Shown: piece by piece, positions 1 to 32,000 of the stretch
Layout: the number at the start of each line of letters is the position of its first letter
Position numbering within the stretch: the stretch's first letter is position 1
Source: Pseudoalteromonas translucida KMM 520
Lineage (GTDB): Bacteria > Pseudomonadota > Gammaproteobacteria > Enterobacterales > Alteromonadaceae
Direction of reading: 5' to 3'
NCBI RefSeq assembly: GCF_001465295.1
Contig: NZ_CP011035.1
Span: forward strand, 150,001-182,000
DNA: 32,000 nucleotides
Made by a program: the position numbers and the translations under genes
The notes under the pieces: generated by a model
Databases searched by the model: none
Told to the model about the DNA's origin: nothing
What the model saw: only the letters and a program-made list of their open reading frames with translations

Positions 1-936
1 ATTGGTGCTAAAGACACACAGCAAATGCAGCAGTATTTAGCGTCGCTCGATCAAAGCTTAGAAGATAGCCGAGTAAACAGTACCGAAGATAGTAAAGACT
101 CGGCATTTGGTCGTAAGGGCGACGAGACAATGCAACAAGGCTTTGAATTGTTTAAAGGGGCTTTTGCAAGTATGTCGTCGGCGGCTGAACGTTATAGCAG
201 TATAGAGTCACTTGCAGATAAGCAATTTAATGACGGGCGCGCTATGGTTGCCGATTTAGTCGATAACATGATCACGAACGATCCTCGCTATCAAGGGCTT
301 GGCAACAGTACGCAAAATTCTTTAGGGGCGGGCATTTCTAAGTTAGCTGACTTTGATGCAAAATTTGAGTTTGCTATGGACAGAGGCGACTATCAGCCAA
401 AAAGTAATGTTGCGCTAAACCAAACCACCGAGCAACAAAAGTCAGGTGAGCTAAAAGGGGTTACGCAAAGTAAAAACGTAAGTAGTCATTTTGATTACCA
501 GAATACCCGGCCCGATTATTACGACAGCGAAGAAGGTTACAATATTAATACCGCCGTTAAAAATAACGAGTTAGTTGGACTTGATCAATACCAGCAAATA
601 GATATTGATAAAAAAACCTATCAATACAACCAAGATAAATCACAGTATGAGCTAAAAATGGCACTTACTGAAAAAACCACTAACGAAAGTAACATTCGCC
701 TTATTAACGATATTTGGCTTGAAAGCAACGAAAACAGCTACAACATGAATAAAAAAGAGCGTGTTGAGAGTGACGAAAAGCAAGACGACTTTAAAACAAG
801 CAGCAGTCATTCTCATAATAAGTTAGTTACCTTAATTGGTGATTTAGATAAGCTGGCTGAAAATAAAGACGTAAGACGCGAGTATTTAACGCAGTTATCA
901 CAAGTAAACTTTTTTATGAATAACAATAAACAATAG
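1..936 (+). CDS. hypothetical protein, 5'-truncated by the window edge (Asn/Gln/Asp/Ser-rich, no domain recognised)
   Basis: Frame 1 is open from nt 1: ATT GGT GCT AAA GAC ACA CAG CAA precede the first ATG at 25. Stop TAG is at 934-936. It is a long ORF with no competitor. Confidence 0.5.
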   Translation: MGAKDTQQMQQYLASLDQSLEDSRVNSTEDSKDSAFGRKGDETMQQGFELFKGAFASMSSAAERYSSIESLADKQFNDGRAMVADLVDNMITNDPRYQGLGNSTQNSLGAGISKLADFDAKFEFAMDRGDYQPKSNVALNQTTEQQKSGELKGVTQSKNVSSHFDYQNTRPDYYDSEEGYNINTAVKNNELVGLDQYQQIDIDKKTYQYNQDKSQYELKMALTEKTTNESNIRLINDIWLESNENSYNMNKKERVESDEKQDDFKTSSSHSHNKLVTLIGDLDKLAENKDVRREYLTQLSQVNFFMNNNKQ

Positions 937-1056
937 CTTAATTATAGTAATGCTATTGACTTTTTTTGGTTGTAAAATAGCCGTATATCAACTTAACTTA
1001 TACTCTTAAATAGAGTAAATAAAACACTCACAGTATTAATACAAAAAGGCGCCTTA

Positions 1057-1518
1057 ATGTTTAAAAAATTAGTTTTATTCTTTTTTCTGTGTTTGCCACT
1101 GTCCACTTTTGGGGCTACAGCGCCTTATACTGGGGGAATTAGCGCGGCAGATTTACTTGCAGAATATGATAACTTTGCTCAGCAATATAAAAAATTTACC
1201 CCTACCAAACAAGATATTACGCTAATACAAAAATTAAAGGGGAAGGAGTTAACCGTATTGTTTGGTACTTGGTGCCATGATAGCGCGCGCGAAGTTCCGC
1301 GTTTAATTAAACTGCTTGATCAGTCAAAAGTGCAATTAGAGAGTATTAAATTTGTAGCCGTAGGGTACAACAAGCAAGATGCTAGCGGCGTAGCACAAGC
1401 TCACAATTTACAATATACCCCTACTATTATAGTTAGCCAAAATGGCAAAGAACTAACACGTATGGTTGAAAAACCAGCGGGCACACTTGCACAAGATCTT
1501 ACAAAAAACCTACCTTAA
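1057..1518 (+). CDS. secreted thioredoxin-fold protein (TlpA-like, WCxxS motif)
   Basis: Hydrophobic N-terminal signal sequence (MFKKLVLFFFLCLPLSTFGA). FGTWCHDSAREVP is a thioredoxin-type W-C-x-x-S active-site motif. Size is about 150 aa. Confidence 0.6.
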   Translation: MFKKLVLFFFLCLPLSTFGATAPYTGGISAADLLAEYDNFAQQYKKFTPTKQDITLIQKLKGKELTVLFGTWCHDSAREVPRLIKLLDQSKVQLESIKFVAVGYNKQDASGVAQAHNLQYTPTIIVSQNGKELTRMVEKPAGTLAQDLTKNLP

Positions 1519-1542
1519 TAATGACTGAGCTTGCAGGTAAAA

Positions 1543-1565
1543 GGCGCTGAGTAATGATCAGCGCC
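1543..1565. terminator. hairpin between convergent genes (ggcgctga-N7-tcagcgcc)
   Basis: Perfect 8-bp GC-rich stem between the stops of 1057..1518(+) and 1573..3300(-). There is no clear U-tract on either side. Confidence 0.35.
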
Positions 1566-1572
1566 ACCGACA

Positions 1573-3300
1573 TCAAATAACGGATTTTTGCTGTGTAATC
1601 CATTCATTTATTACCGCTTCTAATACCGCCATTGGCAGTGAACCTTGACCGATAACAGTGTCGTGAAAATGGCGTATATCAAACTTAGCGCCCAGTTCTT
1701 TTTCGGCTTTTGCGCGCAGTTCACGTATTTTTAGCTCGCCCATTTTGTAAGACAGTGCTTGGCCTGGCCAAGAAATATAACGATCTATTTGATCCTCAAC
1801 CGCACTTTGCGGTAAGGCTGTGTGCTTGGCTAAATAATCAATAGCGTGTTGGCGGCTCCAGCCAAAGGCATGAATACCGGTATCAACCACTAAACGCACT
1901 GCGCGCCACATTTCGTAGCCCAAACGGCCAAAGTCGCTGTAAGGGTCTTGATAAAATCCAGCTTCTTTGCCTAAACGTTCGCTATACAAGCCCCAGCCTT
2001 CGCCAAATGCAGAGTGGCTTAAGGTGCGTCTAAACTCAGGAACATTTAACTCCATGGCAACGGCATTTTGTAAATGATGCCCAGGAATCGCTTCGTGTAA
2101 ACTCAGTGCCTCTAGGTTATATAAAGGTTGTAGGGACGGTGTTGAAGCTAAAAAATAAGTACCTGGTGAGCGGTTATCAGGCGGTGGCATATAAAACGCG
2201 CCGCGACTCGCTGAGCCTTTAATGGTAAAGGTATTGCGCGGTAAATGACCAAAATAGGTGGGTAACTTGCCATACATTTTTTGGGTAATGAAAGCGGTTT
2301 TTTCGAGCAAGTCTTGCGCGTCTGTTGCGTAAAATTGCTCATCGTTCGCTAAAAATTCTAAAAACTCAGCGTAAGTGCCAGCAAAGCCCACTTTATCAAT
2401 GATGTTTTGCATTTGCGTTTTTATACGTGCGACTTCCTTTAAGCCAAGTTCGTGTATTTGTTTTGGCGTGGCATTGGTGGTGGTGTAATGATTTACCGTA
2501 TATTTATAATAATCAAGGCCATCTTTAACACTTGAAATACCAGGCTCGGCTCTGCAATTAGGCATGTAATCGTTTTCAAAAAAGTCGTAAAAGTACTGAT
2601 AAGCAGGTACTACTTTTGAGCTAATTAAAGCTTTTGCTTTGTTTTGATATGTGGCTTTTTGCTCTGCACTAAACGTACTCGGAATCCGGGTAAAGGGCTC
2701 GTATAAGGCGCTGTTTTCAGGTTTTTTAACGATATGAGCGCTAATGCTACTGCTGTAATTTTCAAAGGTTTTACAGTAGTGCGTATAACCATTTTTAATC
2801 CCTGCTTTCATCAAGTTAATGTTTTCTTTATTAAAACGAGGGTAGTCGGCAAGGCTGACTAAAAAGTTATCATAATCATTAGCAGTTAAAAATGCCATAT
2901 TGGCCGGTGCTTCAGCAAAGTAGGTATGCCAGCCGCTTAAAAAGTTTACTGGAAAATACTTATCCTGAAATAGATAGCTTTGTTGCTCGGTTTCTCGTTC
3001 ATATTTAAATAATCGGTAATTCATTAATTGCGCGTCGCTGAGCTTGCTAGGATCAATGTTTTTTAAATTGTCGAGCACGGCATCATTGTACTGTTGACGC
3101 TGAGCAATAGCGTGCTCGGTCCAATTAGCTAACTTGCCATTGGGTTTCCAGCCGTCGGGATCGGTACGAAAAAATATTTTTTCGGCTTGGGCGTGTTGCC
3201 AATGTTTATCAATTATATTTTTTAAATCGGTATTGTTATCAGCCATACTTGGCAGCGAAACTAGGGTTAAGCAAATAGCTAAAATACTTTTTTTGAACAT
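1573..3300 (-). CDS. DUF885-family secreted protein (putative metallopeptidase-like, HExxPGHH motif)
   Basis: Signal peptide MFKKSILAICLTLVSLPSMA. LHEAIPGHHLQ matches the conserved DUF885 motif. The 575-aa length is typical of the family. Confidence 0.7.
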   Translation of the reverse strand: MFKKSILAICLTLVSLPSMADNNTDLKNIIDKHWQHAQAEKIFFRTDPDGWKPNGKLANWTEHAIAQRQQYNDAVLDNLKNIDPSKLSDAQLMNYRLFKYERETEQQSYLFQDKYFPVNFLSGWHTYFAEAPANMAFLTANDYDNFLVSLADYPRFNKENINLMKAGIKNGYTHYCKTFENYSSSISAHIVKKPENSALYEPFTRIPSTFSAEQKATYQNKAKALISSKVVPAYQYFYDFFENDYMPNCRAEPGISSVKDGLDYYKYTVNHYTTTNATPKQIHELGLKEVARIKTQMQNIIDKVGFAGTYAEFLEFLANDEQFYATDAQDLLEKTAFITQKMYGKLPTYFGHLPRNTFTIKGSASRGAFYMPPPDNRSPGTYFLASTPSLQPLYNLEALSLHEAIPGHHLQNAVAMELNVPEFRRTLSHSAFGEGWGLYSERLGKEAGFYQDPYSDFGRLGYEMWRAVRLVVDTGIHAFGWSRQHAIDYLAKHTALPQSAVEDQIDRYISWPGQALSYKMGELKIRELRAKAEKELGAKFDIRHFHDTVIGQGSLPMAVLEAVINEWITQQKSVI

Positions 3301-3457
3301 GTTTATCTCGTTTTAGCGAGTTAATTTTTATCGTTCAAGATTAACACGTGCTGTTTATAGATAACACTTTGTTAGTGCGGTTAACTTTCAGTACTCGCTT
3401 ATTCGTTTTTAGCGGCTTAGAATGGTGTAAAGTAAACCCAATTTAAATATAAGTACC

Positions 3458-4072
3458 ATGTTAAATAGCGCACCTGATAAAACAATGCTTAACCAAGTAA
3501 TAACTTTAATTGATCAAGCAAATAGGCAAGACCCTAATACTGAAATATACAATGCTCAGAGCCTGCCAAAAGAAAGTTTATACGCAACTCGTATGAGCGA
3601 AATGTTAGCGCGTTTTAACCCTAATGCTGATGAGCTTATGCAAATAGCAGTACGCGGCCAGCATATTGAACGCTGGCAGTCGCCGCGCAGTAACTTTGCT
3701 ATGAATAAGCAGGGGTATCATCAGTGGCGTAGTGCACTTTATATATTTCATGCCTCAAGGGTAATTGAGTTGATGCAACAAGTTGGCTTTAATGAAGCGC
3801 AGCAACAGCGGGTTTATGCCGCGGTTGCTAAGCAAGATATTAAACGCAACCCAGATAGCCAACTCGTTGAAGATGTAGCAAGTTTGGTGTTTATTGAACA
3901 TTACATGCTGGCATTTACCAGTACCAAACCAGATTATGATGAACAAAAATGGCTAGGCATTATTCGTCGTACGTGGCAAAAAATGTCAGTAGAGGCGCGT
4001 GATTTTGTGCTTGCTGGTAATATTATATTACCCGAACCGTTAGTTGGGCTTATTCATAAAGCGGTTGCGTAA
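3458..4072 (+). CDS. DUF4202-family protein
   Basis: About 200 aa. The blocks ...LYA.RM...L....P.A.E......R.QHI.RW..PRS.......GY..WR... and ...LEDV..LVF.EHY... match DUF4202 proteins as I remember them. The start could be the second Met (MLNQ). Confidence 0.6.
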   Translation: MLNSAPDKTMLNQVITLIDQANRQDPNTEIYNAQSLPKESLYATRMSEMLARFNPNADELMQIAVRGQHIERWQSPRSNFAMNKQGYHQWRSALYIFHASRVIELMQQVGFNEAQQQRVYAAVAKQDIKRNPDSQLVEDVASLVFIEHYMLAFTSTKPDYDEQKWLGIIRRTWQKMSVEARDFVLAGNIILPEPLVGLIHKAVA

Positions 4073-4091
4073 TACTTTATTTTAAACAAAA

Positions 4092-4120
4092 AAATGGCGT
4101 ACATTTAATATACGCCATTT
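4092..4120. terminator. bidirectional hairpin terminator (aaatggcgta-N9-tacgccattt) between DUF4202 gene and der
   Basis: Perfect 10-bp inverted repeat with an A-run upstream and T-rich sequence downstream, between convergent 3' ends. Confidence 0.5.
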
Positions 4121-4130
4121 AATATTTTAG

Positions 4131-4165
4131 TACCTAGTACCTAGTACCTAGTACCTAGTACCTAT
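4131..4165. repeat. heptanucleotide tandem repeat (TACCTAG)x4 plus TACCTAT
   Basis: Read directly: tacctag tacctag tacctag tacctag tacctat. The last unit contains the der stop codon (cta at 4162-4164, which is TAG on the minus strand). Confidence 0.95.
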
Positions 4166-5625
4166 TTGTTACGGTTTTCTTTACTAAACGCACGAATTTT
4201 ACGTTTTTGCGATAGTGTTATTTTATTAACACGTCCGGCAAATGGGTTATCACCTTCTCTAAATTCGATTTTGATAGGTGTGCCCATAATTTTCAGTGCT
4301 TTACGGTAGTAGTTCATTAGGTAGCGTTTATAGCTATCAGGTAAATCATGAACTTGGTTACCATGAATAACGATACGTGGTGGGTTATAACCACCGGCAT
4401 GCGCATATTTAAGCTTAACACGGCGACCACGAACAAGTGGTGGCTGATGATCCGCTTGTGCCATGTCCATAATACGACGTAACATTGCGGTGCTTATACG
4501 CTTAGTAGCTGACTCGTAAGCTTCATCTACCGACTCAAATAAATGACCTACGCCAGTACCGTGTAATGCCGATATAAAGTGTAGGCGGGCAAAGTCGATA
4601 AAGCCTAAGCGACGGTCTAGTTCTGATTTAATACGATCTTTAACATAATCGTCTAAGCCATCCCATTTGTTCACCGCAATAACCAGTGAACGGCCAGAGT
4701 TAAGTGCAAAACCTAATAAGCTTAAATCTTGATCAGAAATACCCGCACGAGCATCAACTACTAATAACACTACGTTACAATCCTCAATTGCTTGTAGGGT
4801 TTTAATCACTGAGAACTTTTCAACCACGTCGCTTACTTTTTTACGCTTACGCACACCCGCTGTGTCGATTAAAATATATTCTTTGTCGTTACGGGTCATC
4901 GGAATATAAATAGAATCGCGGGTTGTACCTGGCATATCGTAAACAATTACACGTTCTTCACCGAGTATACGGTTGGTAAGTGTTGACTTGCCTACGTTAG
5001 GGCGACCAATAATGGCTAGCTTTACCGGTTTATCTGCAAATGCTTGATGAGAGTCATCTTCACTGTCTTCTTGGTATAAATCGATAAGCTCTTCATCATC
5101 GTTACTTACATCTTCATCAAGCGCCGCTAATTCAGCAATTAAAGGCTGTAGCGTTTGCTCAAGTAATAACGTAATACCGCGGCCATGTGATGCAGCAATA
5201 TGATGAATTTCGCCCAGCGATAATTGATAGAACTCAGCGCAGTTTGAATCGGCGTCAATACCGTCGGTTTTGTTAGCAACCACAAAGCATTTTTTCTCTT
5301 GCTTGCGCAAGTGATTAGCAATGGCTTGGTCAGCTACTGTCATACCAACACGGGCATCAACTAAAAACAGTACTATATCGGCTTCTTCAATGGCGAGCAG
5401 AGACTGATCAGCCATTTCGATTTCAATGCCTTCTTCAGAACCATCAATACCGCCCGTGTCTACCACGATAAATTCATAGCCATCGTAATTTGCTTGGCCA
5501 TATTTTCTATCACGAGTTAAACCTGGAAAATCGGCTACAAGCGCGTCACGAGTACGTGTTAAACGGTTAAATAATGTGGATTTGCCCACATTGGGTCGCC
5601 CCACTAGAGCGATCACGGGAAGCAT
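4162..5625 (-). CDS. der: ribosome-associated GTPase Der (EngA), double GTPase domain
   Basis: Two G1 motifs GRPNVGKST (N-terminal and mid-protein), DTGG/DTAG, NKTD/NKWD, and a KH-like C-terminus. It sits directly downstream of bamB, as in other gammaproteobacteria. Confidence 0.96.
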
Positions 5626-5650
5626 AAACTACCTCTTTAAAAAACAACAA

Positions 5651-5673
5651 AAGGCTTCGCGTTGCGAAGCCTT
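5651..5673 (-). terminator. hairpin (aaggcttcgc-gtt-gcgaagcctt) between bamB and der
   Basis: Perfect 10-bp stem. On the minus strand it is followed by the T-rich tract ttgttgtttttt. It could be a terminator or an attenuator upstream of der. Confidence 0.45.
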
Positions 5674-5718
5674 ACAAAAAATAATTAACTATTAGTGGGT
5701 TATACTAATAATCATAAG

Positions 5719-6897
5719 TTAGTTTGGTATTTGTACCGCACTAACTTCCCCATCTCGGGTATATAAAATCAGTTTATCGTTGGCAACAACAGGCTCAACA
5801 AAAAAGCCTGAACTGTCAAAGTCTTCACGAGATACTAGCTCGCCAGTGACTTTATTTAGCCAATGTAGGTTACCTTCTTGATCCCCTAACGCTAAATATT
5901 CACCTGCAACTGCAGGGCCTGTTAAATACCAACCACGTAGAGCGGGTTGGCTCCAACGTTCAATACCTGAATCTTTATCCAATGCGTAAATAACACCGTT
6001 GCTATCTACTACATAAATACTTTGTGCATCCATGGCAATATCGCGATAACTGCTGTACTCACGTTTCCATACAATATTACCAGAACGAATATCAACTGCT
6101 GCTAGGTTGCCGTTATAGGCAATAGCATAAGCGTATGGGCCGCTAATAAGTGGTTGCGTGTCTACATCAACTAGACGCTCAAACTCTGAAGCACCTTTAG
6201 CAACTGCAATTTCGGCACTCCATGCAGAGTAACCACTGTCTGAAATTAATACGCTTAATTTGCCGGTTTCTAGACCAACTAATACACCGCCATTTGCAAC
6301 AGTAGGCGCGCTTTGTCCACGTAAGGTTAGCGCGGGTACTTCTTGCTCAAAGCGCCAGCGTTCTTCACCCGTATCAGGGTGAAGGGCTAATAACTTACCC
6401 GAAGCTAAATTTACAAATACCAAACCGTCACCGGCAGCTGGTTTTGAAAGTGCTTCACCGGGTACGTTTTTACGCCAAACTTCTTCACCAGTTTCACGAT
6501 CTAGGGCAATAACATAGCCATGCTCTGAACCTAAATATATTTTACCATAAGCTTGTAATATTCCGCCCGATAATTTTGCACTATCGTTATCGGCCCATGG
6601 CCAAAACGACACATCTTGGCGCACATCGCTTTTCCACAGTGTATCGCCATTTTCTAGCTTAAGCGCTTTTACTTGGCCTTCGCGGTTAGCAACGTATACA
6701 GTATCTTTATATACAGCAGGTGATAAGCGTGAAAAATAATGCTCTACACCATTACCAATTGATTCTTGCCATACAATATTAGTTTCAAACTGGTTGGCTA
6801 TTTCAGGCAAAACCAGTTCTTCTTCGTCATCACTTGACGAGCAACCCATTAAAGTTGCCATGCAAAGTGCAAGCGTTGCGATTGTTATTTTTTTCAT
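5719..6897 (-). CDS. bamB: outer membrane protein assembly factor BamB (YfgL), PQQ-like beta-propeller lipoprotein
   Basis: Lipobox LMGCSS, repeated W/G beta-propeller blades (..G.v.AlD..tG...W), 392 aa, and the syntenic position between yfgM and der. Confidence 0.9.
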   Translation of the reverse strand: MKKITIATLALCMATLMGCSSSDDEEELVLPEIANQFETNIVWQESIGNGVEHYFSRLSPAVYKDTVYVANREGQVKALKLENGDTLWKSDVRQDVSFWPWADNDSAKLSGGILQAYGKIYLGSEHGYVIALDRETGEEVWRKNVPGEALSKPAAGDGLVFVNLASGKLLALHPDTGEERWRFEQEVPALTLRGQSAPTVANGGVLVGLETGKLSVLISDSGYSAWSAEIAVAKGASEFERLVDVDTQPLISGPYAYAIAYNGNLAAVDIRSGNIVWKREYSSYRDIAMDAQSIYVVDSNGVIYALDKDSGIERWSQPALRGWYLTGPAVAGEYLALGDQEGNLHWLNKVTGELVSREDFDSSGFFVEPVVANDKLILYTRDGEVSAVQIPN

Positions 6898-6907
6898 AGC
6901 TAAAACC

Positions 6908-7528
6908 TTATGCCGCTGGGCTTGTTACTGCTAGGTCATCTAACTTAATTTGTAGTAGCGGATTACTGGTTAGTCCACCGGCATCAACCGCAGCTTGATA
7001 TGCTACGCGAGCTTGCTTTTTGTCGCCTTGCTTAGTGTAAATATCACCTTTAAGCTCTGCAACATTAGCAGAAAATGCGTCAGGTAATGATGCATTTAAC
7101 GACGTTAGTGCTTCATCATACTGCTGCTGGGCAATTTGAATACGAGCTAGGCGTGTAATAGCAATGGCTTTTAACTCATCGTTTTTTACGTTAGACACTA
7201 TCCAGCTTAGCTTTTCGCTTGCGACGTCTAGCTTATTTGCTTCTACAGCATCTTTAGCCGCTACAAATGCAGCTAAGGTTGCGTAGTTGGTATTTTCATT
7301 TTCGCTAATAAAAGTATCAGCTGACGATAATACACTGTCGCTTGAAACCAATGCTGTGTAAGCGTCTGATGCTTGCTCAGCTGTGGTTATTTGGTTTTGG
7401 TTATACGCTTTCCAGCCATATAAACCACCTAAACCTACAATTACACCTAGCGCAAGAGAAAGGCCGTTCTCACGGAAAAAGCGCTTAATGGCTTCTGCTT
7501 GTTGTTCTTCTGTTGAATAAATATCCAT
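6908..7528 (-). CDS. yfgM: YfgM-family membrane-anchored TPR-like protein (ancillary SecYEG translocon subunit)
   Basis: N-terminus ..EEQQAEAIKRFFRENG followed by one transmembrane (TM) helix, then a helical TPR-like C-terminus. It lies at the conserved hisS-yfgM-bamB position. Confidence 0.75.
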   Translation of the reverse strand: MDIYSTEEQQAEAIKRFFRENGLSLALGVIVGLGGLYGWKAYNQNQITTAEQASDAYTALVSSDSVLSSADTFISENENTNYATLAAFVAAKDAVEANKLDVASEKLSWIVSNVKNDELKAIAITRLARIQIAQQQYDEALTSLNASLPDAFSANVAELKGDIYTKQGDKKQARVAYQAAVDAGGLTSNPLLQIKLDDLAVTSPAA

Positions 7529-7574
7529 TTTTACCTCTGTGATAGCGTTGGCATTAATATGCTTTTATTAAATA

Positions 7575-8855
7575 TTAGCTATTAATAAGCTCTGCTAATA
7601 GCGCTTTAGCTTGTTCTAATTCTAATGTGACTTGTTCTTTACGTTCGCGTAAATACTTAATGGTCACAACGCCTTGTTCTAATTCATCTTCACCGATAAT
7701 AACAGCAACGAGAGCATCGCTTTTATCAGCACGTTTTAATTGTTTTTTAAAGTTACCGCCGCCAGCGTGCACCATAACGCGCAAATTTGGCACATCGCGT
7801 CGAAGCTGAGCCGCAATAATAGGTGCTTGAATACTGGCTTTGTCGCCCATTGATGCTAAATATACATCAGCACTGCGACGAATGTCACCTACACACTCAA
7901 GTGCTTGTAGTAGTAGTACTAAGCGCTCAAGGCCCATTGCAAAACCTACTGCAGGGGTCGCTTTTCCGCCTAGTTGCTCAACTAAGCCATCGTAACGCCC
8001 ACCGGCACACACAGTACCTTGCGCGCCTAAGCTGTCGGTGATCCATTCAAACACAGTGCGGTTGTAATAATCTAAACCACGTACCAGTTTTTCGTTAATC
8101 GTGTATTTGACGCCAGCTGCGTCTAAACGTTCACATAAATTTGCAAAATGTTCTTTTGATTCAGTGTCTAAATGCTCAGATAGCTTAGGTGCATTAGTTA
8201 AAATAGCTTGCACGTCAGGGTTTTTACTATCAAGTACACGTAGTGGGTTTGAATACATACGACGCTTTGAATCTTCGTCAAGTACATCAAGGTGTTGCTC
8301 AAGATAGACAACCAGTGCATCACGGTAATTGGCACGTGCTTCGTTTGAACCTAACGAATTAAGTTCTAAACGTACATGTTCGCTAATCCCAAACGATTCC
8401 CATAATTGCGCTGTAAGTAAAATAACTTCTGCATCAATGTCGGCACTCGCAATACCAAAGGTTTCTAAACCAAATTGGTGAAACTGGCGATAGCGGCCTT
8501 TTTGCGGACGTTCATGGCGAAACATTGGGCCCATATACCAAAGGCGTTGTTCTTGGTTATACAGTAAGCCATTTTCGTTTCCTGCGCGTACACACACGGC
8601 GGTGCCTTCAGGGCGAAGCGTAAGTAAGTCGCCATTACGATCGGCAAAGGTGTACATTTCTTTTTCTACTATATCGGTTACTTCACCAATAGAGCGTTTA
8701 AATAGGTCGGTTGATTCTACAATTGGAAAACGAATTTCTTGATAACCGAACGACGCAACGGTTTCGCGTAAAATATTTTCTACTTTTTGCCAAACTTGAG
8801 TATCGCCCGGTAGGCAATCGTTCATACCGCGAACTGCTTGAATTTGTTTTGCCAC
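7575..8855 (-). CDS. hisS: histidine--tRNA ligase
   Basis: [13 protein letters not shown] start, class II motifs ([30 protein letters not shown]), 426 aa. Confidence 0.97.
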
Positions 8856-9034
8856 TGCTAAATCCTAAAAACTGTTGTTGTACAATGCTTGACTGCGACA
8901 ACATAAAACTAAAAAAATTGACCCGATATTATAACCCTAATTTACACGTAAATGCGAGCTTAGAGGCGCGCTATCGCTAAGTTACCCAGCGATAGCATAA
9001 TTTAAATAAAGGCCAAACTAACTAATTAAAGGTG

Positions 9035-10153
9035 TTACTCAACGATTTTAATATCGATAGGTGTTTGGTTTTGTTTTTTTGCAATAAAATCGCGCACGTA
9101 GCCTTCAAGTTGTTCAACAATATTATTGTTATCAATACGGGCTTTTTGGCGTTCGCCATTTATATATAATCCTGAGCGACGACTCGCGCCGGCTAAACCA
9201 ATATCACTTACCAATGCTTCGCCAGGGCCGTTTACTACACAGCCAATCACTGAGACCGAAACCGGTTCAATAATATCCTCTAAGCGCTCTTCTAATTGGT
9301 TCATGGTGCTAACTACATCAAACTCTTGGCGAGAGCAACTAGGGCACGCAATAAAGTTAATACCGCGAGAGCGAATACGCAGTGATTTTAAAATATCAAA
9401 ACCAACTTTAATTTCTTGCACCGGATCGGCTGCCAACGAAACACGTAGCGTATCGCCAATCCCTTCGGCAAGCAACATGCCTAAACCGACTGCCGATTTA
9501 ACCGAACCTGAGCGCATGCCACCGGCTTCGGTGATACCTAAATGCAGAGGTTGATCTATTTCTTTTGCAAGCAAGCGATAAGCACCGACAGCTAAAAACA
9601 CGTCAGACGCTTTTACCGATATTTTAAATTGATCAAAGTCTAAACGGCGCAATATATTTACATGGCGCATTGCCGACTCTAATAATGCCTCGGGCGATGG
9701 CTCGCCGTATTTTTCTTGTAAATCACGCTCTAATGAGCCGCCATTGACACCAATACGAATAGGAATATTGTGCTCGCGAGCCGCGTCAACCACAGCTCTA
9801 ATTCGCTCTTCGCTGCCAATATTACCAGGGTTAATACGCAGACAATCTACGCCATATTTTGCCACTTTTAAGGCAATACGGTAATCAAAGTGAATATCGG
9901 CTACTAACGGTATAGATACTTGCTCTTTAATGCTTTTAAACGCTTCGGCGGCGTCCATAGTGGGCACAGATACGCGCACTATATCGGCGCCGGCATCTTG
10001 TATTGCCTGAATCTGCGCTACGGTTGCATCTACATCCATAGTGTCGGTGTTAGTCATTGACTGCACGGCAATGGGAGCGCCATCACCTATAGGTACATTA
10101 CCAACATTAATACGGGTTGATTTTCTGCGTTTTATTGGGGATTCTGAAAACAT
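9035..10153 (-). CDS. ispG: 4-hydroxy-3-methylbut-2-en-1-yl diphosphate synthase (flavodoxin)
   Basis: Clear IspG/GcpE sequence ([34 protein letters not shown]..., [10 protein letters not shown]), 372 aa. Confidence 0.97.
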
Positions 10154-10158
10154 AGCGG

Positions 10159-11022
10159 CTACTCTGCTAGTGGTAATTTAAATTTAGCTAAACGATTTTT
10201 TGGAAAAGCTGATAGATCAACAGCTTCACCGTTTAGAGTAATATTAACTGCATCATGCTTACCCAGCACAACTGAAAAAGGAGCTATGCCTGTTAAGGTC
10301 ATTTCATAGCCCGCTTTTTTTACTCCAAACGCAATTTTTTCACCTTCGGCATCATAAATTTCTACCCAGCTCTCATCATTAAAAAGCATAACGATAGTAC
10401 TGCTATTGTTTGCTTCATTTGGGGCTGGGGCGGCGGTGTTATTTGTACTATTAGTGCTAGGTAGCGCGCTTAATTGCTCACTTTGCGGTAATGCTACATT
10501 ATTTTTTTCCAGAACTTGCTGCTGTGATGCGTCAATATTACTTTGCGCAGCCTGCTCTTGTTGTTCACTCATTATCGAGTTTTCAACATTAATATTACTC
10601 GTTTGCTCTTCAATAGGCATAGCAGTTTGCCACCACCACAAGGCAGAGGAGCCAATTACAATGGCTAAAATAATATAGCTGGCAATCATTAAACGGCTGT
10701 CGTTAGCTTCTTTTTCGGTACGACGCGAAAAACTCTGCATATCAACGGGTTTTTCAGGCGTTGTAGGTGCAGGCAACATAGCCAAAATAGGTGTATGATC
10801 AATTTTTAGCTCTCGGCAATAATTTTTTATATACCCTTTTACAAAGGTTGTAGGGCCAAGTAGTTGATATTCATCATTTTCCATGCGCTGTATTTGTAAC
10901 ACAGTCAGTTTTAAATGTGTTGCCATAGTAGCAAGGCTAATGTCAGCGTTTTCTCTGTGTGTTTTTAATATTTGCCCAAGAGAAGGTTGTTCGCTTTGGG
11001 GCTGAGTAATTTCTTCATTCAT
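10159..11022 (-). CDS. rodZ: cytoskeleton protein RodZ (XRE-type HTH, TM helix, DUF4115 C-terminal domain)
   Basis: N-terminal HTH ([25 protein letters not shown]), central TM helix ([20 protein letters not shown]), low-complexity linker and a beta-rich C-terminus. It lies between pilF/W and ispG, and its ATG overlaps the upstream stop (ATGA at 11019-11022). Confidence 0.8.
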
Positions 11023-12749
11023 AATAGGTATGAGTCTGGATCCACTAGTAAAAGATTGTGCCCTGGTGTTAGTGCTATATCAGGACTTAATTTATTCCAT
11101 CGCATTAATTCATCAATTAATACCTGCCGCTGGGTAGCTATTTCAAAAAGGGTATCACCAGCTTTAATTTCATAATAAATATTAGGATCGTTAAGGTAAA
11201 TTTTACTGCCATTCATTACCCGATCTGACTCTTTTAATCCATTCCATAGTAGGAGCTTTTGTAGTTTAACATTGTATCGTACCGAAATGCTAAATAGGTT
11301 TTCACCAAACTCTATAATATGAAACGGTACTGTAAGCGGCGCAACCTTAGGATTGAGCATAGGTAGCTTATTGTCGTTACTTGTTGGCGCATTTCTCAGC
11401 TCTATGGTGTCAAGTTCGTTGCTGTTATTGCTAGCAAATACATCTGCGTTTTTAGTGGGCTTATAAAAAACCACCTGACCATTACTACTAGGTTGAGCAC
11501 TCGTTTGGCTGGAAGTAGTGTTTGTTGTATTTGCTTTATTAGCGCTGTTATCAGCAGGTTGAGGAGCGCCAAAAGAAATTATTTTAACGTTATTATTAGC
11601 TGCAACCTGTGCTGCAGGCAAGTTGCTTGGAGGTGTCTCAGGCTGCGCGCTTAAAGGGCTAACAATAGCTTGTTTTGTTGAGTTTGTTATTGGTTTTGCG
11701 TTAAGCGCAGCGTTCGCCTGGCTTGTCGATGCGACAGTTTTGCTCGACGGCTGAGCTAGTTTAACTTCGGCTATTACTGCCGCTGGGTCTGTTACTGTGG
11801 CAACGGGCGTTTTATTAGCACTAATTAAGCTTGTTGAGTCATTTTGTGATGGACGCTTTTTACGAATTATTTTTATTTTAGGCTGTGAGCTTAATTGCGC
11901 TTCGCTACCATCTTGCTTTAATTCATTAAGCTGCGCTTGACGGTATTTTTCGCGCAATACTTCAAATTCGGTTTGTTTTATCTGGCTATCTCTAATCGCA
12001 AAAGCCTGATCACTACTTGGGTAAGTTTGTAGGATAGTTGCGGCAATTTTCTCTGCCTCTTCAATTTTACCCATGCGCTGTTTAATTAAATAATTAAGTA
12101 ATAAAGCACGCGCTGATATTTGCGCGGTATCGTCGTAACGCTTTAACAATGCACTTGCTTTGTATAAATCGCTTTTAGCGTAATATAAAGCCGCTAAGCT
12201 AATCAGCGTTGAAGCGCGCTGAGAACTGTGATTTATTGCTTGCTGAAAATAAGTTTCGGCGTTTTCAAAATCGTCAAATTCTATGGCGCACAAAGCTAGG
12301 TTTTCGTAGCTTTGGGCAACACGAATATAGCTAGGTATTGCGATTGCTTTTAAAAACTGATCAGTAGCACGGTCGTATTCATTTATGCCACATAAAAATA
12401 CCCCATAGTTATTTAAGGTATTAGGATCGTTAGGTTTAATAGCAAGTGCTTTTTGATAGGCTAAATCGGCAAGTTTTTTTTCACCAACTTGTTGATAGTA
12501 ATAAGCCAAAGAGTAGTGGACTTCGGGTAGGTTTGGCGCATATTCGCTGGCACGTTCAAGGTTATATTTTGCTTGAGAGTTATTACCCGTATTTAAATAT
12601 TGTAAAGCAAGGGCAATGCGAGTTCGAGCTGCGCCTGCGCTATTAATTTTATTTTCGACAACGGGTTTATCACTGCCGTTATAACTATTTTCTGTAACGC
12701 AACCGCCTAAGGCGAGCGTAGATATAGTTAAAACTAGTAAAGGTCGCAT
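11019..12749 (-). CDS. PilF/PilW-like TPR lipoprotein (type IV pilus biogenesis/stability) fused to two C-terminal LysM domains
   Basis: Lipobox LALGGCVT. N-terminal TPR repeats resemble PilF/PilW. A low-complexity Ser/Ala/Asn/Pro/Thr/Gln linker of about 200 aa follows. Two LysM-like units follow: HIIEFGENLFSISVRYNVKLQKLLLWNGL and YEIKAGDTLFEIATQRQVLIDELMRWNKL. Confidence 0.7.
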   Translation of the reverse strand: MRPLLVLTISTLALGGCVTENSYNGSDKPVVENKINSAGAARTRIALALQYLNTGNNSQAKYNLERASEYAPNLPEVHYSLAYYYQQVGEKKLADLAYQKALAIKPNDPNTLNNYGVFLCGINEYDRATDQFLKAIAIPSYIRVAQSYENLALCAIEFDDFENAETYFQQAINHSSQRASTLISLAALYYAKSDLYKASALLKRYDDTAQISARALLLNYLIKQRMGKIEEAEKIAATILQTYPSSDQAFAIRDSQIKQTEFEVLREKYRQAQLNELKQDGSEAQLSSQPKIKIIRKKRPSQNDSTSLISANKTPVATVTDPAAVIAEVKLAQPSSKTVASTSQANAALNAKPITNSTKQAIVSPLSAQPETPPSNLPAAQVAANNNVKIISFGAPQPADNSANKANTTNTTSSQTSAQPSSNGQVVFYKPTKNADVFASNNSNELDTIELRNAPTSNDNKLPMLNPKVAPLTVPFHIIEFGENLFSISVRYNVKLQKLLLWNGLKESDRVMNGSKIYLNDPNIYYEIKAGDTLFEIATQRQVLIDELMRWNKLSPDIALTPGHNLLLVDPDSYLL

Positions 12750-12839
12750 TACCTTGTCTCTTTATTTTTTGTCCATAGCGCCTATCTTACCTAAAAGCAT
12801 CTATGTTGCATCAATTATTTAAAAATAAACGACTTAAAA

Positions 12840-12880
12840 GCAATCAGTCTTGATGTGGAGTATTAATTAAGACTGATTGC
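12840..12880 (-). terminator. hairpin downstream of rlmN (gcaatcagtctt-N17-aagactgattgc)
   Basis: Perfect 12-bp inverted repeat. On the minus strand it is followed by TTTTAAG. It lies 16 nt after the rlmN stop. Confidence 0.45.
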
Positions 12881-12895
12881 TATTTAGAGATGAGG

Positions 12896-14026
12896 TTATG
12901 CTTGGTGAATATTAACGGCAATCGCGTTATCGTCACGCATTTTCTTTTTAGCCATGCGTTTTGTTCTATCAACGACATCGCCAGCTAATTGACCACAGGC
13001 TGCATCAATATCATCACCGCGAGGGCGACGTACAATACAAGTAATGCCGGCTGCTTGTAAAACCTTAGAAAAACGGTCAATACGACTATTACTCGAACGC
13101 GTGTATTCGTTACCCGGAAATGGGTTAAACGGAATAAGATTTACCTTACAAGGAGTACCTTTAAGCGTTTGTACCAATGCGTGCGCTTGGTCGGTGCTGT
13201 CGTTAATACCATTGAGCATAACGTATTCAACGGTTACGTCTTTATTGGCTTTCGAACCATCGATATAACGACGACACGCCGCTAAAAACTCTTCAATAGG
13301 GTATTTTTTATTAACGGGCACTAAAATATCGCGCAGTGCGTTATCGGGAGCATGCAATGAAATAGCCAGTGCTACGTCAATTTTTTCTTTTAGTAAATCC
13401 AGAGCCGGTACCACGCCAGAAGTACTTAATGTAACGCGGCGCTTAGATAAACCAAAGCCCCAATCGTCCAACATTAGTTCCATTGCTGGGACCACGTTTT
13501 TAACGTTAAGAAGCGGCTCACCCATGCCCATCATAACTACGTTCGTTACCGGGCGTTTTCCGCTATGCCCATCAAGGCCAATATCTTTAGCTACACGCCA
13601 AACCTGGCCAATAATTTCAGATACTTTTAAGTTACGGTTAAAGCCTTGTTGCGCTGTAGAGCAAAAAGTACATTCAAGCGCACAACCAACTTGCGATGAT
13701 ACACATAACGTAGCGCGTTCTTTTTCAGGGATCCAAACAGCTTCTACTTCTTGGCCGCCTTCAAGCACTAATGCGTATTTGATAGTGCCATCTTTAGCTT
13801 GTTGACGCACTGATATTTCTGGGGCAACAATTTCGCATTCAGCTTTAAGTTTTTCTTTAAGCTTTTTGTTTACGTTGCTCATATCGTCGAAGTTGTCTAC
13901 GCCAAAATGATAAATCCATTTCATCACCTGGTCACTACGAAACGGCTTTTCACCGAACGATGCAAATAGCTCGCGCATCCCTTCTCGGTTTAAATCTAAT
14001 AAGTTAATCTTTTTTTGTTCGGTCAT
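12896..14026 (-). CDS. rlmN: 23S rRNA/tRNA adenine-C2 methyltransferase RlmN (radical SAM)
   Basis: CxxxCxxC motif ([11 protein letters not shown]), MGMGEPL, and C-terminal DIDAACGQL. 376 aa, adjacent to ndk. Confidence 0.95.
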
Positions 14027-14150
14027 GAAACAACCTCAATCGGTGACGGTGGAGATAAAAATTTACGAGGACGAATTGTACACAATTCACTCAGCTTAAT
14101 CATTAAGTAAAACATTATAAGTTTACTGATTAATACCTTACATAATGACT

Positions 14151-14174
14151 AAAAAAGGGCCCGAAAGCCCTTTT
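14151..14174 (-). terminator. rho-independent terminator of ndk (aaaagggc-ccgaaa-gccctttt)
   Basis: GC stem flanked by an A-run on the plus strand, which is a U-tract on the minus strand. It lies 22 nt after the ndk stop. Confidence 0.6.
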
Positions 14175-14195
14175 CAATATGTTAACGAGTTCGAA

Positions 14196-14627
14196 TTAAC
14201 GAGTACGTGAACAAAGCTCTTCGTCAGCGAAGAAATACGCGATTTCGCGAGCAGCAGATTCAACAGCGTCAGAGCCGTGAACAGCGTTTTCGTCGATGCT
14301 GTCAGCGTAGTCTGCACGTAAAGTGCCTGCTAGCGCGTCTGCAGGGTTAGTAGCACCCATGATTTCACGATTTTTAAGAACAGCGTTTTCGCCTTCAAGA
14401 ACGGTAACCATTACTGGGCCAGATGTCATGAAAGATACTAAAGCACCGAAGAAAGGACGTTCGCTGTGTTCAGCGTAGAAGCCTTCAGCTTTCTCTTGTG
14501 AAAGGTGAACCATTTTAGCTGCAACGATTTTAAGGCCAGCAGTTTCGAAACGGTTGTAGATAGCGCCGATGTGGTTTTTAGCAACTGCATCAGGTTTTAC
14601 GATTGAGAAAGTACGTTCTAAAGCCAT
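14196..14627 (-). CDS. ndk: nucleoside-diphosphate kinase
   Basis: [15 protein letters not shown]..., the NAVHGSD active-site His motif, 143 aa. Confidence 0.97.
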
Positions 14628-14770
14628 CTTAATGCTCCAATAATTTTAAGTGAAAGTGTGAATATTAACGGGCGCGAATTATACGCGTTTTAACGTAAAA
14701 ATACTAATTATTATTAATAACCATCTTTGAATATATTTAGCAGGCTTTATTTATATTTTGTTTTGTGCGC

Positions 14771-16393
14771 TTACTGCGATTTTAATTTTGTTAAAATATA
14801 CTCAATTGCACTAGGGTTTTGAAAGGAGTTATGGCTCGATTTAACTATAATAGTCTCTTTAGCTTTGTCGTAATAAGCGCTAGGGTAGTCGACCACACTG
14901 TCGCTGATATTACTGCAATCATCGCTTGAATCGCAGATTAGACGATTAGTAGAGCCAATAATATTATACGCTTCTCCTTGCACGGGTAATGTGCCCAACG
15001 CATCCATTAAAGGGTGCCCTGGTCTGAGTACTTGTACGCTATTTGGACCATAATCTTTTAAAAAAGGCAGCATACCTTTAGTTAGTTTAGCTATGCCAAC
15101 CTTGTCGATAAGTGCTTTAAAAAGGCCAGTAAATTCCAGTGGCAAAGTAACCAAGGATGCCCCTATGTAGCCTAATGCTGAGCTGGCAATACTGGAGCCG
15201 CGATGTGGAGTATCTAAAAAGAATACACGGTTGTAGTTAAACACCGGCTCAAACACAAAAATATCTTTAATATCGCGTTGTTTTTCATTGAGTAGCAGTT
15301 CGGGTCTGTCAGTAAAAGTGGCGTCCCACAATGCGTAGTTGCTATTTGTTGTTAATGTTTTACTGATCACTCCGCCCATACTGTGGCCAATTATTGTTGC
15401 GCGCTCAAAGCCTTGTTTCCCGCTAGCAACTTGGCTCAGCTCACTAAGTAAATGGCGCACTCTCATGGCATTATAAAACGGTGGTGGGCCAGAGGGATAA
15501 TACACATGCCAAATTTGATAACGTTGGCTTAATACTGCATCATTTAATATGGCCATGGTTAAGTAACGCCAAATCAGTGGATCAGAATTTAAACCGTGGA
15601 TCATTACTAATGGTTCTTTGTCAGCAGTTAATTGGGCAAGTGAAAATATACCACGACGCTTTTCGGCTTCGCTGGCAGAGACAAAACCTAGCCAACTAAA
15701 TTGGTCTATGGTGGCATTTTCTAGCAGCATTAAAAAACTTGCTGCGGGTGAAAAACTTAATGCGTAGCGATTATTTCCTAAGCTAATTTCTTTGGTGTTG
15801 TTTTGTTGTTCAATATCTATGGTAACTAGGTAGGTTAAACCCTGTGTTTCAATTGTTTTTAACTTGGCATTATAGGCGCGGTAAATACCTTCTTCAGGAT
15901 AAAACTTGGCTTTTTGGTTGTCGGGCTGCTGCTTTTTTACTACTAAAGCAACACCCAACTCACCCAGTGTTTTAGCCGCAAGGCGTGGCTCTAAAGGTAA
16001 TAGGTTACTTACAAAGGTAAACTGTTTTTCACCGTTTATTGCAATTGAAACAAGATTTGACTGTGCGGGATCGCTTTTTAGTAGTTTATAAATAGAGCTG
16101 TTGTAGAGGCTCAGTGCATACGTTTTTAAATGAGGGGGTAATTGCGGCCTAGCCAACAGAGTTTGCGCGCATTGTAGGCTCAATACTAGGCCAATATCAG
16201 TATCATCACTCACGCTCAGACAATGGCTGTGTAACGCGCCTAGCGATAAGGGCGCTAAATTAGGTAAAACAGCATAGCCTAACGCGTTGCTAATTTGTGG
16301 CTGTTGTTCTTTAAATTGCAAAAAACGCCCAGATGAACAGCCATTGAGCATAATAAAAATTGCAGTAATAAAGAATAGTCGAACCATAATCAC
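14771..16393 (-). CDS. alpha/beta-hydrolase lipoprotein (lipase/esterase-like, GHSMGG nucleophile elbow)
   Basis: Lipobox LNGCSS. MIHGLNSD is an oxyanion-type HG motif and IIGHSMGG is a G-x-S-x-G motif. The N-terminal ~250 aa has no domain I recognise. Confidence 0.6.
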   Translation of the reverse strand: MIMVRLFFITAIFIMLNGCSSGRFLQFKEQQPQISNALGYAVLPNLAPLSLGALHSHCLSVSDDTDIGLVLSLQCAQTLLARPQLPPHLKTYALSLYNSSIYKLLKSDPAQSNLVSIAINGEKQFTFVSNLLPLEPRLAAKTLGELGVALVVKKQQPDNQKAKFYPEEGIYRAYNAKLKTIETQGLTYLVTIDIEQQNNTKEISLGNNRYALSFSPAASFLMLLENATIDQFSWLGFVSASEAEKRRGIFSLAQLTADKEPLVMIHGLNSDPLIWRYLTMAILNDAVLSQRYQIWHVYYPSGPPPFYNAMRVRHLLSELSQVASGKQGFERATIIGHSMGGVISKTLTTNSNYALWDATFTDRPELLLNEKQRDIKDIFVFEPVFNYNRVFFLDTPHRGSSIASSALGYIGASLVTLPLEFTGLFKALIDKVGIAKLTKGMLPFLKDYGPNSVQVLRPGHPLMDALGTLPVQGEAYNIIGSTNRLICDSSDDCSNISDSVVDYPSAYYDKAKETIIVKSSHNSFQNPSAIEYILTKLKSQ

Positions 16394-16660
16394 AGTGCTA
16401 AAAAATTATAAAAACAATATTAAAATCTACACCTTAGTCGTTATTTTCTCAAGTGTTAAACGTCTATTAACACATTAACTTGCCTGTTAGCATTTATAAT
16501 AAACATGATTTCTTCATGGCTAGTTACTGCTTTTAACGCTAAATGCTTAGTACATGATGCTGATCAATTATCCTTAAATTAATACTCTATATACTGCCGC
16601 GCTTTGCTATTTAATTATTCATGCAACTGGCTTGTAACCAGTTTTATGTATGGAGCGCTC

Positions 16661-18067
16661 ATGCTATCAACTACTGCTAACTCTTCAAAAAACACGCCGC
16701 CGTTTGCGTTTACCCCTGAACTATTATCGCCCGCGGGCAGCTTAAAAAACATGCGCTATGCCTTTGCCTATGGCGCCGATGCAGTATATGCAGGGCAGCC
16801 ACGCTATAGCTTAAGAGTGCGTAATAATGAGTTTGATCTTGAAACATTAAAAGTAGGCATAGATGAAGCGCATGCACTGAATAAAAAGTTTTATGTGGTA
16901 TCTAATATTGCGCCGCATAACGCTAAAGTTAACTCGTATTTACGCGACATTGAGCCGGTTATTGCTATGCAGCCCGATGCGCTGATCATGTCTGATCCGG
17001 GTTTAATTATGTTAGTGCGTGAAAAATGGCCGACTATGCCTATTCATCTATCGGTACAAGCGAATGCGGTAAATTACGCGAGTGTACAATTTTGGGCAAA
17101 ACAGGGGATTGAGCGAGTTATTTTATCGCGCGAACTGTCGCTAGAAGAGATTGCCGAAATACGCAGGCTTTGCCCAAATACCGAGCTGGAAATATTTGTC
17201 CATGGTGCCTTGTGTATGGCGTATTCTGGACGCTGTTTATTGTCGGGTTACATAAACAAACGCGATCCAAATCAAGGTACATGCACTAATGCTTGTCGTT
17301 GGGATTACGATGTAAAACCGGGCGTTGAAAACGAAACGGGCGAAATGGTACATAAGTTCGATCCTAAAAGTATCATACCTACGCTTGGTGAAGGCGCACC
17401 TAGCAGCGAAATAGTCATGTTAGAGGAGCAAGGTCGACCCGGTGAATATATGCCAGCTTATGAAGATGAGCATGGTACTTATATTATGAACTCAAAAGAT
17501 TTACGAGCAGTACAATATGTAGAGCAGCTTACCCAAATGGGCATACATAGCTTAAAAATAGAAGGGCGCACTAAGTCTTTTTATTATGTAGCACGCACCG
17601 CGCAGGTTTATCGCAAAGCAATTGATGACGCAGTAGCGGGTCGCCCGTTTGATACCAACTTATTTAAAACCTTAGAAAACTTAGCCCACAGAGGCTACAC
17701 CGAAGGCTTTTTAAAGCGCCATGCGCACCAAGACTATCAAAATTATGAATACGGCCATTCGGTATCAACTAAACAACAGTTTGTTGGCGAAGTGCTGGGT
17801 AGAGATGCTAACGGCTTAGTTGATATTGATGTAAAAAATAAGTTTTGTGTTGGCCATTCATTAGAGTTAATGACCCCACAAGATAATATTAGTTTTGTAC
17901 TTGAGCAGATGGAAAATAAAAAAGGTGAAAGTATTAGCGATGCTAAAGGTTCAGGCCATATTGTTAAAATAGCGCTGCCTCAAACGCTTGATTTAGCATA
18001 CGCTATTTTAATGCGTAATCTTGATGAGCATCAAGATACTCGTAATCCGTTTAAGCAAGCCGTTTAG
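16661..18067 (+). CDS. peptidase U32 family protein, YegQ/TrhP-like (tRNA 5-hydroxyuridine formation in E. coli)
   Basis: PELLSPAGSLKNMRYAFAYGADAVYAGQPRYSLRVRNNEF closely resembles the E. coli YegQ N-terminus. I prefer ATG 16661, which has GGAG at 16652-16655, over the TTG at 16604 used in the ORF track. Confidence 0.85.
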   Translation: MLSTTANSSKNTPPFAFTPELLSPAGSLKNMRYAFAYGADAVYAGQPRYSLRVRNNEFDLETLKVGIDEAHALNKKFYVVSNIAPHNAKVNSYLRDIEPVIAMQPDALIMSDPGLIMLVREKWPTMPIHLSVQANAVNYASVQFWAKQGIERVILSRELSLEEIAEIRRLCPNTELEIFVHGALCMAYSGRCLLSGYINKRDPNQGTCTNACRWDYDVKPGVENETGEMVHKFDPKSIIPTLGEGAPSSEIVMLEEQGRPGEYMPAYEDEHGTYIMNSKDLRAVQYVEQLTQMGIHSLKIEGRTKSFYYVARTAQVYRKAIDDAVAGRPFDTNLFKTLENLAHRGYTEGFLKRHAHQDYQNYEYGHSVSTKQQFVGEVLGRDANGLVDIDVKNKFCVGHSLELMTPQDNISFVLEQMENKKGESISDAKGSGHIVKIALPQTLDLAYAILMRNLDEHQDTRNPFKQAV

Positions 18068-18167
18068 AAATTACAGTTTGAATAAACAACACAAAATTAG
18101 TGCCTATAATAATTGATAAAAGCGGCTTTATTAGCGCTATGGTACTAAGGCTCAGTTATTAAAAAAC

Positions 18168-18205
18168 ATACTTTGCAGCGCTTTAGCTAAAGTGCTGCAA
18201 AGTAT
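18168..18205 (-). terminator. 38-bp near-perfect palindrome overlapping the last codons of the LysR gene
   Basis: atactttgcagcg ctttagctaaag tgctgcaaagtat forms a stem of about 19 bp with one G-T pair. On the minus strand it is followed by gtttttt (18161-18167). Confidence 0.55.
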
Positions 18206-19067
18206 AGTCTATTAGTAACCTCACACGATGAGGGATTTGTTTTCTGTCGCGATAAACCATAGAAAAAGGCTGCCCTTCACTTTGCCAGTCTGGAAGAATA
18301 CGCTCAAGCGTTCCAGACTCTATTAATGGCAATGCAATATAATCAGGTATATAACTAATGCCAACACCCGATTCTACGGCATGTTTCATTATTTGAATTT
18401 CATCAACTTCAAGCCTAATGTGTTTGTTTGGCTCAACGTTATACTCTTTATTAGTCAGCTTGTTTTTTAATTGCCACGGGGCTAATCCTAAGCAAATAAC
18501 TTTAGGTTGTTCTTCTAATTGCTCAGGGTGGGTAATTAAATGAGTGGTTTGGTTAGGGCGGCCACATATTATATTATGAGTGAGCTTCAACTCCCTAATA
18601 ACCCAATTATCAATAGCTGGGTTTCGTACTCTAAAGGCAATATCAATGCCTTTATTTTCGATATCAATTAAGTCATTTGAAAAACGTAAATCTAACTGTA
18701 TTTCTGGATATTGCAGTAAAAAATCACAAAAAATAGCGCTTAAAAAATGCTTGCCCATGTAAATTGGCGCAGAAATTCTAATTTTACCTTTTGGTTGCTG
18801 CTTCTCATCAGATAATGCTTGCTCTATGGCGTCTACTTCCTCAAACAGTTTGCAGTAACGAGCGTAATATAGCTCCCCTGTATGGGTTAATGTAACGCGA
18901 TGAGCGTCTCGATTAAGTAAGGTTAACTGTAGAGTTTGCTCCAATAAACGTATTCTGCGGCTTAAGGTTGATAATGATACATTTAGGCTTTCGGATGCTT
19001 TTTTAAAGCTACCTAATTTCACTATAGTGCAAAAATGACGTAAATCATCAAGAGAGTAATTAGGCAT
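18183..19067 (-). CDS. LysR-family transcriptional regulator
   Basis: N-terminal winged HTH (LRHFCTIVKLGSFKKASESLNVSLSTLSRRIRLLEQTL) and a C-terminal LysR substrate-binding fold. 294 aa. Confidence 0.9.
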   Translation of the reverse strand: MPNYSLDDLRHFCTIVKLGSFKKASESLNVSLSTLSRRIRLLEQTLQLTLLNRDAHRVTLTHTGELYYARYCKLFEEVDAIEQALSDEKQQPKGKIRISAPIYMGKHFLSAIFCDFLLQYPEIQLDLRFSNDLIDIENKGIDIAFRVRNPAIDNWVIRELKLTHNIICGRPNQTTHLITHPEQLEEQPKVICLGLAPWQLKNKLTNKEYNVEPNKHIRLEVDEIQIMKHAVESGVGISYIPDYIALPLIESGTLERILPDWQSEGQPFSMVYRDRKQIPHRVRLLIDYTLQHFS

Positions 19068-19167
19068 TATTAAAACCGCCTATCATATCAAAACTTAATA
19101 TTGTTGAAGTTAGGTTTAATCATAACAGCGGTGTTGTTAAATATCATTAGATGTTAAAAGTAGTGAT

Positions 19168-19194
19168 TTATAAAAGCGTTTTTAACTTTTATAA
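19168..19194. promoter_or_regulatory. candidate LysR-type operator (TTATAAAAG-N9-CTTTTATAA dyad containing T-N11-A)
   Basis: Perfect 9-bp inverted repeat with a 9-bp spacer, about 100 bp upstream of the LysR start codon. The AT-rich context raises the chance of coincidence. Confidence 0.3.
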
Positions 19195-20029
19195 ATACGT
19201 TGCGGCGAGTTTATTTTTTAAGGTTTAATTTGCAGCAGTGGCTTGAGCTTTTAAATAAAGCCGTGCCGAGTATATGTTATTGCCATAAATAGCCTATAGC
19301 GACGCATAAATACCAAACACGGATTGCCTTTCGGTTTCTGCCCAGAAGCTTGAGTAGTTTTTTAGCCCATTAGTTTAACCTATACAAATAAAGGCCTTGC
19401 GGCGATTTATATTGATTAAGATCAACAAAGCAACAGAGAAAAATAGGCATAATTCGCGGCTGTAATTTACACCCAAAAGTAAAACGGTGTGTTACGAATG
19501 TGTGCTACGATTTAATGAAAAACAAAGGTTTTGTATTGAACTGGGCTTGTATTAAAAACAGTCAGAAAACATTTTGTTTAACTCTATCTCTATGTTTAAT
19601 AATGATTTTAATTGAAGGGGCTTATGAGTGGCTTTACTTATAAATAGTAAATGCATTAACTGCGATAGTTATAAGGTTTTCAATTAAAGTCTTTAAAAAC
19701 AGGTTGTTACTTTGTCGTGCTATGGCTTGTGCTACGATTTTACGTAACTCGTTAGCACTTGGTTAGTATCTTAAAAGTAACTTAAAAAGGCAAATTGTAT
19801 TAACTAAAAAATTAAAAGCACAAACTTACTAAACAATTTACGGTGGAGATTAATTAGTTTTTTACCACTTCAGTTATTTAAATTTATTTAAGTCAAGCTG
19901 CCTAGTACTACCTAGTTTAAATTTTAAGAGTTTAACGTTCTCTTTGGAATAGCGATTCAATTTTAGGACTCTAAAAGGTATTTTAATTCAGTATTCGTTA
20001 TACAGGATTGAGTTTATCTATTAAGAATA

Positions 20030-20059
20030 TTGATTGATTAAGAGTGAATTAGGTATAAT
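20030..20059 (+). promoter_or_regulatory. candidate sigma70 promoter of the eight-gene operon (TTGATT-N18-TATAAT)
   Basis: The -35 element ttgatt is at 20030-20035 and the consensus -10 tataat is at 20054-20059. GGGAG SD (20072-20076) and TTG start (20084) lie downstream. Confidence 0.4.
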
Positions 20060-20083
20060 TCTCCTTTTACAGGGAGTAGTAAG

Positions 20084-20632
20084 TTGTCATTTCCTCAAGT
20101 ATCTGTCATCGGTAATGCTAAGATAAAATCGTCTCAATTACAGAATATGGCTGAGGCCGTAGGCTTAATTATTAATGATCTTTGCTTTCATCTGGTTTGT
20201 GGTGGTTTGGGTGGCGTAATGGAAGCCAGCTGTAAAGGGCATAAATCAGGGACTGAACCAAGTCAAACAATCGGTATACTTCCATCCTTTAAAGAGAGTA
20301 CAGCAAATAAGTACACAGATATTATTATACCATCTGGGTTAGATATTGGTCGTAATCAGCTAGTTGTCTCTAGCGGTTTTGCTGTTGTCGTTTTGGGTGG
20401 TGGTGCGGGGACTTTAAGTGAGATAGCTCTAGCATCCCAAATAAACAAGCCAATACTCTTGATTAAAGGTTCTGGAGGCTGGGCTGATAAATTGACCGAT
20501 GAGTATTTGGACCAACGTTGTAATTCAAAGCTTTATCATATTAGTAGTTTAGATGAGTTAAGAATAACGCTTCAAAAATTGTCTTTGCTTGAGTCAAAAA
20601 GTGGTTCCATAGACAGTGGCCATAATCGATGA
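20084..20632 (+). CDS. LOG / TIGR00725-like Rossmann-fold protein (SLOG superfamily; putative nucleotide N-glycosidase / phosphoribohydrolase-like)
   Basis: Motifs CGGLGGVMEA...IGILP and GGGAGTLSEI match the GGxxG(L/V)M and (P/G)GGxGTxxE signatures of LOG-family proteins. TTG start lies 7 nt after GGGAG. 182 aa. Confidence 0.65.
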   Translation: MSFPQVSVIGNAKIKSSQLQNMAEAVGLIINDLCFHLVCGGLGGVMEASCKGHKSGTEPSQTIGILPSFKESTANKYTDIIIPSGLDIGRNQLVVSSGFAVVVLGGGAGTLSEIALASQINKPILLIKGSGGWADKLTDEYLDQRCNSKLYHISSLDELRITLQKLSLLESKSGSIDSGHNR

Positions 20633-21597
20633 AATTACTCATCCCAATAAGTTACTTTTTCGGAAGTCCAAAAAGTGAGTTGTGGCAATTAGATACAGAG
20701 ACAAAGAAAAAGAGTTTATTAGCCACCCTACCTTCCTCTGAGAGAGATGTTGCTGGCAAAGGTTTTACCAGTGTTACATGGATTAGCAATGACTTGCTTG
20801 TGGGTTGTGATTTTAATCGTGTATTTATTATTGACCGTAAATTATGCGAGTTAAAAAAAATAAATACAGACGAACAATACAATGATTTACATCATGTTAG
20901 CTTTGATGGTCACTTCATTCATATAGCTAATACAGGGCGTGATTGTATCGATGTTTTAGACAATCAATTACAGCCTGTTAGCCGATTAGAGTTTCTTCCA
21001 ACAGAAGAAATATCATCAAGGATTAAAGGGGAATATAAACCTCAAGGTGATTATTACGATAATGAAGCGATAAAAGTTGATTTTCACCTACGTAAGGTGC
21101 CTGATGCTCTGCATGTCAATCATGTGATCACAGTGGGTAAAGAACTTGATAACAAAGTTATCGTAACAAGTTTTAAAAAAAAATGCTTAATTGACGCTAA
21201 AACTCTAGAGCCACTCAGTAATAAATTACCTGAACAACCCCATGATGGCTTTATCGACAAGAAGTATATTTGGATAACCACTGTTTCAGGGAAAGTGTTT
21301 CGTTCTAAGCTATCGCTACCTTTTAATTTTGAATTGTTTTTTGATCTATTTCGGGTAGCAAAGTTCAAAGGGTGGTGTCGAGGTTTATTAGTTGCTAATG
21401 ATGCTTTATTTATAGCGGTCACTGCTATTCATAAGGAAACTAATCGGACAAACTGGCTTAATAGTCCAGTAAAGAATACTCGCACGGGAGTTTATCAGAT
21501 CAATTTAGCTTCATTGGATATTGAACACTTCTATGATTTTAGCCACACAAACGGTTCCCGTATATTTTCATTAGTCAGTGATAATTTTGATGGATAA
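20629..21597 (+). CDS. hypothetical protein, probably beta-rich/propeller-like (faint resemblance to DUF4915/TIGR03032-type proteins)
   Basis: 322-aa ORF. Its ATG overlaps the upstream TGA (ATGA at 20629-20632). Repeated hydrophobic beta-strand-like blocks. FKGWCRGLLVANDALFIAVTAIHKE resembles the G(F/W)xRGLxF...S..RE block I recall from TIGR03032. Not verifiable here. Confidence 0.5.
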   Translation: MKLLIPISYFFGSPKSELWQLDTETKKKSLLATLPSSERDVAGKGFTSVTWISNDLLVGCDFNRVFIIDRKLCELKKINTDEQYNDLHHVSFDGHFIHIANTGRDCIDVLDNQLQPVSRLEFLPTEEISSRIKGEYKPQGDYYDNEAIKVDFHLRKVPDALHVNHVITVGKELDNKVIVTSFKKKCLIDAKTLEPLSNKLPEQPHDGFIDKKYIWITTVSGKVFRSKLSLPFNFELFFDLFRVAKFKGWCRGLLVANDALFIAVTAIHKETNRTNWLNSPVKNTRTGVYQINLASLDIEHFYDFSHTNGSRIFSLVSDNFDG

Positions 21598-22387
21598 GAA
21601 ACCAAGGATTTACATGTTTCATCGTGTTCTTAAAAATTACGATGAAAAGAACTATTACTATCAGCGACAAACAGGCATTAGCTGGAAGAAGTTCATCGAA
21701 CTGCTTGATACTATAGAGAAAAAAGGCTGGAAAACTAAGCCAATTTCTGCTTTGGCGAAAGGATATACACATAACGATGTATTTATTACTTTCGATGACG
21801 GATATAGGGATAATATTTGTGCATTTGATGAATTAATTAATCGTGGAATGATTGCTACAGTTTACCCTGTTAAAGATTTTGTTTTAGATGGTTTTTCTCC
21901 GATTGATGATATGGCTCTTCACTTGATGTCGACACCGAATGTACCTAAAGACCTTAGTCTATCATTGCTCGGTGGGCGATTAAAAAGAATATTACGAGGC
22001 ATAACAGCCTCGAGATATAGGTATCTCCGACAACGTTTGTTTGGCATAGATGTGGATGCGGATTCTACCCATTTATTTATGCAGGAGCATCATCTAAAAC
22101 TGTACAATAGCCAAGGAATTGAACTGGGTATTCACGGGTGTAGCCACAGAGCATTTACCCAACTTTCTCCAAGTGAGCTAAATAAAGAGTTAACTGAAAA
22201 TTATAATTGGATCAGAGGATTGGGATGTAGAGAATCGATGTCTATTTGCTTCCCTCATGGTAAAAATAATAAGAAAGTAATTGAGCAAAGCCAGCTATTT
22301 GGCTTAATTCATTTAGGTGTCGACTGTGAGACATTTTACCCATCAGTTTTAAGGAGAATACATATTACGGAAGATTATTGTGGGTGA
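21590..22387 (+). CDS. polysaccharide deacetylase family protein (NodB homology / CE4)
   Basis: YMFHRV..., FITFDDGYRDN (the TFDDG metal/catalytic motif), and LGIHGCSH (His motif). ATG 21590 overlaps the upstream TAA (21595-21597). The track start, GTG 21578, is also possible. Confidence 0.75.
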   Translation: MDKKPRIYMFHRVLKNYDEKNYYYQRQTGISWKKFIELLDTIEKKGWKTKPISALAKGYTHNDVFITFDDGYRDNICAFDELINRGMIATVYPVKDFVLDGFSPIDDMALHLMSTPNVPKDLSLSLLGGRLKRILRGITASRYRYLRQRLFGIDVDADSTHLFMQEHHLKLYNSQGIELGIHGCSHRAFTQLSPSELNKELTENYNWIRGLGCRESMSICFPHGKNNKKVIEQSQLFGLIHLGVDCETFYPSVLRRIHITEDYCG

Positions 22388-23060
22388 ACTTAATGCTAAG
22401 CTTTGCGCATTGCTCAAGAATCAATTAGAGACTTTTCCATTTCACAATTTAGGGCAGTTATTGGGGAAGAAGGTTATTAATGGGGGGACTTGTTTTGATC
22501 ACGCACTAAGCTTGCGCGCTCATATAACTAAAATGGGGCTTAGCGCTACATTACATGAGGCTGAGGTTTGCATGACAGGTTTAAACTCACATCGTTTGAT
22601 CCGAGTTGAATCTTCAGACAAGGTTAGCTTTTTAGATTCTGGCACGGGCTGGCCAACTATATATCAGGCTCATACTTGCGATATCTATCGAGAGTATACA
22701 TCAGCAGGAATACGCTTTCGAATTGTTAAAGAGTCAAACAAGCTTCTTGTCAAACGACACGATGGTCGACAATGGCGTGATATGAACCGTATTGCATTAG
22801 TCGCTCAAAATGAAGAGATTATATTATCCAAATACCCTAACAGGTATCTCCAACAACTGCCTTACAGCCAAGAACTTCGGTTTTGCTGGCTAATGAATGA
22901 AAAGTTTTATCGAATTACAGGTTTCTGTTTAGCAGTATATGAAGCAGGAAAAAATACTCAAAAATTCAGTCTAACACCGATAGAGCTTTTGAGTTTTGTC
23001 CAGAGCAGCTTTCCCGAATTGATTTCGGACTTAAAAATATATCTAGAGAGTATTAGTTGA
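22380..23060 (+). CDS. arylamine N-acetyltransferase (NAT)-like Cys-His-Asp acyltransferase/amide synthase
   Basis: FPFHNL resembles the NAT PFENL motif. NGGTCFDHAL resembles RGGYCFELN with the catalytic Cys. SHRLIRVE carries a candidate His and FLDSGTGWP resembles DVGFG with the Asp. GTG start overlaps the upstream stop. At 226 aa it is shorter than classical NATs. Confidence 0.55.
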   Translation: MGELNAKLCALLKNQLETFPFHNLGQLLGKKVINGGTCFDHALSLRAHITKMGLSATLHEAEVCMTGLNSHRLIRVESSDKVSFLDSGTGWPTIYQAHTCDIYREYTSAGIRFRIVKESNKLLVKRHDGRQWRDMNRIALVAQNEEIILSKYPNRYLQQLPYSQELRFCWLMNEKFYRITGFCLAVYEAGKNTQKFSLTPIELLSFVQSSFPELISDLKIYLESIS

Positions 23061-24544
23061 TGTGCGGGTTTGTTGTAAGTGTCACTGAAGGACAATCTAA
23101 TTTAAATAAGAAAGTAGGAAAGGATACTCTATCTCGGGGCGAAGACCATTCTAGCTTAGAAACTATTCATTTTAATGGAATACCTATACATTTTGAATTT
23201 TCGCATTTATTTATAACTTCTCCCCAAGTTGTTCAACCACTACAAAGTATGTCGAAAATTTTAGTACTGAATGGTGAGATATATAATTATCAAGAATTGG
23301 CTGAGATACTTGGTCTCGAATCAAATAAGTTTAATGATGTAGGTATTTTTTTTGAGTATATAGAGCGTTACGGTTTGACTCAGGCCATGACGATGGCAAA
23401 TGGAATGTACTCTGGTGTTCTTTTCGATAAATCAACGGGAGATTTTAGAGTTTTTACAGATCATGTTGGTAAAAAGCCTTTGCTCGTTTGGAATAGTAGT
23501 ATCGGATGGCATATAGGAACTGGCGTTGATACTAATTATATAGATGCATACACTAATACGTTAGATGTAATCTCCCCTGGAGTATCAAAGTTTGATATAA
23601 AAACTGGGGTAGTATGCAAAGAATACCTCCATCAATACACTGTGACCAATAAACGAAGATTTGTTGATATTATAGAAAGTGCTATAGCACTTCGAATTCC
23701 TAAGGATATCCCATTCGCTGTAGCTTTAAGTGGTGGGCTAGATAGTTCGATTATTGCTTATATTTTAGAGACAAGATTAAGCAAAAGTGCAAGATATTAC
23801 GTCGTGGCTGACAGTTATCCCGATTCAGTTTTGACGTTATTAGAACATCTAAAGGTTTGTCCTAGTCGTGTCGTTTTAATTAAGCCACCGACACAAAGTG
23901 AGCTCTTAGGATTAATTAAAAAAACATGTAAAATTACAAAAAGCTACAACCCTTCAATTATATCAAATGGACTAGCAACATTATTATTAAGTAGGGCTGT
24001 ACAAGAAGACGGTATCCGCGTTTTGTTATCAGGTGAAGGTGCAGATGAGTATTTCTGTGGTTATCAAGGAATGTATAATGGTCGTAATGACCCTGAGAAA
24101 ATGAGAGCTTGTTTGATTGAAAACCTCCATTACACGGAATTGAGACGCTTAGATCTTATTACTGCCAGCCATAGTATAGAGGCTCGTTGCCCATTTTTAG
24201 ATAATCGCGTCACTCAGTTTGCATTAGCACATGACGTTCAAGATCTTTGCGACATTTCTTTGAACGTGGGAAAAACAATACTAAGAGATACATTTAAACA
24301 TGTATTACCCAACTCAATAATTCATGCTCCTAAAGAGCCTTTCGATATTACCTCAGGTTTGCAAAAAATGGTTATAGATGAATTAAAGAAAATATCTACG
24401 ACAGAAAGAACAGCATTAAGATCCATTTTTGAACAAATTATGGATAACACTTCTATAGCTAATCATCATTACTTCTCCCATTACCCAACTTTTGACACGA
24501 TGATTGAACGACGTGAGCTTAAATACAAGCAGAGGGATATATGA
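23060..24544 (+). CDS. asparagine synthetase (AsnB)-family amidotransferase/amide ligase
   Basis: MCGF N-terminus (Cys2 nucleophile), LNGEIYNYQEL, PP-loop ALSGGLDSSI, LLSGEGADEYFCGY and EARCPFLD. ATG 23060 overlaps the upstream TGA (TGATG). The track start TTG 23057 would put an extra Met before Met-Cys. Confidence 0.85.
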   Translation: MCGFVVSVTEGQSNLNKKVGKDTLSRGEDHSSLETIHFNGIPIHFEFSHLFITSPQVVQPLQSMSKILVLNGEIYNYQELAEILGLESNKFNDVGIFFEYIERYGLTQAMTMANGMYSGVLFDKSTGDFRVFTDHVGKKPLLVWNSSIGWHIGTGVDTNYIDAYTNTLDVISPGVSKFDIKTGVVCKEYLHQYTVTNKRRFVDIIESAIALRIPKDIPFAVALSGGLDSSIIAYILETRLSKSARYYVVADSYPDSVLTLLEHLKVCPSRVVLIKPPTQSELLGLIKKTCKITKSYNPSIISNGLATLLLSRAVQEDGIRVLLSGEGADEYFCGYQGMYNGRNDPEKMRACLIENLHYTELRRLDLITASHSIEARCPFLDNRVTQFALAHDVQDLCDISLNVGKTILRDTFKHVLPNSIIHAPKEPFDITSGLQKMVIDELKKISTTERTALRSIFEQIMDNTSIANHHYFSHYPTFDTMIERRELKYKQRDI

Positions 24545-24549
24545 ACGAT
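24542..24549. repeat. target-site duplication, left copy (TGAACGAT)
   Basis: Identical 8-mer at 26955-26962, immediately outside both IS termini. An 8-bp duplication is the IS66-family norm. Confidence 0.9.
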
Positions 24550-24573
24550 GTAAGCGTCTGAGCAAATGCGTCT
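24550..24573. repeat. IS66 terminal inverted repeat (tnpC-proximal end)
   Basis: Begins GTAAGCG, as is typical for IS66-family ends. About 21 of 25 positions match the other end, with one indel. It contains the tnpC stop codon. Confidence 0.8.
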
Positions 24574-26134
24574 AGCCTTGATTAACATTCCAAGGTAGCA
24601 AGTGCTCTACACTTTCAGGCTTTTTAGCAAGCTCATCTAGGCAGGTTTGCAAATAGTTGTCGACCAACAGTCCGTTCGCTTTCGCGGTTTCAATAATACT
24701 ATAGAGCACGGCGCTAGCCGTTGCACCCCGCGCGGTATTGGAGAATAACCAGTTTTTTCTGCCAATCACAAACGGTTTCACAGCCCGCTCAGCGCGATTG
24801 TTATCTATATTTATGCGACCATCTTTTAAATAGGTGATGAGCTTATGTTCTTGGTTACACCAATACGTAATCGCTTCACCAAGTTTACTTTTCGGTGGCA
24901 CTTTATCTTTATTTTCGATAATCCAATGGTGAAGTTTATCGATGATGGGTTTTGAACTTTCCTGCCGTGCTTGATACGTTTCTGCGGCCGTTTTGTCTTT
25001 TAAGCTTGCCTCAATGCCGTAGAGTTTTCTAATAAGACTTAAGGCAACATCGGCTTTGCCGGTTTTGTTTTTCGTTTGCACCGTTTTCGCATCAATGAAT
25101 TTTCGACGTGCATGCGCCATACAACCTGCCAATATTGCATCTGTTTTTCCGTACGCTGCATAACCATCGACTTGCAGGTAACCGTCATAGTCACCAAGGT
25201 AATCAACTACACAAGCTGCGGCACGAGAGTTGTGATAATCATAGAGGATAATATTTGGCAAACTATTGGCGGCCACCGAATCGCTACCACAACAATACAC
25301 CCACATGTAACTGCTGCTATTATCGGCCTTAATCACCTTTAAGGGCGTTTCGTCGGCATGGAGCACCGCTTGACTAAGCAATGCTGCTTTTAGCTCGTTA
25401 ACTAATGGCATCAGTAATTCACTACACCGTATTATCCAATCTGACATGGTTTTACGACTCAGCTCAATACCATACTCATTGAACATTTTTTCTTGCCTAT
25501 ATAGCGGCAACCCATATTGATATTTGGCGCTGATGATTTGACTCAGCAAACTACTGGTGGCAATGCCTTTAGGAATGGGGGTTGCTGGAACAGGTGCAAC
25601 TTTTATAGAATTTTCTGTGCCAGTTTGCTCACACCTTTTACAGGCATATTTCGGTCGAACTGTCTCTATCACTTTGATGTACGCAGGAACAAACTCAAGT
25701 TTTTCACTACGAGCTTCACCAATTTTATGCAGCTTACCTTGGCAACAATCACACACTTTTTCATCAATGGACAAATCAATTGTCACCACTTTTCGAGGTA
25801 ATTCTTTTGGCAGTGGCTTGCGCGTCGGTTTGTTTTTAATTGTGACCTTACTGTGACTATCAGCCGCAGCTAATAACGTTTTATCGGCCTCATCAATGAT
25901 TTCTTCCGCTTCATTGAAGGTTTCCCCCGCCCCCGGGAGTTGCTCGGAGCTTTTACCAAACTGTTTACGCTTGGCAATTTCATAGCGTTCAATAAACTGA
26001 TTAATTTGAATGGCTTGTTCACTGATGATTTTATCTTTTTTCGCTAACTCTTGGGTAGTTTCAGCCTGCAACTCAAGCAACATTTGCTTGAGTTGTTCTG
26101 GGTCGTCAGGGAGTGAGTTAGTATCAATTTTCAT
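24572..26134 (-). CDS. tnpC: IS66-family transposase (TnpC/Orf3)
   Basis: 520 aa. N-terminal coiled coil/leucine zipper, zinc-finger-like CDCCQGKLHKIG...CKRCE, a central DDE region (HADETPL..., VDGYAAY) and a conserved C-terminus. Confidence 0.92.
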   Translation of the reverse strand: MKIDTNSLPDDPEQLKQMLLELQAETTQELAKKDKIISEQAIQINQFIERYEIAKRKQFGKSSEQLPGAGETFNEAEEIIDEADKTLLAAADSHSKVTIKNKPTRKPLPKELPRKVVTIDLSIDEKVCDCCQGKLHKIGEARSEKLEFVPAYIKVIETVRPKYACKRCEQTGTENSIKVAPVPATPIPKGIATSSLLSQIISAKYQYGLPLYRQEKMFNEYGIELSRKTMSDWIIRCSELLMPLVNELKAALLSQAVLHADETPLKVIKADNSSSYMWVYCCGSDSVAANSLPNIILYDYHNSRAAACVVDYLGDYDGYLQVDGYAAYGKTDAILAGCMAHARRKFIDAKTVQTKNKTGKADVALSLIRKLYGIEASLKDKTAAETYQARQESSKPIIDKLHHWIIENKDKVPPKSKLGEAITYWCNQEHKLITYLKDGRINIDNNRAERAVKPFVIGRKNWLFSNTARGATASAVLYSIIETAKANGLLVDNYLQTCLDELAKKPESVEHLLPWNVNQG

Positions 26135-26230
26135 CCATCGAGTTTAGCAAGAACAGACAGATGATTCTGCTTTGTAACGCAAATAGAATAAGGACTTGCG
26201 TACACGATCGTTGACTGATAAAAGATCTAG

Positions 26231-26578
26231 TTAGATCGGTGACTGATAGTGCAGCGGTTCATGGCCAAGCACGTCATATCCAGATAACAACCAATCCAGT
26301 TGTTGATAGGTTAATTCAAATTCCTGGCTCGATAGTTTACTTGGCCATTTGAATTTTTGCTTTTCAAGTCGTTTATACCAAAGCGCGAACCCTGTTTTAT
26401 CCCAGTATAGAATTTTCAGCTTATCTTTGGCCTTGTTACAAAATACAAACAACGTACCGGTATAGGCATCGCGAACAAGCTCATCTTCAACAATACTCAC
26501 TAAGCCATTAATACTTTTTCGAAAGTCGACAAAATCCCGATGCAGAAAAACCTCTGACGGCTCAACAAACATTTTCAT
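26231..26578 (-). CDS. tnpB: IS66 Orf2 (TnpB) accessory protein
   Basis: 115 aa. DFRKSINGL...LFVFCNK..DKLKILYWDK.GF.LWYKRLEK.KF.WP is the characteristic IS66 TnpB sequence. Confidence 0.9.
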   Translation of the reverse strand: MKMFVEPSEVFLHRDFVDFRKSINGLVSIVEDELVRDAYTGTLFVFCNKAKDKLKILYWDKTGFALWYKRLEKQKFKWPSKLSSQEFELTYQQLDWLLSGYDVLGHEPLHYQSPI

Positions 26579-26874
26579 TGAACAAACTCGCGTAGTAACT
26601 GGCTTAAATACGTTGCAGAGGTTGTGGCTGGCAAACTAACGTTTGCCTTGCCAACAGTTAACGTGATGGATGGTTGTTCATCAACTATTTCGACTTGCTG
26701 TGTAATTTTGGCGCGAACGAAATTATTCGATGATAGGCCGAGTTTCTTTCTTACCGCATAAAAGCTAGTCATTGATAATTGATGTTGCCGGCAATAATCA
26801 ATGATGGTTAAACCACTTGATTGTTGTTCATGGATGATGGTTTGCCATTGCTCTGGGCTGCGCATAATTCTCAT
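26575..26874 (-). CDS. tnpA: IS66 Orf1 (TnpA), small HTH protein
   Basis: 99 aa. W..II.EQ..SGLTI..YCRQH.LS...FY.W..K motif. Its stop overlaps the tnpB start (ATGA at 26575-26578). Confidence 0.8.
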   Translation of the reverse strand: MRIMRSPEQWQTIIHEQQSSGLTIIDYCRQHQLSMTSFYAVRKKLGLSSNNFVRAKITQQVEIVDEQPSITLTVGKANVSLPATTSATYLSQLLREFVQ

Positions 26875-26890
26875 AAGTTACTCCAAATAA

Positions 26891-28204
26891 TTGTTTGGTT
26901 GTAACTTACTTAAGTTGAGATTAATTTGTCAGACGCAATTTGCCGGACGCTCACTGAACGATAATCAAGTGGTTGCAGTCGTTGGGCTAGGGTATGTCGG
27001 GTATCCGCTTGCAATAGCATTTGGTCAGCATATCCAAACAGTAGGTTTTGACATAAACGAAACTAGAATCTCTGAATTACATGAAAGTAATGATCGCACC
27101 AATGAAAGCGATATTAAGTTAGTTGAAAGTGCTGAGCATTTAACTTTGTCTAATGATCTAGAGTGTATTCGAAGAGCGAATATATATATTGTCACTACAC
27201 CTACTCCAGTTGATAAGGCATACCAACCAGAGTTAAGTGCGGTATTGAATGCTGCAAAGATGGTTGGCTCTGTGATTTCAACTAACGATATTGTTGTCCT
27301 AGAATCTACAGTATATCCTGGTGTTACAGAGGGAGTGTTTGCTTCTGAAATTGAAAAAACAAGTGGATTGCTTGCAAATATTGACTTTCAGCTAGGGTAC
27401 AGTCCTGAGCGGATTAATCCAGGAGATGAGCTTCATTGCTTACAACATATAGTAAAGGTTGTTTCTGCCACAAATACATCTACTTTAGAAATATTATCTC
27501 AATTATATGAACTTATAGTTCCTGCTGGAGTGTTGAAAGCTGAGTCAATAAGAACAGCTGAGTTATCTAAGTTAATAGAAAACACCCAGCGTGATGTTAA
27601 TATTGCATTTATAAACGAAATGTATCAGCTATCGGACAAGCTGAAATTAGATTTTAACAAGGTATTAGAATGCGCCAGTAGTAAGTGGAATTTTCTAGAC
27701 TTTAAACCTGGGTTAGTTGGTGGACACTGCGTTGCTGTTGATCCGTATTACTTAATTCATTCTCAGGTTATGAATGGAGTTGCACCTCGTATAACAAATA
27801 CAGCACGGCAAGTTAACGGGGATATGGTTACTTACGTTGCAAATACATTTTTGAAAAAGTTAATTAGGGCTGGCCTTTCACTACCTTCCACAAGAATATT
27901 AATCTTGGGTGTGAGTTTTAAACCCAACTGCCCTGACGTTAGAAACTCTAAACATTTTGAAGTTATAAGAGAATTGATAGATTTTGGAGCAAAGCCACTT
28001 ATTTACGACCCAGTTGTTAAGTGGGAAGATACCCAAAACTGCATTGTTGAAGAACAAATGCCTACAGGCCCTTTTGATGCGATATTGTTGCTTGTACCTC
28101 ATGATGAAATTGTTCGCGATTTACTACTCAAGGGGGCCTCTCTGATACATGAAAACACCATCTTCTTCTCTTTAGACTCACAATATACAGATTTACTAAA
28201 ATGA
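26891..28204 (+). CDS. nucleotide-sugar 6-dehydrogenase (UDP-GlcNAc/ManNAc/GalNAc dehydrogenase type, TviB/WbpO/WecC-like); native start removed by the IS66 insertion
   Basis: Rossmann VAVVGLGYVGYPLAIAF, catalytic-Cys block GGHCVAVDPYYL and the ELSKLIENTQRDVNIAF block. The first 21 codons of the track ORF (TTG 26891) are IS66 end sequence. The ancestral start is ATG 24541, leaving ATG-AAC-GAT left of the IS. At the right junction the equivalent codon is CTG (26954-26956). The next in-frame GTG is at 26969. Confidence 0.85.
   Translation: MFGCNLLKLRLICQTQFAGRSLNDNQVVAVVGLGYVGYPLAIAFGQHIQTVGFDINETRISELHESNDRTNESDIKLVESAEHLTLSNDLECIRRANIYIVTTPTPVDKAYQPELSAVLNAAKMVGSVISTNDIVVLESTVYPGVTEGVFASEIEKTSGLLANIDFQLGYSPERINPGDELHCLQHIVKVVSATNTSTLEILSQLYELIVPAGVLKAESIRTAELSKLIENTQRDVNIAFINEMYQLSDKLKLDFNKVLECASSKWNFLDFKPGLVGGHCVAVDPYYLIHSQVMNGVAPRITNTARQVNGDMVTYVANTFLKKLIRAGLSLPSTRILILGVSFKPNCPDVRNSKHFEVIRELIDFGAKPLIYDPVVKWEDTQNCIVEEQMPTGPFDAILLLVPHDEIVRDLLLKGASLIHENTIFFSLDSQYTDLLK
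26931..26954. repeat. IS66 terminal inverted repeat (tnpA-proximal end)
   Basis: The reverse complement matches 24550-24573 (see the mobile_element entry). Confidence 0.8.
26955..26962. repeat. target-site duplication, right copy (TGAACGAT)
   Basis: Identical to 24542-24549. Confidence 0.9.
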
Positions 28205-29043
28205 CTATAGAATTAACAGAATATAATAAATTCATCTCTATGGCCTCAATTGTTGGGGATTCCCTAGGTAATAAAAATGCTATTGATTTTGTCACTAGCT
28301 TCCTTGAAGGTTTAGGCTTCGATATTCGGATTTCAAATACTAAACATACAGCTCAGCCAACAATAATAGCGCACTATTCAGGACGATTATGTGATAAAAA
28401 AATAGTCATTTATGGTCATTATGATGTTGCACTAGTGAAAAGTGAGAATAATTGGCTCAGTGAAAACCCATTCTTATTAAAACGTATCAACGGTCGTATT
28501 TATGGACGAGGAATAGCCGATAACAAGGGGCCTCTGTTATCCCGGATGCTCGCTATGAAATCATTAATATCATCGAAAAAAGCAATCCCTGAAATTATGT
28601 GGTTAATTCAAGGTGAGGAAGAAATTATGCATGGGAATAGAGTTGCCTATGATATTTTTAAGCATGAGATAAGTTCATTTGGTGCAAATACTTACATTGA
28701 GGAAACAGGATTTAATAATTTAGATACAGGATCTCAAATTGCATTTCTATGGTCGCCTTCTCTGACTGATTTACAGTTATCTTCGTGGCATGATTTACTA
28801 AATCACAGCTTGGATAATCCGAATATCGAATATCGTCATCTAAATAAGCTAAATGGAATCAAAGCTTGTCCTCTTCTAGCCAATTTGCCCAAAGACTCTG
28901 TTTATATCGGTTTTGGTCCTAATGATCGCTTGCATAATATCCATCAAGACAATGAATCATTAGATGAGAGTAATCTTTTAAAGCACCAAAAACAATTTGA
29001 AAATTTTTTAGCAAATTATGCGTCGTATAGCCATGCAGTCTAA
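28201..29043 (+). CDS. M20-family metallohydrolase-like protein (ArgE/DapE/ACY1 type), short form apparently lacking the lid/dimerisation domain
   Basis: IYGHYDVA...W...PF...NGRIYGRGIADNKGP, IQGEEEI and C-terminal LHNIHQDNESLD correspond to the M20 metal-ligand blocks. It is only 280 aa. ATGA overlap with the upstream gene at 28201-28204. Confidence 0.65.
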   Translation: MTIELTEYNKFISMASIVGDSLGNKNAIDFVTSFLEGLGFDIRISNTKHTAQPTIIAHYSGRLCDKKIVIYGHYDVALVKSENNWLSENPFLLKRINGRIYGRGIADNKGPLLSRMLAMKSLISSKKAIPEIMWLIQGEEEIMHGNRVAYDIFKHEISSFGANTYIEETGFNNLDTGSQIAFLWSPSLTDLQLSSWHDLLNHSLDNPNIEYRHLNKLNGIKACPLLANLPKDSVYIGFGPNDRLHNIHQDNESLDESNLLKHQKQFENFLANYASYSHAV

Positions 29044-30280
29044 CAACATCATTAACGTGGTATTGGCCAGTGCTGATATAGATGTGGCAAACAGTCTGTT
29101 GAAAAGCATGCATCAAGCGTTACCTAGTTTTGAGATTAAAGCGTCCATCTTATTATTTGGTATAACAGAACCAAGAAAAATTTATCAGTTTTGTCGTCCA
29201 GTTGAAATAATAGATATAGTTACGTACTACCCACCTATTGTGGATAGTCGAAATATCTGCCAAGCACACCTTCGTCGTAAAATGAACGAATTTGGGGGAA
29301 TAGGATTTATACTTGATGATGATTTATCTTGGACACTACCTGAAAATGAATTTATTACTGTGCTTGAAAAATTGAAAAAAGCGGGCTGTGATATGGCTTT
29401 TAGTGCGCTATCAGGTGATTCACCTATCCCAAAGGAATATACTCGAACAAGCCCCTTACTCGATGTTTTGATAGCCATTGCAGTCCAATGTAATGACTCT
29501 AAGGCTATGAAAATAAAAGAGTATGTTACAAAGGTAGATATATCGAAAAAAAGCGAAAGTAATATTAATACTCATCATGACTTTTATACTTTTACCCATA
29601 AAGAATTTCATAAATATGATGTGGATATAGCAACTATCAATTGGCATGATTTCATCGATCGATTAGTAAAGGGTAAATCTACAACCCGAACTACACCAAC
29701 ACCAATTACAATAATGCCAGCAAAAGGAAGAGAGCGGGGTGGTGCAACACTTATACTAAATGTTGATGTATTACTTTGTAAAAATGATTCAATGCGCTAT
29801 TTGAATTTATATAGTCGCCGCAGTGATATGATTATGGCAACGGATGCTGCGAATTATAACTTTAAACTATTTAATACCCCGCCTATGTTAAAACACCTTA
29901 GAGATGAAGCATTTGATACCCATGACAGTAAAAAGTTAATAGGCGATATCCTTGGGTATGCACTTGTTGAATCTAAAGAAGGAGCTAATTTTTGCGCGAA
30001 AAAATTTGCGAAAAACGTATCTCAACGAATTGAACATACAAAATTTTTACTTATGGAATCATCAAAAATGATGGAGTTACTAGATGTATGGTTAAAAAAT
30101 AACAATTATATTGAATTGGATGTAAGTAGCTTGGTTAAATCCATGATTGCAGAAAATGAGAAAACTTACTTAGCGCTTACATCCATTGACTTAGGAGTTG
30201 TTAATCAGTCTTTCAACACATTTATTTATAATAGAATTAACTATTTAAAGTCTGATGAAAGTACTGAGCTAGCTTGTTAG
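29033..30280 (+). CDS. hypothetical protein; N-terminal region has GT-A-like features (beta-strand start plus DxD), C-terminal ~250 aa unknown
   Basis: The start INVVLASADID... and GFILDDDLSW about 100 aa in resemble a GT-A glycosyltransferase DxD core. This is weak, by-eye evidence. ATG 29033 or ATG 29018 overlaps the upstream TAA (29041-29043). Confidence 0.5.
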   Translation: MQSNNIINVVLASADIDVANSLLKSMHQALPSFEIKASILLFGITEPRKIYQFCRPVEIIDIVTYYPPIVDSRNICQAHLRRKMNEFGGIGFILDDDLSWTLPENEFITVLEKLKKAGCDMAFSALSGDSPIPKEYTRTSPLLDVLIAIAVQCNDSKAMKIKEYVTKVDISKKSESNINTHHDFYTFTHKEFHKYDVDIATINWHDFIDRLVKGKSTTRTTPTPITIMPAKGRERGGATLILNVDVLLCKNDSMRYLNLYSRRSDMIMATDAANYNFKLFNTPPMLKHLRDEAFDTHDSKKLIGDILGYALVESKEGANFCAKKFAKNVSQRIEHTKFLLMESSKMMELLDVWLKNNNYIELDVSSLVKSMIAENEKTYLALTSIDLGVVNQSFNTFIYNRINYLKSDESTELAC

Positions 30281-30402
30281 TATTTCGTTCCTCAGAATAA
30301 ATGCCTTTTAGGGATCATTAAGCTGCATTCTAGGCCTTAAAGTGACTTATTGGTCACTTTAACTACCGTCGGTTATATCAAAAAAGTTAAGTGTTTTTTT
30401 AC

Positions 30403-30489
30403 TTAATCTACTTTCTTAGCTTGTTTAATAAGTTTAATTAGAATTATCGTCAACACAGCAGCTGGTAATAGCCATATAAAATCACTCAT
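30403..30489 (-). CDS. candidate small hydrophobic protein, 28 aa (MSDFIWLLPAAVLTIILIKLIKQAKKVD)
   Basis: ATG preceded by GAGGG with a 6-nt spacer (minus strand: attGAGGGttagaaATG). One predicted TM helix and a Lys-rich tail. Too short for the ORF track. There is no homology evidence. Confidence 0.3.
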   Translation of the reverse strand: MSDFIWLLPAAVLTIILIKLIKQAKKVD

Positions 30490-30633
30490 TTCTAACCCTC
30501 AATATTTGGAATAATACTCCAACCTTAATGTTTTTGGTGTGTTTTGCAAATTTAAGTCGTTTATCTATTACCTTTCAATTTTTCTCCTGACTTATGCCTA
30601 GTTAGCTTTAGGACAAATTAACTAGGAAAAATC

Positions 30634-31026
30634 ATGAAAGATCAAAAATCACCGTTTATACGCCAATATGTACGCGCTAGTAAATCCCCCTGGGAGGATG
30701 CTTCCACCATTTTGCTATTAGCTGATGTTGTTGATAAGCAAGAACTTGAACTGGGCTTCACCAATTACATTTATTTACACCGAGATAGCGTGGGGTGTGT
30801 GCTGGGTATTAGTATTTCTCAACAGTTACTAGCTGCTAATCCTGAGTTCTCAGAGCGGTATTTGGAGGGTATTGAGATGTATGCCTTTTTACTCATACAC
30901 ATTGAAGGCATAACAAACTTCTGCAGTTTATTTACTGCAGAATTTGAGCAACTATTTATGCTAAAACCAAATGAGTATTTTGCAGCTGCAGAACGCCATT
31001 GGTTAGATATACTAGAGAATACCTAA
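30634..31026 (+). CDS. hypothetical protein (130 aa)
   Basis: ATG preceded by AGGAAAAATC. Clean ORF followed 8 nt later by a strong terminator. No domain recognised. Confidence 0.55.
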   Translation: MKDQKSPFIRQYVRASKSPWEDASTILLLADVVDKQELELGFTNYIYLHRDSVGCVLGISISQQLLAANPEFSERYLEGIEMYAFLLIHIEGITNFCSLFTAEFEQLFMLKPNEYFAAAERHWLDILENT

Positions 31027-31034
31027 AAACCTTT

Positions 31035-31060
31035 AGCGAACCACGTGGTTCGCTTTTTTA
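31035..31060 (+). terminator. rho-independent terminator (agcgaaccac/gtggttcgct plus TTTTTT)
   Basis: Perfect 20-bp palindrome followed by a T6 run, immediately after the stop of 30634..31026. Confidence 0.8.
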
Positions 31061-31331
31061 TTTCCCTGCGACGCTACTAGTTATATGTATAGAGCCAAAA
31101 ATAAGTTACACACTGCATGTTCATTACTCCAAAAAATTGCACCGAGCCTGGCGCTAAACAGGCTTACCTACCTGAAGAGCCTTTGTGGTGATTCACTGCA
31201 TTTAAATGAATATTCATACTCTGTATGACGTACAGGGTTATGTAGGGAGAAAACAATATAGCGATTGTTTTGGCGGCAGGGCCCGAATGCGCGGTCTTAG
31301 TTACCTAATGTAGACAGGTTAAAAATAAAAA

Positions 31332-31358
31332 GGAGTGAATAATATTCACTCCTTTTTT
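31332..31358 (+). terminator. orphan rho-independent terminator (ggagtgaat-aat-attcactcc plus TTTTTT, A-run upstream)
   Basis: 9-bp stem, extendable through the flanking A/T runs, with a T6 tail. No CDS of 60 aa or more ends upstream of it within about 270 nt. Confidence 0.55.
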
Positions 31359-31673
31359 ACATTCAAATTTTATCGTTTTGATATTCTATGCGAAATATCA
31401 ACAATGCCTCTTAGTTGTGCATACCTAATTAAAATAGGTCACATACATAAGAGATATTATGAAAATAAACGAGTAAAATGGCAGTTCGGGGTGATAGTTC
31501 GAACACTCTCAGATGCGTGCTCCATAAGCGGCTACACATTTGCGTTATCGGGTTGGCTTCATTACAAAAAGGTCTGTGATATACCATTAATTACAGATAT
31601 GGCAGCTAACTCGTATGTGCTATTGATTTTAGCGTGTTACGCAAGCCATTTGACACTGGATATTATTGCGTAG
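31335..31673 (+). CDS. doubtful ORF (112 aa in the track); if real it probably starts further downstream (for example GTG 31491), small hydrophobic protein
   Basis: For: the ORF is open, and a plus-oriented terminator lies 24 nt downstream. Against: the track start lies inside the 31332-31358 terminator hairpin, no candidate start has an SD, and the composition is odd. Confidence 0.25.
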   Translation: MNNIHSFFTFKFYRFDILCEISTMPLSCAYLIKIGHIHKRYYENKRVKWQFGVIVRTLSDACSISGYTFALSGWLHYKKVCDIPLITDMAANSYVLLILACYASHLTLDIIA

Positions 31674-31696
31674 TGGTCTAATCGCCATTAACTTCT

Positions 31697-31723
31697 AGAG
31701 CATCATTTTGATGCTCTTTTTTA
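31697..31723 (+). terminator. rho-independent terminator (agagcatc-atttt-gatgctct plus TTTTTT)
   Basis: 8-bp stem followed by a T-run on the plus strand. It lies between the convergent 31335..31673(+) ORF and the partial minus-strand ORF. Confidence 0.55.
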
Positions 31724-31999
31724 TGAATAGAATAGGGCGGTAATTTCATCGCAAAATTTTGTGCGATACACAATCGCAGATTGTAATAACGCAGCATCTT
31801 TGTGAGTCATGAATGGTTGTTGGGTTCTCTTATTTATGCGCTCTGGGAGCTCTGTCAGTAACTGGGTGTGTAATCTTTTTATATCATCAAATATTTGCGT
31901 AGATTGTGAAAATATAAATACCTGTTGGTAATGGCCCGCTTTAAGTGAGGCGAGGTATTTGAGCAGGATAGTCTGACGCGTCGATTTATTTTTAAATGA
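31721..31999 (-). CDS. hypothetical protein, 5'-truncated by the window edge (C-terminal 92 aa only)
   Basis: The minus-strand frame is open from the window end (SFKNKSTRQTILLKYLASLKAGHYQQ...CDEITALFYS) to stop TAA (tta at 31721-31723). It is absent from the track because there is no in-window Met-initiated ORF of 60 aa or more. Confidence 0.4.
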   Translation of the reverse strand, partial: SFKNKSTRQTILLKYLASLKAGHYQQVFIFSQSTQIFDDIKRLHTQLLTELPERINKRTQQPFMTHKDAALLQSAIVYRTKFCDEITALFYS

Positions 32000-32000
32000 G

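Follow-up and report, generated by a model that had tools for sequence, protein, structure and literature searches.

The window that we analyzed, a 32,000-nt stretch of Pseudoalteromonas translucida KMM 520, carries an operon of eight genes (g1 to g8; 20084-30280, plus strand) split by an IS66-family insertion sequence. Profile searches against Pfam and NCBIfam confirmed the families to which the initial annotation had assigned the eight proteins. The features, in window coordinates, are as follows.

20009..30289, plus: minimal mobile module, common to three Pseudoalteromonas-like copies
20030..20059, plus: candidate sigma-70 promoter, TTGATT-18-TATAAT (consensus match only, 10/12)
20084..20632, plus: g1, SLOG cluster 4/TIGR00725 LOG-like protein, 182 aa, TTG start
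20629-20632, plus: g1/g2 junction, ATGA
20629..21597, plus: g2, 322-aa beta-propeller of a small unnamed family
21590-21597, plus: g2/g3 junction, ATGGATAA
21590..22387, plus: g3, CE4 deacetylase or deformylase, 265 aa (alternative start, GTG at 21578)
22380-22387, plus: g3/g4 junction, GTGGGTGA
22380..23060, plus: g4, acyltransferase of the arylamine N-acetyltransferase (NAT) fold, 226 aa
23057-23062, plus: g4/g5 junction, TTGATG
23060..24544, plus: g5, glutamine-dependent AsnB-like amidotransferase, 494 aa
24541-24544, plus: g5/g6 junction, ATGA
24541..24549, plus: 5' stub of g6, the ATG and first codons, severed by the insertion sequence
24550..26953, minus: IS66-family insertion sequence (tnpA, tnpB, transposase)
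26954..28204, plus: remainder of g6, UDP-HexNAc-type nucleotide-sugar 6-dehydrogenase
28201-28204, plus: g6/g7 junction, ATGA
28201..29043, plus: g7, M20 metallohydrolase, 280 aa, catalytic domain only
29033-29043, plus: g7/g8 junction, ATG 29033 against TAA 29041-43
29033..30280, plus: g8, 415-aa protein (alternative ATG at 29018)

All seven junctions overlap, exactly where they had been read initially. At the g4/g5 junction, the stop TGA (23058-60) and the ATG at 23060 overlap by one base, and the TTGATG arrangement gives g5 the N-terminal Met-Cys that Ntn amidotransferases require. The TTG start of g1 has a GGGAG ribosome-binding site 8 nt upstream. The single TATAAT promoter proposed for the operon falls within the shared mobile module and is the top-scoring sigma-70-like site in the 12 kb scanned (19000-31100), but it stays a candidate only, because comparable sites are no commoner there than in shuffled sequence.

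The IS66 element has imperfect terminal inverted repeats, three IS66-type open reading frames (ORFs) on the minus strand, and a perfect 8-bp target duplication, TGAACGAT, on either side (24542-24549 and 26954-26961). A plasmid of P. translucida TAC125 carries an IS66 copy with 98.7% identity to it. IS-free copies of the operon occur at loci L001 (99.98%), L014 and L019, where a 416-aa dehydrogenase begins at an ATG overlapping the AsnB stop. The g5/g6 junction, which had been proposed by removing the element and for which we reconstructed the g6 stub via the target duplication, matches these intact copies exactly. In KMM 520, the insertion deprives g6 of its start codon and probably leaves g6 to g8 disconnected from the promoter, a separation that the initial annotation had not considered; thus, this copy of the operon is probably impaired.

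Protein g1 matches PF18306 (SLOG cluster 4; E 1.2e-31) and narrowly passes TIGR00725 (107.1 bits; cut-off 106.9). Its motifs CGGLGGVM and R90...GGGAGTLSE113 are invariant among 15 orthologues, and its relatives in the PDB are 1rcu, the Moco carrier protein 2iz5 and LOG enzymes. It is a predicted nucleotide N-glycosidase that would release a base, although it could be a ligand binder instead, since the TIGR00725 relatives include the non-catalytic 2iz5. Protein g3 matches PF01522 (CE4; E 6e-12), conserves TFDDGY and HxxxH across orthologues, and is cytoplasmic, with no signal peptide. The NAT-fold protein g4 (PF00797, E 1e-10; PDB matches 2bsz and 4nv7) retains the triad GGTC38, H71RL and D86. 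In g5, Pfam Asn_synthase and GATase_7 domains combine a Cys nucleophile with an SGGLDSS PP-loop. The dehydrogenase g6 scores 338.6 bits against TIGR03026 (cut-off 189.8), and its best match is TviB (2e-107), at 359.6 bits and under that model's cut-off of 592. Protein g7 (PF01546, E 1.6e-16) conserves HYD, ADNKG, GEEE and H.IH among 23 orthologues; it has no lid or dimerization domain, and its PDB matches cover catalytic halves only. The catalytic motifs of g1, g3, g4 and g7 are all invariant among orthologues.

The two remaining proteins belong to very small families. Among 5.8 billion proteins, g2 relatives form 39 clusters and g8 relatives 57. The sole Pfam match of g2 is a weak one to DUF4915, to whose C-terminus it is related, and its AF2 model (pLDDT 94) finds only generic propellers in Foldseek; invariant polar residues include N85, D86, H88, D159, H162, N164, H205, D206, C250 and R251. 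Protein g8 matches nothing in Pfam or NCBIfam. Its AF2 model (pLDDT 89) has GT2-type GT-A enzymes as top Foldseek PDB matches (E ~1e-6), among them hyaluronan synthase, BcsA, WrtF, TarP and the nucleoside glycosyltransferase AvpGT (9jn3). The residues D95-D96-D97 (DDD), H182-D183, GRERGG and SRRSD are invariant, and g8 models confidently as a divergent, soluble GT-A-fold glycosyltransferase. All eight proteins are soluble, with no membrane segment or signal peptide in any. We found no riboswitch or other regulatory RNA that points to a ligand, and literature searches with the family identifiers and the gene combination returned no description of the cluster.

The operon is rare, and its gene order is conserved. 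The order SLOG/LOG-like protein, beta-propeller, CE4, NAT, AsnB or PhyH, optional dehydrogenase, lid-less M20 and 415-aa protein recurs in ~16 independent loci, at identities from 98% down to ~35%, in hosts that include Gammaproteobacteria, SAR324, Phenylobacterium and Sulfurovaceae. The SLOG protein, propeller, CE4, NAT, M20 and glycosyltransferase form the core; the variable members are g5, replaced in sister clusters by a PhyH dioxygenase, and the dehydrogenase, found in only part of them. Three Pseudoalteromonas-like copies (the window, L014 and L019) are 95-100% identical in unrelated contexts, which indicates that the operon moves as a unit: it adjoins LysR and a U32 peptidase in the window, a transposase, a HipA fragment and HsdM in L014, and a P4-type integrase in L019. 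In blastn comparisons with the window, homology begins at 20009 for L019, spans 19627-30289 for L014, and begins at 19904 for L001, where the L001 contig ends. The initial view of one horizontally acquired unit is thus upheld by the order kept in ~16 loci and by the three near-identical copies. This comparison is stronger support for horizontal acquisition than the drop in GC, which is real but modest (~5 points). Overall GC is 36.2% in the operon (IS removed) and 40.8% in neighboring genes (window 1-19067), a smaller gap than the original hand counts implied. Per gene, the values are 36.6 ± 2.1% and 41.5 ± 2.4% (Mann-Whitney P = 1.8e-4), and GC3 is 29.1% versus 33.9% (P = 0.003).

A distant sister cluster, L033, lacks both the SLOG gene and M20. 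Its 1054-aa protein P0117 fuses a remote g8-like domain (23% identity; profile E 7e-15) to GTP cyclohydrolase II, NADAR and NAT domains; downstream of it come genes for PhyH, a 216-aa protein, CE4, and clear orthologues of g2 (45% identity, E 3e-102) and g6 (43.5%, E 1.6e-121); the flanks are housekeeping genes. Elsewhere, five representative proteins join a g8-like domain to SLOG cluster 4, and five more join one to g3-like CE4. GT2 and methyltransferase domains, which are typical of glycan assembly, occur in the large fusion proteins as well; in P0114, Pfam confirmed GT2, methyltransferase and LDcluster4.

We tentatively propose, at somewhat less than an even chance, that the operon encodes a self-contained pathway, horizontally mobile as a unit, to an undescribed glycosylated metabolite derived from a nucleotide. 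With a similar degree of reserve, we picture a cytoplasmic route in which an amino-substituted base is freed from a nucleotide and coupled to a tailored hexosaminuronic sugar. The families in this scheme come from the assignments above, and the role of each enzyme is inferred. Protein g1 would cleave the N-glycosidic bond of a ribonucleotide to give a free amino-substituted base; its substrate could be an ordinary nucleoside monophosphate or the compound that GTP cyclohydrolase II forms in the riboflavin pathway. UDP-HexNAc would be oxidized to the uronic acid by g6, and g8 would join the sugar to the base or a base derivative. An N-acetyl or N-formyl group might then be stripped by g3, an arylamine-type nitrogen acylated by g4, and the uronate carboxyl turned into a carboxamide by g5, or hydroxylation by PhyH might take its place in sister clusters. 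Finally, g7 would hydrolyze an amide, possibly as a deprotection. The propeller g2 is placed at none of these steps. In favor of the scheme are the conserved gene order, the fusions of g8-like domains to SLOG cluster 4 or CE4, the catalytic features of g1, g3, g4, g5 and g7, the GT-A model of g8, and the solubility of all eight proteins together with the lack of a conserved exporter. Several observations count against it: g1 could be a ligand binder, the g8-like domain of P0117 is remote, several clusters do without the dehydrogenase, no regulatory RNA points to a ligand, the large fusions carry GT2 and methyltransferase domains, and the context of L028 fits a polysaccharide role better.

L028 is the most divergent cluster (SLOG, CE4, g8, hexapeptide acyltransferase, M20, AsnB and NAT) and is embedded in a polysaccharide locus with a dehydrogenase, an epimerase, Wzx, GT2, a 437-aa protein without a Pfam match, GT4, an initiating Bac_transf transferase and PGM/PMM. 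It supports a different product, an unusual hexosaminuronamide that g8 would attach, at the cytoplasmic face, to a lipid-linked O-antigen, capsule or core intermediate, changing serotype and masking phage receptors. We consider this mobile glycan-decorating cassette rather unlikely, although several features are consistent with it. The UDP-HexNAc dehydrogenase and AsnB-like pair recalls the O-antigen pairing of WbpO/WbpS, and g6 is closest to TviB; TarP, a prophage-borne teichoic-acid glycosyltransferase, is a structural neighbor of g8; the fusions with GT2 and methyltransferase domains fit; in L031 the SLOG gene comes after a carbamoyltransferase and a GT-like gene; and location in variable or defense islands would suit receptor masking. 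However, flippases, polymerases, initiating transferases and exporters are all missing from the neighborhood in 15 of the 16 contexts, and neither the LOG-like enzyme, the NAT-fold enzyme nor the L033 fusion of GTP cyclohydrolase II and NADAR has a known role in glycan synthesis. Even in L028, an MqsRA toxin-antitoxin pair directly adjoins the module, suggesting insertion into a recombination hot spot. The original claim that this is not a standard O-antigen or capsule locus therefore holds for the window, given its soluble proteins and the 18 larger ORFs scanned outside the operon and the IS (among them der, bamB, hisS, ispG, rodZ, pilW, rlmN, ndk, U32 peptidase and LysR), but not for L028, and homologues lie in a polysaccharide locus in one of 16 contexts rather than consistently.

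Island location also bears on an undescribed intracellular anti-phage system, which we regard as improbable. The product of such a system might be a pro-toxin or an antiviral analogue of a nucleoside or base; alternatively, its enzymes might modify a nucleotide pool or nucleic acid during infection. Recognized defense genes lie within 10 kb in 7 of 16 independent contexts, a raw count: BREX PglZ and BrxL directly upstream (L025), BREX and type I-C cas genes (L015), BrxR with an Ssp-like set (an Arsukibacterium locus), a type I restriction-modification gene (L014), a type IV restriction enzyme (L008; PADLOC E 1.5e-103), a NERD+UvrD protein with PDC-M26A (L011 and L017) and GajB-like helicases (L016). 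Integrases or transposases are nearby in six contexts, and SLOG and NADAR domains recur as parts of conflict systems (PMC9503650). The same bias is nevertheless expected for mobile-island cargo of any function. Nine contexts show no defense gene, with L033 flanked by housekeeping genes; none of the eight proteins matched a PADLOC model, candidate systems included; the cluster was absent from the phage, plasmid and IMG/VR collections searched; and the operon lacks a sensor, a nuclease or any other customary effector. Least probable of all, and very unlikely in our judgment, is that the operon makes a hexopyranosyl-nucleoside antibiotic for secretion, similar in type to blasticidin S or gougerotin; a free base from a nucleotide hydrolase would be joined to a UDP-uronic acid and turned into a carboxamide, with acetylation and deacetylation as self-protection. 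The nucleotide hydrolases and cytosylglucuronic acid synthases of such pathways belong, as far as is known, to other families, which counts against it. The enzyme set is suggestive (nucleotide-hydrolase-like g1, UDP-sugar 6-dehydrogenase, glycosyltransferase, amidotransferase, acetyltransferase and two deacylases), AvpGT is among the g8 matches, and cytosylglucuronic acid chemistry is established for blasticidin S (PMC5572114). Yet no exporter or resistance pump is conserved in any cluster compared, and the hosts are marine Gram-negatives whose copies are small and carried on islands.

For the nucleotide-derived metabolite that we favor, the key clue from gene content is L033, where GTP cyclohydrolase II and NADAR appear to displace the LOG-like gene. 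We take the COG3236 enzyme to belong to the NADAR family of N-glycosidases. This enzyme hydrolyzes the product of GTP cyclohydrolase II (bioRxiv 10.1101/2020.02.26.966523). The same study proposes that plants make vicine, a pyrimidine glucoside, by GTP cyclohydrolase II action followed by hydrolysis, deamination and glucosylation, a route that the logic suggested here for the operon would parallel.

We regard the low-GC operon of Pseudoalteromonas translucida KMM 520 as a compact operon for biosynthesis or tailoring, with an unrecognised make-up that includes two new protein families. It comprises 8 kb and encodes eight soluble proteins, none of which has a membrane segment or signal peptide. 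The junction overlaps described in the initial annotation matched at every coordinate on recheck. A search of 8 million papers on TIGR00725, DUF4915, PF18306 and the gene combination, with the SLOG cluster 4 classification lying outside its coverage, found no description. The features are as follows.

20084-30280, plus strand: operon of eight genes, g1-g8 (SLOG/LOG-like, propeller, CE4, NAT, AsnB, dehydrogenase, M20, glycosyltransferase-like)
20629, plus strand: overlap of g1 and g2, ATGA
21590, plus strand: overlap of g2 and g3, ATG across TAA 21595-97
22380, plus strand: overlap of g3 and g4, GTG across TGA 22385-87
23058-62, plus strand: overlap of g4 and g5, TGATG
24541, plus strand: overlap of g5 and g6, ATGA
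24550-26953, minus strand: IS66-family element with tnpA, tnpB, DDE transposase, terminal inverted repeats and 8-bp target duplication
28201, plus strand: overlap of g6 and g7, ATGA
29033, plus strand: overlap of g7 and g8, ATG across TAA 29041-43

Profile searches upheld all family assignments made earlier from the sequence: SLOG cluster 4/TIGR00725 (g1), CE4 (g3), NAT fold (g4), AsnB-like amidotransferase (g5), TviB-like nucleotide-sugar dehydrogenase (g6) and lid-less M20 (g7), with two proteins (g2 and g8) lacking a convincing family. Both scores and motifs place g1 in the LOG/TIGR00725 group of the SLOG superfamily. It scored barely above the cut-off on TIGR00725 (107.1 versus 106.9) and well above it on PF18306 (109.9 versus 26.3), and its two LOG motifs (GGxGxM and PGGxGTxxE) are invariant across orthologues. 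It fell below the cytokinin LOG equivalog model (23.9 bits versus a cut-off of 300). The SLOG cluster 4/TIGR00725 family is large, with approximately 1,680 relatives detected. The catalytic motifs of g3 and the metal ligands of g7 are likewise invariant across orthologues; a PDB sequence search with g3 returned no match. The g4 protein (PF00797, 42.3 versus a cut-off of 22.8) has the arylamine N-acetyltransferase fold, and its Cys-His-Asp triad (C38, H71 and D86) is conserved in 12 orthologues. The dehydrogenase g6 belongs to the general nucleotide-sugar dehydrogenase subfamily TIGR03026 (338.6 versus a cut-off of 189.8) and stays short of the UDP-GlcNAc C6 dehydrogenase equivalog, TviB (359.6 bits versus a cut-off of 592).

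As modelled, g8 is a new, soluble GT-A glycosyltransferase. Its family consists of 57 clusters among 5.8 billion proteins, every one annotated as hypothetical, and a profile search recovered 28 representatives at E <= 1e-30 among 1.84 billion. The AlphaFold (AF2) model (pLDDT 89) matches solely GT2-type GT-A glycosyltransferases, with 9-10% identity; all top Foldseek matches are GT-A enzymes (probability 1.0, TM-scores 0.35-0.5). Within this predicted fold, the invariant D95-D97 (Asp-Asp-Asp) would provide the DxD motif. No Pfam GT2 match was found for g8, which at the sequence level lies outside GT2. It carries its own invariant motifs (GDxPIPKEYTR, HHDYY, GRERGG and SRRSDM) and, in the model, a C-terminal helical bundle. 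Relatives of g8 were absent from plasmid, phage and IMG/VR collections. For g2, whose family has 39 clusters, the model is a beta-propeller (pLDDT 94) and lacks a specific structural neighbour. The family alignment is too variable to support a pattern scan; invariant His, Asp, Asn, Cys and Arg positions point to a putative enzyme.

The element at 24550-26953 shows every defining feature of the IS66 family, has a perfect 8-bp target duplication (TGAACGAT) at either end and shares 98.7% identity with a copy carried by a P. translucida TAC125 plasmid. Its insertion point lies three codons into g6, thereby severing the start codon of that gene and parting g6-g8 from the promoter region, and it probably blocks expression of g6-g8 in KMM 520. 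The insertion looks recent because all reading frames remain intact. Reconstruction of the locus without the element bore out the overlap of the dehydrogenase ATG with the AsnB stop that had been predicted for it, and the three IS-free operon copies (L001, L014 and L019) have an identical layout with a 416-aa product. Within the end of the IS, an in-frame TTG (26891) could act as a fusion start. Upstream of the IS, the operon differs from the metagenome copy L001 at 1 of 4646 bases; downstream, there are 55 differences over 3,638 aligned bases, clustered in a stretch that starts at the end of g7 and runs past g8. This cluster (28750-30592) points to a tract of recombination, or an exchange of alleles, at the glycosyltransferase end.

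Genome and metagenome scans, together with contig look-ups, yielded approximately 16 independent loci. The gene order (SLOG, propeller, CE4, NAT, AsnB or PhyH, optional dehydrogenase, M20, glycosyltransferase) is held from 98% to approximately 35% identity, and this synteny excludes housekeeping genes that came to lie together by chance. Two parts of the module vary, the dehydrogenase and AsnB, and both stand outside its core. Variant A, with AsnB, occurs in the window, Oceanospirillales XeTr1 (L008) and Endozoicomonas, and without the dehydrogenase in Colwellia and an Osedax symbiont. Arsukibacterium also lacks the dehydrogenase, and its AsnB and NAT genes form a divergently transcribed pair upstream rather than taking their usual positions. 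In variant B, found in Marinobacter, SAR324 and Phenylobacterium MAGs, a PhyH dioxygenase sits at the AsnB position. The Colwellia-type clusters without dehydrogenase (L003 and L020) have an extra 411-aa gene directly after g8 (at 3500-4732 in L003 and 11263-12495 in L020), the product of which had no Pfam match and no PDB sequence match.

Three Pseudoalteromonas-like copies, 95-100% identical, occupy three unrelated places: beside LysR and U32 genes in the window, among transposase, HipA and HsdM genes in L014, and next to a P4-type integrase in L019. This agrees with the horizontal acquisition that the initial annotation had proposed from low GC. The GC drop is real but modest in size (36.2% for the operon versus 40.8% upstream; per gene, 36.6% versus 41.5%, p = 1.8e-4), and the differing contexts of the module are stronger support for acquisition than GC is. 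Six contexts have integrases or transposases in the vicinity. The sequence common to the three copies starts between 20009 and 19627 and ends at 30289; from these limits, the module moves with its own promoter region. Within 12 kb, the top sigma-70-like site is TTGATT-18-TATAAT at 20030-20059.

The upstream neighbours are ordinary chromosomal genes (der, bamB, hisS, ispG, rodZ, pilW, rlmN, ndk, a U32 peptidase and a LysR regulator). Among them, the PilW-like ORF at 11019-12749 encodes 576 aa, of which the PilW model spans residues 8-244 only, leaving the C-terminal 330 residues outside the model. Between the LysR gene and the operon lies a 1-kb AT-rich non-coding stretch (19068-20083, 31% GC) with no Rfam match or tRNA; only its last 75 to 457 bp accompany the module in other strains. 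Rfam searches upstream of the operon and in seven sister loci found no riboswitch or other RNA, the sole match being an unrelated SRP RNA. Downstream, a 130-aa ORF without a Pfam match (30634-31026) is followed at 31035-31054 by a strong hairpin (AGCGAACCACGTGGTTCGCT) that resembles a bidirectional terminator and is flanked by T runs.

The remote homologues of g8 occur as domains within large multidomain proteins. One of these, P0117 (1054 aa), fuses a g8-like domain to GTP cyclohydrolase II, NADAR (which we take to be the family of the riboflavin damage-control N-glycosidase COG3236) and NAT. Its gene heads a distant sister cluster.

5170-13185: L033 cluster (GCA_900180405.1, FXLE01000008.1), headed by the P0117 gene

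After P0117 come PhyH, a 216-aa protein, CE4, a clear orthologue of g2 (45% identity, E 3e-102) and an orthologue of g6 (43.5%, E 1.6e-121), and the cluster is flanked by housekeeping genes. Both the SLOG gene and M20 are absent. Because g2 and g6 orthologues, PhyH and CE4 occur here without SLOG and M20, we regard L033 as a third variant, C, of the same pathway. From this gene content, GTP cyclohydrolase II plus NADAR in L033 apparently occupies the place of the LOG-like protein in the window. By eye, the 216-aa protein resembles a kinase, with DLQPKN as an HRD-like motif and a DIG motif. Searches with HMMs built from the cluster families also detected ten representative proteins with fused g8-like domains, the partner being SLOG cluster 4 in five and g3-like CE4 in the other five. 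These ten proteins (P0114, P0119, P0127, P0173 and P0192; P0139, P0156, P0157, P0204 and P0206) come from uncultured organisms, are 1,500-2,200 aa long and pair the g8-like domain with SLOG cluster 4 at the C-terminus or with a CE4 domain. P0114, the one of the ten that was scanned with Pfam, was confirmed in this way and also has GT2 and methyltransferase domains, which the related P0109, P0111 and P0112 carry too.

Our tentative reading, which we hold at somewhat below even chances, is that the operon specifies a cytoplasmic pathway joining a nucleotide-freed base to a tailored sugar. In such a pathway, g1 would free the base from a ribonucleotide, g6 would make a UDP-HexNAc uronic acid and g8 would join sugar to base. 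Tailoring could then involve de-N-acylation by g3, acylation of an arylamine by g4, carboxamide formation by g5 (replaced by PhyH hydroxylation in variants B and C) and amide hydrolysis by g7. The families, motifs, synteny and fusions are observed, and from them we infer every substrate and the order of steps.

A different proposal, that the operon is a surface-glycan decoration cassette that possibly masks phage receptors, is unlikely in our estimation. It nevertheless stays a serious alternative because of one locus, the neighbours of another and the fusion proteins carrying GT2 and methyltransferase domains. In L028 (RCMZ01001197.1, 700-17970), the most divergent module, the genes are rearranged (SLOG, CE4, g8, an added hexapeptide acyltransferase, M20, AsnB and NAT, without the propeller) and lie in a polysaccharide locus of the Wzx type, set between GT4 and an initiating transferase and immediately next to an MqsRA toxin-antitoxin pair; in the homologous locus L031, a carbamoyltransferase and a GT-like gene precede the module. 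L028 is the only homologue embedded in a polysaccharide locus, and all components of a Wzx/Wzy- or ABC-dependent O-antigen or capsule system surround its module. Export or assembly genes are missing from the other 15 of 16 contexts. Neither these nor the window ORFs scanned include an initiating sugar-phosphate transferase, a flippase and polymerase or ABC exporter, or further glycosyltransferases, which sustains the earlier view that the window holds no standard O-antigen or capsule locus. The LOG-like, NAT and GTP cyclohydrolase II/NADAR components also tell against a glycan cassette; to our knowledge, they have no place in glycan synthesis.

Recognised defence genes lie within 10 kb in 7 of 16 contexts, a bias that cargo of any function on mobile islands would similarly show. 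They are the following.

L025, homologous locus: BREX PglZ and BrxL directly upstream
L015, homologous locus: BREX and type I-C cas genes
Arsukibacterium: BrxR and an Ssp-like set
L014, IS-free Pseudoalteromonas-like copy: type I restriction-modification
L008, Oceanospirillales XeTr1: type IV restriction enzyme (PADLOC E 1.5e-103)
L011 and L017, Marinobacter-like loci: NERD+UvrD and PDC-M26A
L016, homologous locus: GajB-like helicases

Its repeated occurrence next to BREX, CRISPR, restriction and Ssp-like genes makes the module a reasonable candidate for a part in the chemical defence of marine bacteria or in receptor masking. More specifically, it could be a novel form of chemical immunity borne by defence islands, which we judge improbable. 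Such a small cytoplasmic pathway would start from a host nucleotide and yield an aminopyrimidine or purine in glycosylated form, to serve as an antiviral antimetabolite or a stored pro-toxin. A LOG-like or NADAR enzyme would supply the base, and the product would correspond in bacteria to vicine, a defence glucoside of plants. None of the PADLOC-DB 2.0 models matched the eight proteins significantly (only LmuA, E 0.006, with no stretch passing alone), and the module was not found in phage, plasmid or viral-contig collections. An ADP-ribosylglycohydrolase gene lies approximately 0.9 kb upstream of the PhyH-variant cluster in L011 (2864-3955) and L017 (3098-4018). A phage-encoded DNA hypermodification system was rejected on the absence of viral copies. 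A mycothiol- or bacillithiol-like pathway (transferase, deacetylase, ligase and acetyltransferase) differs in its enzyme families, with no support for a thiol, and modification of peptidoglycan precursors finds no support in the contexts.

If the base-to-sugar pathway is correct, the module ties nucleotide-derived base chemistry to tailored amino-uronic sugars and establishes two protein families as new, one of GT-A glycosyltransferases and one of propeller enzymes. It would also be a biosynthetic cluster type missed by current gene-cluster and defence-system tools, and would give the large, uncharacterised SLOG cluster 4/TIGR00725 family its first concrete, testable biochemical role. Heterologous expression is straightforward because the system is compact and IS-free sequence is available (L001 and L014).

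In its logic, the operon is closest to the vicine proposal, LOG enzymes, O-antigen uronamide formation and hexopyranosyl-nucleoside antibiotics, and it is a member of none. The GT2-type enzymes TarP, WrtF and AvpGT share the GT-A fold and DxD motif with g8 as modelled, at 9-10% identity; g8 differs in its own motifs, its helical bundle and its lack of a Pfam GT2 match. LOG cytokinin riboside 5'-monophosphate phosphoribohydrolases have the same fold as g1 and GGxGxM and PGGxGTxxE-type motifs, and the predicted chemistry of g1 is likewise base release from a nucleoside 5'-phosphate; however, g1 falls in the SLOG cluster 4/TIGR00725 branch, which includes a non-catalytic Moco carrier protein. As in O-antigen and Vi uronamide formation (TviB or WbpO with a WbpS-type AsnB), a TviB-like dehydrogenase adjoins a glutamine-dependent AsnB-like amidotransferase, whereas flippase, polymerase, initiating transferase and chain-length regulator are absent from the window and 15 of 16 contexts. 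With blasticidin S and gougerotin, the proposed pathway would share a base freed from a nucleotide and joined to a UDP-uronic acid, a carboxamide and N-acylation. The operon differs in having no exporter and in its Gram-negative, marine hosts, and the hydrolase and transferase families of those clusters are different.

For vicine and convicine in faba bean, the proposed route runs from GTP cyclohydrolase II through hydrolysis and deamination to glucosylation, with the COG3236 N-glycosidase hydrolysing the GTP cyclohydrolase II product (bioRxiv 10.1101/2020.02.26.966523). The window has neither GTP cyclohydrolase II nor NADAR, carrying a LOG-like SLOG cluster 4 protein instead. The sugar donor of the operon is probably a UDP-HexNAc uronic acid and not UDP-glucose; CE4, NAT, AsnB or PhyH, M20 and the propeller are extra in the operon and its relatives, and the plant glucosyltransferase is unlikely to be related to g8. 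The likeness lies in the proposed hydrolysis of a ribosylamino-pyrimidine nucleotide to a free aminopyrimidine, followed by tailoring and glycosylation, and in L033, where GTP cyclohydrolase II, NADAR and a glycosyltransferase-like domain are joined in a single protein.

Follow-up and report, generated by a model that had tools for sequence, protein, structure and literature searches.

A LOG-related SLOG cluster 4 protein leads a mobile gene cassette that may build a sugar-decorated nucleobase-type small molecule

It is proposed, as a serious possibility that stops somewhat short of an even chance, that the open reading frame at 20084..20632 (+ strand) of the window, the 32,000-nucleotide stretch of Pseudoalteromonas translucida KMM 520 DNA analysed here, encodes the first enzyme of a mobile, cytoplasmic pathway to a sugar-decorated nucleobase-type small molecule; we infer both the chemical steps and the biological role of this pathway. 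The identity of the protein is firmer: by its sequence it is a genuine LOG-related protein of the TIGR00725/SLOG cluster 4 family, for which, to our knowledge, no enzymatic function is known. Literature searches on TIGR00725, DUF4915, PF18306/LDcluster4, or defence terms combined with the names of the cassette enzymes returned nothing relevant.

The SLOG gene encodes 182 aa from a TTG start codon, with a GGGAG ribosome-binding site 8 nt upstream of it. A sigma70-like promoter (TTGATT-18-TATAAT, 20030..20059, + strand) was located 5' of the operon by a consensus scan, in which it scored 10/12 and is to be taken as a consensus match only; the conserved region 5' of the operon matches no RNA family in Rfam. 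The protein passes the cutoffs of PF18306 (LDcluster4; 1.2e-31, 109.9 bits against a cutoff of 26.3) and, barely, TIGR00725 (107.1 bits against 106.9), as expected from the LOG/TIGR00725-like assignment of the preliminary description, and it does not reach those of the canonical LOG models PF03641 (20.8 against 27), TIGR00730 (31 against 96.35) and NF058542 (23.9 against 300). A search at E<=1e-5 gives 1680 homologues, the nearest of which come from Pseudoalteromonas, share 95% identity and carry the TIGR00725 family annotation. Its nearest solved structures are TM1055 (1rcu) and the molybdenum cofactor (Moco) carrier proteins 6y01 and 2iz5, with the LOG enzymes farther away; the subfamily profile matches 1rcu, 6y01 and 2iz5 at E 6e-27 to 8e-20 (7e-25 for 6y01, 8e-20 for 2iz5). 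The sequence carries the LOG-type motifs CGGLGGVM (residues 39-46), R90 and GGGAGTLSE (105-113, the Glu being E113). The Gly-loop (GGxxGxM), R90 and E113 are invariant among 37 subfamily sequences, and R90 and E113 align with the catalytic Arg/Glu of the solved LOG enzymes 5zi9 and 5wq3, the pair that the preliminary description had singled out. This conservation does not establish catalysis, because the non-enzymatic Moco carrier proteins likewise keep the equivalents of both residues. A C-terminal tail, G-x-I-D/N-S-G-H-N-R, is conserved as well, and its terminal Arg is invariant.

The gene does lead its operon, as had been described, and seven partners follow it on the same strand in the order beta-propeller, CE4, NAT-like, AsnB-like, HexNAc 6-dehydrogenase, short M20 and GT-A. 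The operon is tightly packed, with overlapping start and stop codons between neighbours. Neither a transmembrane nor a signal segment was found in any of the eight proteins, and no export, resistance or regulatory gene was found within the cassette; the co-occurrence of homologous clusters with transporters or resistance genes, which had also been raised, was not seen within the cassette either. The stop codon of the SLOG gene overlaps the start codon (ATGA) of a gene for a 322-aa beta-propeller protein (20629..21597) that is weakly DUF4915/TIGR03032-like; its AF2 model has a pLDDT of 93.6 and matches only generic propellers in Foldseek, its invariant His, Asp and Asn suggest a metal or active site, and it adjoins SLOG in 22 loci. 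Next comes a CE4-family deacetylase of 269 aa (21578..22387; PF01522, 6e-12) with the metal/catalytic motifs TFDDGY and HGCSH and with neither a signal peptide nor a hydrophobic segment. The arylamine N-acetyltransferase-fold acyltransferase (226 aa, 22380..23060; PF00797, 1e-10) features a candidate Cys-His-Asp triad (GGTC..., ...SHRL..., ...LDSG...), and its closest PDB entries are the arylamine NATs 2bsz and 4nv7. The AsnB-like glutamine-dependent amidotransferase (495 aa, 23057..24544; PF00733, 6e-39, with GATase_7 and GATase_6) possesses an N-terminal MCG nucleophile and an SGGLDSS PP-loop and is closest to 1ct9 in the PDB; it does not reach the AsnB equivalog cutoffs.

The nucleotide-sugar 6-dehydrogenase (26957..28204; TIGR03026, 338.6 bits) has TviB as its best equivalog-type match (359.6 bits, under the TviB cutoff) and Cap5O and the UDP-ManNAcA/GalNAcA dehydrogenases as its closest PDB entries. 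The enzyme class given in the preliminary description thus stands, but the protein is of the N-acetylhexosamine (Cap5O/TviB) type, not the UDP-glucose type, and several cassette variants do without it. The short M20-family metallohydrolase (280 aa, 28201..29043; PF01546, 2e-16) matches DapE/ArgE and dipeptidase relatives but falls ~100-200 residues short of them in length; in the PDB it comes closest to M20 carboxy- and dipeptidases and DapE. With these, the CE4, NAT, AsnB-like, dehydrogenase and M20 entries of the earlier partner list all have profile matches. The last gene encodes a 420-aa protein with no Pfam match (29018..30280), the DxD protein for which a transferase role had been suggested; its AF2 model (pLDDT 90.4) adopts a GT-A fold, and its top Foldseek matches are all of GT2 type (hyaluronan synthase, BcsA, TarP and WrtF; E ~1e-6). 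Its DDD (100-102) and nine of its Arg residues are invariant, and it carries a helical bundle at its C-terminal end. Profiles of the propeller and of the GT-A protein found no matches among PDB sequences. The GT-A family is rare, 263 representative clusters being matched among 1.84e9 proteins, and we found no published description of the family or of the cassette. On its predicted structure, the 420-aa partner is a new GT-A fold glycosyltransferase family.

An IS66-family insertion (tnpA, tnpB and tnpC; 24550..26954, - strand; DDE_Tnp_IS66, 6e-102, and TnpB_IS66) interrupts the operon; Pfam and junction comparison agree with the insertion sequence reported earlier. It is bordered by an 8-bp target duplication, TGAACGAT, at 24542-24549 and 26955-26962, and comparison of its junctions with the intact junction of Pseudoalteromonas sp. 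NEC-BIFX-2020_002 (L001) places it after codon 3 of the dehydrogenase gene. The native ATG of this gene is at 24541-24543, to the left of the insertion, and the listed ORF (26891-28204) begins at a TTG within the insertion end. The dehydrogenase, M20 and GT-A genes are cut off from the operon promoter, and the pathway is probably crippled in the window because of this separation. The cassette lies in a mobile block (19627..30289, + strand) that shares 95-96% DNA identity with L001; blastn of the window against L001 gave matches at 19627-24549 and 26955-30289, and the flanks beyond the block differ. A metagenome copy without the insertion (L094) shows 97% identity. There is no tRNA within the window, and no flanking repeats were found at the ends of the block. 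Carriage of the cassette by phages or plasmids is not supported, the GT-A family being absent from a plasmid collection, a phage collection and the IMG/VR viral contigs.

The IS-free cassette recurs across marine Gammaproteobacteria, and diverged forms occur in other phyla. The eight-gene order is identical in Pseudoalteromonas, Spongorhabdus and several metagenome contigs; variants from Colwellia, Marinobacter and the gammaproteobacterial MAG L088 lack the dehydrogenase, or have one or more PhyH dioxygenases in place of AsnB and the dehydrogenase, and more diverged cassettes were found in Myxococcota and Bacteroidota. The core consists of SLOG, CE4, NAT, M20 and GT-A, to which the propeller may or may not be added. 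SLOG is the most constant of all its members, and the dehydrogenase and AsnB can be dispensed with. An extra gene encoding 730 aa is confined to four loci without the dehydrogenase, L084, L085, L090 and L095; three others that lack the dehydrogenase, L002, L108 and L109, do not have this gene. When the GT-A profile was aligned with the myxobacterial 467-aa and 780-aa proteins by hhalign, the probability was 16-20%, with the invariant motifs aligned; this homology was later backed by phmmer and tblastn.

Two kinds of rearrangement link SLOG to the glycosyltransferase. In giant proteins of 1799-2161 aa, a SLOG cluster 4 domain stands at the C-terminus, combined with GT2, the GT-A family and a methyltransferase. 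The sister cassette L091 has an orthologous propeller (E 3e-95) and dehydrogenase (1e-109), PhyH, CE4, NAT and GT-A but neither SLOG nor M20; its GT-A is fused to GTP cyclohydrolase II (GCHII), NADAR and NAT, the GCHII domain being placed between GT-A and NADAR. A second GT-A/GCHII/NADAR fusion is P0306, and the GCHII-NADAR fusion was found in two clusters only. Judged from gene content, L091 is a non-orthologous displacement of SLOG by GCHII and NADAR. NADAR/COG3236 proteins are reported to be N-glycosidases for the first riboflavin intermediates and to be fused to RibA in some bacteria (PMC11125620, PMC6793443, each with reference to Frelin 2015). The displacement could point to another shared activity, because a further reaction of NADAR proteins is the hydrolysis of ADP-ribosyl-guanine in DNA (PMC11125620). 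The release of a base by the LOG-like protein, as first suggested, is thus supported but not proven by the fusions and the displacement, and the residues that spoke for it are shared with the Moco carriers. The same evidence names candidate substrates, namely nucleoside monophosphates, the GTP cyclohydrolase II product, and UDP-HexNAc or its uronic acid.

The pathway that we favour would begin with SLOG acting as a LOG phosphoribohydrolase does, cutting the N-glycosidic bond of a ribonucleoside-5'-phosphate-type substrate to give a free heterocyclic base with an aromatic amine. GT-A would join this base, or something closely derived from it, to an N-acetylhexosamine or its uronic acid from a UDP-sugar, the dehydrogenase being the putative source of the uronic acid and the AsnB-like enzyme a candidate for amidation of a carboxylate. 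CE4 may then take the N-acetyl group off the sugar, the arylamine-NAT-like enzyme may re-acylate an amine and the short M20 may take off an acyl or aminoacyl group, with the propeller in an accessory role. An aminopurine or aminopyrimidine aglycone would fit, because PF00797 enzymes characteristically acylate aromatic amines. The literature yielded no usable paper for the amicetin precedent, a NAT-like amide synthase acting on cytosine, and that analogy is therefore kept out of the evidence.

A quite different role for the SLOG protein, to which we give perhaps a one-in-four standing, is that of a non-catalytic ligand-binding subunit similar to the Moco carriers or to the SLOG sensor of Thoeris ThsA, which would keep hold of a ligand (an intermediate bearing phosphate, the end product or a nucleotide signal) and would scaffold or regulate the other enzymes with no base release. 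That the best PDB matches after TM1055 are the Moco carrier proteins 6y01 and 2iz5 is consistent with such a role, as are the scores under the canonical LOG cutoffs, the conserved C-terminal tail, whose invariant terminal Arg resembles an interaction or lid element, and the translational coupling to the propeller gene. However, what fills the SLOG slot in L091 is a pair of enzymes (GCHII and the N-glycosidase NADAR) and no binding protein; all equivalents of the LOG catalytic residues are invariant in the subfamily; and neither Moco biosynthesis genes nor molybdoenzymes were found in any cassette, nor other Moco-related genes in the cassette loci examined.

The surroundings of the cassette bear on what its product may do. 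Two loci have BREX PglZ/BrxL immediately upstream, and elsewhere the cassette is found beside SspB/SspC, ZorE, Cas I-C, HsdM, a giant DEAD/MZB helicase, STAND, toxin-antitoxin genes, integrases and AlpA. Defence or defence-like genes adjoin it in six of nine independent gammaproteobacterial contexts, a count that comes with no genome-wide background and with a control that was not clean; the systems are BREX (twice), Ssp, Zorya II, CRISPR I-C, type I RM and a DruE-like (Druantia-like) helicase. Two further contexts are suggestive, L088 (STAND, BrnT) and L109 (AlpA, SNF2 helicase), and L090 and the sister cassette L091 do not lie in a defence context. In PADLOC, the flanking genes match the BrxL, PglZ, SspC, ZorE and Cas8c models; the cassette proteins themselves gave no significant match to PADLOC-DB 2.0, the hit of AsnB to LmuA (0.006) being at chance level. 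A control with 111 flanking ORFs from seven non-cassette TIGR00725 loci matched C5-methyltransferase and SMC-like models, so family counts were unusable as background and hallmark systems were relied on instead.

Because most of these contexts place the cassette beside defence genes, we infer that its product most likely serves in conflicts with phages or with mobile elements of other kinds. A more specific form of this idea, which we consider unlikely, is that the cassette constitutes a new enzymatic anti-phage or anti-mobile-element system, in which six to eight enzymes would start from a nucleotide of the cell and make from it a nucleobase analogue, glycosylated and amide-tailored, serving as an antiviral or abortive-infection toxin, with the SLOG cluster 4 N-glycosidase and GT-A as the invariant heart. 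Should the location mirror its role, the cassette would give Gram-negative marine bacteria a multi-enzyme immune pathway based on a small molecule, and it could also yield new nucleoside-like bioactive compounds; if the anti-phage reading is true, 'chemical defence' would reach past viperin-type nucleotide analogues and Streptomyces secondary metabolites.

The same location beside the modification-based systems BREX and Ssp has been weighed for another idea, that the cassette glycosylates DNA, RNA or protein with a tailored aminosugar, for self-marking or phage targeting, and that SLOG recognises or processes a nucleotide or nucleic-acid target in the manner of DprA-type SLOG proteins, which bind DNA, or of NADAR. 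GT-A enzymes that glycosylate DNA bases exist, the base J glucosyltransferase being one, and the nine invariant Arg of GT-A suggest a polyanionic substrate. NADAR, the replacement of SLOG in L091, is moreover a family of DNA guanine-ADPr hydrolases (PMC11125620). Nevertheless, the cassette contains no nuclease, helicase or DNA-binding domain and no conserved restriction-like effector, the 730-aa gene being confined to the four loci named above. The GCHII domain between GT-A and NADAR speaks for a small substrate derived from GTP, and the tailoring set (CE4, NAT, M20, AsnB or PhyH) is typical of a small-molecule pathway; we regard macromolecule glycosylation as improbable.

Less probable still is the alternative offered in the preliminary description, in which the operon prepares a HexNAc-uronic acid of the WbpO/WbpS type, amidated and with its N-acyl group exchanged, as a nucleotide sugar for a surface glycan whose assembly is encoded elsewhere in the genome and the LOG-like gene is the odd one out, an unrelated passenger. 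The dehydrogenase is indeed of the TviB/Cap5O HexNAc type, AsnB-like amidotransferases are established to amidate uronic acids in O-antigens, and pairs of CE4 and acyltransferase perform N-acyl exchange on sugars. Against this, the annotated flanks of nine loci and of L091 hold no flippase, polymerase, ABC exporter or initiating transferase and no glycan gene of any other kind, and the neighbours are mostly defence or mobile-element genes. The dispensable parts of the cassette are precisely the dehydrogenase and AsnB, and all eight proteins are soluble. SLOG is not a passenger, because it is the most constant of the cassette members and because fusion proteins elsewhere join it to the GT-A family. 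Remodelling of a peptidoglycan precursor (AsnB-like mDAP amidation, DapE-like M20, PdaA-like CE4) is given a low rating, SLOG, GT-A and NAT being constant and AsnB dispensable.

The proposed route to a sugar-decorated nucleobase gives TIGR00725/SLOG cluster 4, with its >1600 homologues, a concrete testable role through its pairing with a rare glycosyltransferase family. For annotation, the findings show that an apparent sugar-tailoring operon ought not to be assigned to LPS or capsule by default.

Among known systems, the LOG/PpnN-type enzymes (PF03641/TIGR00730) belong to the same SLOG Rossmannoid superfamily as the 20084-20632 protein and share with it the GGxxGxM phosphate loop, the Arg corresponding to R90 and the Glu of the (P/G)GGxGTxxE motif, E113, in the alignment with 5zi9 and 5wq3; their reaction, nucleoside-5'-phosphate to base and ribose-5-phosphate, is the one proposed here. 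Unlike them, our protein falls in the separate family TIGR00725/PF18306, under both LOG cutoffs and with its own conserved C-terminal tail, and its operon has a glycosyltransferase and amide-tailoring enzymes in place of cytokinin or nucleotide-salvage genes. The Moco carrier proteins (Chlamydomonas MCP 2iz5 and the cyanobacterial 6y01) and TM1055 (1rcu) show the same motifs, including the Arg and the Glu. The carriers hold a pterin phosphate cofactor non-enzymatically, whereas the cassette lacks molybdenum-cofactor genes and its SLOG slot can be filled by enzymes.

In the blasticidin S, mildiomycin, gougerotin and amicetin pathways, a nucleotide N-glycosidase frees the base, a transferase adds a UDP-(uronic) sugar, and amide-forming and other tailoring steps follow. 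The formal logic of these hexopyranosyl-cytosine pathways is in common with that proposed for the cassette. However, they use a 2'-deoxyribosyltransferase-like CMP hydrolase and a glycosyltransferase (CGA synthase) of a family other than GT-A, whereas the cassette employs SLOG, the new GT-A and a HexNAc-type dehydrogenase and has no resistance or export gene; the specific gougerotin/blasticidin analogy made earlier is not supported, no enzyme family being common to both sides. The hosts also differ, Streptomyces in the one case and Gram-negative marine bacteria, with the cassette mostly beside defence genes, in the other.

The sister cassette L091, with GCHII and NADAR fused to GT-A and NAT, recalls the riboflavin 'directed-overflow' N-glycosidase (COG3236/NADAR-RibA), in which GCHII followed by an N-glycosidase would give free triaminopyrimidinone, and plant vicine biosynthesis, in which a pyrimidine derived from the GTP cyclohydrolase II product is glycosylated. 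In contrast to these routes, the cassette of the window has SLOG and M20 where L091 has GCHII and NADAR, no riboflavin genes lie nearby, and the sugar-tailoring enzymes have no counterpart in either pathway. Finally, unlike in Nod factor biosynthesis, the acyltransferase of the cassette has an arylamine-NAT fold, the glycosyltransferase carries no membrane segment, and SLOG, M20, AsnB and the dehydrogenase are additions without a Nod counterpart; what the cassette does share with the NodABC-type logic is the association of a GT-A/GT2-like transferase, a CE4 deacetylase (NodB) and an N-acyltransferase, implying N-acyl exchange on a GlcNAc-derived unit.

The 182-aa SLOG protein is encoded by a genuine ORF (20084-20632, + strand) with a TTG start and a GGGAG ribosome-binding site 8 nt 5', downstream of a sigma70-like promoter (TTGATT-18-TATAAT, 20030-20059), and it leads the operon as the preliminary description had it, being the first of eight genes with overlapping or touching coding regions. 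Of the LOG/TIGR00725-like assignment made there, the TIGR00725 part holds: the protein matches the Pfam model PF18306 "SLOG cluster 4" (E 1.2e-31, 109.9 bits, cutoff 26.3) and marginally passes the NCBIfam model TIGR00725 (107.1 bits, cutoff 106.9), while the canonical LOG models PF03641 (20.8, cutoff 27) and TIGR00730 (31, cutoff 96) stay below their cutoffs, so it is a member of TIGR00725/PF18306 and not a canonical LOG. A search of 5.8 billion proteins gave 1680 homologs (E<=1e-5), the nearest being "TIGR00725 family proteins" from Pseudoalteromonas and marine metagenomes. Among solved structures, Thermotoga TM1055 (1rcu) and the molybdenum-cofactor (Moco) carriers 6y01 and 2iz5 are nearest, with true LOG enzymes following. 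The LOG-type Gly loop CGGLGGVM, Arg90 and GGGAGTLSE including Glu113 are invariant across the 37 aligned members of the subfamily, and in profile alignments Arg90 and Glu113 coincide with the catalytic Arg/Glu pair of LOG enzymes of known structure, confirming that counterparts of this pair are present. However, the non-enzymatic Moco carrier proteins keep this Arg and Glu too, so the residues alone do not prove an enzyme, and the main rival to base release is a SLOG protein acting as a Moco-carrier-like carrier or sensor. The C-terminal tail (20570-20632) is common to the cassette-linked SLOG proteins (window and homolog loci L001-L010, L017, L023, L034, L040 and L081), reading G-x-I-N/D-S-G-H-N-R in gammaproteobacteria, with an invariant last Arg in that subfamily, and D-I-G/D-S-G-F/W-R-like in Myxococcota; Clostridia TIGR00725 proteins outside cassettes have another conserved tail, Y-H-K-G-I. 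The tail may serve as a lid or docking peptide, or even as an acceptor.

The SLOG gene is followed by genes for a weakly DUF4915-like beta-propeller (20629-21597; AF2 pLDDT 93.6, matching generic propellers only), a CE4 deacetylase whose TFDDG and HxxxH motifs are intact (21578-22387), an arylamine-N-acetyltransferase-fold protein (NAT, 22380-23060), an AsnB-like glutamine amidotransferase with an MCG nucleophile and an SGGLDSS loop (23057-24544), a nucleotide-sugar 6-dehydrogenase of N-acetylhexosamine type with TviB and Cap5O as best matches (26957-28204), an M20 hydrolase that at 280 aa is shorter than its relatives (28201-29043), and a 420-aa protein with no Pfam match (GT-A, 29018-30280). 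None of the eight products contains a hydrophobic segment resembling a membrane span or signal peptide. The last protein had been suggested as a transferase from its DxD motif, and a structure model built with 53 homologs (pLDDT 90.4) bears this out, giving a GT-A glycosyltransferase fold with Foldseek matches to the GT-A/GT2-type enzymes hyaluronan synthase, BcsA, TarP and WrtF (E about 1e-6); DDD at residues 100-102 and nine arginines are invariant.

These genes form a discrete, mobile, conserved unit. The window segments 19627-24549 and 26955-30289 match Pseudoalteromonas sp. NEC-BIFX-2020_002 (L001) at 95-96% DNA identity between unrelated flanks, an IS-free metagenome contig (L094) is 97% identical to the window cassette, and the eight-gene order recurs in Spongorhabdus and several metagenome contigs. 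The upstream stretch is shared with L001 only from 19627 and with L094 only from 20009, different starting points that indicate a mosaic upstream boundary of the mobile block; at the other end, sequence shared with L094 runs to 30513, where that contig ends. In KMM 520 the operon is interrupted by an IS66-family element (24550-26954, minus-strand genes tnpA, tnpB and tnpC) with imperfect inverted ends (GTAAGCGTC... and ...GACGCTCAC) and an 8-bp target duplication, TGAACGAT, at 24542-24549 and 26955-26962. The dehydrogenase start overlaps the AsnB stop (ATGA) in an intact Pseudoalteromonas relative, and comparison with this junction shows that IS66 entered the dehydrogenase gene behind its third codon. 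From a TTG at 26891 within the IS66 end, a hybrid ORF now runs in frame into the dehydrogenase sequence. Apart from the insertion the three distal genes (dehydrogenase, M20 and GT-A) are undamaged, and 2.4 kb of antisense DNA now separates them from the promoter. The insertion is probably recent and has probably disabled the pathway in this strain.

Cassette partners accompany about one quarter of 80 TIGR00725 loci taken from species-representative genomes, among which no further neighbor family recurs across lineages. The constant core comprises SLOG, CE4, NAT, M20 and GT-A, and in most cases the propeller joins it. The dehydrogenase is missing from the cassettes of Arsukibacterium, L090 and L084-L086 (contigs whose GT-A NCBI attributes to Colwellia psychrerythraea), a PhyH-type dioxygenase replaces AsnB and the dehydrogenase in two loci (Marinobacter L008 and L088), and the cassettes of Myxococcota and Bacteroidota are strongly diverged yet recognizable, as in Kofleriaceae (PhyH, small kinase-like protein, M20, PhyH, NAT, GT-A, SLOG, propeller, CE4). 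What varies (AsnB, alone or with the dehydrogenase; PhyH; an epimerase; a kinase-like protein) resembles a set of alternative tailoring modules. A further gene, about 730 codons long and with only a weak UPF0102 (endonuclease-like) match, directly follows GT-A in the dehydrogenase-less L084 (3500-4732), L085, L090 (16625-18817) and L095 (11269-13446); its product could be an added component or effector.

When 1.84 billion representative proteins were scanned in full with a GT-A profile (HMMER, E<=1e-3), only 263 clusters matched, 29 of them cassette-type; in many of the others GT-A is one domain of a giant protein, and Pfam scans of these revealed two informative architectures. In the first, cytoplasmic fusions of 1799-2161 aa from a Bacilli MAG and metagenomic sequences combine GT2, GT-A, methyltransferase and another GT-like segment with a SLOG cluster 4 domain at the C-terminus (L067, 5159-10558; L041, 5042-10549; P0236; P0301). 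The L067 gene adjoins a phage-type integrase, and in Wolinella the architecture is split over two adjacent genes beside pheA and lysA. By the Rosetta-stone principle, under which proteins encoded separately in one genome and as a single chain in another probably cooperate, the fusion indicates that SLOG cluster 4 and the GT-A family act together.

The second architecture, a fusion of GT-A to GTP cyclohydrolase II (GCHII) and NADAR, occurs in two clusters only, represented by P0232 (1054 aa, with an additional arylamine-NAT domain) and P0306. P0232 heads a sister cassette (L091, 5170-13185; GCA_900180405.1) of PhyH, a 216-aa kinase-like protein, CE4, propeller and HexNAc dehydrogenase; the propeller (E 3e-95), dehydrogenase (1e-109) and CE4 are orthologs of the window genes, the PhyH is like that of Marinobacter, and SLOG and M20 are absent within 10 kb. 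The NCBI label of P0232 as a riboflavin enzyme (DHBP synthase / GTP cyclohydrolase II) probably misleads. The product of GTP cyclohydrolase II is 2,5-diamino-6-ribosylamino-pyrimidinone 5'-phosphate. NADAR/COG3236 proteins, which occur fused to RibA in bacteria, are reported to be N-glycosidases of the first riboflavin intermediates (PMC11125620, PMC6793443, both citing Frelin et al. 2015), and they also take ADP-ribose off guanine in DNA (PMC11125620). The position of SLOG (and M20) is then filled in L091 by a nucleotide-ring-opening enzyme and an aminopyrimidine-freeing N-glycosidase, which is the best available evidence for SLOG as a supplier of free base, tempered by the action of NADAR on DNA and by the small number of clusters with the fusion. 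Aromatic amines are the hallmark substrates of the arylamine-NAT family, and the presence of such an acyltransferase fits this supply. Base release, as first proposed, is thereby strengthened by independent comparative evidence (fusion and displacement), and the original interpretation as a whole is partly supported; the carrier or sensor function appears to us somewhat unlikely.

It is tentatively proposed, as a scheme that is quite possible though short of probable, that SLOG would act on a nucleoside-5'-phosphate-type substrate and split its N-glycosidic bond, and that GT-A would use a UDP-sugar to attach HexNAc or HexNAc-uronic acid to the freed amino-heterocycle, the dehydrogenase producing the uronic acid where the host makes none. 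A carboxylate would be amidated by the AsnB-like enzyme, the N-acetyl group removed by CE4 and an amine acylated by NAT; M20 would take off an aminoacyl or acyl group, which might be an activation step. A constant core with swappable tailoring parts is typical of small-molecule pathways; glycosylation of a macromolecule, also conceivable for a GT-A enzyme, seems distinctly improbable. Surface-glycan tailoring, the alternative entertained at the outset and in line with the TviB and Cap5O matches of the dehydrogenase, fails on context and is very unlikely, as cassette loci with annotatable flanks lack genes for flippases, polymerases, exporters and initiating transferases.

The flanks contain instead HipA and type I RM HsdM (L001), a WYL/BrxR-like regulator and SspB/SspC (L002; PADLOC SspC E = 0), ZorA/ZorB-like proteins, ZorE (1e-139), a DEAD helicase and TacA (L003), a STAND NTPase and BrnT (L088), a DEAD/MZB helicase of >2100 aa, UvrD and DUF932 (L108), or AlpA and an SNF2/NOV_C helicase (L109). 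On two unrelated contigs (L087, 633-5040; L089, 5953-9907) the cassette begins directly 3' of BREX pglZ/brxL: L087 has PglZ, BrxL, TniQ and type I-C Cas7/Cas8c/Cas5 immediately upstream, and L089 has PglZ and BrxL in the same orientation, the last BrxL fragment lying 94 bp before SLOG, with an integrase downstream. This arrangement may reflect either a working connection to BREX or mere residence in one island. No cassette protein matches a PADLOC model, searches of plasmid, phage and viral-contig collections gave no GT-A, and the defence association is qualitative because the PADLOC background control was not clean. We read the cassette as a resident of defence or mobility islands; a conflict-related role is plausible but unproven, and the stronger claim that its product serves anti-phage defence is doubtful. 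In the window it borders a conserved block of housekeeping genes, 1-19067 being ordinary core genome (der/engA, bamB, a TPR_21-domain protein, hisS, ispG, rodZ, a TPR-LysM protein, rlmN, ndk, a U32 peptidase and a LysR regulator). The operon is separated from the divergent LysR gene by 1 kb of AT-rich non-coding DNA (19068-20083, about 31% GC) with no Rfam family or tRNA. On the 3' side are two ORFs (30634-31026, 130 aa; 31335-31673, 112 aa) with nothing in Pfam, NCBIfam or PADLOC, and a perfect 15-nt palindrome at 31327-31357.

The object of interest is the whole cassette more than the single SLOG gene, as a rare, mobile and uncharacterized enzyme set of defence islands; a literature search found no publication on the cassette, the GT-A family or SLOG cluster 4 function. 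In its proposed working principle the operon is similar to the pathways of the hexopyranosyl-nucleoside antibiotics and to the plant GCHII-to-pyrimidine-glycoside route; it is not known to share an enzyme family with either, and the antibiotic analogy is unproven. The operon also echoes the NodABC-type scheme of GT2, CE4 and acyltransferase.
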